DNA of 64,000 bases from assembly GCA_002269645.1 (NCBI GenBank), contig NIVC01000176.1, positions 1 to 64,000 on the forward strand, read 5' to 3'. Both the position numbers and the translations under genes were made by a program. How positions within the stretch are numbered: position 1 is the stretch's first letter; each line of letters opens with the position of its first letter. Positions 1 to 64,000 of the stretch are shown one piece after another. A model generated the notes under the pieces. That model was given only the letters and a program-made list of their open reading frames with translations. It searched no databases and was not told the DNA's origin. This stretch comes from Macrostomum lignano. Lineage: Eukaryota.

Positions 1-1
1 A

Positions 2-1152
2 ATTGATTGGACTGCTTACTATCATGACAAAAGCTATAGAGATGCTGAAAAGACGTCTTCAACTCCAGAGGAAGCCCTAGCAAAGAAGCATTATTGCTGA
101 TGAAAAAATGATAGCTGATTTAGATGCTATTCCAACCAGCGACTTGTCGGTAAAGGAGAGACTCATTAGAAATCTAGTAAAGCGTATTATCAATGCTAAA
201 GTTCGGTTTGGATTAGGAATTCATACTCACAACCCCAACAATTGTATAGACTGTCTAACAATTTATGGTAAGGGTCTTAGCTATGAAGATGCAGTAAAAT
301 TGCATAGGGAATACAGAAAGCCAAGAGTATTTAGAAAAATGATTCACTATGCAAAAGACACAATTTGGCATGCAGATATCATTATCCTACCGCCCGAAAG
401 AGGTTACAAATATGCTCTCACTATCATAGATGGTTTTACACGTTACGCCTGGGCAGTTCCTTTGAAAACAAAGACGGGAGCGGAAGTTGCAGAAGCTTTC
501 CAAAAAGTATTTAAGGAATCAGGAAGACGATCAGAGAGACTTTGTGTAGATGAAGGCAAGGAGTTTTATAATCAGCATATGTACAAGCTATACTCGTTTT
601 CAAAAGACAACATTAGAAAGAAGGATGAAAGGGGTGAATATATTAACAAGATGTTTCAATTTATGGCGAGTCAAGAATGCAATGATTGAGAGGTTCAATC
701 GTACTCTCACAAATAAACTCTGGTTTGAATTTGATCTACAGGGTAATCAGAAGTGGCTCCACACATTGCCAGCTATTGTTGAAAAATACAACAACACAAT
801 CCATTCTGAGATTCTGATAACTCCTTCAGAAGCATCTAAACATCCTGAGCGAGTACCAAAGCCAACTTTCGAGTATTCAAATGAGAAACCAAACTTCAAA
901 GTAGGTGACAAAGTTCATATCTATAGATATAAGGAGCACTTTGAAAAGGGTCGAAGAGGATATTGGAAAATTTCAGAAGTGTTTAGGATAAAGAAAATAG
1001 TTTACTCCAATCCCATAACCTACATTATTGAGGATGAGAATGGAGAAGAAATCATTGGATCATTTTACAAATCCCAGCTTCTACCAGCAAATTTTTCAAC
1101 TAAAAATGAGCGCCTATCGAACAAACTGCAAACGGGCGAAAGGTCAGATTGA
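2..1152 (+). CDS. PLA2-like domain in frame with retroviral-type (rve) integrase; 5'-partial, frameshifted near 91 and 650-675
   Basis: Frame from nt 2 reads IDWTAYYHDKSY (HDxxY PLA2 motif); after a 1-nt shift near 91 it continues ADEKM...NAKVRFGLG. Integrase triad follows: WHADII (D), CVDEGKEF (D), MIERFNRTL (E), then the Maverick-type tail PITYIIEDENGEEIIGSFYKSQL. Joins track ORFs 108..689 and 550..1152. Confidence 0.88.
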
Positions 1153-1528
1153 AACGTCTGATTCACAACTACTAGCTGATAAAGAGGGTGAAGGAATTGG
1201 TGATATGATCAGTGGTGTCACAAACTTTTTATCAAATCATGGAAGTAAAATTGTGAGTGGAGCTGATGCAATAGGTAAAACAGCTACCACAGCGAAGAAC
1301 ATATTCGATGCGAAGAAATCATACAGTGACATGTCTAAAGCAGGTGAGGAACTGGAATATATTAAAAAGAAACGTAGAGATAAAGAAGCAAAGAAAAGAA
1401 TGGAAGAAGAGCAACAGATAGCTTCTCAATCAAATAAGGCTATTCAAGATATTGTTAAAAAGGCTCTAGGAACAGCAGAACAGTCTCAAGTGTCTTTGAG
1501 ACAAGGCAATGGTTTGAAGAAATTCTGA
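1106..1528 (+). CDS. Small putative virion core/membrane-lytic protein (amphipathic helix after GEG site)
   Basis: ATG at 1106 in the TAAAAATG context shared by neighbouring genes. KEGEG is followed by IGDMISGVTNFLSNHGSKIV, a charged coiled coil and RQGNG. Confidence 0.7.
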   Translation: MSAYRTNCKRAKGQIETSDSQLLADKEGEGIGDMISGVTNFLSNHGSKIVSGADAIGKTATTAKNIFDAKKSYSDMSKAGEELEYIKKKRRDKEAKKRMEEEQQIASQSNKAIQDIVKKALGTAEQSQVSLRQGNGLKKF

Positions 1529-1536
1529 CCTTAAAA

Positions 1537-1965
1537 ATGAGCGAGAAAAACACTGAAGCAAGACTCAATCGATATGTTCGAGAGGGAAAACCAAGATATG
1601 TTACTGTAAATAAGCAAAAGCAATATCTTTCTAAAGAGAAGATTCGAGAATTGCAAGAGAAACAGAAAGAACATGAAGGTGGAATAATTCCTCTATTAGG
1701 CTTACTACCAGCAATATTGGGTGGTATCGGAGCAGCCTCCGGAGTTGGTACAATGATTGCAAAAAGTGTTAATACAGCCAACAATGCTAAGCATAATAAG
1801 ACAATAGAAAGCATTGAACGACAAAAACTAGAAGAGTTGAAAAAGGCTCAAGGGAGTGGAGTGTTAGTTGATGCGGCTAAAAGAGTCGAACAAGTACCCA
1901 GCGAAGCAGTCAAGTGGCTGCTAAAGACTTTAAAGTTGAAAAGGAGAAACAGGGTAATGGGATAA
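1537..1965 (+). CDS. Basic core protein precursor with adenovirus pX(mu)-like hydrophobic segment
   Basis: 142 aa, TAAAAATG start, basic N-terminus, then GGIIPLLGLLPAILGGIGAASGVG and AQGSG. Confidence 0.72.
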   Translation: MSEKNTEARLNRYVREGKPRYVTVNKQKQYLSKEKIRELQEKQKEHEGGIIPLLGLLPAILGGIGAASGVGTMIAKSVNTANNAKHNKTIESIERQKLEELKKAQGSGVLVDAAKRVEQVPSEAVKWLLKTLKLKRRNRVMG

Positions 1966-2008
1966 TTCTTAGACCTCACGAAGCTTAGTTGAAATTTCTC
2001 GTATAAAA

Positions 2009-3370
2009 ATGGAGAACAAAAAGGATATACTGAACCTATATGAGGACAAAACTTTTAGCTTTTTCAAAAAGAAAGAAGACTATATTAAGATTTCTCCAAC
2101 ACCAGTAGCACTAATAATCTCAATGTTGCAGGAGGTCAAATAGTTCATGAAGTCAATTCAACAGAGTCATACATTCTCATGTCAGAGGCATTCGGTTGTA
2201 TAAAATACTCAATAACACAACGAGATAACACCGACTTGAATACGAACATTACTCTAGAACATAATTGGCCTATGAGACTTTTCTCTCAACTCATAGTTGA
2301 CATTGGAGGAACAAAGAAAGTCTATAATGATCCTGGAGAGTATGACACAATCTTAAAGTCCGTAATGTACTCAAAATTGATGAATGAAGTTGGAGAAGCA
2401 TACGGATGGATTCCAGACACTGGAGATGCTGGGACTGTTTCTGATATAGCTCTAGCAAACAACGCAGATGCTGAAGCTGTGAGAACTGCAGCAATCGCTA
2501 TGAAAAATAGACTCAATAAGAAGGATTCGAATACTGGATACATTAGGAGGCTTGAAAATTATAACAATGTCACTAATGCTCCAAACAGAGGTGGAACAAT
2601 CAAACTATCATTAACACCCCTCATTGGGTTCCTTGATTGGCAGAAGATTAGCAAAGGAATTAAATATAAATTCACATGGACAAGAAAGACTAACGATGCT
2701 GAAATTTTCTTTGGAGCTGCCGGGACGGAAGCTAAGTTAACTATTAATAGCTTTGAGATTTGGATCCCTGCTATTACTTTGTCACCCAGTGCTGAAGCAG
2801 CTTTTCTAAAATCACTCAACAAGGACATTACAGTATCATTTCCAGAGAGGGTAACGGTTCCGCCACAACTCATTCAAGGAAGTCCATATACATGGAACAT
2901 AGCCAACATCTCCAATATGCCACTTGCAATCTTTGTAGCTTTCAAATATGACGTAAACAACCCATCATATATAGTTAATGATCACAAGTATGTGTCTTAC
3001 AAAACTGGAGCAAATGCAGTGAAAATAACCCAGCTTCAAGTCAGATTAAATCAGGTGATGTATCCGAATGATTATGTTGAAATTGATCCAGTAGCTCAAG
3101 ACATTCACAGAGCATATGAAATGTACGGACATCTGCAGCCGTTTCGGTGTAACTCCACCATTTAATAAACAAGACTTTCTAACCATCTATCCAATCTTTT
3201 GCTTTGATCTAACAGCTCAGGATGAGTTTCTTGTCAAGAGTGGAGTGAATATTCAATTATTTATCAAGAAGTCAACTAATGTTGAGCTGACTGCTTTTGC
3301 ACTAATTCTTGAACAAACAAAGAATGTAATAAAAGTTACCAGTGAATATCAAATGACCCGCGTCGAATAA
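2009..3370 (+). CDS. Major capsid protein (double jelly-roll, Polinton type); two frameshifts near 2105 and 3126
   Basis: Starts at TAAAAATG (2009, MENKKDILNLYED). One added G gives ISPTPGSTNNLNVAGGQ, joining ORF 2179..3165; a second shift joins 3116..3370 with the Polinton MCP C-terminal motif YPIFCFDL. Reconstructed length about 450 aa; lies next to the ATPase. Confidence 0.85.
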
Positions 3371-3391
3371 GGTCATTTTTTCTTTTTTTAA

Positions 3392-4165
3392 ATGCCCAAA
3401 GTAAAATTTCAGCATGATCCTATTTTCCCTAATCCTCTTTTATGTTGTATTATCGGCGCTACAAATACGGGTAAAACATATTTACTATTCCATATTCTTA
3501 CAAGTCCTGAAAAACTAGTTGACTTTAATGAGTTAGTTTTATATGTTCCCAGAGCATCTCAAATGGATCCAGAGTATCAGTTTCTAAAATATGGCTTTGA
3601 AAATGGTCTCCCACCTTCTCTTATCAACTCACTCTATCATGTCTACCAGGTGAGTGAGGATGCATCTCCTGAAGATATTAGACATATTTGTCGAGAGGCA
3701 GCCAACCCTGGTCGAGTGCAAAGCACATCAGAAAATTCAGAAGTAATAGAGAAAATTCCTGTCACTCTTTCCCATACTCCAAATGAAGAAATTTTTCATA
3801 ATGGACTAAAGACATGTGTGATATTGGACGATGTTTTGGGAGAGGCTAATCAAACATTTCAGGAAAGTCTGTTTCAGAGAGGCAGGCATGGAAACTGTTG
3901 TGGTTTTTATCTAGCTCAAAATTTTACCAAACTAGATCGCAATACTGTCAGGGAGAATACGACATGTTACATAATCTTTAAACAAAAAGATACAAACTTA
4001 AATCACATTGCTAGAAATATAGAAACGAATTATGAACCCGCTATATTCAAGGCTAAATGTAGAGAGGCTTGGAAAAAGAAGTATGGCTATATCTATATAA
4101 ATACAAGAGCTGATGAGGATGAGCAAGATTTGTATAAGGATGTTCTAACTAAAATCCCATTGTAA
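3392..4165 (+). CDS. A32-like genome packaging ATPase
   Basis: Walker A GATNTGKT, Walker B CVILDD, and RGRHGN...AQNF...RNTVREN typical of the FtsK/A32 family; intact 257 aa. Confidence 0.93.
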   Translation: MPKVKFQHDPIFPNPLLCCIIGATNTGKTYLLFHILTSPEKLVDFNELVLYVPRASQMDPEYQFLKYGFENGLPPSLINSLYHVYQVSEDASPEDIRHICREAANPGRVQSTSENSEVIEKIPVTLSHTPNEEIFHNGLKTCVILDDVLGEANQTFQESLFQRGRHGNCCGFYLAQNFTKLDRNTVRENTTCYIIFKQKDTNLNHIARNIETNYEPAIFKAKCREAWKKKYGYIYINTRADEDEQDLYKDVLTKIPL

Positions 4166-4167
4166 AA

Positions 4168-4899
4168 ATGACTAATGAATATATAAGAGAACTCATTAAT
4201 TTAGCAAAGCAGCGAGAAATGTACAAATCCAGAAATGATGCTCAACGCTATTTGAAAATTGGAGAAGAGAGTTTATATGCAAGAGTGGCTCCATTAGCTC
4301 AAAAACCTGTCACAGAAAAGCTCGATGAATTTATTGATGTCAATGCCAACCTTGTTGATAAACTTCAGAATCAAAAAGTTCCAGTTCCGCAATCAAGTAC
4401 ACCAAAAGGCCGATTTGAACCCCTAGAAGTATTTGACAAAATAATTGAAGAAATTGGAAAGATTCCAATAACTCAAAGACCAGCGCCTAGTATACGGATT
4501 CAAAAAACTGATGCTGGATATATATTTGGATCATCTGTAATAGATGTTGAATTCCATGAACAAGGTCGAGACATCATTGTCAACGAATTTCGAATGCCAT
4601 TTTCTGAAGATCTTGAAGAGTTGTTCAAAATGCCTAAAGTAACTGAAAATGGTGAAGAGCTGAAGCAATTCAAGATGCAAACATTGCAGGATTATGTTAA
4701 CATCATTGAACATTGTAAAAATCCAGCGGCCAAATCAAGTGGGAATTATAAGCAAGCAGTAAGGATATTGAAAGATAATCCACCAGGATATCGAGTAAAA
4801 CCGGGATCTGGACTCAGTGAAAGAGTGTTAACTTTATTAGCCGCCAAGGCAGAAGGACATAATAATGTTGATAAAGAGCTAGCAGAATTACTTGCTTAA
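4168..4899 (+). CDS. Conserved Polinton-type hypothetical (putative core) protein
   Basis: 243 aa, TAAAAATG start. N-terminal helix with QKPVTEKL; C-terminal GSGLSERVLTLLAAKAEGHN resembles the RLxLLxAxxxAGN helix I recall from Maverick ORFs. Confidence 0.65.
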   Translation: MTNEYIRELINLAKQREMYKSRNDAQRYLKIGEESLYARVAPLAQKPVTEKLDEFIDVNANLVDKLQNQKVPVPQSSTPKGRFEPLEVFDKIIEEIGKIPITQRPAPSIRIQKTDAGYIFGSSVIDVEFHEQGRDIIVNEFRMPFSEDLEELFKMPKVTENGEELKQFKMQTLQDYVNIIEHCKNPAAKSSGNYKQAVRILKDNPPGYRVKPGSGLSERVLTLLAAKAEGHNNVDKELAELLA

Positions 4900-4901
4900 A
4901 A

Positions 4902-5697
4902 ATGGAAAAAGAAATAGAAAAAGTCAACATCCTCTTGAGTAAAAAGTTTCAACGCACATTTGACTTCTTTTCAATTAAAAACCCATTTCGACAAACTCTA
5001 GGCACTCCTATAAATTTGTATGAAGATCGAGAATACGAAGCTGGTATAAAAAAGTTTGCAGTCTTTGATGCTATTAACAATATTGAAGGAGGCAATAATG
5101 AGTTGCGATACTCGAGGGATAGTGGTAGAACATGGAAAAAAATAAAGATTCAAGCGGGATCTTGGGAAGTTAAAAGTCTGTCAAGCGAGATTCAAAGATT
5201 GCTAACAGCTGCAAATGATTGGAAAGAGGGGGCTATTGTTTTCAGTGCAAGCCTAGACACGCGTAGAGTTGAGTTACGGTTAGCCACAGATTATCAAGTT
5301 GATTTCAGGGATGCACATTCCAATAACTTTAGAAGACTGTTGGGATTCAATTCGGAAGTGTATTTGAAACCATTTGAGAGAGCTCCAAATCCAGCTCGGA
5401 TAGACGGAGCTAGAAGTGCGATCATGGTTCGTTGTCTAAATATCAAAGGGGGTTTATCACTGATCCAGCTAATGGAAATCATTTAATTGATAAGCAAATA
5501 CTTCTTTCAATTCCATCGTTCTCTGTCCCAATGGGAAGTAAAATTATTCAAGAGCCGCAAATCCTGTGTACCTACCACTAACTACAAACATGTTGAGCAC
5601 ATTCGACTTTGTCATCGAAGATGAGTCTGGTGTTCTATACGACTTTGATGGCGAGGAAATATTTATAAATCTCACATACGACAAATATGAGTGTTAA
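4902..5697 (+). CDS. Minor capsid (penton, single jelly-roll) protein; frameshifts near 5452 and 5560
   Basis: ORF 4902..5486 (IKIQAGSWEV, RRLLGFN, AIMVRC). Two +1 corrections continue it as GGFITD...EPQNPVYLPL...IEDESGVLYDFDGEEIFINL to TAA at 5695-5697, matching the Polinton minor capsid C-terminus. Confidence 0.82.
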
Positions 5698-5699
5698 AA

Positions 5700-6131
5700 A
5701 TGAGCGAAGCTGAGACATGGAATGCATTTAAACAAAAGTTTGGGACTGACACTACGACTAATATTGATCTGATAAATTGGGCAAAATATCTCAAGTTAAA
5801 ACCATTTCGCTATGCCATGAGAGATGAAATTGTTGATTTACCACAGTATGGTTACTTTATGACAAATATTCACACTTCGAAAGAACGGGGTATACATCAT
5901 TCAGCTATATTTTCAGCTCCTGATAAGGTTTATTTTTTTGATTCCTATGCACTACCGCCCACACTGGAAATTATGGAAAAGTTTAATCACACAAAGAATA
6001 GAATATGTGGAGACATGGAAGAACAAATTCAAACTTTTGATAAGAAATATTGTGGTCAAATGTCGCTGTACTTTTTACACCGAATCGATAAAGGAGATAG
6101 CTATAACGAAATTTTGCAGCAATTAAAATGA
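5700..6131 (+). CDS. Adenain-like (Ulp1 fold) cysteine maturation protease
   Basis: Catalytic His (RGIHHSA), Asp (YFFDSYALPP) and Gln/Cys (QIQTFDKKYCGQMSLYFL) in the expected order. The ATG at 5700 (TAAAAATG) is preferred over the GTG at 5691. Confidence 0.92.
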   Translation: MSEAETWNAFKQKFGTDTTTNIDLINWAKYLKLKPFRYAMRDEIVDLPQYGYFMTNIHTSKERGIHHSAIFSAPDKVYFFDSYALPPTLEIMEKFNHTKNRICGDMEEQIQTFDKKYCGQMSLYFLHRIDKGDSYNEILQQLK

Positions 6132-7535
6132 GTTACAAGAATACTGCCAATCAATTTGGTTACTCGTCAAATTCAAATGATATAGCACCTGGAATAACAA
6201 TAGCGTTAGCTGATGATCGCTACATCAATGAAAATGAAGGATATAAGAGAGAGGAAATAGATAATTTATTGTTAGCAAAGAGAAATGTTTCAGACTCTTA
6301 TTCAAAGGAAGATAGTGACGCAATGAATATCACCATGCTACAATTAATTGACGATGCTCATGGGCGCGTAAACAATGTCTACACAAAAACCGAAACTGAC
6401 ACTAAGATGTATTCTAAAACTGAGATTGACACTAAGATGTATTCTAAAACTGAGATTGACACTAAGATGTATTCTAAAACTGAGATTGACACTTTGTTAG
6501 CAGAATGGCAAGGTACTGCGGGAGGTACAGAGAGTTCGAAATTAGTCAATATTCTTTCATTACTGACTTCAAACGCTTCCCATTCTGACATGAAAGTGAC
6601 CGCTTCTCATAACTCTTCAGCAGCATATCATGTTGCAGATTCAAACCCAGCTTCAGATTGGAGCAGTGCAGATGACTCAGACAAGTGGATACGATTTCAA
6701 TTTTTGAAAAGAGCTAGGAAAGTTGTAGAGATAAAGTTGGAAGGAGAGGTGTGGCCTGGTTGGTCTGTTAGTGTGAGCCTAAATGGAACAAACTGGACAC
6801 CTGTTGAACAAAGTGCACCCATTGAACTACGAAGGGCAATGCACATCTTAGGAAAAAAATACCCAATCCCTCATATTATTTCCATTATTTCTTAATTTTT
6901 CTGGTTCCGTAAAGCTTACAAAAGTTGAATTACTTGAGAGACAAACAGTGGTTAATGATTTAGTGTGGCCTATAGATAGACTTCAAGCTGTACCAAAGCT
7001 ATACGTAGACAATGCACTTGAATCAGTGGAGCTGCGACTAAGGCGGGGACTAGGTTTCAAATCTTATACAGGATATATTCCCTCACTAGCAACACGTCAA
7101 AACTATAGAGAAAGGGGTTTCAATGTAGCGTCATCAGGAGCATTTGAAACGTCAGATAATTGGGGTTATATAGTATCTAATTCAGAATGGGCATCGAGGA
7201 ATGAACCCAATTCTTACATTGAAGTACAACTTCCCGAGTCTATTCAAATTTGGAAATTCGGATTGAAAGGAACCAAAGCAGTAGGTAGTGAAATTATAAA
7301 AAATCAACCAAAAAGTTTTATTCTGAAAGGGAGCAATAACAAGAGAGACTTTAGGAATATTTTTTCTACCGAAAACGCTGGTTTAGTTCCTGGAGTCATG
7401 AAATATTTTGAAGTAGCTTCCACCGAAAAATTCTCTGTTTATAGAGTGCATATTAATTCAGCCACTGAAGGATCAACCGTTCTTATTGTTTCAGGCTTTC
7501 AACTTTATCCGATTTTAGACATAATCGCCACATAA
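6128..7535 (+). CDS. Putative fibre/receptor-binding protein with YSKTEID repeats and two discoidin (F5/8 type C)-like domains; frameshifted at 6825-6895
   Basis: Contains 10-aa repeats MYSKTEIDTK, discoidin-like motifs (SDWSS...WIRFQF...WSVSVSLNGTNWT; EWAS...YIEVQLPE...PKSFILKGSNN...FSVYRVHI) and a KLYVD fibre motif. Two +1 corrections join ORFs 6128..6895 and 6948..7535. Confidence 0.72.
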
Positions 7536-7537
7536 AA

Positions 7538-8278
7538 ATGAATGAAAAAAATGAACACATCTATCCTGTGGTTGAGCTGCATGAAGCAGATTTGAGGGAG
7601 CGGGACTATTTCAATCAGAGAAAGGGTGAAATCAAAGGCAGTATTGAATGCATTACTAAAGATCTTACAATTTATAGCAAAAAGGTAAAAAAGTACAAAC
7701 GGCAAAGTAGCAGGATAAATTGGATCAACATTGTGACAGGAAATGTAAGTCTCTTGGCTGCTACAGGAATTGGCATAGCAACATCGATACTGACATTGAA
7801 TCCCTTAGTTATTGGAGTAGTAATCGGGGCAATGAGTGGTTTTGAAGCTGTAAAATCCACGTCGTTGTTTGCAACTGTGAAAATTCATTGCCAAAAGCAG
7901 AAGGCAAAATACATTGTTCTCAGAGATCTGGCAAATCAATATAGAGAGAGATTGTATATTTACTCCCAAAAAGCAGTTGATGATTATAGATTAACTCTTG
8001 AAGAGGTTCAAGCAGCTGCTGCAATTTATTCAGAATACAGAGAAAAAAGAGATCAATTGTTAGACGCCTGTGTTGCGCCTGAAGAAGTTAACCATTCGGA
8101 AGTCGTTGATAAAATCCTCAAAGAGAGTAGACTTGGTCATTCAGCGAAGGAAAAAATTAAAAAGGAATTACTAGAAAAAGATCTGAGAGAAAAATTGGGT
8201 CTAGCTGATAAGCCAAAAGAGTACTCGGCAACACTCAATCTTCAATCAAATGCTCCAAGTGCACCTCCCTACAATTAA
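7538..8278 (+). CDS. Viral protein with hydrophobic helical hairpin and C-terminal PSAP motif
   Basis: 246 aa, TAAAAATG start; about 50-aa hydrophobic Gly/Ala-rich stretch between coiled coils; ends APSAPPYN. Confidence 0.75.
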   Translation: MNEKNEHIYPVVELHEADLRERDYFNQRKGEIKGSIECITKDLTIYSKKVKKYKRQSSRINWINIVTGNVSLLAATGIGIATSILTLNPLVIGVVIGAMSGFEAVKSTSLFATVKIHCQKQKAKYIVLRDLANQYRERLYIYSQKAVDDYRLTLEEVQAAAAIYSEYREKRDQLLDACVAPEEVNHSEVVDKILKESRLGHSAKEKIKKELLEKDLREKLGLADKPKEYSATLNLQSNAPSAPPYN

Positions 8279-8303
8279 TATTGTATAATTTTTTTTCTAG
8301 AAA

Positions 8304-8609
8304 ATGGCTGCAATAAAAGTTCTCCTAAATGCATACCAAGATGAAATAAAGCGCATTGATAGAGAAATACAAATAAATAACTTTAGGGAGGTGCGTACAC
8401 ATTGTGGAATAATAGAACCGGATTATGGATATATTGATAAATTAAGTGATCGCAAATGTTTTCTTGAAACTGCTATTGTTTTTGCAGAAGCATTTATTGA
8501 AGATGAAATCGACAAGTTAGTTAAAAAAATAAAAGAGATCAGGAAGTATGTTGAGTTTAATGATCAGCGCAAGAAACTTCTTAAGCAATTGAATTGTTTG
8601 GTTTTTTAA
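8304..8609 (+). CDS. Small helical hypothetical viral protein
   Basis: 101-aa ORF with AAAATG start, converging tail-to-tail with PolB (2-nt gap). Confidence 0.55.
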   Translation: MAAIKVLLNAYQDEIKRIDREIQINNFREVRTHCGIIEPDYGYIDKLSDRKCFLETAIVFAEAFIEDEIDKLVKKIKEIRKYVEFNDQRKKLLKQLNCLVF

Positions 8610-8611
8610 AC

Positions 8612-11600
8612 TTATTTGAATCCATGAGGATGTGTTATAATTCCATTGGATTCAATGTATCTTTTGTCATCGAAAGGACTAATAGCCTTCTTATTTTGTT
8701 CTATTAAAGTCATGTTATGCTTGTCTGATCTAAGGCTATACACTTTCCTATAGACTGGTTCGTTATAATCAAGTAGTATATTTCTATAGTCATCATATTG
8801 TACATGATGCTTCACTGTTGACTTTGAGATTCCCTTTAATTTTTTCTCTTCCTTCCCTTCCTTTTGAGTGCTGACATAAACTGTTTTAAATGAATATGCT
8901 TTCGATCTTAGAGCGGTTACTTCTGTCATTATGCAATCATATTTTGCCAATTCATCCTTGAATGTTCCCAGCTTTCCACAATTATTCATATCATGTAAAT
9001 CAATCGGAAAATTTTTAGTATACAGCGACAAATCGAAATGCTCCTTCATCTGAGCAATGTCTTTATAAATATTTTCTGTCTTTATATGAAGAATGAATGA
9101 GTCGGTGTCAGAGGTAACAATCTCAACATTATCCCCCCATTTGGACTTGAAAACTTTGTAAAATGTTTCATACATATGCAATTTCGAGAGATCCAGAATT
9201 GCTTGTCCAGCGTATGTTGGCTTTGTTCCAAGAGGGATATTCTTAGGTCGCTGGTGAATGCAAATTAGATTTTCATTGAAGATTTTGAAGTCTATGAAAT
9301 CTGGCTTGGATATTATCTTAGATATCTCATCCTCACTTGTCAGCAACTCAAATCGCTTTCTCTTTTTAACATCCTCCATTGTCTTGCCAAAGATGCTTAC
9401 ATTAAGCATTTTGAACTGATTGTCTTCGAACTCAATTTTTGCTTCTTTTGCCTTCTTTCTTTCTATCGTATTAAACTCGATATACTCCTTTAACCATGGC
9501 TTTTCATTGAATGAAATCGTCCTATGTACTTTTGTCACTTTCAAGCCCATCTCTTCATAGAATCGCAATAGCTTATGATGTACGATATATTTTGTTTTAT
9601 TTTTTAAATTAAGGATCAATTTAGGAACTTTTCCAATCTTTTTCATTTCGACTTCTAGACATCCTTTCTGATATTCACTCAATTCACTTTCTGACACAGT
9701 TGTACTTTCAGGTGCTAATGGGAAGGCATACGTTTTCTTTTTTGATTCTTTTGTATATTCAAGATCACATTCAACAAGACAGCCCCGTCCTTCAGGAGGA
9801 TTTTTATAATAGTTGGAATCAGCTTCCCATTTAAAGTCAGAAAAAGGAAGGGGTTCCAACATACTATAACCATAGAGATTTGTACAATCAACGTAAAGTA
9901 AGTAGGAAGTTGGTTTTTCTAAATCATAGCCTGGAAGATAAGGATTATTTGCCTTTACATATCGTGACCCTAGAACTCCGCTAAATCCACCTCTTATTCC
10001 ACTATCAATCATATGAATCATATCGATATCCGCCAGCAAGTCTAACTCAACTTTACTTTTCTTCAACCCAGCATTCCAACTCAATCCTGGTGCTGAGAAG
10101 CATCTGGCTGGATCAATCTCAAAGTGTTTCAGGAAGAATGTTCTATAGCGTTCGAATACATCTGCTAATAATAGAACGTCAACCTTAAGATACAGCATCA
10201 TATAATCCTCCAAATTCTTACAATTAAAAGTTTTCCACATTTGTTTTGCAAAATCATATTCATCTGAAGAAATGTCTTCACCTTTCAACCTCGAGTAAAA
10301 CTCTTTCAATGGTGGTAACTCAGTTTCTGCTAATCTTCCAAAGCTTCTGATATACTCATATGGGAATACACCCTTGCGCTTAACATATTGAAAATCGCTG
10401 TCGTTTTTAAAGTATTTCTTTGTTATGATGAAGTCTTCATCCTTCAGGGACTTTGCGCAGATATCCAGCGAGGAAGCCAAGAACCTGTATGAATCTAGGA
10501 ACCTCAGTACTACTTTGTTACATCCAAACTCGAGAGAAATGTACTCTTCAGAAGTTTTAGATAGTGGAGGAAATAATTTATCCTCCATGGTCTCTTTGCT
10601 CTTTAAGTGTGTCACTAAGAAGTGAAAGTCATAGTGGGATCCATTCTGGAAGTAGATTGGGATTACTCGCTTCTTACTCTCGAGAGCATTGCAGGATTTA
10701 CAGGCAGCCCCTCTATATTTGCCACTATAGTGACAATGTTCTCTTACCTTACCTAGCTTAAGTGTAAAGTCATTTTTACAATTCGCACATTTTTCAGCCC
10801 TGTAAAACTCTTTCCATTGTTGCTTTGTGATCTTATATTTACTTATATTATTGCTCTTGTTCAGACATTTTTTGCACCAAGATTCTATAGTAACTTTACT
10901 GTCAATTTCCTTCACATGCACCTTCATATCTGGAACCATATCAAACTCCTCGCATATGTAGCATTGTTTAGCCTTACAGTAAGAAGCCTCCTCTTGCGCT
11001 GTCAAATTATGATTAATATGCTTAGGCTCCTTCAGACCATTCTTAATTTGTTGATAAATTTCAACCATTCTATCAACATATTTTTCCTTGGCATCTGTGC
11101 CACAATATCCTTCATACTTCGATTTAATTACCTCGGGTAACTCAGAATGGATATAAAAACCGTAAGCTATTGCGTTCTGATTTGCTACTTTTAGAGTATA
11201 TGACTCTTTGTCTAAAATCTTAGTGAAGCTTTTACTTTGTGCTTCAATGGGTTCAGTTGTTGCTTCAAAGTCAGCATAGATAGCGATGGGTAGCTTTAGT
11301 TTGAATATATGATTCTTAAATTTCAGCTTCGATTCTTCCTTAGGTAATTTATAAAGACCGGGTGCATTTTTACCGCACAACCTTGAGTGCTCGGCCAACA
11401 CGTTTTCACTTGTGTAAACAGTCATGCATGTTCTGCATAAAAATGACTTGTGATTTACACGCTTTCCAGTTTGTTTTGAAACTAATGTTGTAAGATTTTT
11501 TATCAGACAATAATGAGTCTTACCATCTTCCTCCAGGTATAGTAAATCTACTACATAAGTTCGTTGATTATGAGGTGAGACATAGAGATGTTGTAGTGTA

Positions 11601-12436
11601 TCTGGGAATTTACCTTCATAATACAGCACATTAACAGCAAACTCTTCATTTAGTCTTTCAAACTTTTTTATATCTTTTATTCTCATGGGGAATTGGATAT
11701 CGGTGAGATTAAGTTCTTTTTCATATGGTTTATATTTTGACACTCGATAACCATCTTTATTTTGTGGATGTTTAACAGCTAATACACACCAGAGGAAGCA
11801 TTTCTCATCATCATTCTGAATGTTAAGAATTGATCGACATTTTTTAATTTCATTGTTAGTAAAGAAGGATCCTCCCTGAATGCTAGAAACCTTGGCAACT
11901 CTGATGTAGATAGATTTTATCTGCACAAAGACATTATCTGATCCCTTCTCACAGAACTCATCAATGAACTTTTCCAATGTCTCCTGTCTTTCGCTAAGGG
12001 CAGTGTCATACTGTGAATCTGACTGAATATTGTAGAATCCACTTTCATTGTCATAGACTGTGAATGGAGGAATGTCTTCGTTAAAATTCTTTTTGAATTC
12101 TAGTTCAAAATGCAAGTTGAACTTACTCCGTCCACCATCTCTAACTTTCTCTAACACTGCTTTAATTGCATCTTCATACTGAATAAAAACCTTTGTTATA
12201 TAACCTTCATTAACATTCCTAATGACATACTCTGAAATTTCTGACTTCTTATTATACTTCTCTCTAAAGGATTTATGTAGTATTATTTCATCACCAATCT
12301 GCGGAGCTGCCACTTCATCTTCTTTGGACTCCGCTATAGGCTCATTATCTGTGTGCTTTTGCTGCTGACGCCGAAACCGCTCAGCTTGAATGTATTGTTC
12401 AAATTCTTCATCACTCATCTTTCTGAGTTGTTCCAT
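8612..12436 (-). CDS. pPolB: Protein-primed family B DNA polymerase with N-terminal terminal-protein/vOTU region
   Basis: Intact 1274 aa. ExoI IYADFE, ExoII FQNGSHYDFHFL, ExoIII YLKVDVLLLADVF; polymerase motifs YVDCTNLYG, KMLNVSIFGK, TSDTDSF; endonuclease VII-like Zn insert (EHCHYSGKYRGAACKSCN). Confidence 0.97.
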   Translation of the reverse strand: MEQLRKMSDEEFEQYIQAERFRRQQQKHTDNEPIAESKEDEVAAPQIGDEIILHKSFREKYNKKSEISEYVIRNVNEGYITKVFIQYEDAIKAVLEKVRDGGRSKFNLHFELEFKKNFNEDIPPFTVYDNESGFYNIQSDSQYDTALSERQETLEKFIDEFCEKGSDNVFVQIKSIYIRVAKVSSIQGGSFFTNNEIKKCRSILNIQNDDEKCFLWCVLAVKHPQNKDGYRVSKYKPYEKELNLTDIQFPMRIKDIKKFERLNEEFAVNVLYYEGKFPDTLQHLYVSPHNQRTYVVDLLYLEEDGKTHYCLIKNLTTLVSKQTGKRVNHKSFLCRTCMTVYTSENVLAEHSRLCGKNAPGLYKLPKEESKLKFKNHIFKLKLPIAIYADFEATTEPIEAQSKSFTKILDKESYTLKVANQNAIAYGFYIHSELPEVIKSKYEGYCGTDAKEKYVDRMVEIYQQIKNGLKEPKHINHNLTAQEEASYCKAKQCYICEEFDMVPDMKVHVKEIDSKVTIESWCKKCLNKSNNISKYKITKQQWKEFYRAEKCANCKNDFTLKLGKVREHCHYSGKYRGAACKSCNALESKKRVIPIYFQNGSHYDFHFLVTHLKSKETMEDKLFPPLSKTSEEYISLEFGCNKVVLRFLDSYRFLASSLDICAKSLKDEDFIITKKYFKNDSDFQYVKRKGVFPYEYIRSFGRLAETELPPLKEFYSRLKGEDISSDEYDFAKQMWKTFNCKNLEDYMMLYLKVDVLLLADVFERYRTFFLKHFEIDPARCFSAPGLSWNAGLKKSKVELDLLADIDMIHMIDSGIRGGFSGVLGSRYVKANNPYLPGYDLEKPTSYLLYVDCTNLYGYSMLEPLPFSDFKWEADSNYYKNPPEGRGCLVECDLEYTKESKKKTYAFPLAPESTTVSESELSEYQKGCLEVEMKKIGKVPKLILNLKNKTKYIVHHKLLRFYEEMGLKVTKVHRTISFNEKPWLKEYIEFNTIERKKAKEAKIEFEDNQFKMLNVSIFGKTMEDVKKRKRFELLTSEDEISKIISKPDFIDFKIFNENLICIHQRPKNIPLGTKPTYAGQAILDLSKLHMYETFYKVFKSKWGDNVEIVTSDTDSFILHIKTENIYKDIAQMKEHFDLSLYTKNFPIDLHDMNNCGKLGTFKDELAKYDCIMTEVTALRSKAYSFKTVYVSTQKEGKEEKKLKGISKSTVKHHVQYDDYRNILLDYNEPVYRKVYSLRSDKHNMTLIEQNKKAISPFDDKRYIESNGIITHPHGFK

Positions 12437-12545
12437 TTTTTATAAAATAAATTTAGCAGGAAAATTATGTAATGACGTTATAAATTTATTGTGGCATCCA
12501 CAGGATTAAGCAATTAGAAATGTATAAGCGATATTACAATAGGCA

Positions 12546-12771
12546 GAAAAAGAACCAGATACTGCAGTATTCGATGTGAAAAAGCAACGAGCAAAAAAGA
12601 ACCAGATACTGCAGTATTCGATGTGAAAAAGCAACGAGCAAAAAAGAACCAGATACTGCAGTATTCGATGTGAAAAAGCAACGAGCAAAAAAGAACCAGA
12701 TACTGCAGTATTCGATGTGAAAAAGCAACGAGCAAAAAAGAACCAGATACTGCAGTATTCGATGTGAAAAA
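12546..12771. repeat. Five near-perfect 47-bp tandem repeats, each with a 12-bp palindrome ATACTGCAGTAT
   Basis: Palindromes start at 12559, 12606, 12653, 12700 and 12747; the array lies just upstream of the PolB start. Confidence 0.95.
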
Positions 12772-12832
12772 GAATAGTCAGCATAATGAGAGTCAGATGT
12801 TATGATTCACAACGCGCGCAATAAGATTTTCA

Positions 12833-13468
12833 TCAGATCAGAAGTGCATCTTCCTCCTCTTCCTCCAGCATCTCCAGGGCTTTCTCAGCGTACTTGATTA
12901 TAGAACGTAGGCGAAACAGTGAGATGCCACAACGCCACAGAATTGGATGTGCTGTGCTTAGACGAGCCACTCGGACTAAATAGTTCCCCCACGCGGACTT
13001 AAAGCGTAGTCTAGACAAAAATACTTTATACTCCTCGTCACTCAATGAAAGCTTCATTCTTATTAATATCTGACCAGACTTAATTCCATACTGCAAGCCC
13101 CGGCACTGTAGCTCGTTTATCATTTTATCAATGGAATTAAGTTCTGTAATTGCATCCTGAAATTGATACTCTCCGTCCATAAATTCATTAATCTCTCCCG
13201 GCTCTTGATGCTCCATCGAATCCCGCAGTATTTTAGCAGCTTCTGCTATTCGTTCCTTTGTCTTGTCCACTCTCTCCAATCTACCTCGAAAAGTTGGAAT
13301 AGCAAACTTCTTCCTATTAAATTTTCTAGCAACCTTGTTATATTCTCCTATCCATTTCTTACAATGCTTTAAATCCCCACTACAAAAAATCTCCTTGATA
13401 AGACTATCGAGGTCGGATTCGAATGATGCCATTGCTGCCTCCATACGGGATTCTAAAATGTAGGGCAT
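12833..13468 (-). CDS. Viral hypothetical protein, possible DUF3102-like helical DNA-binding domain
   Basis: 211 aa with viral base composition; segment GQILIRMKLSLSDEEYKVFLSRLRFKSAWGNYLVRVARL; acidic tail. Confidence 0.6.
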   Translation of the reverse strand: MPYILESRMEAAMASFESDLDSLIKEIFCSGDLKHCKKWIGEYNKVARKFNRKKFAIPTFRGRLERVDKTKERIAEAAKILRDSMEHQEPGEINEFMDGEYQFQDAITELNSIDKMINELQCRGLQYGIKSGQILIRMKLSLSDEEYKVFLSRLRFKSAWGNYLVRVARLSTAHPILWRCGISLFRLRSIIKYAEKALEMLEEEEEDALLI

Positions 13469-14181
13469 TATAACTATTTAGTATCAAAATCAACACAAGA
13501 ACAAAACTCTTATTTCTTACCTTTTCGTTGTTGCTGAGTTGTGTGATTTATATGTTCACTCTGTTTGCTTTAGTCTGTCTGATAAACGTGTGTTGTATTG
13601 CTTCCAAAACTAAAGCGGGTTTTTATCAAGCCACCTAAGCGACTTCTTACATGCGCACTGAGTCATGAAAATAGAAAAAAAACCAGCATGGCCGCTGCTT
13701 TAGAGTTATGGTTTATGAGGTGCTCAATTCCTGCTGCAGCATGCTGATATTCGAAACCTATTGATAAAGGAACAATAAATTCATGTTGACTCAACTGCTA
13801 AACTGTTAGGGTTAGGTAAGTTGCTTTGCTTCATTCTTGATGCGAAAAGCTAGAAAGAATGTTGAGTCATTCTGCTTTAAAGAAAAAAGGAACATAGTTT
13901 CTTTCAGTGTGCATTGTGCAGTGCGATGCCATGCATCTCAAGTAACTACAATTCTGACTCATGTGGATAGAATTTTTTCTGCATCTGGCATGAGCCTGCA
14001 AAGTTGCATTCCATTCACCCGGTGTCGCTTTCTCATTGGTTGTCATCAATGAGACACCAATGAGAATTGAGGTTATGCGCTGCTTTTGTATTTTCACATA
14101 ATATTAATACAGGAATGAATTTGGAAAGATGGCTGATAATTCTCTCCAAATTCATTGCAACAATAAAAAGCTTTAATAGAC

Positions 14182-14745
14182 ATGCCATCCCAAAAGGAAC
14201 TTCGCAAGAGATATAGGGATCATCGAAAGGAATTCGAACTCACAAAGCAAAAGATTCGAAGGCTCATGCCATTAACTATATTTGCAGATCTAGGTTCTGA
14301 GAGACTAATCAATAAGCTACAAGGTTTAGATACATTCAAGTCCTTTACGGAGGAGGATAAGCTCCTGAAGCTTCTGAAGGAAAATGTGGCAAAAAGAAAA
14401 AGCATGCAAGCTATTGCACTATCCTATCAAAACCAAGCTCAAGCCATGCAAGCGATTGGTGATTTGGATACTGAAGATGATAGCCTTCCACCACCCTATG
14501 AGATCGCTGCTGACAACCGAGGCACTGCTGACATCCAAGGCACTGCTGACATCCAAGGCGCTGCTGACAACCGAGGCACTGCTGACATCCAAGGCGCTGC
14601 TGACAACCGAGGCACTGCTGACATCCAAGGCACTGCTGACAACCGAGGCACTGCTGACATCCAAGGCACTGCTGACAACCGAGGCACTGCTGACATCCAA
14701 GGCACTGCTGACAACCGAGGCACTGCTGCTTCATCAGCTAACTAA
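14182..14745 (+). CDS. Viral hypothetical protein with PPPY motif and 6-aa repeat tail
   Basis: 187 aa; coiled-coil N-terminus, LPPPYE, then about 12 in-frame 18-bp units encoding AD(NR/IQ)G(T/A) at 14506-14725. Confidence 0.62.
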   Translation: MPSQKELRKRYRDHRKEFELTKQKIRRLMPLTIFADLGSERLINKLQGLDTFKSFTEEDKLLKLLKENVAKRKSMQAIALSYQNQAQAMQAIGDLDTEDDSLPPPYEIAADNRGTADIQGTADIQGAADNRGTADIQGAADNRGTADIQGTADNRGTADIQGTADNRGTADIQGTADNRGTAASSAN

Positions 14746-15060
14746 AACTAGATGATTGATGACTTGTGGCGATCATGGACTAATTTGTCAATATTAATAA
14801 ATTGCTCTAATGTTTTAATTTTGTTCTTCATAGGCGTTTGAGGACTTTTTGTTACTGTTTTAATAATCACTACTTTAATATTTAAAATACAAAACCATTA
14901 TTATTATTTGCATAAGTTATGCGAAGTGTATCCTAAAAACGGATTTTAAGGAGCTGTTATCTTTTTTAATTTTTTATAATTAATTTTCATTATAGCAATT
15001 TTGATTTACGTGAATTAGATTTAACTTTGTGTAATGGAAGCTGTCCTTGACCAATTTTTA

Positions 15061-15829
15061 GAGTTCCTGCGAGAGCCTATTTGACCATACGCTTCACTCA
15101 GTGTGGGTTTCGCACGACGTTAAAGCTGAGTCACAATATAAAAATTGCTTTGAGGAGAATTTCTCCTGCTATTTGTTCCATTTTTAAGATACATAATTTA
15201 GAAAAGGGTTAGTGAAATCGTCCGTAGGTAGGGTCGCGAGAGCATTGTTCGTTTGTAACTTGCGTGGCCCACTTCATGTCTTTTTTTACAGCTAGATAGA
15301 GGGTGAACACAAAAGATTTGCACGAGCCACTCCTATTGGATGCCAAAACCAAACACTTTTTGGCAGAAATTTTGGCAAAAATTTTGGTTTTGGCAGAAAT
15401 TTTGGCAGCCAATAGAAATGTTCAGTGCTGCGGTTATGTATAGTTAGTTTGGTGAGTTCCTGCGAGAGCCTATTTGACCATACGCTTCACTCAGTGTGGG
15501 TTTCGCACGACGTTAAAGCTGAGTCACAATATAAAAATTGCTTTGAGGAGAATTTCTCCTGCTATTTGTTCCATTTTTAAGATACATAATTTAGAAAAGG
15601 GTTAGTGAAATCGTCCGTAGGTAGGGTCGCGAGAGCATTGTTCGTTTGTAACTTGCGTGGCCCACTTCATGTCTTTTTTTACAGCTAGATAGAGGGTGAA
15701 CACAAAAGATTTGCACGAGCCACTCCTATTGGATGCCAAAACCAAACACTTTTTGGCAGAAATTTTGGCAAAAATTTTGGTTTTGGCAGAAATTTTGGCA
15801 GCCAATAGAAATGTTGAGTGCTGCGGTTA
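15061..15829. repeat. Two near-identical direct repeats of about 376 bp (period 393 bp)
   Basis: Copies at 15061-15436 and 15454-15829; the identical spurious ORFs 15209..15412 and 15602..15805 confirm the 393-bp offset. Confidence 0.93.
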
Positions 15830-16348
15830 GTGCTCTAGTAGTCGAGTATGCATGCCACGAAAAATTTAAATTAGCGCTCCATGTTCTTGAATGTCTTCTA
15901 TTATCTTTAAGTACAAATCTAGAACAGCATTAAAGCCATTTCAAAGCCTCGGGACAAAGCGAATGTGCAGGAGCAAATTATTGACTTTTGTAAAAGCATT
16001 GTATGCCTCGAGTGGACAATTTTTATGCATAGATGGTAGCTGACTGATCGTTAAAAGCAAAGCTAGTAAGATTGGCTTATTGAAGGGCGTTATGCAATGG
16101 GAGAAAAGACTATTATTAAATTTGATGCTAGTTTTGAAATGATGAAACCTGAAAATAGGTTATTTTAACCCACGAATCAAAAATTTCTTGTGGTTTTACT
16201 CACGAAATCGCGCAAAAAGCAATTTTTCGAAACTTTTGAAAAATCACTAAAATCACTGTTTTCAGACAATTTTCACCTGTTTTTAGTCGATTTTTATCTG
16301 TTTTTTGTGATTTTTCAAAATGGGTTGCGCTCAAACCTACTTTTCCTA

Positions 16349-16570
16349 TACTACTTCCCACAAATATCCCAAAATGCCATTGAAATCCCACAAATATCCC
16401 AAAATCCCATTAAAATCCCACAAATATCCCAAAATGCCATTGAAATCCCACAAATATCCCAAAATCCCATTAAAATCCCACAAATATCCCAAAATGCCAT
16501 TGAAATCCCACAAATATCCCAAAATGCCATTGAAATCCCGCAAATATCCCAAATTGCCATTGAAATCCTA
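16349..16570. repeat. 30-bp intronic minisatellite
   Basis: About 7 copies of cacaaatatcccaaaatgccattgaaatcc. Confidence 0.9.
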
Positions 16571-16588
16571 CAAAAAAAACTGACTCAC

Positions 16589-17101
16589 CAAGTTGACAAT
16601 CATATCCCACTGGCCGCCATCTTCAGCCGGATTGTGCAGCAGATGCTGCCACAGCCGGCCCTCGAGCGGCTCGCCCCGCATAGCGCAATCCAGATAGCAG
16701 TGCAGGAAGTAGTAGCCCCTCTCCAGCTTGTCCCAGAAGAACAGGTGACTCTGCGACAGCTCCAGCTCGGCCAGTCCCAGCTGCTTGGCCAGCGGGATTC
16801 GAACCAGATTCAAAGCGGCGAACAGCCAGCAGCGCCCGCTGCGCTTCTGATCGGTGACCGGCTTGATTTCGGCGGCGCTGTAGGCGAAGGCGCTGGTGCT
16901 GCTGAGCTGGTCAACCAGCCGACGGTCCAGAGCTACGTCGAACAGCTTATGCCGCTGGGTGGCCAGCTCGGACAGTTGCAGCTGACCGCTGGCCGAGAAT
17001 TGCGACTCCAGCTGGGCCAGCAGGTGGTTGGGAATGCCGGAGCATGATGGAGCGGCGTTTGACGACATGCTGTTGATTAGACTGTTGCTAGGGCAGCTCA
17101 T
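16589..17101 (-). CDS. BLMH: Bleomycin hydrolase (peptidase C1B), first coding exon
   Basis: VTDQKRSGRCWLFAALN (catalytic Cys), LSQSHLFFWDKLER, EDGGQWDMIVNL; donor TTG|GTGAGT at 16588. No downstream exon recognised in the window. Confidence 0.92.
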
Positions 17102-17226
17102 GAAGGTGAAGCGTAGCTTAACTTCAAGGCTTTGTATTTATACTTGGCGTTGTACTTTAGAACTCCAAAAATCTATCTCTGTATCTGTCCATGATTTCTA
17201 AAGTCCATTTCAAAACAATGGTATGA

Positions 17227-18262
17227 AGGTGAGAGAATCACTGATGTGACCTGAAGGTATGAGAATCACTGATGTGACCTGAAGGTATGAGAATCACTGA
17301 TGTGACCTGAAGGCATGAGAATCACTGATGTGACCTGAAGGTATGAGAATCACTGATGTGACCTGAAGGTATGAGAATCACTGATGTGACCTGAAGGTAT
17401 GAGAATCACTGATGTGACCTGAAGGCATGAGAATCACTGATGTGACCTGAAGGTATGAGAATCACTGATGTGACCTGAAGGTATGAGAATCACTGATGTG
17501 ACCTGAAGGTATGAGAATCACTGATGTGACCTGAAGGTATGAGAATCACTGATGTGACCTGAAGGTATGAGAATCACTGATGTGACCTGAAGGCATGAGA
17601 ATCACTGATGAGACCTGAAGGTGAGAATCACTGATGTGACCTGAATGTATGAGAATCACTGATGTGACCTAAAGGTATGAGAATCACTGATGTGACCTGA
17701 AGTGGAGAATCACTGATGTGACCTAAAGGTATGAGAATCACTGATGTGACCTGAAGGCATGAGAATCACTGATGTGACCTAAAGGTATGAGAATCACTGA
17801 TGTGACCTGAAGGCATGAGAATCACTGATGTGACCTGAAGGTATGAGAATCACTGATGTGACCTGAAGGCATGAGAATCACTGATGTGACCTGAAGGTAT
17901 GAGAATCACTGATGTGACCTGAAGGTATGAGAATCACTGATGTGACCTGAAGGTATGAGAATCACTGATGTGACCTGAAGGTATGAGAATCACTGATGTG
18001 ACCTGAAGGTATGAGAATCACTGATGTGACCTGAAGGTACGAGAATCACTGATGTGACCTGAAGGTATGAGAATCACTGATGTGACCTGAAGTGGAGAAT
18101 CACTGATGTGACCTGAAGTGGAGAATCACTGATGTGACCTGAAGTGGAGAATCAATGATGTGACCTGAAGGTGAGAATCACTGATGTGACCTGAAGGTAT
18201 GAGAATCACTGATGTGACCTGAAGTGGAGAATCACTGATGTGACCTGAAGGTGAGAATCACT
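17227..18262. repeat. 28-bp minisatellite with 26-bp variants
   Basis: Unit gaaggtatgagaatcactgatgtgacct repeated over about 1 kb. Confidence 0.95.
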
Positions 18263-19298
18263 GTGCCTTGAAGATGACATTAGAATAATATCGAAGTCTT
18301 AAAGACCAAACTAAAAATTCAAAACAATTCCTTGCCTCAACGAAGTGTCGCAGGGGGGGGGATAATCGGAACAAGAACTTAATCAAAATACTTCAAGTAG
18401 CTTATAAAAATAGAATGACGAGTAGGAATGTACTATACAGGCTATCAAACTTCGATAAAAGTCGCATTTGTCCGCAAAGAATAGTGATTTTACAATGATT
18501 CAATTGATATCGATTTGAGACTTGAGAATAATTTTAGATTATTAGCGGAACGGTGCTAAGCTACTTAGAGTAAGAATAAAGCAAATTTTCTTATTATATA
18601 GCCAAACAAAAACAAAAAGTAGACACAAATTAAACAAACAATTTATATTATGCAAACATCAGCAACTACTTACAACTATTTCATAAGTAGTATGTGATTA
18701 ATAACAAAAAACACGCAATTACTTCAATTAGTGAACTATTGTAGGAATTTTTCCTTATTGTGTGTCACACCAAGGCCAACAGGAGAAAATGCGTAGAAAG
18801 TTTTAAAAAAGTATAGTCTGAATGTTAGAGAAAACATTTTAGCAGTCTATGCGATTAAAAACATTACAGGAAAGACTTCCATGTTTATAAAGACGTTCAT
18901 ATGGAATTTACAGGCTGGTAGTTACGCAGGATCAAAAACAGAGTAAAAAATGCTTCTAAAAGTGAATCTCACTCGACTAGAATACAAATATAGTGTCACA
19001 ATGAGTAAAAATGGCAAATTAATACTAATTATACACCTATATGAGTACTAAGGCTATTTGTTATCAGAGCATAATAAGAACTAATATGCCCTATTCTATA
19101 ACAGTACATTGCAAAACTACAACTATTTCGCTAACAGACTGCTTTGCTTTGTTCTGCGCGGGCTATTTAGGTCAAATAGCGTCAGTTTTATTGCAAGTTA
19201 CTAAACCAACACAGTATATCCGAGGGTTTCGTTCGCAGAAGGAAAGGAAAAGGGGAGAGAGAAGAGGGGGATGGGGTAGGAGAGGGGGAGGAGGGTAA

Positions 19299-19880
19299 GT
19301 GGGGAGGAGGGCCTGGCTGTGTCATCGACTCGCGCATCAAAGCGTGGATCAGGACCCAGCACCGCTCGACTTGGGCGAACTGCACCACCTGCAGGCAATC
19401 CAGAGGCGCTGTCCCTCAGCCCTCTCACCAGCTCCGGAAGCTCCTCTTGCGCCTCTCGCGCAGAGACATCCGGGCTGCCACCATGACCCTCTCTGGTCAC
19501 GGCTGCTTCTCTAGGCACCAGTACCTGCAGGGCAACGCCACCAACGCCATCTGCAGTTTCTGCAACTCAGGTGACGAAACCGCTGAGCATTTCGTCAGCA
19601 TCTGTCCCGACTTTACGCGAGCCAGACTCACTTACCTCGGGCCACACACATCTATTACTGAAGCGTGCAAACCCGAAAACTTTAATCAGCTCATGCGCTA
19701 CCTTCGGGCCACCCGCAGGGCTGAACTCTCCTTTCCAGAGACACTGGGGGACCTCCCTGGGCGGCGCCAACCCTTCGTCTATAGCGACGCGTCGGCCGTT
19801 CAGGGATTAGCGGAATGAGCGTTCGCGCCTTCTTGCTGTCCCCCCCCCGGGAGAGCCCTGCAGCTAAGTAAGTAAGTAAG
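19299..19880 (+). mobile_element. 5'-truncated non-LTR retrotransposon (I/Loa/R1-like ORF2 C-terminus) with (TAAG)n tail
   Basis: One frame reads IKAWIRTQHRSTWANCTTCRQSR...LLLRLSRRDIRAATMTLSGHGCFSRH...CSFCNSGDETAEHFVSICP (CCHC knuckle), stop at 19818, short 3' UTR, then taagtaagtaagtaag. Confidence 0.85.
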
Positions 19881-20120
19881 GGGAGGGGGGAGAGGAGAGG
19901 GGGAGAGAGGAGAGGGAGAAGAGAGAAGGGGGGGAGAGAATAGAGGGAAAGAAGGGGAGGAGAGAGGAGAGGAGAAGAAGGGGAGGAGAGAGGAGAGGAG
20001 AAGAAGGGGAGGAGAGAGGAGAGGAGAAGAAGGGGAGGAGAGAGGAGAGGGGAAGGAGGGGGAGTAGAGGATAGGACAGGGCGATGGTGAGGAGAGAAAT
20101 GAGAGGGAAGGGGAGAATGC
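19881..20120. repeat. Polypurine (GA-rich) simple repeat
   Basis: gaggagag/aagggg tracts; a similar tract lies on the other side of the LINE at 19240-19298. Confidence 0.85.
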
Positions 20121-20335
20121 GATAAGCTATTAGCTCGTATTTTAGAAATCTTACTTTAAAGGTTCGGAATTCAATAAGAATAACAATAATATAAAAAATA
20201 ACAATAAATATCTGGCTTCAGCAATGTGCCCAGCAGAATAAAAAAACTACAAAAGGAAGGAGCTATGGCATCTTTGGCAGAGGTCAGTTATCGGTGATAC
20301 ATAAAACACACAAAGACAGTTACACAAACAAGCGC

Positions 20336-22606
20336 TCAGGTGAACCTGAGGGTCAGCTTGTAAGCCAGCCGAGTGCAAGTCTGGCCAGACACAAAAAACT
20401 TGCACCGCTTCTTCTCCAACGGCGCCAAACTGTAGCCGGCATCGCTCAGGTCCGAGTGCAGGCTGCGCATCAGCGTCTCCTCGTCTGCTGCGCCCGGCCA
20501 GGGACCGAATTTCACGTGGGCGGTCTCGGCCACGCAGCTGGCGTGCTGGGGGGTGGCCTGCAAGGCGATGGGGATTATTGTCACGGACTCACGGTGTCTC
20601 ACTATATGACTCTCACTATGACTCTCACTCTATGACTCTCACGGTGTCTCACTCTATGACTCTCACAGTGTCTCACTCTATGACTCTCACGGTGTCTCAC
20701 TCTATGACTCTCACAGTGTCTCACTCTATGACTCTCACAGTGTCTCACTCTATGACTCTCACAGTGTCTCACTCTATGACTCTCACAGTGTCCCAAACTC
20801 TGACTCAGTGTCACAAAATCTATGACTCACAGTGCCACACACTCTATGACTCACAGTGCCACACACTCTATGACTCACAGTCCCACACACTCTATGACTC
20901 AATGACTTAATGACTCACAGTGCCACACACTCTATGACTCACAGTGCCACACACTCTATGACTCACAGTGCCACACACACTACGACTCACAGTGCCACAC
21001 ACTCTCTGACTCACAGTGCCACACACTATGACTCACAGTGCCACACACTCTCTGACTCGCAGTGCCACATACTATGACTCACAGTGCCACACTCTATGAC
21101 TCACAGTCCCACACACTCTCTGCCTCACAGTCCCACACACTCTATGACTCACAGTGCCACACACTCTATGACTCACAGTGCCACACACTCTCTGACTCAC
21201 AGTGCCACACACTCTATGACTCACAGTGCCACACACTCTATGATTCACAGTGCCACACACTCTATGATTCACAGTGCCACACACTCTCTGACTCACAGTG
21301 CCACACACTCTCTGACCTGACTCACAGTGCCACACACTCTCTGACCTGACTCACAGTGCCACACACTCTCTGACTCACAGTGCCACACACTCTCTGACTC
21401 ACAGTGCCACACACTCTCCGACCTGACTCACATTACCACTCACCTGCAGCCTATGCGGCCATATGAGCAGATCGGCGCAGCGAGTAACGGCGCCCACCTC
21501 GATAGCGGCCGCAATGACTCGAGCCCTCAGATCGGCATAATCGCCAAACTGTTCCTCGTGTCGCTGTCTGACAATCTCCTTAGCAACGGCTGGCGTCACC
21601 GCCAGAGCCTCTTGCAGGCCGGCAAGGCCAAAGTAGCCGGCCTCCTGGTACACGGGCAGGGCCGCTTCGTTAGGCGGCAGTTTGCCGTGCCTGAGATAGT
21701 CCAGAATGTAGCCGAAGTACACGCCGTTGGTGTCGATGAAGTAGTAGCCGTGACGGTCCCGCTGCATCTCGTGCCGACCTGGCGATTAGCGAGATCAAAT
21801 TAAGTGTTGCAAATTTAATCTTAGACTGAGGCTTTAGAAGCACTTTCAGACACGAAGTCAGGTATATTAGGTCTATATACATGGGTAGACAGACTAAGTG
21901 ACAGATAGATTACACAGACTGAGTGATAGCTTGAGTGACATATTGAGTACACAGACTGAGTGACATATTGAGTACACAGACTGAGTGACATATTGAGTAC
22001 ACAGACTGAGTGACATATTGAGTACACAGACTGAGTGACATATTGAGTACACAGACTGAGTGACATATTGAGTACACAGACTGAGTGACATATTGAGTAC
22101 ACAGACTAAGTGAAAGACTGAGTAAGCAGACCGAATACACAGACTGAGTACACAGACCGAGTGACAGACCGGGTAACTAACTGAGCAGTACGGAGCAGCG
22201 CATCACCTGAAAACATGGCAGCCAACATTGAGTCAGGCTCCTTGAGCAGAGTGCTCCGCCTAGTAATATAGCTGACACCGCCAACGTTGAGCGGCACCAC
22301 AGCCGGGCACTGATAGGTAGATTGCTGCTTCTGCTGTTGCCTCTGCTGTCTTTGATGCTTCTGCTGCTGCTGGTTGGAGCCGACGCTCTCCATATCGTTG
22401 AAACCGACGCCAGCGGCGGCTAAAGGCGAAACTCGACGACTTTCGGCGCTACGCGGCGCGGTCAAACTCGAAGCGGACTGGCGCCTCGACGTCGCCCAGC
22501 GATTGGCATCGTCGCCGTTGACGCCGATGGCGACAGACGCAGATTTGGCTTTGAAATCTTCTTCTTCAGTGCTGCTGCCGCTGCTACTGGCGAGTGGCAA
22601 AGACAT
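20336..22606 (-). CDS. KCTD7: BTB/POZ protein, KCTD7/KCTD14-like; exons 22606-22207, 21778-21444, 20557-20336
   Basis: T1-type BTB (VVPLNVGG...TLLKEPDSMLAAMFSG|RH...YFIDTNGVYFGYILDYLRHG) and C-terminal VKFGPW...DL..GY motif; canonical GT-AG sites with matching phases. KCTD7 versus KCTD14 orthology is not resolved. Confidence 0.85.
20590..21430. repeat. 22-24-bp intronic minisatellite (KCTD intron 2)
   Basis: Units tcacagtgtctcactctatgactc changing to tcacagtgccacacactctatgac. Confidence 0.9.
21905..22100. repeat. 25-bp intronic minisatellite (KCTD intron 1)
   Basis: Unit gagtgacatattgagtacacagact. Confidence 0.9.
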
Positions 22607-22777
22607 TTTTGAGCTGCAATCTGGCGTGTGAAATTTGATTCTATTTGTTAATATATTTAACATTCGTATTTGTTTTCTCACCTACTATTCTACTATACAT
22701 CCAGTATAGTAGTAAGCTATGAAAGTTTCACTTATTATTTATTTAAATTGATGAACTGTTAAACATTTTATTGTGAC

Positions 22778-23330
22778 TATAATCAAGACTGATTTATGAC
22801 TATAATCGAGACTGATTTATGACTATAATCGAGACTGATTTATGACTATAATCGAGACTGATTTATGACTATAATCGAGACTGATTTATGATTATAATCA
22901 CGACTGATTTATGACTATAATCAAGACTGATTTATGACTATAATCAAGACTGATTTATGACTATAATCAAGACTGATTTATGACTATAATCAAGACTGAT
23001 TTATGACTATAATCGAGACTGATTTATGACTATAATCGAGACTGATTTATGACTATAATCGAGACTGATTTATGACTATAATCAAGACTGATTTATGACT
23101 ATAATCGAGACTGATTTATGACTATAATCGAGACTGATTTATGACTATAATCGAGACTGATTTATGACTATAATCGAGACTGATTTATGACTATAATCAA
23201 GACTGATTTATGACTATAATCAAGACTGATTTATGACTATAATCGAGACTGATTTATGACTATAATCAAGACTGATTTATGACTATAATCAAGACTGATT
23301 TATGACTATAATCGAGACTGATTTATGATT
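22778..23330. repeat. 23-bp minisatellite
   Basis: Unit gactataatc(g/a)agactgatttat, about 24 copies. Confidence 0.93.
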
Positions 23331-23909
23331 ACAATTAAGGCTGCTTAAGATTTCACCTCTAATGAACAAACTAACTGTATAGATAAGGGTAATAAAAAAG
23401 TACAAACACAAAGACTACTAACATAGCAGATTAAACGAAAATGTCGTGTGCAGCACTTGTATTTTTTAACTTAAACGATCGCACATTCTGGTTTAGTTTC
23501 TAGGATAATTATAGATAAGTAACCATTTAATATTATTTGCAATTAATTATCATATTCTTGCAAGAACAAAGGAAAGAAGCACACATGATCGATACTTTTG
23601 ACTAAGAATCTGTCTCTCCGCTCCATCAGTGCTTGAGAAACTGCTTAGAACTAAATAAACGAATTACTAATGACACAGGAGATAAAGGACACATACGAAC
23701 AACAAGAAACACTGCACAAGCTGAATTAAACCTAGTTGTTAATATATTGTACCATCGTACACCTGCAATGAAATTATGACAGATGAGAAATGATGCATAC
23801 ATGTATCAACTATGATTCTGAATAATATAAGCAAAAACACTACCAGTCGACCAGCAGTCTTATTTACACTTGCATAGACACAGCTACCATAGGGGCCAAG
23901 AAATTGTGC

Positions 23910-26900
23910 TCAAAGTTTAAAAGCTTTCGGCGCAGGTCCGTCAGCAGCCACTGTGTGCCGCTTGCCCCCTCCAGCGCCTCCACCGCCGCCCCCGCCTCCG
24001 ATCATATTCTGAATCTGATTCCACTGCTTATTCAGCTCGGCCTTCTCGTCTTTCTGTCCGGCCAGCTCCCGGCGTCGGGTCTTGCGCCCGTCGGACATTT
24101 TCACGCCGTATTGAAAAGCGGCCTTGGGCAAGGCCTCCTTGCTGGCCATGAACGAAGCGTACTGATCGGGATCCTCGAAATCCCATCGATTAATCGGGCC
24201 TTTTTTCTTGCCAACGTCCATTTTAGTATAGTCAGTCTCGTCGTCCGAGTCGCCCATAGCGTCGTAGGATTCTACGTAGCCCGGGTAGCATTCGTCATAG
24301 CCGCTGGCTTCGTTGCGAATGGCCGCTCTGGCCGCCTGCTTTCGCTGCTGACGGGCAGTAGTCAGATCGCCCTGCACCGGCTGTTGCTGCTGCTCAGGCT
24401 GCATCAGCTGCTCCGTGGAATCCGCCACCCGATTTAATTCGCCAACCACTGCGGCAGCGGCTTTTGCCGTTGTTGGCGGGCGCCACATCGACTCGCGCTG
24501 CAGGTCGGGGTCGGTGGCGTCGAAATAGGCGCGAGACGAGGCCGACGGCGCCGCTGCTGATGGCCTATCGCGGTCACGGTGTCTGTCACGATCGCGTTCG
24601 CGATAGTGGCCGCGGTCGCGGTCACGGTCACGGTCGCGGTCACGGTCTCGGTGATCTCTGTCGCCGTGATCGCGATGATCTCGGTCGCGACCGCTGTTGA
24701 ATGACATTTAGGTGTACAAATATTAATCATCTATTGCAGATTTAGTATTGTCTATAAATTGAAAGCTTAAGGAATGCGGAGATGCCATGGCTCAATGGGG
24801 AGATGCCATGACTCAATGGGGAGATGCCATGACTCAATGGGAGATGCCATGACTCAATGGGGAGATGCCATGACTCAATGGTGAGATGCCATGACTCAAT
24901 GGGGAGATGCCATGACTCAATGGGGAGATGCCATGACTCAATGGTGAGATGCCATGACTCAATGGTGAGATGCCATGACTCAATGGGGAGATGCCATGAC
25001 TCAATGGTGAGATGCCATGACTCAATGGGGAGATGCCATGACTCAATGGGGAGATGCCATGACTCAATGGGGAGATGCCATGACTCAATGGGGAGATGCC
25101 ATGACTCAATGGTGAGATGCCATGAATCAATGGGGAGATGCCATGACTCAATGGGGAGATGCCATGACTCAATGGGGAGATGCCATGACTCAATGGGGAG
25201 ATGCCATGACTCAATGGTGAGATGCCATGACTCAATGGTGAGATGCCATGACTCAATGGGGAGATGCCATGACTCAATGGTGAGATGCCATGACTCAATG
25301 GGGAGATGCCATGACTCAATGGGGAGATGCCATGACTCAATGGGGAGATGCCATGACTCAATGGTGAGATGCCATGACTCAATGGTGAGATGCCATGAAT
25401 CAATGGGGAGATGCCATGACTCAATGGGGAGATGCCATGACTCAATGGGGAGATGCCATGACTCAATGGGGAGATGCCATGACTCAATGGGGAGATGCCA
25501 TGACTCAATGGGGAGATGCCATGACTCAATGGGGAGATGCCATGACTGAATGGGGAGATGCCATGACTCAATGGGGAGATGCTTCTCATGAGATGCCATG
25601 ACTCAATGGGGAGATGCCATGACTCAATGGGGAGATGCCATGACTCAATGGGGAGATGCCATGAATCAATGGGGAGATGCCATGACTCAATGGGGAGATG
25701 CCATGACTCAATGGTGAGATGCCATGACTCAATGGGGAGATGCCATGACTCAATGGGGAGATGCCATGACTCAATGGGGAGATGCCATGACTGAATGGGG
25801 AGATGCCATGACTCAATGGGGAGATGCCATGACTCAATGGGGAGATGCCATGACTCAATGGGGAGATGCCATGACTCAATGGGAAGATGCTGAGATGCTA
25901 TGACTCAATGGGGAGATGCTGAGATGATATGACTGAATGGGGAGATGCTGAGATGCCATGACTCAATGGGGAGATGCTGAGATGCCATGACTCAATGGGA
26001 AGATGCTGAGATGCTATGACTCAATGGGGAGATGCTGAGATGCCATGACTGAATGGGAAGATGCTGAGATGCTATGACTCAATGGGGAGATGCTGAGATG
26101 CCATGACTGGATGGGGAGATGCTGAGATGCCATGACTCAATGGGGAGATGCTATGACTTATTGGGGAGATGCCATGGCTCAATGAAGAATTGCTGAGATG
26201 CCTGATGCTATAAACGCAAGTAAAAGTAAAATTCATAGCAATCAACACTTACCGTTTATACCCGGAATCCCGGTCCCGGTAGTCCCTCTCGCGATCCCTA
26301 TCCCGGTCTCGGTCCCGGCCGGAGCGCGAACTTGCAGTGTTAGCCAGCTCGTCTTCATCGTAGATTGAGTAGCCAGCTCCGGCAGATCCAGACGGTCCAG
26401 CGACAGAGGAACCAGTCAGCTGCTGCTGCTGCTGCTGCTGCTGTTGCTGCTGCTGTTGCTGCTTGGCCTTCTTAGCCTGTCGCTTACCAACACGCAGATA
26501 GCTGATAATCTGCGCCAGCTTATTAATAATAATATCGTTAGTAGTGACGGAACTGTCCGGGCCTGTCGGGCACTCGGCTTTGCTACGAATAATTGTTGTT
26601 GGCACGTCGAATTCGGCGAATTCCTCTTCGAGATCGATTCGATAGGCCATGCGACCTGGCGCGAACTTCATCACGGGAGAGGGCGGGTGGGGCTGGGTTA
26701 GTTTAGCCTAGAGGGCCAGATAAAGAGCCTAGCTAATTACCACGGGCCAAGATGAGACATGAAAGGGAACAAAGGTGCAGAGACAGAATAGGAAAGAGGG
26801 GATAAAAAAAGAGATGATGAGAGAAGAAAAAAAGGAAAAGAAGAGAGGAGAAGAAAAGATGAAATTAGAGAGCAGAGAGAGAAGGGGGAGAGGAAAAGAG

Positions 26901-29701
26901 AAAAGAAAAGAAAGAAAAGAAGCCGGAGAGAGGATCGAGAGGAGAGAGAAGTTCAAGAGGAGGGAAGAGAGGATCGAGCGAAGGGGAGGAGAGGGGAGGA
27001 GAGAGAGGAGGAGAGGAGAGGAGAGGAGAGGAGAGGAGAGGAGAGGAGAGGAGAGAGGAGATGAGAGGAGAGAAGAGGAGAGGAGAGGAGAGGAGAGGAG
27101 AGGAGAGGAGAGAGGAGAGGAGAGGAGAGGCGAGGAGAGGAGATGAGAGGAGAGGAGAGGAGAGGAGAGAGAGGAGAGAGGAGAGGAGAGAGAGGAGAGG
27201 AGAGGAGAGGGGAGAAGAGGAGAGAGAGAAGAGGAGAGGAGAGGAGAGGAGAGGAGAGAGAGAAGAGGAGAGAAGAGGATAGGAGAGGAGAGAAGAGGAG
27301 AGAGAGAAGAGGAGAGAGAGAAGAGGAGAGGAGAGGAGAGGAGAGGAGAGAGAGAAGAGGAGAGGAGAGGAGAGGAGAGGAGAGAAGAGGAGAGAGAGAA
27401 GGGATCGAGAGAAGAGGGCAGAGAGGATTGAGAGAGGAGAGAAAAGGAGAGAAGAGGAAAGGAGAGGAGAGGAGAGGAGAGGAGAGGAGAGGAGAGAGGA
27501 GAGGCGAGGAGAGGAGATGAGAGGAGAGGAGAGGAGAGGAGAGGAGAGGAGAGGAGAGAGGAGAGGAGAGAAGAGGAGAGGAGAGGAGAGGAGAGGAGAG
27601 GAGAGAGGAGAGGAGAGGAGAGGAGAGGCGAGGAGAGGGGAGAAGAGGAGAGAGAGAAGAGGAGAGGAGAGGAGAGGAGAGGAGAGAGAGAAGAGGAGAG
27701 AAGAGGATAGGAGAGGAGAGAAGAGGAGAGAGAGAAGGGATCGAGAGAAGAGGGCAGAGAGGATTGAGAGAGGAGAGAAAAGGAGAGAAGAGGAAAGAGA
27801 GGAGAGAAGAGAGAGAGGATAGAGAAGAGTCCTGAGTAAAGTTATGTGTTCTGACACAAAAAACCCAGTGGCGGGGCGGATATTGTAAAAATTCTAATTG
27901 CTCCGTCTGCAGCATTTAAAAATCAACCGTAAAAAGGTATGGTGTTTTTTACGTCCGTAAAAGTCAATTAAATATATAGAGACATCCATGTCCGCACAAA
28001 CTACTAACTAAAAAGTAAGGAAAATAAATATATTAAAAAAATCTCACCAAGTCGTTCCGCTGCAACGGCCGGTTGCGATCTAGCAGGACTCTCATCACCG
28101 ACCGGCCCAGCGCCGTCTTGGTGTTGGCAACCGCTGCTGCAGCTGCCGCCGAGGCAGCCGACGAAGCAGACGCGGCCGAAGCCGCCGTAGCAGCGGCGGC
28201 AGCCTCGGCAGCTGCGGCCGCGGCGGCGACTTCGTCAACGTCGACTGCGGCAATTCGACCGCCGCCGATACCGACACCGCCAACATCGCCGCCGGCGTCG
28301 ATGCCTTCGGTGTCGCCGGACAACTCTGCGGCGACAATTCGAGCTCGAGTTTTGTCTAGCAGGGCATAGTCAAGGCCCTTCACCAGGTGAGTGTGGTCCA
28401 TGTCGCCGCCCAGGTATTTGCTCTCCTCGATCAGTTGGCGGCGGCGCTCGGCGCTGGCCGCAGTCTGCTGGACTTCGCCGGCGCCGGGTGCAACGGATCT
28501 GCAGATGTGGCGGCGAATAAAGTACTATTTATTGCTTACATTAGTATACTCGCTCCTAACGAAACTCATTGTCAACTGATTACCACGTGGTACTGTGAGG
28601 ATCTGGGAGGCTGGCCCAGCAACTGAGGACCTGGAAGACTGGCCAAGCAACGAGGATCTGGGAGGCTGGCCCAGCAACTGAGGATCTGGGAGGCTGGCCC
28701 AGCAAATAAGGATCTGGGAGGCTGGCCCAGCAAATGAGGATCTGGGAGGCTGGCCCAGCAACTGAGGATCTGGGAGGCTGGCCCAGCAAATAAGGATCTG
28801 GGAGGCTGGCCCAGCAAATAAGGATCTGGGAGGCTGGCCCAGCAACTGGGGATCTAGGAGGCTGGCCCAACAACTGAGGATCTGGGAGGCTGGCCCAGCA
28901 ACTGAGGATCTGGGAGGCTGGCCCAACAACTGAGGATCTGGGAGGCTGGCCCAGCAACTGAGGATCTGGGAGGCTGGCCCAACAACTGAGGATCTGGGAG
29001 GCTGGCCCAGCAACTGAGGATCTGGGAGGCTGGCCCAACAACTGAGGATCTGGGAGGCTGGCCCAGCAACTGAGGATCTGGGAGGCTGGCCCAACAACTG
29101 AGGATCTGGGAGGCTGGCCCAACGACTGAGGATCCTTGGGCGGTGGTTTCGAGGGAGACCTGGGACAGGGTCTCAGACCTCAGACCAGCAGTAAAGCCAG
29201 GAAGCCCCCCCCCCACCTGTAATCGGTGGTGGCCGACACCTCCAGTTCAGCGCCGCCGCCGGCCCGCCGCTCCTTGGCGCGGTCCCGATAGGCATCCCCG
29301 CCTGCGGCGTCCCCGTCGGCCCCCTCGCCGCGACCCTCGGCGGCCTCCTTCTTGGCCCGCTGCTTGGCCAGCCAGGCCGCTTTTTTCTTTTTCCGTTCGC
29401 TGGCGGCGGCCGAGTCTGTTGGCCGCTTCGGTCGGACAAAGGTGCCGCCGCCGGTGGCGGCAGTGGACGCCGAACCTGGCGTCTCCGCAGCCACAGCACC
29501 GGAGGAGCCGCTGGAAGCCCGCGGCGTGTTCAACAATCGACGAAAATCGTCATTAGTCAGTCGTTGAGACTGCAGCCGTTGAGACGAGTCGTTGTTGCTA
29601 GGGGAAAAGTCGCCGCCGCCGCCGCCGCCTTCGCTTCTGCCAGCGGAGACGTCGTGATCGGCCGGGGCGATTGGATTGTGAAAAGCCTCCGCTTCGGTCA
29701 T
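23910..29701 (-). CDS. IK: Protein Red / IK spliceosomal protein; exons 29701-29217, 28498-28048, 26692-26253, 24693-23910
   Basis: RED_N motifs LTNDDFRRLLNTPR, YRDRAKERR, ESKYLGGDMDHTHLVKGLDYALL, PGRMAY...PTTIIRSKAECP; RD repeats; RED_C motifs YDECYPG, RWDFE, KEALPKAAFQYGVKMSDGRKT; splice phases consistent. Confidence 0.95.
24775..26190. repeat. 21-bp intronic minisatellite (IK intron 3)
   Basis: Unit ggggagatgccatgactcaat over about 1.4 kb. Confidence 0.95.
26790..27830. repeat. (GAGAG)n polypurine microsatellite (IK intron 2)
   Basis: About 1 kb of almost pure A/G. Confidence 0.95.
28590..29135. repeat. 28-bp intronic minisatellite (IK intron 1)
   Basis: Unit gaggatctgggaggctggcccagcaact. 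Confidence 0.95.
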
Positions 29702-29889
29702 TGTCTCGGTGTTTTATTTAATAATTATTAATTATGGTGTCACGGATTTTCGGTACACTAGGCGACAATCAAAGTAGTTCGAGTAGGTTTCAGAAAAAAA
29801 TGAACTGAACTCCATTGTAGCACGTCTTGAATGGAGTTATCTTACAGATCAGAGACTATAGAGGATCTGTAAGAAATATTAGGGAATCA

Positions 29890-30455
29890 GGGATGGGGTG
29901 GTGGCTCAAGCTGGGGATCAAGGATGGGGTGGTGGCTCAAACTGGTTATCAGGCATGGGATGGCAGCTCAAGCTGGGGATCAGGGATGGGATAGCAGCTC
30001 AAGCTGGGGATCAGGGATTGGGTGGTGGCTCAAGCTGGGGATCAGGGATTGGGTGGTGGCTCAAGCTGGGGATCAAGGATGGGGTGGTGGCTCAAACTGG
30101 GGATCAAGGATGGGGTGGTGGCTCAAACTGGGGATCAGGGATGGGGTGGTGGCTCAAGCTGGGGATCAGTGATGGGATAGCAGCTCAAGCTGGGGATCAG
30201 GGATGGGATAGCAGCTCAAGCTGGGGATCAGGGATGGGATAGCATCTCAAGCTGGGGATCAGGGATGGGATAGCAGCTCAAGCTGGGGATCAGGGATGGG
30301 ATAGTAGCTCAAGCTGGGGATCAGGGATGGGATAGCAGCTCAAGCTGGGGATCAGGGATGGGATAGCATCTCAAGCTGGGGATCAGGGATGGGATAGCAG
30401 CTCAAGCTGGGGATCAGGGATGGGATAGCATCTCAAGCTGGGGATCAGGGATGGC
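29890..30455. repeat. 31-bp minisatellite
   Basis: Unit ctcaagctggggatcagggatgggatagcag and variants. Confidence 0.9.
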
Positions 30456-31259
30456 AATTAAAAATCAGAGGAAAATGCTGTGCAAAGCAGTGACAATCGA
30501 CAACACACTTGAAAGCAAATATCAAATATATAACAATGAATGGAAATCGTTCTGTAAAGACAACAAAATTCATACAATTTTCACAACTTTTTAACACGTC
30601 AAACGCTTCATAAAAACTTTGCAAGTCAATCAGAGAAGAACTGAGTTGGGATGAACTACCGGTACATGCTAAATACTAACCCTATTACTTGTCAGTAGCG
30701 AGCATCGCCCCCAAATCAGATTACCTCTACTTTCGTTAAACCTCGTCACACAGTTTACTAGCGAAAAAATTTATTTACAAAATCAAAATGATACAATTAT
30801 TGAATTGGAAAGACATTCATAAAACACAAGCATGAAATAGTTTTAAAATAACATTTATAATCCAAATTTAAAGTGCAATATTTCTAGAAAATATATATAA
30901 GAAACGCCTTTTCCTTCAACAAAGAGCAAAATTTTCCTAATAAAGAGGCTCTCATTCTTAAAGAGCAATAGTTAAAAGTGCCATTTTTAAAACTAGGAGA
31001 GCCATTTCTTAAAATGAAAGCGCCATTTACTAATTACGAGCGCCATTTTTTGAACTGGAAGTGCCAATTCTGAAAATGATTTGTCATTTAGAGTCCAGTT
31101 CAACTACAAATACATGTTTCTGCAAATTTGCTGTAAAATGGGTACCAGCATTAGGTGGGGTAATTGAGGCTGTGTGGTAACCCCCCCCCCGTAAACTAAT
31201 TTATAATTTTCCCACTAATTATGCTCCAACATCATATAAAGTGGTTTAGGGCACATTAA

Positions 31260-34248
31260 TTAACTGGGAAAATTGAGCTCCAGTGCGGACAGGGACCTCT
31301 GAGCGGGCCCAACAGCGGCGGCAGTGGCAGATGAAGTGCCGCCCTGACTGCGGCGCAGTTCGTCAAGCCGCTGTTTGAGTTCGAGCAGTTCGCGCAGCTG
31401 CTCACAGCTGACCAATTGTAGCAAATTCTGTTCCAGATCTTTCTGCTCCTGGGTTAGGCGCATCAGTGTCATCTGGAATTAGGATAAAGTTCGAAAATGT
31501 GTGAGAAGGATTTGTGGCATATTTACAAAATGGATTTAATCTAAATTTTGGATCACCCAAAGAGTGGGGATTTTCATAAATTTGAGATTTCCTCTAAAAT
31601 AAGAATTTCTTCACAACTGAAACTTCCCCGAAAGTTAAGGCTCCTTTCTCGTAAATTAGAGATTTCCCTAAAGTTGGAATTCCTCTAAAGTTAAGATTTC
31701 CATTACCCTAAAGTATAATTATATATCTCTATAGTTCGAGATTTCCCCAGAGGGATTCTCCATAGCATGGGGATTCCCTCAAATAAGATTTCCTGAAATT
31801 TACGATTTTCTAAAGTTAGGATTTTCCTAAAGTGGGGATTCCCTGACAGTTAAGATTCCCTTTAAGTTGGAATTCCTTAAAGTTGGGATTCCACTTTTTA
31901 AGTTAGGATTCCCCTAAAGTTGGAATTCCCGTAAAGTAGGAAGTTACCTAAAGTTGAGATTCCCCTAAATTTGGGATTCCCCTAAAGTTGGGATTTCAGT
32001 TAAAGTTGAGATTTCCCAAATGTGAGGATTCGCCTAAAGTAGGAAATCCCTTAAAGTTGGGATTCCCGTAAAAGTGGTACTGCGCTAAAGTTTACAATAC
32101 CTGTATCTTCCATAGCTCAATAGGCTCCTATATTCGTATGAAATTTCCTATTCCCGAATGATACACTCACCTGCTCCGTAGTGTACTCATTCAACAATCG
32201 CTGGTGCTCAGCAAATATCGCTTCGGACTCCGTGTGGCCGGGCAGAGCCTGCGGCGGCAGCAGTTCAACGGGCAGCTCCTCCCAGATGACGCGCATCAGC
32301 TGCAGCTGATCGCTGCCCTCCTGAGGGGTGGCCAGGCTGGGCATTAGATGAGGCTCGTTTGTAACCAGCAGAGGCGGAATCTGCAAGTTCTGCTGTTGCT
32401 GCTGCTGCTGCTGTTGTTGTTGCTGTCGAAGAGACGGCGGAGTCGGCGACTTGGAGCCGGATCGGGATCGCGGTTTCGGCAACGGTCGCAACGACATTGA
32501 AGCGCCAGCCGCAGGCGCTGGAGAAGCTTCCGGTATAACCATAGACGGCGGCGGCGGGTCCTCCGTCACCTCTACGTCGGCGTCGATCAGAGCTTCGTCC
32601 ATTGGCCGACTGTCTTTAGAATTGCCGACTCCGCCAACTCCGCCAGCCGCCGACGAGCCGATCTTCCCATCGACAGTGAAGGAGGCCTCTGTCTGAGGCT
32701 CGATAAGACCGTCGTGATAGCCGGGCAGCCGAGGCGCCACCAGTTCGAGCAGCTCGACTAGGCCGGTGATGGGCGGGCGCCTGGACGGCTCCTGGTGTAG
32801 ACAGGTCGCCAGCAGGTTGCGCAGCGTCTCCGGACAGTCGCGAAACTGCGGCGGTCGCTGGCCGGCGTGAATATGAAACATAATGCTGTAGCTGTTCATG
32901 TCTTTGAATGGCCGGCTGCGGGCCAGCACCTCCCACATCACCATGCCTAGGGAGTAGACGTCTACGCTGGGCGAATACCTGCATTGAAGATTGACAAATG
33001 GGGATTAGGTTCAAGCGGATTATGGACTGTGTATATGCGATAATACTTGGGCTTCGATCGTGCACCTCTAGATCTACCAATGACCCCAGACACCTCTAGA
33101 TCTACCAATGACCCCAGACACCTCTAGATCTTCGAATGACCCCAGACACCTCTAGATCTAAATGACCCCGGACACCTCTAGATCTACCAATGACCCCAGA
33201 CACCTCTAGATCTACCAATGACCCCAGACACCTATAGATCAACCAATGACCCCAGACACCTCTAGAACTACCAATGACCCGACACCTCTAGATCTACCAA
33301 TGACCCCAGACACCTCTAGATCAACCAATGACCCCAGACACCTCTAGATCAACCAATGACCCCAGACACCTCTAGATCTTCGAATCACCCCAGACACCTC
33401 TAGATCTAAATGACCCCGGACACCTCTAGATCTACCAATGACCCCAGATACATCTAGATCTAAATGACCCGACACTTCTAGCTCTACCAATGACCCCAGG
33501 CACCTCTAGATCTACCAATGACCCCAGATACCTCTAGATCAACATACAACCGCACACTAATCCACCATTGGCCCTGCGACTGTCCTCAAGACTCAAACAA
33601 AGAATCAAGAGATTAAGGCCAACAAAAGCAGTCAGACCTGTTATTAGTCAGAATCTCTGGCGCCATCCAAGCCACGGTGCCCTTACTCGAAGTCATATCC
33701 GTAGACTGCTCACGAACGGTGCCAAAATCGCAGACTTTGAGCACCCGGCCAGCATTAAACAGCAATAGATTCATACTTTTCAAATCTCGGTGAATAATAG
33801 GCCTAGGCTGATGCGCGTGCAGATAAGCAACGGCCTTGGCGCACTGCAGGAACCAGGAGAAAGCCAGCCCGATGTTGTAATCCACTGTCGGCCTATTGTG
33901 CACCACGTCGGCCACGGTGCCAGAGTCAGCCAGCTCCATCACGTAGTACGGGCAGGCGAAATCGCTAGCCGATCCAGCGGACGAAGGTCGCTCGCCTTCT
34001 GTCGGGCCGAGCCAGACGCCGAATAGGCGAACAATATTCGGATGCTGGCAGCGAGCTAATAAACTCATCTCTTTCTGCAGACTGGCGACATCGCGCTGAG
34101 CATCGAACAGTTTAATAGCCACGTCGATGCCCTGCCAGCGGCCTCGATAAACTGTACCGTAGGTGCCCCGGCCCAGCTGCTCGTGACCGCGACGGATATC
34201 GTCTGGCTGAATGACCATCACCATCTGGTGCTCCATTGTGGAGGACAT
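31260..34248 (-). CDS. MAP3K7: TAK1-like MAP3K; exons 34248-33638, 32978-32171, 31472-31260
   Basis: GRGTYGTV, VAIK, IIHRDLKSMNLLL...VLKVCDFGT, KGTVAWMAPE, DVYSLG; C-terminal ESEAIFAEHQRLLNEY..Q|..L..L...QKDL resembles the TAK1 TAB2-binding coiled coil; splice phases match. Confidence 0.88.
31600..32080. repeat. Degenerate ~20-bp intronic repeat
   Basis: Diverged copies of ctaaagttgggattcccc. Confidence 0.75.
33063..33545. repeat. 28-bp intronic minisatellite (TAK1 intron 1)
   Basis: Unit cacctctagatctaccaatgaccccaga. Confidence 0.92.
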
Positions 34249-37200
34249 TTCAAAGCCTCATGAAATAGGAAATTGTTTGCAGAACTGATGTAACTAAAAG
34301 AACTATAATCTTTAAAGTAATGATAGGAACTATGTAACAGTAAAACTGCCAAGGGGGACTGGAGTGAAGCAATGCACAAACACTAAATTTGAGAACACAG
34401 GCTAACTTTTTGTTGCATCTATTCTCAAACAATAAACAAATTGCCAGCTCTCTCTGGACCATCAAGATATTCAACATAACCCATGTGCCAAAAAGCACTG
34501 CGCCTCAGTGCAGCTTTGGCCAAGCCTCCAGATTTCATCAACACGCTGATCACATGTCAGTTCTAAATTAGTTAGTCATTGACCTTCATCAAAGCAGAGC
34601 TGTTGGACATTAACCAGATGGCACCAGGTGATTATGGACATTATGCTGCAGCAAAAAATTGTCAAGGGGATGCCTATCCCTCACCCTCATTGGTTGTTTG
34701 ACAGGCAGAAAAATGGTTTGGTATTCCTATTGTCAATATTTAACCTTAAAAGAACTCTGCCTTAGGGGATCAACTTTGAGCAATGCCATGAATCAAGGCT
34801 AAATTAAAATATTGATAGTCACACACGCAGAAGCATTTAGCTAGTATATGGCTCAATTTTATGCAATTCAAATATTTTCTATTCACAGTTTCATTTTAAT
34901 GCATTTTTATAGAAGAGCTTTGTTTATAAGTTTTTTAATTTTTGCATTAAACAATAACTACAAGGGGTGTCCCAAAAGTTGGTGCACTTTCTTTGCTACA
35001 GCCTTTTCTAACCAATCAGAAATATTTATTTTGTAGTAGTTAACAAGAGAATTATCTGCCCATTAAAATGATTTTCTGTTTATTTCTGTATCTGCTGGCA
35101 TGCTTGAAATATTAGCACTTTTCTGCCCCAACCCCTGTGCTACTTCTACAAATTGCCATAGACCAAAGCTTTGTACCTGATGCACGAAACAACGAAACAT
35201 TCAATGAATCAATTAAACATCCGCAACATGAAAGCTAATGAAAGAACAGTCAAAAGTGAATCATCGACATTGTCCTGAGGCTTCTCCACATAGTCACCAC
35301 TGCGCTACATACACTGCTGTTCTTTCCTCAGCTTTCATGTTGCAGATGTTTAATTGATTTGTTGAATGTTTTGTTGTTTTGTACATAAAGTACAAAGCTT
35401 TGGTCTCTCTTAGGTCAGCCAGCAGTTGCGAATGTATGTATGCCTATTTTATAAGTAAGTAGATAATAGTACCAAAGAAATGGCTCAAATGTGCTATCAT
35501 AATAATATAGGGGCCTATATGCAGCTCAATATGCAAAAGTAAGCCACTAACTCTAGCTATGCTGCTATATATCATTGTAAGATTCATAAATAGGTTGAAA
35601 GTTGGTAATGGCCTACTAGGTATCAAGTGAGCCATAGTCAAGATCATGGCATGCCTAGGTCTATGCTAGAACAAATCTTATCAAAAGTTTGATTGCACCC
35701 TATGCTAGGCCTAGAACTTTTTTGCAAAAAAACAAACACAAAAATCTATATTTTCCCTTTAAAATACGGTCAATAAAACTTGTATTTGAATCTGTTTTGT
35801 ATAAATACAATGTTAACATTACATACTTTAATTGAGAAAGCTGTAAATACACTGACAAATGAAAAAGTTCTAATTATGTATTAGACAATGCATTATTTGT
35901 TTTTTTATTTGGTACTTTACAATATTTTTATACTTTCTATATTAAATTCAATCTGACTGAAATTGCCTATTTGAAAATTTTAGGCCCATTTTCAAAATTT
36001 TGAGAATTTCTTGAAATGATCCAAAAAGGCCAAGTCTTGAAATCTCTAAGGGCAAGGCTCTAAGGCTTATCTTATTGTCTGTAGTCTTTAGGCCTAGTCT
36101 AGTCGATAAATGGAATGGGTAATCTTAGTAGGCTACTCTTAATCATGGTAGGCCTAGGCCTACCCGCCTACTTGATATAGTAAACAAGGTTTCCAAACAT
36201 TTTGGCCCCAAAAATTGTTTCTAAATAAATTCTTGAAGATAAGTAGGCCTATTAAACAAGTTGTCAATAAGCAATGCTATGCAAATGTATATAGCAAAAC
36301 TTTGCCTTGACATTTCCCTAGGCACCTTCAATGCTATTTGTGTGCATTATTGTAGGCCTATTGGATTAGCAAGGTTGATAAAATGCAGGGTATGGTTTAT
36401 TGTGGCATGGTTTGGTAGTTGGTTGTTGTATGCACTATGCAGTATGCTGCCCATTGGTCAGTCAAAATCTGCATTCTAGGAAGCCAGGAAGAATGAATAA
36501 TTGGTTGTTGAATAATTGGCAAAAGCTTAGGTTAGGCCTAGCAGGATTTAATTTACTAAAAATTTTTTAGTTAAAAAATGCATTTTTGGAATTTATAGGA
36601 GGTAGGCCTATGCAGTACAGATAGATTGCTAATAAATGACATGAGCCAGCCAAATAGTGACAAGCTAGGTGGGTCTAATTTGACTTTGACTAGGCCCCTA
36701 GGCCTAAAGCCAGCTAAAAAAGCACTGCCCATCATAATAAGCCATAGCAAACTTATTGTTGTAACTGTAATTTTTTTTAAAATCCATGGCAATGCCTGGA
36801 AAAATATAGGAAAAATTCATGGAATAATTTAAATTTAAAATTGATTAGGCCTAGGCCTAGGCCAAGTAATTTTGATAATACGAGCTATCACCACATACAC
36901 GTGTAAACGAATTATAAGGCAACTTTGCACCATTTATACAATAAGCACTAAGTAATAAATACGCATACAAACAAAAACTTAATACAACGAACCAAAACTT
37001 GGTCTACACTGTAGACCCTACAGGTCCCTATAACTATCAGGACTGTCGATGAAAAAATCACAGATTTAATGACGTTTTAAATGCATCTCGAAAAAGTTGA
37101 CAGTATAACTAATTCGAATGATTTTCCTACCTTAACATATCTTGCTATTGTAGGCCTAATTCTGTATACTTATGCCTCGATCAGTTTCTTTCTTTATTAA

Positions 37201-40200
37201 TGAAATCCTAACTGTCCCGAATTTCATCTTATAGAAAATCGGAGCACTGATTGCCATATTTATTGTTACAAAATTATGGGAGCACCCACAAAAAATAAAT
37301 TAGTACGCACTGAAATGCCATACACCTAAATTCTATAATACATTTAGACGGCAGCTGAGTGAAGCTTTTCTACTTCACTTTTATAAAAATACTTGAGCGA
37401 CATGTAACAAAAAAGTACACACCAAGTACCACTAGAGAACCATCCGTTGTATCTGTACGCACAATTCGTCTTTTGTATAGTCATGCGCTACTCAAGGACC
37501 ACTGTATATAACTGTACTGTAACGTACTGTACTTACTGTAACGTGGTCCGTGGCGCAACTACATGTCACTACATAACACAATCAGTGTGGAAACCGAAAA
37601 GCTTAAAAAACTGAAAGCTGCATGATGCAGCTATTTTAAATTTCGATCTCAAACTGTATAATGTTAAAGTTGAATACAAACTTGAGGCACTAATTGCAAA
37701 TTAGAGATCGTGATAGTCCTAAACCAGCTATTGCATTTGATCTTTATTATTATCTTCGACAAGATTCAAAACAAAAATTAATAATAACTTTTTAAATTCA
37801 TATACCAAAGACTCTGAGATGTGAATTTTGAAAACCAGTAAATTTGTTATTTAAGTTTATTTTCGTTGCTAATATACGTGTAGCTGTAAAATTAATAAAA
37901 AAAGAATCAAGACCCGAGACCAGGCTTCTCTTTTAATGAAAACAGATAACAAGAGCGGTACATTGATAAGTAGACAGTAGACACGTAAAGCATACATGTG
38001 TATTTATTTATAAATATATGACGCGAAAATAATCTATCCTTTGTACACAAAATGAATGCAGTCTATATTTACAATATCATGTGACTGTACAGAATGAAAA
38101 TGTGAGCATTTCAACTCTAAGAATATTTAACTGTTGGCATTTTATTATAGGTTTATATGGTGATATTTTGTTTATGAAAAGACACGATTCAACAATATAG
38201 GATGAATGAGGATGCATTTATGAACTTAAGAGCCGAAATTCACTCAGATTCATCACTATAATAAGACAGTTAAGATATTCAATGAGTTTAAAGATAAGAA
38301 AAACACGAATACAATGAGCGATTGAGGTAACAATTTAGTAATGATATAAACAATAGCAATACAAATCCAACAAATTAATTAGGCACATTGTAAGCTACAA
38401 ATTGCGATAAGTTACCTGTGATATGATTATTATTGGTATGTCTTAACCACCGATATTTAAGCAGTTGTATACTACTTGTACATACCAGTAGTGTGGAGGC
38501 AATATCTAAGTAAAAAACGCGACACAAATAAAGACATACGATTCAGAGGCAGCAATACAATTTTACCACAGGTAGGTGCACACTACAAGAAAATGCAAAC
38601 TAAAACTCAACACTGCAGGAAGAACCGAAGCAAGATAGTGAACTACAATGTAGCTGGTAACAACTGCAGACACAGACAGTTCATGAAGGTATGTGCTAGC
38701 TAGATATTAAAAAACCATGAAAAAACAGAGCTCACCCAGATTTTTTTACTTTGCTACAACAATTAAAAGCGCAATTGTTACATTTGCACACATCAGATAG
38801 ATACTACTAAGCTAGTTCTAATTCAGTAGTTTATACATTGTCTTATCTTTTCTGCTCAATTAAAAACTACACTGGCCAAATTCGCACCACAGATACCACA
38901 ATAACTAGATGGGCCGTACATTTGCGTGCAAGCTACTTTCAGTTCAGTAGTAAGTTTAACTGAAGCATTTAAATGTATTTTTAAAGATAAGGCTCTTTTA
39001 TTGGCTCTGGTCCCCAGCTTAAACCCTTGAACTCCACACAGAACCTCTACCCCTGCCCCGCCACCCAATTTTTATTGCCTTTCTAGGAATTAGCCTAAAG
39101 CTGCCATGTACATTTCAGTGGACTGGCCAATGTACATTATTGCTGAACCAATTAGCAAGTTGTTTACGCCTGCTAGCTTTGGGCTTCTAAACTTATCAAA
39201 GTGATTTTAGCTGCCTTCTTATAAAAAACAGCTTACATATTCTTCATTGCTACTGAACTGAAAGTAGAAAGCTGTTTTGCTAAATATATATCTGGTTATT
39301 CTAGTATCTGTGATTTGCACCAAGTTCACAAAAATTTGATTGAGAAAATCGTGCAAACGGACAGAACTTGTCTATGGGCTAAACCCTATCAGACATTAAA
39401 CAAAGAAATCTTAGCTAAATGTGTTTTAATTTTCGATAACGCTTTTTCAAGCTTGGTTACTTGGAAAGAAACGTGTTGAAGAAATGAAAATATGGAACAT
39501 ACAGTTACTTTCATCTATTAGTTCGCGATACTTGACACTTCGTGTTTGTTTATATAAAAAAACTTTAACCTTGATGCGAACTTTCGAATCAAAGTCCACG
39601 AAGACGCACATTACTGCTCACATTGCAAATTGAAGCTAGCTTTCTAAAAAAACGATAATATAAAAAAATATAAAATCTATGTGTTAGCTAACTAAAAAGA
39701 CAGGACAAAAATAATTTTGGCACATATAGTTTCTAACATTCATTCTAATTATCCGTATACCCAGTGATAAAAAGGTAAAAATAAATATATACGAGAAGTC
39801 CTGCGCTGCAGTATTATAAATATGATTTATCATTATAACAAACCCGATAAATACACGTATAAAATATAACTACAACATCAACGCACATTCAGATAATAAG
39901 ACATAAACTAACAGAAGAGTGGCGAAGTTGTTTGTTTATAACACAGATTCAGGCACTTTATTTACTAAAAAGATTATTTTAAATCTTTTACTCCAGAGTC
40001 GTTGCAGGTAACACAGGTGAAATAGGAAAGAAGTGACTCTAGACGACTCTGAAATGACGAGATCCTCAAGGATCCTCAAGGCGTCTTATTGTTTGCGACT
40101 CTGAAACGACTCTGGGGCCGTGAGTCGTTAAAAATCGCAACAATCGCCCCTAGTGAGCTGTTTGCAATGACACTTAAGCGATTCTTGTCCCAGTAACGTT

Positions 40201-40259
40201 TCCAATGGACTATTAAATAGTTTACAACCCACGCACCAACAACAAACAAGAAAGTACTG

Positions 40260-56335
<16,076 letters not shown>

Positions 56336-59059
56336 ATTCTATAACATTTTGATAGGCTCACATCCCATTGATCAATGGACAGAAAAATATTTTTGTTTGA
56401 AACCTGAAATGAAATTGATTACAAACTTTGATTTTTTAATCTATAAGCAAGCCTTATAGGTTTAGTTATATCATATCATGTTAATTTATATGTCAAGGCC
56501 TTTTTGAAATAATTAAAACTTAAGTTACATTAAATGGAAAATATGACATGTCTAGACGAAATACCAACCCAAGTTTATATTAATCAATACCTGCAAATCC
56601 ATGTTCTAGGAACTTGATTTTTAATGCTCTACCACTTTCCCAAAAGCCTAAAACCTAAGTACAACATGCTTGCAACTATTTAACTTAGACCTATGCCATA
56701 TGTTTTATGTTTTCAGGTTATTTCAATATGCTTAAGGTGTTAATTATTAGTGCTGATATCATAGTAGACTTTTATGCTGCTCCAGGGTTCTTAGTCTTGC
56801 TCTTATTTCTTCTTATTTCACAGTTCTCACAGCGGGCTTTTAACCCAAACCTGTTTTGGCAGCTTTATTGAGTCTATAGATAAAATGAAATGCGTCAAAC
56901 TGTATGCAATAATAAATAATATCTATATTATAGTCACGTCATATCAATATGTCCTATTCTTGATTCTCTCCCCTTATTTATATAAGCCTATAATCTCTAG
57001 CACTTGTTTTTAAACTTAAACTTTTCAATAATCAATTCTTTCTAAAGCCTTTTCAAATATTAATATGAATAGGGCCTAATATACTCAATTGTTATGCCTT
57101 TAATCATTTTCTTAGAGCATAGGTCTAACAATCCCTAAATCCTCCTTTTCATTTGAATTATGATACCAATATTGAATTCTCAAATCTGGCCTAATTTATT
57201 CCAAATCTTTAGTCTACATCAAAGCAACTATTTGGTATTCAAATGATCAACTTTTCAATTTTAATTTCAATCCAAATAAAATATTTGTTTGATTTAATTT
57301 GATCCCAAATAGGCCTATTCTAAATTTTTATCTTAGGCCTATCTTTAAATAGGGCCTAGTAGCATAGGTGAAGGATATTAGTATATTAGCTAATACTTTC
57401 AAATTTAGACCATTTTTTATTTTATTCATAGCTTAATAGGCCCTAAATATATTGCATTTATATTATCTTAACTAGTCTAGACCTAGAACTAGAGCTTAAA
57501 AAATAACTTGAAGAATTAGAAGCATAAAAAACAGAGATATTAGTTAGTGGGTTATATAATGACAATAGGCCTAATATTAATAAAGTATATTTATTTATAA
57601 GTTATACTTAGCATCTAGCAAAATAGATAGATAGACACAGATTGGTTGGTCCAATGCTTCTTATATAGTATAGGCCTAGGCCTAGCTTCTATTAGGTCAA
57701 CATTTTTTTAGATTTTTTTTTATTATGAAAAAAGGCCTATTTTAACTGAATTTTGTATATAATGATTGTATAGGGGCCTATATAAAAATGAAAATCAATA
57801 GAGTGAGAATCTATTATCAATTAACTTTATAGGTCACAATATAAATAGAAATTCAATACCTAGGAAAAACCTTCAAAACAAAAAACCTTTTTATCTACAT
57901 TAATTACTTTAATTCCATATATAGCCAGCTTTTTAATTTCATATATATAGGCCTAATATAGTGATCAGTGTAGCAAATCAACAATCTCAAGATTCACTAT
58001 TTGGTGACTCGGCAAATAAAATTAACTGTCAAGTCAAGTCAATATCAAGTCAATGACAGGACGGGACTAGGCGTCAGTCTAGCTATAGGATGAATTTTAG
58101 CATCTAATTCTTAACATCTATCTATTTAATTAGGCCTAGGCCTACAAATGACAAACCTAGGACTATGGTTTGAATAGACGTAAATCTAAGATAAGCCATG
58201 TCTTACCCCAGTATGCATAACAGCATAAGTAGAGAGTACCGTCCGTACAACAAGTTAATGACGTACGTAGTACAATGTACATGGTCGTTTTGTATGTACA
58301 CTGCGAAGTGAGCCCATGCTGGGACAGGTTACTAAGTTTGATTTTGGAACTCGTATCACGTGAGAGGTGTATCAATTTCTGATAAGAACTGAATCAACCT
58401 TCTTGACTTTAAAAATTTAACATTATGCTGTCTCTACCTAATCTCCATAGTTTCTAAGTCATAAAATGCATAACATAGCGTAGAAAGTGTTTAAATTCTG
58501 GCTCACGTAGTACTGAAATATCATTTAAATATACCAAATATAAACAATTTTTAAGACAAGCAGGCCATGCGTAAAGTCAAACGTATAGTATGCACAAAAC
58601 GTCAAACTGTCTATGCACCTCGGACAGTGCACCTATTTGCTTGATTTAGAACTTAAAATTCTATAAGGTGATCGCCAGGGGCGGATGGATTTAGGGCCGC
58701 CCCCCAATTTCGGTCATGAATTAATATATTTTTCTGTAAATCCCCAACTAAAAATTTTTTAAGAAAATTTTTTTAACGGGTTTATGGCGCCCCCCACTGA
58801 CGCCGAGGTCCCCAAAGCCTGACATCTCCTGCGCGACCCCCATCCCGCCACTGGCCCACCCCATAAAGATTTTCTGCGACCACCAAAGACTATAGACAGT
58901 AGAGGGTAGTAAAACTGTTTTGCACGAAATCTGTGATGCCGGGCGTCTCTGCTGCAACCGGTGACGCCCCTGATGCAACTGCTGGCGCTTCTGGTTGCTC
59001 CATGGAAACCGCCACTCAACTACCACAATGCCGCGTACTGTTTGAGTGATCGATGGAAA

Positions 59060-59760
59060 TTAAGGCAGAGAAATGCTTCCTAAGGCATAAGCATCTACAT
59101 AGAGTACAATTTCCATGCTTATTCTAAAGTTCGTTCCGGCTTCTTCTGTCGCGTCTGCACGCAATTTCGGACCTCCTGGCCTGCTGAGTCTGTTCGATGC
59201 CATGCAGTCGAAGCTTGTTGGCTGCCTTGTGACGGAGCCGGCGTCGGTATGATCGGCTTTTTGGATCCAATGGCTACATCACTTCCCACGAGGCAACAGA
59301 TCATCGCAAGATGGCTACAGTTCAAGCGGCTGTCTTCAAACTGAACAACTGGCAGCTCGCACCTGCAATGTTGCCACAACTGGACAGCAACAGGAAGCGA
59401 CAGGTAGAGGAGGACCGCAAGCGCCTGCGACCAATCGTGAAAACTCTTCTGCTGTGTGGCAGACAGAGCATTCGATTTCGTGGACATCGGGAGATGATGG
59501 ATCACTTCTTGCTGAAGACTATAGAGCAAGTTCGGGCAATCTTGTGCTCTGCTATGCTATACAGTTCCGCATTGAGGCTGGAGACAAAGCGCTGCAGTGC
59601 CATCTGGAGAACACAGCTGCCAATGCGACATACCGGTACATACAACCGTACAGCTCAAAATGGCAGTTGAGCCAGAAGCTTCAATGAGGTAATTCCTCAT
59701 TGAGCTCTGTGTCATTCCTCAGGACACTGGCAGCTAAAGTGAACGCAGCAAAATAAAGCG
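59060..59760 (+). pseudogene. Degenerate hAT transposase fragment (TTF zinc finger + DUF4371, PRKRIR/THAP12-like)
   Basis: Across shifted frames: AYSKVRSGFFCRVCTQF (TTF-like), SHEATDHRKMA, DRKRLRPIVKTLLLCGRQSIRFRGHRE, GNLVL...FRIEAGDKALQCHLE...ATY; several stops and frameshifts. Confidence 0.8.
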
Positions 59761-60936
59761 ACTGTCATTTCTCTGTGCTAGCTAGTGGACGAGACCTGCG
59801 ACATCTCGAAGAAGGAACATATGGGCAGTGTATAAACTTTGCGACTCTGTAACTGACTCTGTGTTAATTTCCAAAGTTTCTCAGTTTCTGATCTCTGTCG
59901 CTCCAAATGCTCTTTATTACATGCGCTGACTTGCATTTTCTCTCTCCCTATTCTCTGGTTGATTGATCCATTAAGCAACCAGAGGACCCACTTGGATGGA
60001 CCATCGACTAAGTTGTCGAAGCCGGAGTTAGGGGTTGCTGAGGCTAGCGCAAAATTGTCTTTCTTAAGGATTGGTCTAAAATTATAAGCCCGTATAACTT
60101 CGCTTGTTTCAATTGACTATAGGCAAAATATGCATAACAATAATATATTAAATTCTATTCTACACAGTAACTTGAAAAATTAGCTCTCGTTTGGTTTGTT
60201 TAGGTTGTAACAAATGGGTTAAATGCGTAAAGGTTCATTAAATTTTGACAAGCTATTAAGTTATAGTTAACGATTAAGTTGCAGTGACCATCGTTGGCAT
60301 TGGAAGCACCAATCGAAATAAGAACTGCAGAAAACAAAACTAATGCTCTCGTACATGAATGTTGACTATCAGTAGTATATGGTCAGTAGCGTCATTTTAA
60401 AGAAAACGGAATTTCGACTTTCGAATAAAGTATCAAATTATCTTTTCTAAGTGCTACAGATCCAGAGTTTTGATCATTTGAAGCTTAACTTTGCAATATA
60501 AGCTTGTAACTCTTGGTTCTTACTGTTTAAACTGACGAATGAATGTGATTTTAAATGCATCATTGATTTTTATTCTATTTTTCTACATACACTGCAATTT
60601 ACATTTACGAAATAATCAGACATGTAGCGAATATACGTACGTTTAGCGTTCTGATGCCAAGCAGCTAAATTTATACGGCAATAAAAAATTGTGTTTGGAG
60701 CTCCAAGAAAGAAATTTATGCCAGTGTACACTGCACGTAGCTGCTTATGTATCGAAGTTCTCCTGCTTATAACGTGCCGACACAATTGAAATGTTATAAG
60801 TATAAAAAATGACTTTAAAAATTAATTTAAAAATCTGCAGTCTACATGTAGTACACTGCAAAGCTTAAGGCCTGTAATATTTCGAAAAAAGACAATTGCT
60901 TCCATAAGCAGTAAAACTCCAACAGCCCCAGCAATT

Positions 60937-61861
60937 ATGCAACTCCGCATTGCGCAGCTTCTTCTTCTTGTCCTCTTGTTGCCTACTGATACGTACGCTG
61001 TAAGGACCTCTGCCGTAGAGCTCAAGAAGATGAACTTTTTTAAGAGGCCTCTAAATCACTTCGGAGCTGTGCTCTTCCAGCGACACGTGGACAACAGCCT
61101 CTCGTTCGCCCAGAACTGGACCAGCTACGTGAATGGATTCGGAGATCCCAGCGGAAATTACTGGATTGGTGAGTGCATGGCCTGTGTATATTTCCGAGTC
61201 AAACTAAGCGAATAAGTTTAGTTTTAAACTTAAGACAGGACACATTCCCATCCCATAGACAGGACACATTCCCATCCCATAGACAGGACACATTCCCATC
61301 CCATAGACAGGACACATTCCCATCCCATAGGACACATTCCCATCCCATAGACAGGACACATTCCCATTCCACAGACCGGACACATCCCCATTCCACAGAC
61401 ACAGTCGCTCCTGATCAATCGAACTCGCAGGTCTGGAGCAGCTGTCAGCCATGACTAAGGACCGCAGCTGCAAATTCATTTTTGAAGGAGTCCGACTCAA
61501 CGGCTCTCTTATGAGCGCCACCTTCAGAGGCTTTCAGGTGCGCGGAGCGGACGAGAACTACAGGCTGATACTGGGGCCTATGAAACCGGGTGGCGATCTC
61601 TATCACGGAATTGCCGGCTACCACAACGGATCGCAGTTCAGCACCATCGACGTAGACAACAACGGGTCCAGGAAATACTCGTGCTCACGAGGCCGAGAAC
61701 AGGGAGGCTGGTGGTTCAACAACTGCGCGTACTTTAATCCGAACGCTCCCATTTTCAGCCAAGCTCAGTTGGGCCGCGTGGAATGCTGGGATTTCTGCTC
61801 TGCGTTGGGCAGGCGTTGGGTTTGTCTGAACGAAACGCGGCTGTCCTTCAAATGCAGCTGA
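60937..61861 (+). CDS. Secreted fibrinogen C-terminal domain (FReD) protein; exons 60937-61168 and 61431-61861
   Basis: Signal peptide MQLRIAQLLLLVLLLPTDTYA; FQRHVDNSLSFAQNWTSYVNGFGDPSGNYWIG|LEQL, YHNGSQFSTIDVDN, GGWWFNNC; GT-AG intron in phase 1. Confidence 0.92.
61235..61400. repeat. 24-bp intronic minisatellite
   Basis: Unit agacaggacacattcccatcccat. Confidence 0.88.
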
Positions 61862-62076
61862 GATAAATCGGGGCCGATACCGCGGGTTCATTTGGAAACA
61901 GCAGACTGCACCTGGCTGACTCTTACCTGCGATTCTAAACCCCATTAATAAATATATTATAAGACGCACAGACACTTCGCGTGATTTTGCGTAAAAGCAT
62001 ACAGATTTATATGTATGCATCTATCTATATCAGCGTCCGTCATCACCAGTGGATGGGGATAACGAGATTATAAATG

Positions 62077-62590
<514 letters not shown>

Positions 62591-63381
62591 ATCTATCTGT
62601 CTATCTACCCTTTTACTTCTGCGAGGCAGAACGCAGAACGTTGCCTCTGCGGCTTCTCGGGAGCTCGCATTGCAGGCAGTGTAGGGTTTTCACACCCGAT
62701 TCCCTGACAGAGAGGACTTTACAGACAGGACACAGTGATCTGTCCTCGCTGTTATACTGCGAAGTTGGTAGAGCACCGCAACTTTTCTCTCGCGTGAATC
62801 ACGCTCCCTGCAGTGGCTCTGCTCTTCTGTAGCAGCCATAAAACCTTTGAAGGCGAACTCCCGAGGTGCTTCGCAACCTGTTCGAAGAGTGCAATCTGCT
62901 TCCAGCATTCCGACTTCTCGCAATCTTTCCGCGTCTGTCGTCTGTTGAAGCAGTTCTCTCTGCTGAATCACGCCTGTCTGAATACTTCGTTGACATGCGA
63001 TGCCTCTCTATCCGGCCCTCCGGTCCTTTGAGACTTCTCTTCTCTCTCATCTCATCTCACATTTCCTCTCTCCTCTTCTCTCCTCTCCTCTCTCCTATCT
63101 TCTCTTCTCGACCCCATAGTTTACCATGTTACTGTTTAAAATGTTGCCCAGTGTCATCTGATATTGATAATAGATGGAACTAATTCATTCCTACTGAAAT
63201 CTAATGATTAATTTTTACCCTATCTACCATAGACTACTGTGTAATATTTCTTCACACGCAGCGTTACAATATCAAGCAATGTAATTCAAGTCTATATTTC
63301 AAAAACTCATATTTGCGCATCGGCCCGTTCCATCCATCGAATAAGACCGATGCCAGACACCCGAACTCGCCCGGCGCAATC

Positions 63382-63687
63382 ATGATCTCCAGAACTCTGC
63401 TAATGCTATCTTGCGGCTTCGGCCTCCTCATCGGTGGCGGCTTCATAGCGGGCGGCATCTACGGCACCAGCAATCCCGACCTGGTCTCCGACCTGTCCAA
63501 GAAGATCGACCTGAGCGCCGTGCCGCAGGTTGAAAAGATTAAAAACGACGTTGTGACGAAATTGAATGAGTCCGGCATTCTCGCGGTGATCTGGAACACC
63601 TTTCTAATCACTGGCGCCATCGTTGTTTGCATCTGCGGTCTGGGCTTTTTGGCCGCGCTGACAGCTATGAAAATTCTTCTGGTTTTA
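63382..63687 (+). CDS. Tetraspanin-like protein, N-terminal exon (TM1, small loop, TM2, start of TM3)
   Basis: LLMLSCGFGLLIGGGFIAGGIY, then FLITGAIVVCICGLGFLAALTAMKILLVL; donor TTA|GTGAGT at 63688. The start could instead be 63313. Confidence 0.72.
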
Positions 63688-63879
63688 GTGAGTCTCAGTG
63701 GCAAGTGTTAGGGGATTTTGCGAGTGTTAAGTTTACCGTTATCTTGTTTACGGACAAGACTACTACAGACCTACTATACGATGGTATTGGGACGCAACTG
63801 AAGTGGCTGCAATTTATTATTCAAAACGAATGTGTTCCAAAACTTTTCAGGATCTGTGAACTATAAAGGCACTTCTACC

Positions 63880-64000
63880 CAACTCTACAGGGACTTCTAA
63901 TCCAACCCTGCAGGGACTTCTCATCCAACCCTGCAGGGACTTCTCATCCAACCCTGCAGGGACTTCTAATCCAACTCTACAGGGACTTCTCATCCATCTC
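63880..64000. repeat. 23-bp intronic minisatellite, runs off the window
   Basis: Unit cagggacttctcatccaaccctg. Confidence 0.85.

Follow-up and report, generated by a model that had tools for sequence, protein, structure and literature searches.

A young Polinton family of Macrostomum lignano shares an 8.4-kb integrase and capsid block with a second family, and the two are likely still recombining its interior

The window analysed here, 64,000 nucleotides of contig NIVC01000176.1 of Macrostomum lignano, contains a 17.4-kb Polinton (family A) whose right end (...ACTACT) lies at position 16355. Natural copies of family A are 17,395 bp long and have 902-bp terminal inverted repeats (TIRs; AGTAGT...ACTACT) with 100% identical arms. 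In the window the right TIR (15061..16355) is composed of the 902-bp core (15454-16355) and a 393-bp duplication, which recurs in this insertion's left repeat (G000:C25). Position 15829, given as the right boundary in a preliminary description of this DNA, is only the end of this duplication inside the terminal repeat. The TIR is followed by the target-site duplication TCCCAC (16356..16361), which opens a 30-bp host minisatellite (16356-16574); in G000:C25 TCCCAC precedes the left end of the element within the same minisatellite. A minus-strand exon of the host bleomycin hydrolase gene is located at 16590..17101 (PDB match E 5e-42, residues 21-177), and residues 305-398 are encoded beyond the left end of the element in C25 (E 3e-19). 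The element is an insertion in the intron following this exon.

Polintons are recognised by TIRs that begin with AG and end with CT and by a 6-bp target-site duplication, and family A possesses both. Of 32 A-type ends, 26 could be assigned to 10 sites at which the 6-bp duplications match; no end of the second family, here called B, was a partner of any of them. Target-site 6-mers paired at 10 sites of A and 3 of B. A targeting bias towards the 30-bp minisatellite was rejected, since the flanks of the ten sites were unrelated. Family A copies differed by a mean substitution distance of 0.40%, and the ATPase gene gave 41 matches, mostly at 97-100%, among 48 candidates of which 40 were scored. 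Together with the selection on the module reported below, the TIRs, duplications and near-identical copies bear out the earlier description of a young, near-complete Polinton with capsid genes.

Positions 1..8307 comprise an integrase and morphogenesis module, encoded throughout on the plus strand and also present in family B with ~98.5% identity. It begins with the 3' part of a PLA2-integrase fusion gene (1..1152). Because the window starts inside PLA2, this domain was scored on the natural ORF of a sister copy, where Phospholip_A2_4 matched with E 1e-8; the PLA2 noted earlier is therefore present. The integrase matched Pfam rve (PF00665) with E 1.5e-10, and with E 7e-10 on the sister ORF. 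The fusion gene is frameshifted in the window near 0.1 and 0.65 kb, and a 452-aa ORF was open in 4 of 10 copies checked. This ORF had no chromodomain match in Pfam at E<=0.1. Since an integrase with a C-terminal chromodomain belongs to the definition of adintoviruses (PMC11071296), family A is filed as adintovirus-like only; the definition also names a PolB whose N-terminus bears an OTU-like domain and a hexon recovered in reciprocal BLASTp with the reference adintoviruses.

Two small genes follow. ORF139 (1109..1528) encodes a 139-aa protein with an amphipathic helix (hydrophobic moment 0.43) and without a credible Pfam match; it was open in 19/20 copies and showed no synonymous change between A and B. 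The protein may be membrane-active or a core component, and only by analogy is it cupiennin-like. ORF150 (1537..1989) encodes a basic 150-aa protein with a Gly-rich hydrophobic stretch (hydropathy 1.96), a candidate pX-like core or lytic protein. It is frameshifted near 1.93 kb in the window and open in 12/22 copies, with an A-B pN/pS of 0.01.

The double-jelly-roll major capsid gene (2009..3370; PF21738, E 1.9e-13 on a sister ORF) is frameshifted near 2.1 and 3.1 kb in the window; sister copies encode 454 aa, and 12/22 copies were open. A fold predicted from one capsid sequence reached a pLDDT of 32 and was discarded. Downstream lie an open gene for an A32/FtsK-type packaging ATPase (3392..4165; Pox_A32, PF04665, E 6.9e-6, above the cut-off) and a conserved, open 243-aa ORF (4168..4899; pN/pS 0.13) with no Pfam match. 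The next gene (4902..5690) is likely to encode the penton (minor capsid) protein, as suggested by its position in the module and an Atlas score of 0.98 to unnamed Preplasmiviricota clusters, without Pfam support. It is frameshifted between 5.4 and 5.7 kb in the window and encodes 263 aa in sister copies. The open ORF at 5700..6131 is a likely adenain-type cysteine protease: in an alignment of 16 rows His66 and Asp81 were invariant and were followed by QIQ and CGQ motifs, giving the order His-Asp-Gln-Cys. One of the 16 members matched Peptidase_C5, weakly (E 0.085), and the profile had no match in PDB. Distant relatives were found at 15 loci in viral contigs (25-33% identity). The fibre-like gene (6128..7535) combines a stalk of 10-residue repeats, including a 30-bp repeat at 6386-6493, with two discoidin matches (F5/8 type C, PF00754; E 2e-6 and 6e-3). 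It is frameshifted near 6.85 kb in the window; sister copies encode 469 aa.

The last gene of the module (7538..8278) encodes a 246-aa hairpin membrane protein with a C-terminal PSAP motif, a candidate egress adaptor. Its predicted structure, helix-hydrophobic loop-helix, is weak (pLDDT 62). PSAP was retained in 4/4 full-length homologues, all of them close (64-69% identity), while its flanks varied and only 17 of 243 four-residue windows were invariant. The preliminary description had listed two late-domain motifs, this PSAP and a PPPY in ORF187. Both are present, but in 4,427 aa 0.32 PPxY were expected against two seen, and PPPY was rejected as a late domain because its frequency is at chance level. 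PSAP is rarer (0.045 expected), and by sequence it is the sole conserved clue to egress; that it serves exit is a tentative suggestion. The nearest named Atlas cluster, orbivirus NS3 (0.76), is a lead only. Like NS3, the egress protein of bluetongue virus (PMC7409164), the protein is small, has a hydrophobic hairpin and PSAP and would belong to a non-enveloped virus. In contrast to what is described there, its PSAP is C-terminal and it has no canonical PPxY. A fold search with the weak model gave weak matches to iridovirus proteins; one match of this search had E<=0.001, which is again a lead only. In a survey of the metagenome context of hairpin homologues none of 592 pattern matches was confirmed.

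Between the module and the right TIR lie genes of the family A arm. ORF101 (8304..8609, plus strand), found only in family A, was open in 11/14 copies. The PolB gene (8612..12436, minus strand) is open, encodes 1274 aa and contains an endonuclease-VII zinc finger (PF02945, E 1e-7). PolB-A had no PF03175 match at E<=0.1 and no useful match in PDB, yet it had 3,927 homologues at E<=1e-20 (best 61% identity), some of them with PF03175. Judged by these relatives it is a Polinton-type family-B DNA polymerase. Its divergence from the pfam03175 archetype places it with Beta (group 1), an assignment to be read with the caution that the accompanying quick tree (69 rows of 121 core regions) includes no named Beta reference, its homologues are unnamed and no formal class is derivable. 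The N-terminus shows Cys (CFLW) and His (HYCLI) motifs, which may represent an OTU-like pattern; an OTU-like domain had no match in Pfam or PDB. Upstream of PolB are a 47-bp tandem repeat of 4.8 copies (12547..12772) and ORF211 (12833..13468, minus strand), which is found only in family A, was open in 10/11 copies and had no significant Pfam match. ORF187 (14182..14745, plus strand) carries the PPPY motif and a tail of 18-bp repeats of varying length; it was open in 12/12 copies, with 140-188 aa between the signature motifs.

The gene set and order reported earlier were thus recovered, with Pfam matches to rve, a DJR-like capsid, Pox_A32, F5/8-C discoidin and, in PolB, endonuclease VII, and the PolB, ATPase and protease genes are uninterrupted as claimed. 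The arrangement is not head-to-tail throughout, as the minus strand encodes PolB and ORF211. Nor did the assembled copies show a virion-competent lineage: among 15 that have all ten module genes, none had all ten open. In the window copy five genes (those for the integrase, ORF150, the major capsid, the penton and the fibre) have frameshifts, which are likely due to assembly error. Single-base deletions among young copies amount to ~1 per kb, so consensus quality is imperfect. Contigs are also partly chimeric because the assembly mispairs flanks of near-identical copies, which were found swapped in, for example, C2071, C3459, C67, C5112 and C3947. Polishing could further blur variants at the centre of the block shared with family B.

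Natural copies of family B are 18.7 kb long and have TIRs of ~586 bp. The sole long match between natural A and B copies is a stretch of 8,388 bp at 98.4%. PolB-A and PolB-B fell into one clade in the quick tree of 69 rows and share 44% identity in the core and 25% in the N-terminal part. Family B additionally carries Prim-Pol/PriCT-2/D5_N (primase-helicase) and a restriction-endonuclease-like ORF. In a strict signature test 0/10 copies of PolB-B were open, yet 1/15 had a stop-free stretch of 1,027 aa. Short-read contigs break off into B junction sequences at 8271 and at 7535, each in 3/4 runs. There is hardly any doubt that two chassis, with different TIRs, polymerases and arms, carry one integrase and capsid block. 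One A-type copy, flanked by a 6-bp duplication of its own, sits inside a B copy, and in an older copy (G000:C12) the module and PolB-A are combined with the helicase and terminal repeat of B. Apparent hybrids with an A left and a B right part (C2167, C3908, C1874) were dismissed; they are explained by an A-type copy nested in B together with flank mispairing.

The overall pN/pS of 0.14 indicates purifying selection on the module. Between A and B it was 0.10 for the major capsid and penton genes and 0.01-0.24 for most others, the ATPase being higher (0.40). By analogy with Polintons and adenovirus, the element would become linear DNA, either by excision or by copying, and its own PolB would replicate it from the termini by protein priming. 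The ATPase would package the DNA into the jelly-roll capsid, the protease would mature the capsid and the integrase would reinsert the element. Binding to cells would fall to the discoidin fibre and the breaching of membranes to PLA2 and the two small proteins; for exit, ESCRT-I would be recruited by the PSAP hairpin protein. Whether particles are actually made we consider an even question. In two runs guessed to be RNA, coding and non-coding parts were covered alike; these runs may contain DNA.

The main alternative is that A and B are self-synthesizing transposons with a purely intracellular existence, the capsid block being kept by recent ancestry or an intracellular role without infectious particles. 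The internally deleted copy C1095 bears a 6-bp duplication, so mobility needs no capsid genes in cis. Against this stand the low A-B pN/pS values of the capsid genes and the retention of the whole block by both chassis, and we give the purely intracellular reading somewhat less than an even chance. It is compatible with the finding of two chassis.

A and B copies may come together, either as co-replicating linear genomes or through nested insertion, and would then recombine homologously in the shared block. Unrelated arms would block exchange at the edges, which would stay ~4% apart while the centre is mixed. The A-B divergence per 600 bp was 4.1% at the left edge, 0.3-1.4% inside and 2.3-3.5% at the right edge, and identical A-B pairs occurred in 6/14 windows of 600 bp. 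In 10 copies of A and 15 of B, 51 polymorphisms were shared and 22 fixed. This edge-centre profile and the excess of shared over fixed variants indicate continuing recombination. Four-gamete violations climbed with distance, being 0.09 at <50 bp and 0.45 at >3 kb. In run X4 the depth was 224-272 at the block centre against 98 on PolB-A, contig depth being a rough guide only.

These data could also stem from one past module transfer followed by independent descent, with a mosaic created by assembly chimeras and polishing. Flank mispairing is proven in several contigs, and the imperfect consensus would act in the same direction. However, among the fetched contigs that span the module, none has an A arm on the left and a B arm on the right, or vice versa. 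Short-read contigs, which are independent of the assembly, separate haplotypes at the left edge and merge into single contigs of 0.4-0.9 kb through the centre, and both A and B contain subsets with minority alleles. A single transfer is therefore unlikely. Exchange between A and B is probably continuing, and we hold with slightly more confidence that a young family A shares the 8.4-kb block with B and that both still recombine its interior.

The earlier proposal placed the novelty elsewhere, in an uncatalogued and unusually rich set of entry and egress genes. Some distance from the closest relatives in the protein collection searched (PolB 61%, hairpin protein 64-69%, protease up to 80% identical) and the conservation of PSAP amid varying flanks speak for it. 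For the most part, however, it does not hold: in Starrett et al. (PMC8502044) PLA2, cupiennin-like and gasdermin/pX-like genes are listed from animal Polintons, a PLA2 domain is also fused to the integrase in 22 of the best 150 integrase relatives, molluscs and large DNA viruses have clusters resembling the hairpin protein, and PPPY is at chance. There is little probability left for this reading. Least probable is that B is a partly defective derivative dependent on A as its helper, since, although its module begins inside the PLA2 domain in 10 of 11 copies with the junction read, so that the first part is missing, and PolB-B is interrupted in 14/15 assembled copies, indel gap columns are mostly private to one copy in PolB-B (43/52) as in PolB-A (45/51), and B possesses a polymerase, a primase-helicase and ends of its own, with more near-full-length PolB matches than A (24 against 16).

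Family A resembles the group 1/Beta-PolB adintovirus-like Polintons (Polintoviricetes; PMC8502044, PMC11071296) in its PolB, rve, DJR capsid, ATPase, likely penton, likely adenain-type protease, TIRs, 6-bp duplication, size (17-19 kb), PLA2 and small membrane-active candidates. It differs from the PLA2X of Alpha virion modules (PMC8502044) in that PLA2 is fused to the integrase and not to a pX domain. The mixing of Alpha and Beta virion and PolB modules described there is ancient and between classes, whereas here both polymerases belong to one clade and the shared block is ~98.5% identical. Comparable is the pPolB swap among Polintons of Caenorhabditis briggsae (Jeong et al., PMC10748475), likewise with closely similar non-polymerase genes and distant polymerases in one host species. 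Only the polymerase differs there (16% identity), and according to its authors the data could not track ongoing exchange. Here, by contrast, TIRs and both arms differ, B adds a primase-helicase and exchange is measurable. Barth, Ha and Aylward (bioRxiv 10.64898/2026.10.13.758929) described replicase turnover in Polisuviricotina, including one metagenomic contig with nucleotide-identical morphogenic genes and different replicases. They call the mechanism unclear and propose tandem or nested integration as a route; an end-module model is found in PMC11296320. Our case is alike in that a morphogenic module is re-paired with different replication modules. Unlike those single contigs and deep trees, it offers a whole population, in which dozens of copies are integrated in the genome of one animal and target duplications, a nested insertion, an older hybrid and a gradient of divergence can be read. 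The literature searched listed no description of this family or of late domains in Polintons; an entry for the family may exist in Repbase, Dfam, subscription journals or bioRxiv supplements. Module swapping as such is known; here it can be traced over dozens of copies within a single animal genome.

The most far-reaching interpretation, a live germline virus population of two replicons that forms one recombining pool, uses a single virion and leaves by ESCRT through the PSAP hairpin protein, is doubtful. If true, one would be seeing replicase turnover while it happens, together with a first exit mechanism of a Polinton. Polinton particles have not been observed according to PMC8097293, and with a family this young and capsid genes under selection, this host is a promising one in which to search for them. 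Swaps of replication and capsid modules are believed to shape Polintons, virophages and related elements, a view drawn from deep trees or single contigs. With both partners young, present in many copies in one genome and showing breakpoints and a gradient, the rate and route of exchange become directly testable.

The contig that carries the window (C176, of a 764-Mb genome whose gene content marks it as that of an animal) starts within a Polinton, here termed family A, whose integrase and capsid-building genes form a module (window 1-8307). ORF listing and Pfam placed on the plus strand, from left to right, an integrase, two small ORFs, a double-jelly-roll capsid protein, an A32-type ATPase, a 243-aa ORF, a likely penton, a likely protease, a discoidin fibre, a hairpin membrane protein (246 aa, 7538-8278) and ORF101; PolB and ORF211 follow on the minus strand, and ORF187 thereafter. 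An A-rich (T)AAAAATG context surrounds most ORF starts between 1109 and 13468, and many of these starts overlap the stop of the ORF before.

That the element is a real and young Polinton, as the preliminary description held, is borne out by ten A copies with a mean substitution difference of 0.40% and ends pairing by 6-bp duplications. Its right end lies at 16355 (ACTACT) rather than at the 15829 first proposed, which merely closes a 393-bp duplication within the terminal repeat, present at both ends of this insertion and in no other fetched copy. The left end was supplied by the end of contig C25, matching window 1-11124 at 99.7% (8 substitutions, 18 gaps); the suggested search for a terminal inverted repeat and a 6-bp target duplication recovered both through this overlap, and the duplicated TCCCAC abuts both ends in a 30-bp minisatellite. 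Residues 21-177 of a bleomycin hydrolase are encoded right of the element and residues 305-398 left of it, so the insertion is intronic. The natural full-length copy measures 17,395 bp with identical 902-bp arms. Altogether 26 of the 32 A-type ends examined, one of these ends having just three flank bases, define 10 sites with flanks pairing as 6-bp duplications. Several of these pairs are split over different contigs; the assembly therefore mispairs flanks of near-identical copies. The host DNA at 17224-64000 is dense in minisatellites (periods 4-64 bp) and shows large GC swings, and one host minisatellite family harbours both an A copy and a copy of family B described below (C1449:273824, C2696:48420).

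Some family members are altered. An internal deletion has reduced the copy at C1095:9713-17573 to 7.9 kb; its ends are intact, it has a 6-bp duplication, and it is likely to be non-autonomous; another (C3459:25501-49200) carries a 5-kb insertion and a 98-bp duplication in ORF101. The remaining six A-type ends belong to three odd elements (C1638:176141-188744, C1157:303462-317100, C3314:12807-26445), segments of 12.6-13.6 kb between inverted A-type ends (94-96%). They contain ORF187, an ORF211 paralogue (34%) and other ORFs, with neither capsid block nor PolB. An identical flank is inverted at both sides without target duplication; possibly they are nested in another inverted-repeat element.

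The reading frames of PolB, ATPase and protease are uninterrupted, as originally stated; those of integrase, ORF150, capsid, penton and fibre are frameshifted in the window copy. Open versions of each module gene occur in 8 to 19 copies, and none of the 15 copies possessing all ten module genes has all of them open. Single-base deletions occur at about 1 per kb across the young copies; 89 of 121 such places are private to one copy, and base runs of at least 4 are enriched there (21% vs 8.5% background). The module of the window copy has 0 private substitutions and 9 private indel columns, and at its frame-break places contigs from four public runs differ by 1-2-base indels. The frame breaks probably stem from assembly error, with post-insertion decay possible for individual copies.

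The genome contains 41 ATPase matches (40 of 48 candidates scored) and 16 PolB-A matches (all 16 candidates). Many of the ATPase matches follow the window only as far as 8307 and represent family B, of 18.2-18.7 kb, with arms of approximately 586 bp that begin AGTAGTAGT and 6-bp duplications at three sites (a partial sample). Its gene set differs: it has its own PolB, an 833-aa primase-helicase (Prim-Pol, PriCT-2, D5_N) and a restriction-endonuclease-like ORF. PolB-B has 24 near-full-length genome matches at 96-100% (40 of 44 candidates scored). The two polymerases share 44% identity in the core and 25% in the N-terminal part; a quick tree built on 69 rows put both in one supported clade, yet apart, PolB-A neighbouring a metagenomic protein 62% identical to it. 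At the DNA level A and B share a single long match, a block of 8,388 bp that begins within PLA2 and finishes with the hairpin gene. Of 14 typed B copies, 8 have the hairpin-PolB-helicase segment in inverted orientation. Among 11 B copies whose left junction was read, 10 have other sequence in place of the beginning of PLA2, and one retains that part. These junctions are not long-read artefacts, because short-read contigs depart from the window at 8271 and 7535 to enter the two B junction sequences and A ends pair with A ends only.

Inverted B copies (C4094, C67 and others) carry between fibre gene and inverted arm a 1.8-kb segment with a 135-bp tandem repeat that the non-inverted reference copy lacks. 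A second, inward-facing terminal motif lies within the initial 100 bp of each B terminal repeat, giving a short inverted repeat per end. A third Polinton family, with PLA2 as a separate gene and a PolB about 36% identical to those of A and B, adjoins B copies (C716:310001-340000; C67 near 346000); on C716 it lies on both sides of a B copy in inverted orientation.

Divergence between ten A copies and 12 young ones of B (three older ones excluded) falls from 4.1% over the initial 600 bp to 0.3-1.4% in the middle and climbs again to 2.3-3.5% towards the right edge, with identical A-B pairs in 6 of 14 windows of the block. With all 15 B copies included, the families shared 51 polymorphisms and had 22 fixed differences, of which 15 lie no more than about 400 bp from the left edge. 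Four-gamete violations rose with distance from 0.09 to 0.45. The module is under purifying selection between A and B (overall pN/pS 0.14). Chimeric contigs and polishing could imitate part of this exchange-like profile, but no fetched contig spanning the block has an A arm on one side and a B arm on the other, and short-read contigs form separate haplotypes at the left edge and single contigs through the middle (depth being a rough guide only). A single transfer of the module should give uniform divergence and zero shared polymorphism. Recombination within the block, stopped by the unrelated arms, should give the observed profile, high at the edges and low in the centre. An A-type copy nested inside a B copy, and the older copy C12 (91-96%), in which module and PolB-A are joined to the helicase, ORF113 and arm of B, show routes that such exchange could take. 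In other older copies the module is linked to PolB-B (C3646, C538) or to an A-type end (C1376); neither association is thus of very recent origin. A and B form a two-chassis population that is likely still recombining in one genome.

The unusually rich, uncatalogued gene kit initially proposed proved mostly known. PLA2, cupiennin-like and gasdermin/pX-like genes are standard in animal Polintons according to PMC8502044, and the fusion of PLA2 to integrase seen here occurs in 22 of the best 150 relatives. The two small ORFs, one with an amphipathic helix and one with a hydrophobic Gly-rich stretch, are, by analogy, candidate membrane-active or core proteins. Of the two late-domain motifs suggested, PPPY occurs at chance level and was rejected. 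The C-terminal PSAP of the hairpin protein is less likely to arise by chance (expectation 0.045 in 4,427 aa) and is retained amid variable residues in all four full-length homologues, a fifth being truncated. Look-alike clusters of this protein come from molluscs and large DNA viruses, and protein-cluster comparison gave orbivirus NS3 as a distant lead (0.76). Both proteins bear PSAP; binding of Tsg101 by this motif is a feature of NS3 (PMC7409164). One might guess that the predicted hairpin protein serves ESCRT exit.

The element shows the Polinton hallmarks of PolB (here of Beta type), integrase, double-jelly-roll capsid, A32-type ATPase, terminal inverted repeats and 6-bp duplications, besides a likely penton and a likely protease. 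The adintovirus definition in PMC11071296 includes an integrase chromodomain, for which Pfam gave no hit here; the element is therefore filed as adintovirus-like. Among PolB homologues, P0044 and P0047 (about 1,500 aa) contain intein and LAGLIDADG domains. Module mixing has been described as ancient Alpha/Beta exchange (PMC8502044), in nematode Polintons the swap is confined to the polymerase (PMC10748475), and replicase turnover is general, with one contig having identical morphogenic genes (bioRxiv 10.64898/2026.10.13.758929). The literature searched held no account of the present family, although repeat libraries or supplements may contain it. The interest of this Polinton lies not in its gene kit but in a population with two chassis that is likely still recombining within one genome.

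Follow-up and report, generated by a model that had tools for sequence, protein, structure and literature searches.

Most genes of an AT-rich Polinton integrated in the genome of Macrostomum lignano begin at a two-part signal, in which an AAATT-like box is separated by seven unrelated bases from a TAAAA abutting the start codon; this AAATT-N7-TAAAA-ATG arrangement probably serves as a compact promoter for each gene. Within this genome, the two-part motif is restricted to AT-rich Polinton families. Polintons encode capsids but no RNA polymerase, and no virions have been observed (10.64898/2026.06.19.733378). A signal of about 20 bases common to three families makes the way their genes are expressed testable.

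The element and its motif sites

The window, by which we mean the whole 64,000-nt stretch analysed (contig NIVC01000176.1, positions 1 to 64,000), opens with a Polinton that spans 1 to ~16,355 and carries an rve integrase, a double jelly-roll (DJR) capsid, an A32 ATPase, a fibre-like gene and a DNA polymerase B of the protein-primed type (pPolB). A 1-kb probe from this Polinton, family A, gave 41 matches in the genome, most of them 98-100% identical (about 40 copies). Its main features are:

1..1152, plus strand: rve integrase (PF00665), frameshifted in the window copy; it begins left of the window, and other copies show the motif at its start
2009..3370, plus strand: double jelly-roll major capsid gene (MCP; PF21738), frameshifted in the window copy
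3392..4165, plus strand: A32-like packaging ATPase (PF04665)
4902..5690, plus strand: probable minor capsid gene, assigned from position and size, frameshifted in the window copy
5700..6131, plus strand: putative adenain-like protease, whose family C counterpart matches PF00770
6128..7535, plus strand: fibre-like gene with F5/8 type C domains (domain match), frameshifted in the window copy
8612..12436, minus strand: pPolB with an endonuclease VII-like domain; homologs include PF03175-annotated and coral proteins
15061..16355: terminal inverted repeat of the right end, with ACTACT as its last bases (16350-16355)

The element has the hallmarks of the Polinton/Maverick group (Polintoviricetes): pPolB together with an rve integrase; a DJR capsid, an A32 ATPase and a protease, the last recognised only through its family C counterpart; and terminal inverted repeats with AGT-repeat ends, which we take to be the expected Polinton terminus. 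The right end in the window matches the left end of another copy, inverted, and the AGTAGTAGT terminus is present in locus L070. Family searches among the element ORFs gave no match to an RNA polymerase or transcription factor; several ORFs have no known family, and atlas searches with two of these produced no usable lead.

A check of the window sequence places exact copies of TAAAAATG at 1101, 1532, 2004, 4163, 4897, 5695 and 7533, and variants at 3389 (TAAATG), 6124 (TAAAATG), 8298 (TAGAAAATG) and, on the minus strand before pPolB, 12442 (TAAAAAATG). All of these had been reported in an earlier note on this DNA, and the ATG of every one opens a viral reading frame; the note's broader statement, that the motif precedes almost every viral gene, holds for these sites but not for two element ORFs beyond the range it covered (13468 minus and 14182 plus). 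Window-wide, TAAAAATG occurs 16 times versus 4.1 expected, a count reached in 0 of 100 shuffles; seven copies are the starts listed above, two lie in the right terminal repeat, three within the pPolB region and four in host DNA. Under an unselected first-ATG rule, T-A(2-7)-ATG is found at 8 of 15 ORF starts in the element versus 20 of its 583 other ATGs (p=4e-8).

When the seven exact sites are aligned on the ATG, all have an AAATT-like box at -17 to -13 (in site order AAATT, AAATT, AAATT, AAAAT, GAATT, AAATA and ATAAT), followed by seven unrelated bases and TAAAA-ATG. The earlier note had captured the TAAAA-ATG part, which is real, but missed the upstream box; the T-runs that it saw after MCP and ORF 7538 are indeed there and double as the upstream portion of the signal for the following gene. 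The sites in the element are:

1089..1108, plus strand: AAATT-N7-TAAAA-ATG before a 140-aa ORF, within the integrase coding sequence
1520..1539, plus strand: AAATT-N7-TAAAA-ATG before the ORF at 1537
1992..2011, plus strand: AAATT-N7-TAAAA-ATG before the major capsid gene
3375..3394, plus strand: T-run and TAAATG before the packaging ATPase, the sole strict site of poxvirus-late type, without an AAATT box
4151..4170, plus strand: AAAAT-N7-TAAAA-ATG, whose TAA doubles as the ATPase stop
4885..4904, plus strand: GAATT-N7-TAAAA-ATG, whose TAA doubles as the stop of a 243-aa ORF
5683..5702, plus strand: AAATA-N7-TAAAA-ATG before the protease-like gene, with an out-of-frame ATG 14 bases upstream
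6109..6130, plus strand: AAATT box and TAAA-ATG before the fibre-like gene, the ATG overlapping the protease stop (ATGA)
7521..7540, plus strand: ATAAT-N7-TAAAA-ATG, whose TAA doubles as the stop of the fibre-like frame
8286..8306, plus strand: variant with TAATT, a T-run and TAGAAA-ATG, also splice-acceptor-like; another copy has an identical stretch before a different gene
12434..12454, minus strand: AAATT box and TAAAAA-ATG before pPolB
15179..15199, minus strand: motif copy in the right terminal inverted repeat, facing inward
15572..15592, minus strand: second terminal-repeat copy, from a 393-bp duplication

Several of the boxes are located in the coding sequence of the preceding gene.

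Occurrence in other Polintons, host genes and viral contigs

TAAA occurs often in AT-rich DNA. As the box had been spotted post hoc, it was tested in other Polinton families of the same genome. Families B and C are AT-rich, the ATPase of B being ~30% identical to that of A, and family D is GC-rich (44-46% GC). A profile derived solely from the seven boxes of the window, set against non-start ATGs that are mostly coding, scored 17 starts of family B above 156 non-start ATGs (p=1e-4) and 11 starts of family C above 82 (p=6e-5). Its mean score over these 28 starts peaks at -17/-18, and this positional peak is not accounted for by composition; at family D starts the same profile detected no box (p=0.88). 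The start-proximal part of the motif is distributed likewise: T-A(2-7)-ATG stands at 24/42 first-ATG starts in A, 39/57 in B, 13/35 in C and 1/48 in D, and at 2.5-6.7% of the other ATGs of these families, with the qualifications that copies within one family are not independent and that the first-ATG rule misses true starts in frameshifted copies.

Enrichment against host starts had been set beforehand as a test, and it is borne out: T-A(2-7)-ATG occurs in 2 of 26 distinct host start contexts and in none with four or more A's, a small baseline drawn from four gene families (histone H3, actin, alpha-tubulin and HSP70; beta-tubulin loci were unmatched by the pattern). The earlier note had cautioned that AAAATG also precedes the host KCTD gene; the KCTD-like start reads CAAAAATG, without the T. 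That T is informative: it precedes the A-run at 28 of 36 starts in families A-C versus 39.5% of all A-runs (p=3e-6), so the signal exceeds an A-rich start context, as a Kozak context needs no T.

Alignments of pPolB and of the ATPase led to 30 distinct contigs in IMG/VR whose polymerase is of this type. In seven of them TAAA lies within 7 bases of 57-100% of starts (13/16, 10/14, 13/13, 7/8, 8/14, 9/13 and 6/9) versus 5-13% of other ATGs; 21 lack the pattern, several having TATA-type starts, and two are too short to judge. Contig L232 is a canonical Polinton. The distance from TAAA to ATG is variable in the positive contigs, an A-then-T tract lies further upstream, and the A-trained box at the same position (-17) did not score above background at the IMG/VR starts (p=0.22). 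A quick pPolB tree of 45 rows, with SH-aLRT support only, three supplied rows dropped and five IMG/VR loci left out, groups the polymerases of A and B with unnamed environmental proteins (100). A Stylophora protein joins the three IMG/VR contigs with the strongest pattern (97); the remaining four TAAA-positive contigs are scattered, and D is distant. Given this scattered placement the trait appears patchy, and we claim no origin for it. Viral scans with close ATPase queries returned nothing, and a phage collection gave no match. The one match of a metagenome scan was a bacterial false positive.

Gene arrangement and the reading of the motif

Besides a promoter, the earlier note had proposed coupled termination and reinitiation on a polycistronic mRNA, and it counted four cases in which the TAA is the previous gene's stop. 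Three of these are true (4163, 4897 and 7533); at 5695 the TAA closes a frameshifted 51-codon fragment, and the gene in another copy ends at a TGA four bases earlier. The TAAs at 1532, 2004 and 3389 are in-frame second stops. Ten copies from families A-C together offer 76 motif starts. In only 4 does the TAA serve as the stop of the upstream gene; another 5 follow their neighbour in close tandem and 45 in tandem at a greater distance, the latter number raised by frameshifts. Of the remaining 22, 12 belong to head-to-head arrangements and 10 lack an upstream ORF. Starts within a few bases of a same-strand upstream stop make up 9 of the 76, which does not fit termination-reinitiation. The gene that comes first after the left terminal repeat bears the full signal, as does an inserted cargo ORF, and the ATGs of head-to-head pairs are spaced by 34 and 27 bp in B and 30 bp in C. 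Since first genes and head-to-head pairs carry the motif, stop-start reinitiation is no explanation there. One motif is common to replication, integration and capsid genes, with no early and late classes. The head-to-head pair of family C has the strict motif on one side only.

The same observations bear on whether the motif acts in translation, as an A-rich start context that would promote reinitiation on mRNAs that overlap or are polycistronic, with T and AT tract as by-products. The TAA stops at three window sites, the in-frame second stops at three more and the single ATGA overlap agree with such a role, as does the A at -3 that is common at host starts (14/26). The phasing of the box fits it too, being sharper on the ATG (8.9 bits) than on the T of TAAA (7.4 bits) in A-C, while only three IMG/VR contigs phase marginally better on the T (4% of permutations); upstream ATGs are mildly scarce (23 vs 31 and 18 vs 30), as expected under leader scanning. 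We nevertheless consider this reading distinctly unlikely, given the few TAA stops and close tandem pairs, the 22 motif starts that belong to head-to-head or first genes, the mere 3-7% of composition-matched ATGs that carry the motif, the enrichment of T before the A-run and the peak of the box at one position in independent families. Spliced-leader trans-splicing, which resolves operons in flatworms (PMC8629364), a group that may include this host, would turn the T-rich tract and A-run into sites where a polycistronic precursor is cut. The 8298 site and a few B and C starts do read pyrimidine tract-AG-A-run-ATG, but in A-C just 2 of 39 motif starts, and in three IMG/VR contigs 0 of 36 starts, have an acceptor-like YAG within 12 bases of the ATG; TAAAA has no AG, and a pyrimidine tract with an AG acceptor is not the general pattern before these starts, which makes trans-splicing highly improbable.

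With reinitiation unsupported, the box at a fixed distance and the motif present at first and head-to-head genes, we prefer a promoter for each gene, the alternative in the earlier note that also gains from the lack of the motif at host and family D starts and from TAAA in unrelated viral contigs. In such a promoter the AT box would be the core element and TAAA the initiator; transcription would set in within the A-run, a few bases ahead of the ATG, yielding monocistronic and almost leaderless mRNAs, possibly with slipped 5' poly(A). We see an even chance overall that its reader is not host Pol II but the RNA polymerase that a poxvirus- or asfarvirus-like large DNA virus would bring in on co-infection. 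This reader is favoured because the layout matches poxvirus-like promoters, the element has no polymerase match and virophages of protists provide a precedent. The element would then be a virophage resident in the host genome, expressed when the helper virus infects the cell.

The promoter could instead be read in the nucleus by host Pol II, perhaps with an element or host factor and with no helper. All of the per-gene-promoter anatomy is shared by this account; the ~40 near-identical integrated copies point to recent nuclear activity, several element ORFs have no known family, and transcripts of coral polintovirus genes turn up in host RNA-seq, no helper being named in the available text (PMC11131425). 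It is rather unlikely all the same: the box lies 8-13 bases from the presumed start versus ~24 bp for TATA/BRE (PMC7163114), two opposed initiation complexes would have to fit into 27-34 bp, neither host starts nor the GC-rich Polinton family, which is host-like, carry the motif, and AATAAA is not avoided in family B genes (22-33 copies per element, the control family being uninformative). Coding-sequence signals gave a mixed picture: AATAAA is not depleted in A-C, nor in control family D; T5 is depleted (z -1.0 to -2.8), but so mostly is A6, and T5NT shows no consistent trend.

As to transcripts and a helper, the element is covered by assembled contigs from four sequencing runs presumed to be RNA. 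Compared with another copy of the element, three of these runs also cover the terminal repeat and host flank, just as an unclassified run does, and may hold DNA. Among the matches listed, which are assembled contigs and unable to show starts, none had a loose end of poly(A) or leader-like sequence at a start. Searches of this assembly for the NCLDV hallmarks PF04947, PF04451 and PF04441 found none, which shows little as control searches were silent too.

We tentatively extend the helper-read promoter to a reading in which a widespread animal Polinton lineage could consist of true virophages with poxvirus- or asfarvirus-style promoters on every gene, silent in the host genome until a large DNA virus yet to be discovered in marine invertebrates reads them, and in which the GC-rich Polintons of the same genome would use host machinery. 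If so, start-proximal motifs would sort Polintons into helper-dependent and host-transcribed ones and predict the type of helper. A helper-virus promoter would extend endogenous virophages from protists to animals, and the motif would point to a large DNA virus of this host.

Comparison with known promoters and helper systems

The signal is apparently undescribed for animal Polintons, although promoter mimicry by small integrating DNA viruses is already known. No promoter analysis of animal Polintons was found in the literature searched (outside subscription papers), and a word search of main texts finds no "promoter" in PMC11296320, PMC8502044, PMC11161782, PMC11131425, 10.1101/2023.08.22.554363, 10.64898/2026.06.19.733378 or 10.1101/2025.04.19.649669.

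Vaccinia RNA polymerase reads TAAA at -1 to +3 with an AT-rich core upstream (PMC12917281), and the late core lies 5-7 bp from TAAAT (PMC5294985). The intermediate and late promoters of vaccinia resemble the Polinton motif in their AT-rich upstream core, free spacer, TAAA(T) abutting the ATG and T-runs upstream. The motif agrees better with the TAAA initiator, as in vaccinia intermediate promoters, the TAAAN of yeast virus-like elements (VLEs) and the TA-NA of African swine fever virus (ASFV), than with the poxvirus late TAAAT to which the earlier note had likened it; strict TAAAT is limited to 1 of 11 sites, at 3389. The AT-rich core likewise stands at a fixed upstream distance, and its spacer of 7 falls in the late range (5-7) rather than at the 12 bp of intermediate promoters. 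Unlike vaccinia, the Polinton has no recognised RNA polymerase, and its starts are predicted from sequence alone. In ASFV, boxes 4-10 bp from a TA-NA or TA-TA initiator have a spacing judged incompatible with a classical Pol II complex (PMC7163114). As in our motif, the EPM and LPM of that virus place an AT box 4-10 bp before a TA-initiated start, and intergenic poly(T) tracts are common to both; the 19-nt EPM is absent here, one motif serves all gene classes, and the T-runs of the Polinton are at most candidate terminators. Spacer and initiator together match no single known promoter class exactly.

The yeast VLEs pGKL1/2 use a TAAAN initiator at which slippage gives 5' poly(A) leaders (PMC6211774). 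These pPolB-bearing relatives of Polintons have their own RNA polymerase and capping enzyme and are not integrated, in contrast to the Polinton, which has a capsid and an integrase and in which no such enzymes were detected. Polinton-like viruses associated with entomopoxviruses are animal relatives of Polintons proposed as poxvirus parasites (PMC11296320); two of them lack an integrase, and the words "motif" and "transcription" are, like "promoter", absent from the main text of that report. Both virophages and PLVs (polinton-like viruses) share the promoters of their helpers (PMC8547959; 10.1101/2022.07.28.501842), as do mavirus and EMALEs with CroV (TCTA) and Gezel-14T with PgV (AAAATTGA), and integrated protist virophages carry family-specific helper promoters (PMC8547959). 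Those systems involve protist hosts and known helpers of Mimiviridae type, whereas here an rve-integrase Polinton with a TAAA-type motif resides in an animal and the helper is postulated. What unites them is a small DNA virus that is integrated and has a single motif preceding most of its genes, and motif classes that are family-specific within one host.

Possible polymerase exchange and a mosaic locus

Two strongly divergent genes for pPolB, the protein-primed DNA polymerase B, occur among the copies of family B, one at locus L042 and the other at L043 and L048, and the start signal ahead of both types is nearly the same. Two divergent polymerase genes behind a nearly shared signal suggest polymerase exchange in this family, as in nematode Polintons. 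Genes of families A and C are joined in one mosaic locus, where the stretch found 5′ of window ORF 8304 lies ahead of another pPolB-type gene and where a D5/PriCT-2 primase-helicase also occurs.

L069:9289 to L031:5960, mosaic locus, family A and family C genes joined

Insertions, termini and flank

Some family A copies have, and others lack, a cargo ORF inserted into the 5′ region of the integrase; the inserted ORF, seen at locus L070, has its own AT box and TAAAA-ATG. Terminal repeats also vary between family A copies, with ~72% identity to the window's. In the window, a host exon lies next to the Polinton end and is followed by a long tandem array of a 28-bp unit.

L070:5967-6842, cargo ORF, 870 bp, inserted into the integrase 5′ region
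L070:5322-5422, palindrome of 100 bases at the left terminus, first bases AGTAGTAGT
Window 16568-17101, minus strand, host bleomycin hydrolase-like exon (PF03051)

Start contexts across families

In some copies, the signal is doubled in tandem, creating a Met-Thr-stop mini-frame immediately 5′ of the family C protease ATG. Family D has TAG 1-3 bases 5′ of ATG (9 of 48 starts, vs 4% of all ATGs), often as the stop of the upstream gene (TAG-AC-ATG); unlike in families A-C, this context is a candidate for stop-start coupling or for trans-splice acceptors.

L214:4530-4560 region, doubled start signal at the family C protease start
L162:3285-5750, with related loci L164-L167 and L178-L179, GC-rich family D Polintons with TAG-before-ATG starts

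The TAGAC-ATG context also occurs at window ORF 14182. A high-copy GC-rich family (L170-L175, L180-L181) has a pPolB-like gene and no capsid-sized ORFs within the 20 kb looked at. Most genes of the virophage-like IMG/VR contigs L233-L238 are preceded by a TCTA...TATA-ATG signal, which is of the CroV/mavirus type.

Follow-up and report, generated by a model that had tools for sequence, protein, structure and literature searches.

In retroviruses, the integrase is made as the C-terminal part of the Gag-Pro-Pol precursor, is packaged via a virion protein, and is freed by the viral protease; retroviral -1 frameshifting relies on a slippery heptamer and a downstream structure. The adenovirus protease, adenain, follows the consensus (M/I/L)xGx|G (below, the P4 rule) and requires DNA or a peptide cofactor (works cited in PMC6048507).

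According to the main text of the adintovirus paper (Starrett et al., 2021, PMC8502044), PLA2X, a phospholipase A2 (PLA2) with a C-terminal pX-like domain, is a gene of its own. PLA2 is likewise a separate gene in the accessible text of PMC5803895, PMC3671162, and PMC11296320; the first of these describes the CAP protein of a Spodoptera Maverick, a parvovirus-like PLA2 whose residues for catalysis and calcium binding are conserved, in an ORF separate from the integrase, unlike the gene described here (Geisler, 2018, PMC5803895). A role of PLA2 in endosomal escape has been proposed (PMC8502044, PMC4642659, available text). In mavirus, as given in the text available, cleavage by the viral protease takes place at GG|X and GX|G (GY|G), and both the integrase MV02 and the lipase MV13, the latter as two pieces around a probable GK|G, are present in virions (Born et al., 2018, PMC6048507). 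For adintoviruses, -1 frameshifts have been proposed for Penton and Hexon-Adenain (Buck et al., 2024, 10.1101/2024.03.25.586562, available text). No Polinton virions have been observed, as stated in the introduction of a 2026 preprint (10.64898/2026.06.19.733378).

The window analyzed here comprises 64,000 nucleotides of the Macrostomum lignano genome (764 Mb), namely the first 64 kb of a contig, so that contig base 1 is window base 1. A Polinton/Maverick occupies positions 1-16356 and the window opens inside it; because the window starts at contig base 1, the left terminal repeat and the first ~68 codons of the PLA2-integrase gene are missing. As expected of a Polinton/Maverick, the element has long terminal inverted repeats starting with AGT (AGTAGT/ACTACT), the right repeat giving a 99.5% inverted match over 955 bp to the left end (AGTAGT start) of the sister copy L003; a family B polymerase (motifs by eye) plus an integrase (rve) like that of retroviruses; and a DJR capsid protein (PF21738), an A32 ATPase (PF04665), and a clan CE protease (protease profile). 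Its features are as follows.

2..97, plus strand: PLA2 active-site helix with YHDKSY at 20-37, in a frame other than that of 81-689; the gene start lies beyond the contig end
81..689, plus strand: open frame with the C-terminal half of PLA2, the linker, and the N-terminal half of the integrase with two catalytic Asp
198..218, plus strand: KVRFGLG, corresponding to K-x-K-(L/F)-G-x-G, which ends the last PLA2 helix; main candidate protease site
222..254, plus strand: clade-specific linker insert, H-x-H-x4-C-x2-C (pLDDT under 50 at residues 140-159)
261..275, plus strand: IYGKG, a second, clade-specific G-x-G, in 29 of 30 copies
550..1152, plus strand: C-terminal half of the integrase in another frame, with the catalytic Glu in IERFN at 685 and a C-terminal beta domain
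1019..1528, plus strand: small basic ORF with two G-x-G-hydrophobic motifs (1187, 1505), a putative core protein
1459..1965, plus strand: small ORF with GG|II and G-x-G motifs (1678, 1720, 1852)
2089..3370, plus strand: DJR capsid protein (PF21738, E 3e-10)
3392..4165, plus strand: A32-type packaging ATPase (PF04665, E 7e-6)
4153..4899, plus strand: conserved Polinton ORF with KPGS|GL near the C-terminus
5700..6131, plus strand: adenain/Ulp1-type (clan CE) cysteine protease, with H66, D81, Q111, and C118 present
8612..12439, minus strand: family B DNA polymerase of 1275 aa (motifs by eye) with an endonuclease VII-like insert (PF02945, E 1e-7)
15061..16356, no strand assigned: right terminal inverted repeat (15402-16356) with an internal duplicate (15061-15436), ending in ACTACT

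The endonuclease insert is the sole Pfam match listed for the polymerase ORF, and ORF 1459..1965 resembles, by eye, the C-terminal part of stand-alone PLA2X proteins. The element also contains a fiber-like ORF (6107-7535), divided between two frames in this copy, which carries TEID-type repeats as well as two F5/8 type C (discoidin) domains; an ORF with a weak SLATT match (7469-8278, E 0.03); tandem repeats of ~47-nt units before the polymerase start (12560-12770); and 18/36-nt coding tandem repeats (14510-14730) within ORF 14167-14745. About 200 nt past the right end, at 16568-17137 on the minus strand, lies a host exon that, by its motif, resembles bleomycin hydrolase. A search of the phage collection gave no match.

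The preliminary description of this locus had reported a PLA2 joined in one frame to the integrase, and the frame at 81-689 bears this out. It is stop-free; runs through ADEKM (96-110), KVRFGLG (198-218), HTHNPNNCIDC (222-254), and IYGKG (261-275) into the integrase part with LHREYRKP (300-323), WHADI (366-380), and VDEGKE (546-563); and matches Pfam rve (E 1.7e-10). Frame breaks near 90 and near 660 put the YHDKSY helix and the catalytic-Glu half of the integrase (550-1152) outside this frame; the window copy is decayed and hence cannot itself make the protein. Sister copies were compared for the best 30 of 40 scored, out of 214 candidates. In all 30 best-scoring copies fetched, ADEKM, GLG, and LHxEYRKP lie in one frame; 20 are open through the integrase end, and 8 have an unbroken ATG-to-stop gene of 452 aa with the PLA2 and DDE residues intact. 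The junction is also covered by contigs of four public runs, with flat cover, no joint, and no insertion or deletion listed; these contigs bear neither way on expression or splicing. Hence, from GLG to the integrase there is neither a stop nor a frame change in 30 of 30 copies and four runs, and these, together with 79 homologues of the same architecture, rule out an assembly artefact or a chance arrangement. In two sister copies the gene start is replaced, by a Prim-Pol-like ORF (L023:519-1220) or by a PiggyBac-type transposase fragment (L030:1-699).

In the unbroken natural gene, PF08398 is matched at residues 34-110 (E 1.3e-8) and PF00665 at 186-262 (E 7e-10). The PLA2 is indeed of the parvovirus type: its profile matches AAV VP1 (E 1.5e-6, in an alignment that stops short of the last PLA2 helix and thus of the G-x-G position), and G44-P45 of the calcium loop (GPG), the catalytic pair H77-D78, Y81, and the second Asp, D102, are present. 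Single-sequence PDB searches with the PLA2 part and with the protease gave nothing significant, the matches coming from profiles. The AlphaFold model, based on a 79-row alignment, has two folded units, with pLDDT under 50 at residues 1-16 and 140-159; the helical PLA2 ends at residue 138, and the integrase matches foamy virus intasomes. In the integrase we detected no HHCC domain and no chromodomain (PF00385 at E up to 1); a chromodomain is present in a minority of the fused homologues. The PLA2X arrangement, i.e., PLA2 and then a pX-like C-terminal domain in one ORF, is absent here, as the integrase follows PLA2 and the GG|II-type, pX-like segment forms the separate ORF 1459-1965. Between the junction and the integrase start there is no Met; the first is that of MIHY, after LHREYRKP.

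Compared with the adintoviruses (Alpha, Mayetiola-class), the element shares pPolB, the rve integrase, adenain, ATPase, DJR capsid protein, terminal repeats, and a parvovirus-type PLA2 with a proposed entry role; unlike them, it has PLA2 joined to the integrase and the pX-like ORF separate, and, unlike in the adintovirus definition, its integrase has no typical C-terminal chromodomain (PMC8502044, main text). That main text contains none of the words "fused," "fusion," and "cleavage"; its gene maps are figures, where a drawn fused gene could be missed. The clan CE protease is homologous to that of mavirus; unlike here, MV02 and MV13 (an alpha/beta hydrolase) are separate genes with no joint precursor in the available description (PMC6048507). 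Slippery-site fusions, putatively present among relatives of the window gene (below), are also what Buck et al. proposed in the same element group, but PLA2-integrase and protease-integrase are not mentioned in the accessible part of that work (10.1101/2024.03.25.586562). The likeness to retroviral Gag-Pro-Pol consists of the C-terminal position of the integrase in the putative precursor, the -1 slippery heptamer plus structure in relatives, and the foamy virus intasome fold; unlike retroviruses, this is a DNA virus-like element with a cysteine, not an aspartic, protease and no detected HHCC domain, in which the integrase is joined to an entry enzyme or to the protease. Within the literature that could be searched (no subscription papers, Repbase or GenBank entries, or figures, and few supplements), we found no precursor that links the integrase to PLA2 or to the protease. 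Each component is known, as is the cleavage chemistry; what appears new is the way they are arranged and the recurrence of that arrangement.

The fusion is not peculiar to this element. PLA2 is N-terminal to the integrase, and always first, in 79 of the 120 homologues listed (409 matches), and a second Polinton family of the same genome, at ~55-60% identity, is fused too (L091, 423 aa). One automatic JGI label names both domains for one protein (P0091). In a 50%-identity library, the single-sequence test found 16 of 116 anchored matches fused; unfused integrases are hence still the majority. Across the 79 aligned rows, H77 and D102 of PLA2 and D194, D252, and E299 of the integrase are invariant, and D78 is kept in 78. 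Close copies show purifying selection on both halves (pN/pS 0.13-0.25 for PLA2 and 0.08-0.14 for the integrase), with the exception of one near-identical pair, whose PLA2 has three nonsynonymous and no synonymous changes. On a FastTree tree of 176 integrase cores (one third of the near matches kept), the fused label is clustered yet spread across several clades, requiring 25 changes vs. 39 when shuffled; many deep nodes of this tree are weak, and its "unfused" rows include fragments. A second PLA2 gene is absent from all 12 fused loci considered, and a free protease gene is present at nine, the other three being 2-7 kb fragments.

The alignment of 79 rows (the query, 66 near matches, and 12 representatives, chosen for two-domain coverage) shows strong conservation at the junction: K135 in 78 of 79 rows, G139 in 79, and G141 in 74, with position 140 variable. 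The preliminary description had stressed IYGK|G, the columns of which are mostly gaps (G158 in 3 of 79 rows, 56 gaps); therefore, the main candidate site is RFGL|G, and IYGK|G, part of a linker insert that most homologues lack, was rejected in this role. Its G-x-G is kept in the clade with the His/Cys insert (family 2, P0002, P0004, P0005, and P0014). IYGK|G fits the adenovirus P4 rule and RFGL|G falls outside it; the rule is not needed, since GG|X and GX|G are cleaved by the protease of mavirus. The disordered N-terminus, too, has a conserved Gly-Gly motif (of 69 ungapped rows, 66 have Gly10 and 50 have Gly11).

G-x-G is found at the junction of 103 out of 119 PLA2-integrase proteins vs. 13 out of 143 other integrases; 12 of these 13 are listed, six of them being N-truncated fusions and four showing the integrase's own N-terminal motif. 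The chance rate is 18 in 63,270 integrase-core residues, i.e., ~1% per 40 aa. The G-x-G/GG-hydrophobic motifs of the window are concentrated in its small core-type ORFs; none occurs in the window's MCP, ATPase, and protease, and one occurs in the 1275-aa polymerase. The H-x-H-x4-C-x2-C stretch between both G-x-G sites, which family 2 and four homologues share, is a possible metal-binding peptide; cleavage at both sites would set it free as a peptide of ~19 residues.

The element-encoded protease that had been assigned to 5700..6131 proved to be of the adenain type, its profile matching ASFV S273R (E 6e-10) and adenain (E 3e-4); the window protease alone has no Pfam match. A protease of this type is fused in frame to the integrase in P0107, P0118, P0141, P0168, P0269, L039, L118, L121, L134, and L147, in at least three places on the integrase tree. 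Eight of these ten junctions have G-x-G and the other two GG, with no PLA2 helix there. Four of the six protease-integrase proteins in the junction-motif comparison helped build the profile that detects them, and independent Pfam C5 matches are weak (E 4e-4 to 0.02, three proteins). At L035:340-1371 and L037:468-1502 (minus strand), PLA2X and the protease share one reading frame, possibly a single-copy change, as they are separate in sister loci.

Some relatives have PLA2 and integrase in two frames. In six of nine loci inspected (L110, L115, L116, L124, L159, and L162), the PLA2 ORF stops shortly past the motif and shares 13-55 nt with the integrase ORF, which in every case is in the -1 frame; in 5/5 loci where the first catalytic Asp was located, the integrase frame has no Met ahead of it. 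In four of the six (L110, L116, L124, and L162), an in-frame A-AAA-AAC precedes a hairpin (z -3.0 to -3.6), and two have no canonical slippery site and hairpin. The chance of four or more out of six is 1.4e-4 if the loci are independent; the six are related (48-69% identity), and A-runs also attract assembly errors. L111 is an in-frame fusion with a linker similar to those of L116 and L124, and the linker of the window contains no slippery heptamer. The A-AAA-AAC/hairpin relatives look like cases of programmed -1 frameshifting from PLA2 into the integrase.

What the sequences show is that PLA2 and integrase share one frame, that their catalytic residues are intact and both halves are under purifying selection, that the linker between them is disordered and has G-x-G motifs at its borders, and that the same element has a clan CE protease gene. 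We favor, as the probable reading, a Gag-Pol-like precursor that would bring the integrase into the particle and be cut by the element's own protease. The precursor of 452 aa would consist of a short leader, the parvovirus-type PLA2 (about 12-140), a linker of ~20 residues, and the DDE integrase (about 160-452). The PLA2 part would be a virion protein, through which the precursor would be loaded into the particle; at maturation, the protease would cut GL|G and probably also GK|G and the N-terminal Gly motif; the freed PLA2 would breach the endosome, and the freed integrase would insert the genome in the next cell. Tying the integrase to a virion protein would solve its packaging, as Gag-Pol does in retroviruses, and relatives may reach the same outcome with an integrase fused to the protease or with a -1 ribosomal frameshift from PLA2. 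The polyprotein idea of the preliminary description has thus gained support from the protease-integrase fusions and the -1 frame relatives; its cleavage and co-packaging steps are what we infer.

The two domains may instead stay together, with G-x-G capping the last PLA2 helix and acting as a hinge, and with the PLA2 domain perhaps replacing the N-terminal domain absent from this integrase type. Such a structural role could explain why G139 directly follows the helix ending at 138 and why stand-alone PLA2 proteins end with the same motif, a comparison that rests on loci, since a search with residues 1-160 gave four matches among 32 candidates. Linkers as short as three residues in some homologues and the lack of the second Gly in 16 out of 119 fusions also fit an uncut protein. 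However, the motif (G-x-G or GG) recurs at 10/10 protease-integrase junctions, where the PLA2 helix is absent, which counters a purely structural origin, and at the disordered N-terminus; moreover, G141 is conserved within a disordered stretch, and most close integrase relatives work without PLA2. We consider an uncut protein unlikely.

Cleavage by the element's own protease, which remains probable in our view, also has to be weighed against cleavage of the Gly motifs by the polymerase's vOTU domain or by a deubiquitinase/SENP of the host, which seems quite improbable. An active vOTU protease in Polinton polymerases has been proposed (PMC11161782, available text), and the free protease shows a Trp-to-His change: it has His-His at the active site (window 5894-5899), where Trp is next to the catalytic His in the other five aligned proteases. 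The same His-His in sister L105 makes it a family trait. Yet the protease triad is intact, the protease gene is present at 9 of 12 fused loci, and the motif is of the type that the homologous mavirus protease was shown to cut (PMC6048507, available text). A neutral gene merger, i.e., loss of the stop between neighbors, with the integrase tolerating the extension or restarting internally and co-packaging irrelevant, would agree with the adjacency of PLA2 and integrase in several relatives and with the scatter of the fused label on the tree, the latter arising partly because many unfused rows may be fragments. We hold it to be very improbable, given that no Met is available from the junction to the integrase start, that both halves are under purifying selection, that the fusion recurs in several integrase clades (25 changes vs. 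39 shuffled), and that frameshift signals in split relatives would serve no purpose.

If the Gag-Pol-like reading is true, it would be a DNA-virus parallel to retroviral Pol, frameshifting included. A conserved precursor with a defined candidate cut site would indicate, indirectly, that these elements are made for travel in particle form, and would allow a two-protein in vitro test of protease specificity. We are evenly divided on whether the strategy extends to a whole branch of Polintons, with the integrase as the tail of a precursor behind a virion protein (PLA2 or the maturation protease), made by fusion or -1 frameshift and released by adenain at GX|G; in that case, G-x-G would be a tag predicting virion proteins and cut sites of elements without seen particles.

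In many copies, the PLA2 part of the gene also contains group I introns. In 15 of the 30 closest copies (L014-L022, L024-L029), an intron of 864-891 nt (e.g., L027:547-1426) lies between the G44 and P45 codons of the PLA2 calcium loop, at a site a short way upstream of window base 1; an Rfam scan of window 1-16500 gave no match. Of 20 loci scanned, 15 match RF00028, with 82-91 bits against a cut-off of 50; P1 has U-G at the 5' splice site; and the terminal G is present in 14 of 15 family-1 copies vs. 2 of 8 family-2 copies, the other six ending in A. What looked like a truncated PLA2 in 15 sister copies is thus explained, the N-terminal exon lying ~880 nt upstream, across the intron. Because the intron is inside PLA2 codons, these copies would yield the fusion protein only after splicing. 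The intron holds a PD-(D/E)XK-type ORF (PF09553, E 9e-7; 15 database relatives), likely a homing endonuclease. There are ~28 near-complete intron copies in the genome, and the carrier contig C67 also bears a Wnt gene (the Wnt family has 86 matches in the genome).

According to the accessible text of earlier work, reports of group I introns concern only protist polinton-like viruses (PMC12220804), and intact vertebrate Mavericks are described as intronless (PMC8097293). In the literature within reach of the search, i.e., outside figures, subscription papers, and Repbase, no group I intron in an animal Polinton was described. The introns would place a homing intron, predicted to be self-splicing, in animal nuclear DNA. 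The second family (L090, L092-L094, L096-L099) has at the same site a related intron of 301-333 nt without an ORF (61 bits in L092 in a narrow scan of this one copy, missed by a 9-locus Rfam scan), and most second-family matches start at residue 45. A free-standing HNH-like ORF (by eye) lies just upstream of the gene in this family, which would fit collaborative homing. In a distant element on an IMG/VR contig (L033:3279-3581), a different group I intron (52 bits) occupies the same codon boundary, with a GIY-YIG-like ORF (by eye) upstream; judged from these sequences, the calcium loop of PLA2 appears to be a repeatedly used homing site.

Follow-up and report, generated by a model that had tools for sequence, protein, structure and literature searches.

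A predicted protease-matured internal virion protein with a pVI-like layout in Polintons of Macrostomum lignano

The gene at positions 1106-1528 (+) of the window, by which is meant the whole 64,000-nucleotide stretch of Macrostomum lignano contig NIVC01000176.1 that was analysed, encodes a 140-residue protein (P0001) that is best explained as an internal virion protein of a Polinton/Maverick element, matured by proteolysis and bearing an amphipathic helix likely to aid membrane crossing. This overall explanation is held with moderate confidence. Cleavage at both predicted sites by the element's own protease is its best supported part and is very probable, and membrane activity of the helix is predicted with a confidence that barely tips in its favour. 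Lysis is less sure than cleavage because the neighbouring pX-like protein has a cationic helix of its own between GxG sites. A sequence-only reading of this DNA had proposed an analogue of adenovirus protein VI (pVI); the feature is real and the general idea right, but the family link to pVI was overstated, and it is by analogy that the protein may work like pVI.

The target gene and its element

The target begins with a pro-peptide (residues 1-29; 1106-1192) whose length varies across the family, and the first predicted cleavage site, KEGE|G, spans 1181-1195. An amphipathic helix with a net charge of -1 to 0 and without Trp follows (residues 30-51; 1193-1258), then a Gly/Ala-rich helix that passes into a charged one bearing a KKKRR patch (residues 52-122; 1259-1471), and finally the second predicted site, RQGN|G, with its five-residue tail GLKKF (1499-1525). 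Translation of the ORF bore out both sites as originally described, with KEGE|G at residues 26-30, then GIGDMISGVTNFLSNHGSKIV, and RQGN|GLKKF at the C-terminus. The start at 1106 lies in an AAAATG context, as most gene starts in the element do; an alternative ATG at 1034, without that context, was rejected. The AlphaFold model is all-helical (helices 32-42 and 46-122) and of low confidence (mean pLDDT 55.5).

At least 40 full-length copies of the target with an identity of at least 94% were found in this genome (150 scored of 205 candidates), and a partial database protein labelled Macrostomum lignano is 100% identical to it. The gene is under purifying selection, with a pN/pS of 0.13 in the target's own family (family 1) over 11 colinear copies, a value that becomes 0.54 with three frameshifted copies added and leaves out five of the 19 family-1 stretches, in which the start pattern was unread. 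The corresponding values were 0.19 in family 2 (codons 1-85; 19 distinct of 20 copies) and 0.13 in family 3 (16 distinct copies). Contigs from four sequencing runs of four studies cover the ORF; the runs are guessed to be RNA but may be DNA, and no weight is placed on them here. Pfam gave no meaningful family for the target, only SAD_SRA-type matches on the charged helix that were below the cut-off for P0001; a PDB sequence search with family profile A1 gave two chance matches and no pVI, and an ESM Atlas search gave unnamed clusters only, with recognition below threshold.

The Polinton, a high-copy element, occupies the first 13.5 kb of the window, whose start is the end of the contig and lies inside the element; no terminal inverted repeats were found in window positions 1-20000. 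Its plus-strand genes begin with an rve integrase (108-1152; Pfam E=1.5e-10) that is split over two frames here. The target lies directly upstream of a gene for a core protein like adenovirus pX (1537-1965), which is followed by the double jelly-roll (DJR) major capsid gene (2009-3370; PF21738, E=2.3e-10), an A32-like packaging ATPase (3392-4165; Pox_A32, E=6.9e-6), a conserved Polinton ORF that we take to be PZ-like (4168-4899), with one GxG[ILVFM] site kept in three families, and a maturation protease of clan CE, adenain/Ulp1-like (5700-6131). The integrase, the capsid gene and the gene next to it are broken in this copy, and the target is intact. A 1274-residue ORF on the minus strand (8612-12436) carries family-B polymerase motifs read by eye; Pfam matched only an endonuclease VII-like insert there (E=9.9e-8) and no polymerase family. 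The ORF after the protease (6128-6895 and onward) combines repeats of 11 residues with an F5/8 type C domain (Pfam E=2.3e-6), and is a candidate fibre or receptor-binding protein. A further ORF (7538-8278) has two hydrophobic segments, a weak SLATT_1 match (E=0.027) and counterparts in families 2 and 3.

Conservation across three Polinton families

Homologue searches gave 18 relatives, and the family alignment (A4) has 19 rows; counts on 20 below are those rows plus the family-3 protein. A second alignment (A9) omits three members without the C-terminal site, together with P0004. Within this genome the gene occurs in three families of Polintons. The family-3 protein matched family profile A2 at 96.9% and the family-2 protein at 59.7%, the latter being linked through P0019 (92.2% against the same profile), and each of the two had at least 150 scored matches in the genome. 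The gene lies between the integrase and the pX-like gene in family 1, upstream of the pX-like gene in family 3, and between the ATPase and the PZ-like gene in family 2. Searches of metagenome and viral contigs with profile A1 or the capsid protein found no related loci, and the homologues outside this genome are therefore without gene context.

The dual-site precursor layout that had been read from the single sequence proved to be a family trait. The N-terminal site is kept in 20/20 proteins (19/19 rows of A4 and the family-3 protein) and stands directly before the amphipathic helix in every one, and the last GxG lies exactly five residues from the C-terminus in 17/20 (16/19 rows and the family-3 protein). 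The three rows in which the C-terminal site is absent are P0009, P0012 and P0014, which are possibly truncated. G28, G30 and D33 are invariant in both A4 and A9, and G57 is likewise invariant in the family. The linkers beside both sites differ in length, and some relatives have one to three extra GxG sites within the pro-peptide. The family-3 tail is again GLKKF, at 25% overall identity to the target.

The GxG sites and the protease

Two GxG[ILVFM] motifs within the target are modestly rare by chance (P=0.013), and the sites are regarded as real because they are conserved across the family, rather than for their rarity in one protein. On the sequence counts, the motif is element-wide and not specific to a pVI-like protein: ten ORFs for target, pX-like, PZ-like and integrase proteins contain 22 (shuffles: mean 3.6, at most 9) and 11 capsid and enzyme ORFs contain three (shuffle mean 2.7), the ORFs coming from three families and having been grouped after the motif was seen. 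The motif is absent from the capsid proteins in families 1 and 3 and present in the small core proteins. Two GxG[IL] motifs of the forms xFGLGI and xxGxGL occur in the N-terminal extension of the integrase in families 1 and 3 (108-290 in the window; L203:96-1079 (-) and L213:866-1912 (-) elsewhere in the genome). Their conservation suggests that the integrase may be packaged and processed by the element's protease.

With K and R at P4, the two target sites depart from the consensus for adenain, (M/L/I)xGG|x or (M/L/I)xGx|G (10.1101/341131), which has no match in the protein. Cuts at GG|X and GY|G are made by the related protease of mavirus (PMC6048507), and the target sites fit a GG|X / GX|G rule of this kind. 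As described in the sections of that paper covered here, the mavirus substrates are cut at GG|X or GX|G sites without a rule for P4, like the cleavage predicted for the target; their sites lie in the major capsid C-terminus and in MV13, unlike the small-core-protein sites of the present element (PMC6048507).

According to its structure model (143 residues, pLDDT 82), the ORF at 5700-6131 has a clan-CE, adenain-like fold. The model matches the adenovirus protease (Z 9.6, rmsd 3.2, 123 residues aligned) and ASFV pS273R (Z 9.9, rmsd 3.4, 127 aligned), as well as poxvirus I7L and SENPs, and H66, D81, Q111 and C118 are invariant in five protease copies from the three families. Its alignment with the adenovirus protease takes in only residues 1-151 of the 201 in that enzyme. 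In families 1 and 3 the protease also has a cysteine, C103, eight residues before the oxyanion Gln. This is presumably near the position of the cofactor-binding Cys104 of adenain.

A complex prediction for the protease and target residues 108-140 gave a weak pass (0.46, best control 0.02), with at least 52% of contacts shared between runs and a partner pLDDT of at least 41. Passes at a score of 0.60 or under comprised five of 78 solved complexes and all four of the mismatched pairs that passed. Similarity to solved protease complexes may account for the pass; as a prediction it gives no interface and does not tell substrate from cofactor.

The amphipathic helix and what it may do

The helix noted behind the first site was confirmed. 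For the 18-mer beginning at G30 the hydrophobic moment is 0.49, a value that 0.05% of 2000 shuffles of its residues attained, and I31, M34, I35, V38, L42 and I49 share one face. Homologues keep both the helix and the GxG sites, with helix moments of 0.42-0.55 (median 0.49) compared with 0.54 in pVI. The chemistry of the helix differs from that of pVI: the median charge is 0 (range -1 to +1) against +1 to +2, Trp is found in 0/19 family rows against 34/34 pVIs, an invariant Asp is present, and the lipid-binding discriminant (D>0.68) was passed by 2/20 members against 34/34 pVIs. The discriminant was calculated with what we take to be the HeliQuest formula.

In the preferred explanation the protein would be packaged inside the capsid, beneath the capsomers, with the pro-peptide holding it there and shielding the helix until maturation. 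The clan-CE protease of the element would then cut both GxG sites, and the N-terminal amphipathic helix so freed would engage the host membrane during entry, as that of pVI does. The tail would more likely be an anchor removed by cleavage than a protease cofactor, a role that is unlikely for it.

A less probable alternative is that the target is a protease-matured cement or scaffold protein, the helix of which packs on capsomers or on its own copies, rupture being left to the pX-like helix or to another gene. The neutral, Trp-free helix with its invariant Asp would suit this role, as would the wide distribution of GxG motifs in the element, with up to six in one pX-like protein. The neighbouring protein, a real pX homologue by profile comparison (hhalign against 14 pX sequences: 53% for the family-1 copy and 93.6% for its family-3 counterpart), has between its GxG sites (HEGG|II and further ones) a cationic amphipathic helix (moment 0.51-0.60, charge +2) that could be an alternative lytic candidate and could fit lysis better than the target helix. 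Against a block of the pVI profile discussed below, that helix scores 13.7 and the target 14.8. A polar face rich in Gly, Ser and Asn, however, can bind membranes without charge, which tells against the cement or scaffold role. So does the fact that the target helix begins precisely at the P1' residue of such a conserved site, which is also where the helix of pVI begins (10.1101/857581). Cupiennins with the same start motif, by eye, are mostly cationic and have been called membrane-active by prediction (PMC8502044, in the portions covered).

Three observations concern the pX-like gene itself. Compared with the majority of the copies sampled, the one in the window carries a frameshift at the 3' end of this gene. 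The family-3 protein has two pX-like hydrophobic segments and five to six GxG-hydrophobic repeats (L239:1922-2881; L249:492-1487). In one of 24 open family-3 copies (L252; G000:C151:436588-439995) the target and the pX-like gene are in one frame, as in the fused LO6 of adomaviruses; this may be peculiar to that copy or an artefact of assembly.

Comparison with adenovirus pVI

Likeness to pVI was assessed against 34 adenoviruses of several genera, with whole-profile runs on 18, 21 and 34 pVIs. What held of the proposed pVI-like protein is the dual-site layout, the helix, the fixed tail, the clan-CE protease and the pX neighbour; what did not is homology and the helix chemistry. Profile-profile comparison, suggested earlier as a check, gave no significant match: the family profile reached 0.2-6% probability against whole pVI profiles, most runs being at about 1% or less with shifting registers. 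As controls, mastadenovirus pVI matched that of other genera at 99.4% and the neighbouring protein matched pX at 53-94%. On these sequence and profile comparisons the target is not detectably related to pVI. With a family alignment of so little depth (Neff about 2.8), remote kinship is conceivable, and we regard common ancestry of the two as possible but doubtful.

The motif resemblance on which the pVI proposal had partly rested, SGxxNF...NxGSK, did not survive as a family feature. SGxxNF occurs in 1/19 family rows and 4/34 pVIs, NxGS[KR] in 10/19 and 12/34, and the single-pair alignment of the target with HAdV pVI (E=0.013) needs a gap of three residues. Nor is the tail of the pVIc cofactor type, as had been suggested: it is five residues long with Cys in 0/19 rows, against 11 residues in 33/34 pVIs and Cys in 34/34. 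PPxY is found in 0/19 family rows against 12/34 pVIs. Pfam MCPVI (PF02993) matched 0/14 members among the first 25 of 29 families listed, and no Polinton locus in this genome.

In layout the two proteins are alike in having a pro-peptide of about 30 residues, a site, an amphipathic helix at P1', a C-terminal GxG site with a tail of fixed length, and pX and major capsid genes adjoining. They are unlike in that pVI has a cationic helix with Trp, an 11-residue tail with Cys, and M, L or I at P4, whereas the target helix is neutral and Trp-free. The gene order is target-pX-capsid here and pX-pVI-hexon in adenovirus. Further background on pVI was taken from the covered portion of PMC8310329.

That the target is a true distant homologue of pVI, with the pentapeptide activating the Polinton protease as pVIc activates adenain, is improbable. 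It would account for the fixed tail length (5 in 17/20 members; 11 in 33/34 pVIs), the adjacent pX homologue and the weak pass in complex prediction. It would also fit one profile run in which the helices aligned near-register with the cleavage site (6%, P=0.006, 0/60 shuffles), and a hand-picked 40-residue block at the site that matched pVI at 14.6% (P=0.0018) and was beaten by 0/200 plain and 0/200 pattern-keeping shuffles. Moderate HHpred matches to pVI have moreover been reported for adomavirus LO6, and Alpha LO6 clusters with Cupiennin (Welch et al., 10.1101/341131). The block, however, was chosen after the fact and is eight residues out of register with the site, and its signal comes mainly from the 12 closer members: scored singly, 11 of these lie at 14-17 and the twelfth at 11, whereas the eight distant members, at 6.4-9.9, are at background level (maximum 14.2 over 167 windows). 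The mostly very low profile scores in changing registers, the lack of MCPVI matches, the tail without Cys and the protease model confined to residues 1-151 of 201 stand against this reading as well.

A broader picture, which we consider unlikely, is that the ancestor of pVI is to be found in Polintons. That protein would be processed at both ends, its uncharged membrane helix would be triggered by acid (the Asp being invariant and a His present in family 1), and its fixed pentapeptide tail would regulate a minimal 143-residue protease without a disulfide. A single GxG code in the element would then serve the maturation of four virion proteins, among them an integrase packaged and activated in the particle.

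Least probable of all is a DNA-condensing core protein like pVII, matured at both ends and using the helix as an oligomerisation surface, since the mature part has a net charge of only +5 and the KKKRR patch is missing in families 2 and 3 and in P0015, P0017 and P0018, despite the presence of that patch in the long helix of the target, the long basic tails seen by eye in published Cupiennins (PMC11071296, supplement entries covered) and the processing of pVII by the adenovirus protease (10.1101/857581).

Relation to published Cupiennin and Macc proteins

Predicted membrane-active proteins of adintoviruses have been named Cupiennin, GasderminX and PLA2X (Starrett et al., PMC8502044), and the term 'Macc', for membrane-active capsid core, has been introduced with adenovirus VI and X as its canonical examples (Buck et al., PMC11071296 / 10.1101/2024.03.25.586562). 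The naming key of the latter lists unsubmitted Macrostomum adintoviruses (PMC11071296). Adomavirus LO6 was proposed as a pVI-pX fusion and found to be cleaved in virions, and pVI itself fell outside the Cupiennin cluster at E 1e-2 (Welch et al., 10.1101/341131). Compared with LO6, an adenain-cleaved core protein in which pVI-like and pX-like parts are proposed to be fused, the present element has two adjacent genes (10.1101/341131). PW and PM are conserved Maverick ORFs, the function of PM being uncertain (Barreat and Katzourakis, PMC8097293); by gene position we take Cupiennin to be probably PW. The covered part of PMC11161782 has nothing on such proteins.

The best reading is that the target is a divergent variant of the Cupiennin/Macc class, a likeness judged by eye. 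As with members of that class, its small ORF belongs to the virion module of a Polinton that also encodes a clan-CE protease. Some 26 Cupiennin entries of the supplement covered, inspected by eye, share with it a short pro-peptide, often two GxG or GG sites, a G[IL]Gx[IL]F-type amphipathic helix (GGGIGDIL in one entry), a second helix rich in Gly and Ala and, often, a further GxG close to the C-terminus, within a virion-gene module of Polintons. They differ in their mostly cationic helices and long Arg/Lys tails, compared with the neutral helix, invariant Asp and fixed five-residue tail of the target, and most of the entries lie between penton and hexon, where the target gene does not. Homologue searches with the target gave no named Cupiennin match, the family motifs were not found in the Buck supplement entries covered, which are a part of the whole, and no Pfam cupiennin family was among the listed matches. 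A motif scan for Cupiennin-type genes returned 18 loci, all unrelated and of phage.

The class, its likeness to pVI and the idea of a pVI-like membrane-active core protein are thus already published, and since the class was proposed before, the gain here is in detail and testability and not in a new concept. In the covered portions of the related literature there was no fixed pentapeptide tail, no neutral helix and no cleavage map spanning the element. No paper naming both 'polinton' and 'pVI' was found, and an annotation of the target gene may exist in supplements outside those covered. For studies of the entry of non-enveloped Polinton particles and of the substrates of their protease, the target family offers a short, assayable set of predicted substrates and two candidate lytic helices, drawn from young, selected copies in an animal genome. 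If cleavage and lysis are both true, the entry-and-maturation logic of adenovirus pVI and pX would be common to Polintons.

This genome is home to three or more distinct Polinton families that differ in gene order and have many young copies, and a degraded fourth type is present at L037. Beyond the right part of the element in the window, a host ORF fragment at 16568-17101 (-) carries a QxRSGRCW motif, which presumably resembles that of bleomycin hydrolase-type peptidases.

Follow-up and report, generated by a model that had tools for sequence, protein, structure and literature searches.

The pX-like gene of a Macrostomum lignano Polinton probably encodes a protease-processed protein that shares its hydrophobic segment with adenovirus pX

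The open reading frame (ORF) at positions 1537 to 1965 on the forward strand of the window, the 64,000-nucleotide stretch of Macrostomum lignano DNA analysed here, encodes a Polinton protein whose family very probably shares common ancestry with adenovirus pX. The match covers about residues 46–78 of pX and is confined to the segment after a Gly-Gly motif, and the family is, as far as its sequences tell, one without an Arg-rich mu peptide. The window's protein belongs to a Polinton pX-like class and not to the adenovirus pX that is defined by mu and the adenain consensus. We put at about even odds (a probability of roughly 0.5) the reading that it is a protease-matured internal virion protein with a hydrophobic helix that would act in entry; conservation is read directly from the sequences, and virion location, cleavage and membrane activity are inferred. 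The features used below are listed by position, with their evidence in brackets; published work is cited from excerpts of the papers named.

1 to 16355: Polinton/Maverick element, truncated on the left by the start of the contig (integrase, major capsid protein (MCP), ATPase, protease, terminal inverted repeat)
108 to 1152: integrase (Pfam rve, E 1.5e-10)
1106 to 1528 (+): upstream neighbour, 140 aa from the ATG at 1106, frame open from 1034 (motifs, helix)
1181 to 1195 (+): predicted K-E-G-E|G site of the neighbour, followed by an amphipathic helix (hydrophobic moment about 0.4)
1499 to 1525 (+): conserved C-terminal R-Q-G-N|G-L-K-K-F of the neighbour (alignment)
1537 to 1965 (+): stand-alone pX-like ORF of 142 aa here (16 of the 20 genome copies compared encode 150 aa)
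1537 to 1671 (+): N-terminal domain, aa 1–45, predicted helix / beta-hairpin / helix, mildly basic (AF2, charge)
1672 to 1683 (+): H46-E47-G48-G49, putative maturation site of GG|X type, with the expected cut between 1683 and 1684 (conservation, clan CE specificity)
1684 to 1770 (+): hydrophobic Gly/Ala-rich segment, aa 50–78, family-level homologue of the pX C-terminal conserved region, PF05829 (hhalign 90–96%, PDB, hydropathy)
1783 to 1854 (+): predicted polar helix, aa 83–106, after the hydrophobic segment (AF2, low confidence, pLDDT 50–68)
1846 to 1860 (+): A-Q-G-S|G, predicted second site of GX|G type (K-x-G-x|G in most close homologues)
1928 to 1965 (+): frame break, one-base indel in the homopolymer run near 1928–1932 (copy comparison, short-read contigs)
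2006 to 3370 (+): double-jelly-roll MCP gene, split over frames in the window (PF21738, E 2.3e-10 on 2179–3165)
3392 to 4165: A32-type ATPase (Pfam Pox_A32, E 6.9e-6)
5700 to 6131 (+): adenain/ASFV-S273R-like cysteine protease (alignment: H66, D81, Q111, C118)
8612 to 12436 (-): pPolB-like ORF (polymerase motifs by inspection)
about 15293 to 16355: terminal inverted repeat (comparison with copies L028 and L029)

The pX-like gene shares its element with MCP, ATPase, protease and integrase genes and terminal inverted repeats, which identifies the host element as a Polinton, and it sits immediately upstream of the MCP gene, which in copy L028 is a 454-aa ORF. A genome search with the window's protein gave at least 150 scored matches among 590 candidates, so the gene is present in many copies. 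Two proteins, 100% and 99% identical to the window's, carry the source label Macrostomum lignano. Among the 20 copies fetched, the window's is one of four that encode 142 aa. About the last ten codons of the window copy lie out of frame behind the indel, which leaves the motif region unaffected; owing to the break, a C-terminal GX|G motif of other copies goes unread. Since the break near 1928–1932 is absent from short-read contigs in all four runs compared with the window, it is probably an assembly error. Frame breaks also interrupt the integrase and MCP genes (653, 671, 1928, 2104 and 3127 for the three genes together), several of them absent from the short-read contigs, and this Polinton is probably less decayed than the assembly suggests. 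Within codons 1–130, five differences recurred among the 20 genome copies, all of them synonymous.

The remainder of the element was annotated in the same survey. The ORF at 8612–12436 (-) is presumed to be pPolB-like from polymerase motifs that we recognized by inspection; Pfam gave no polymerase match on it, and an endonuclease VII-like domain lies at aa 532–589 (PF02945, E 9.9e-8). A fibre-like ORF at 6128–6895 (+), at least 340 aa long in copy L028, combines a 10-aa tandem repeat with an F5/8 type C carbohydrate-binding domain (PF00754, E 2.3e-6), and the ORF at 7538–8278 (+) has two hydrophobic stretches and a weak SLATT_1 match (E 0.027, below cut-off). Two unannotated accessory ORFs, 12506–13468 (-) and 14182–14745 (+), resemble by eye ORFs of other Polinton families of the same genome, and one of the two bears a tandem repeat. 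In copy L029 (3084–4442, +; window 1–1152), a parvovirus-type PLA2-like domain, recognized by motif inspection, is joined to the integrase in a single ORF of 452 aa, with a G-L|G motif where the two meet; the product is possibly a precursor that the protease separates. Several Polinton families, deeply divergent and differing in gene order, occur in the genome (L022–L030, L041–L051), and one of them has an ORF that looks dUTPase-like by inspection (L044:1573–2103).

The earlier note had placed a HEGG motif directly before IIPLLGLLPAILGGIGAASGVG, and the ORF at 1537–1965 (+) indeed reads ...KQKEHEGG-IIPLLGLLPAILGGIGAASGVG... exactly. Together with the eleven close homologues that we collected, residues G48, G49, P52, L53, L57, P58 and I60 were invariant in 12 of 12 sequences. 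A profile search of 1.84 billion representative sequences found 263 proteins at E<=0.001, of which the best 150 were used. GG-hydrophobic-hydrophobic-P was present in 144 of 157 homologues (once in 137, twice in six, four times in one), a count that is partly circular because sequences with the motif had gone into the search profile. Further, very divergent Polinton families of the genome were found, each likewise with a GG-[FIL]-L-P ORF in its capsid module. The GG|I(I/L)P motif, whose conservation in related elements the earlier note had made its own test, is thus kept both among the homologues and within the genome. At P4 of the site, Lys occurred in 103 and His in 29 of 153 homologous sites (132 for the two together), the window having His. 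The GG-hydrophobic module is tandemly repeated in seven of the 157 homologues; ORFs with two to four copies include L041:4488–5459 (-), P0027, P0030 and P0057, and this arrangement suggests a polyprotein of repeated peptides.

The element's own protease is the candidate enzyme. In alignment it keeps His66, Asp81, Gln111 and Cys118, and a six-sequence profile matched ASFV S273R (E 3.2e-9) and the adenovirus protease (E 6.5e-4), while a search of PDB with the window's protease sequence alone found no protease. Adenain is described as cutting (M/I/L)XGG|X and (M/I/L)XGX|G (PMC4246237), and the protease of mavirus, a virus of the same wider lineage, as cutting GG|X and GX|G (Born et al., PMC6048507); the mavirus sites lie in the MCP C-terminus and MV13, whereas the MCP of this Polinton has no such site. 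The tails of 128 homologues contained 270 GX|G-hydrophobic motifs against 24 in shuffles, and K/R/H stood at P4 of 37% of the tail G-x-G-hydrophobic motifs against a background of 19%, both counts being taken over related, not independent, sequences. Counted over the genome's Polinton families, sites of the GG|X and GX|G types together numbered 19 against 5.0 expected in seven pX-like proteins and 15 against 4.1 in five neighbours, and pPolB was also above expectation (6 against 2.4). The numbers were near expectation in the MCP (12 against 9.4), mCP (1 against 1.9), ATPase (0 against 1.0), integrase (1 against 2.4) and protease (2 against 3.7), and PLA2 had 5 against 3.0. The pX-like protein therefore has what we looked for in a clan CE protease substrate, namely conserved GG|X or GX|G sites above chance.

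In one of the 157 sequences, P0092 (434 aa), an adenain-like protease that is 37% identical to the window's is fused N-terminally to the pX-like protein; the fusion could be a read-through or a gene-calling error. Judged from the conserved motifs, the site enrichment, the retained protease residues and this fusion, the maturation cut that the earlier note had proposed is likely, with the pX-like protein as a probable substrate of the element's adenain-like protease. The adenain consensus (M/I/L)XGG|X itself is absent, with M/I/L at P4 in 0 of 153 homologous sites, and the P4 residues point instead to a protease that would prefer Lys or His. In the literature searched, which left subscription papers mostly outside its scope, we found no paper that defines the sites of a Polinton protease.

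The gene upstream of the pX-like gene shows sites of the same kind. Of 11 aligned rows, 10 retain its GX|GLKKF end, among them a family of only 32% identity (L041:5473–5850, -). The name pVI-like, which the earlier note gave to this neighbour, applies at most to its layout: an N-terminal site is followed by an amphipathic helix, and a C-terminal GX|G precedes a basic tail that ends in an aromatic residue, an order that recalls adenovirus pVI and its pVIc peptide. Profile similarity to pVI did not bear the name out (hhalign 0.5%, with shallow alignments of 11 and 14 sequences), and the tail, unlike pVIc, is 5 aa long and has no counterpart of pVIc's conserved Cys. The neighbour may correspond to the published 'Cupiennin' class, judged by its description.

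For the pX-like protein, the relationship that the earlier note had proposed was borne out at the level of the family. The alignment of 82 moderate-length homologues matched 12 adenovirus pX sequences with an hhalign probability of 95.9% (E 5e-9, 27 columns), and that of the 12 close homologues did so with 90.1%. The adenovirus sequences came from a motif scan of IMG/VR that gave 22 loci, 14 with a pX ORF by pattern, 12 of which were non-identical and were aligned; the loci were recognized as adenoviral by the pVI genes downstream, one of which ends with pVIc as it is known from the literature. Among 177,635 PDB sequences, 9lr9_E ('PX') was the top match for both profiles (E 0.4 and E 0.0037). 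PF05829 (Adeno_PX; Pfam cut-off 25 bits) matched 23 of the 37 relatives scanned at E<=0.01 and five of them at or above the cut-off, the 37 being 32 of 146 new matches (top-ranked or long) and five from the genome. A search of the genome with PF05829 gave matches of up to 33.7 bits among 150 scored of 335 candidates, partly at places (C2415, C2787) that the window's protein also matches with E about 1e-7; the window's own locus was not among these 150. The profile search that the earlier note had called for thus succeeded for the family and failed for the single protein, which alone gave no PF05829 match in Pfam and scored 2.6 bits against the adenovirus pX profile, a score that 25 of 1000 local shuffles reached. 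A neighbouring Atlas cluster that carries PF05829 on 20% of its members is a lead only, and none of the 108 matches in a pattern search of IMG/VR with the window's pX-like family was confirmed.

Adenovirus pX, or pre-mu (PF05829; 9lr9_E), and the Polinton protein have in common the Gly-Gly, a hydrophobic-L/I-P stretch and about 30 aa of hydrophobic sequence rich in Gly and Ala, as well as a gene beside the major capsid gene and a clan CE protease in the genome. They differ in that the Polinton protein has neither an Arg-rich mu peptide nor a second site bracketing mu, and in that its P4 residue is His or Lys, whereas adenoviruses have Met, Ile or Leu. Only the Polinton protein has a predicted folded N-terminal domain, in the place that the Arg-rich mu region occupies in pX, the predicted polar helix at aa 83–106 and 60–70 extra C-terminal residues with GX|G motifs. 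The N-terminal domain was predicted by AF2 with pLDDT 83–94 for aa 1–40 (68 for the whole model, pTM 0.43). Searches with the model gave nothing at E<=0.001 in BFVD and a best Z of 5.3 in VIA (Nup192, rmsd 4.1 over 61 residues), which is within noise; these fold searches bear neither on the novelty of the N-terminal fold nor on its absence. An Atlas search with aa 1–49 gave no usable match. Pfam matched the window's protein with DUF61 alone (E 0.02, below cut-off), and DUF61 recurred on the N-terminal domain in five of the 12 close homologues.

Could the resemblance to pX, or the function that its name implies, be misleading? Any hydrophobic helix rich in Gly and Ala that lies behind a Gly-Gly protease site might mimic pX without common ancestry, and the match is indeed short and biased (25–34 low-complexity columns), with a weak score for the window's own sequence. 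Spurious matches to other Gly/Ala helices also occurred: ATP synthase c matched three of the 12 close homologues (best E 2.6e-5), as many as PF05829, and a pneumovirus fusion peptide plus heptad (8e15_G) gave a likeness that is not significant (E 0.041). We nevertheless consider convergence very improbable. The real hhalign score of 48.6 stood far above the maxima of 22.8 in 100 column shuffles and 29.9 in 100 shuffles that kept GG, and above the 16.0 obtained on reversal, and the probability was still 94% without GG and 87% without GG-x-LP. Furthermore, 33 of 158 forward sequences reached 10 bits with the adenovirus pX profile as against 0 of 158 reversed ones, pX ranked first in PDB, related Polinton proteins passed the Pfam cut-off, and adomavirus LO6 is described as bearing the same segment (10.1101/341131). 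A DNA-condensing core precursor, in which the N-terminal part would do the job of mu, is improbable as well. In adenoviruses, two cuts in pX release a basic middle piece of 19 aa that condenses DNA (PMC7998265). The Polinton protein has a pI of 10.1 and a net charge of +5 over aa 1–49 (8 Lys and 5 Arg against 8 Glu, Arg 10%), and chromatin condensation has been suggested for homologues in Polinton-like viruses (PLVs; PMC11296320). The basic N-terminus of the earlier note is therefore real over these 49 residues; the 19 residues before the site, however, have a net charge of 0, and the most basic 19-residue stretch of the protein (+5) does not exceed the best stretches of the other 14 ORFs of the element (+4 to +8). 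The preceding 19-mer is at +4 to +11 in 14 adenovirus pX proteins and at +7 or more in 13 of them, the exception, L056, being at only +4; in 149 homologous sites the mean is +0.9 and the maximum +5, so that 0 of 149 reach +7. The N-region of 135 homologues has a median net charge of +4 (range -6 to +11) and 4% Arg, the mu/N-terminal part of pX had an hhalign probability of 0.05% against the homologue profile, and the N-terminal part is predicted to be folded, unlike a protamine-like peptide. Because aa 1–45 contain neither GG nor GxG, the two-site, three-fragment layout of pX is lacking, too. The terms 'DNA-condensing' and 'mu-like' are thus not supported for this protein. In a distant Polinton lineage of the genome (L042, L043, L045, L047, L051) the N-terminal 100 aa have a net charge of +15 to +18 and P4 is Gln, and on this charge DNA binding may hold there.

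With condensation and convergence set aside as improbable, the question is what the hydrophobic segment might do. In our preferred reading, the pX-like protein would be packaged inside the particle, where the element's adenain-like protease would cut it after His-Glu-Gly-Gly (G49|I50) and again at GX|G sites further downstream. The cut would expose an uncharged hydrophobic Gly/Ala-rich helix, and the freed helix would help the particle to break through a host membrane during entry, in concert with the amphipathic helix of the neighbour and with the PLA2-like domain. The membrane role is proposed because of the Kyte-Doolittle hydropathy (1.94 for the 19-mer at aa 50–68), the tandem modules, and two published findings, namely that the pX-like domain occurs fused to PLA2 and to gasdermin-like domains and that melittin resembles pX in HHpred (PMC8502044); the ascription of the adenovirus lytic role to pVI, not pX (10.1101/341131), counts against it. 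The main alternative, which we regard as possible but unlikely, is that the segment is a structural anchor on the inner capsid or on other core proteins, bridging shell and genome, and that the cut loosens the core. Such an anchor would agree with the fact that pX is among the chains deposited in a solved entry (9lr9_E), which we presume to be linked to the bovine adenovirus 3 work of Xiao et al. 2025, according to whose title the minor and core proteins are reportedly 'bridging capsid and genomic core'. The place of the gene next to the MCP gene points the same way, as does the low hydrophobic moment (0.16–0.2 over aa 50–73), which is unlike that of a lytic amphipathic helix. A predicted complex of aa 1–110 and two copies of the MCP, run without alignments, scored 0.00 and speaks neither for nor against an anchor. 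The published fusions to PLA2 and gasdermin-like domains suggest membranes rather than an anchor (PMC8502044), and the uncharged segment would become a new N-terminus, which would be the layout of cleavage-activated entry peptides.

The link to pX is already published (PMC8502044, PMC11296320). Starrett et al. (PMC8502044, section 3.2) described pX-like domains in PLA2X and GasderminX of adintoviruses and Polintons, and pVI and pX have been named canonical 'Macc' proteins of adintoviruses (PMC11071296). These are likewise Polinton-encoded pX-like domains in proposed membrane-active virion core proteins, as far as the excerpts describe them, and the excerpts contain no analysis of cleavage sites. 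In the present protein, by contrast, the pX-like segment lies near the N-terminus of a stand-alone 150-aa protein, and the PLA2-like domain, by motif inspection, is in the integrase ORF (L029:3084–4442); no PLA2 match was found in the window's ORF or in the long homologues scanned, and hence no fusion of PLA2 to the pX-like domain. An 'L2 mu core-like' protein was reported in four PLVs by Barth et al. (PMC11296320). It is pX-like by HHpred in viruses that also encode an adenovirus-type protease, but chromatin condensation was suggested there and is opposed by the charge data here, a comparison made from the published description. Adomavirus LO6, with an HHpred probability of 95% to a 37-aa hydrophobic pX segment (Welch et al., 10.1101/341131), shares this segment with our family and adjoins capsid and adenain genes. 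It differs in belonging to a family of viruses with circular genomes and in being proposed as a pVI and pX fusion, whereas the Polinton family has no pVI similarity (hhalign 0.6% for the 82-homologue profile). The excerpts of PMC10748475, PMC8097293, PMC12635127 and PMC12517501 held nothing further on a pX-like Polinton gene, and the family could already be listed under its authors' name among the supplementary sequences of PMC8502044. Our additions are that the link is restricted to the segment behind the predicted cut and that mu is missing, together with a predicted specificity for a basic P4 residue and the fusion to the protease.

A wider scheme, which we hold only tentatively and think rather doubtful as a whole, is that the hydrophobic C-terminal segment is the ancestral part of pX, which Polintons would have kept as a portable cleavage-activated entry module and to which adenoviruses would have added mu. 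In the same scheme Polintons would run a full adenovirus-like maturation with a specificity of their own ((K/H)-x-G-G|X and x-G-x|G), the GLKKF tail of the neighbour serving as a protease cofactor, a minimal counterpart of pVIc. Sightings of Polinton particles are rare, and the literature searched names no substrates for the protease that Polintons conserve; the family supplies candidate substrates, along with a predicted specificity that is open to testing with peptides. Where a Polinton protein is annotated as 'mu core-like', the name should not be taken to mean DNA condensation. According to the comparison, what adenoviruses and Polintons have in common may be not mu but the C-terminal third of adenovirus pX, which is conserved and functionally obscure.
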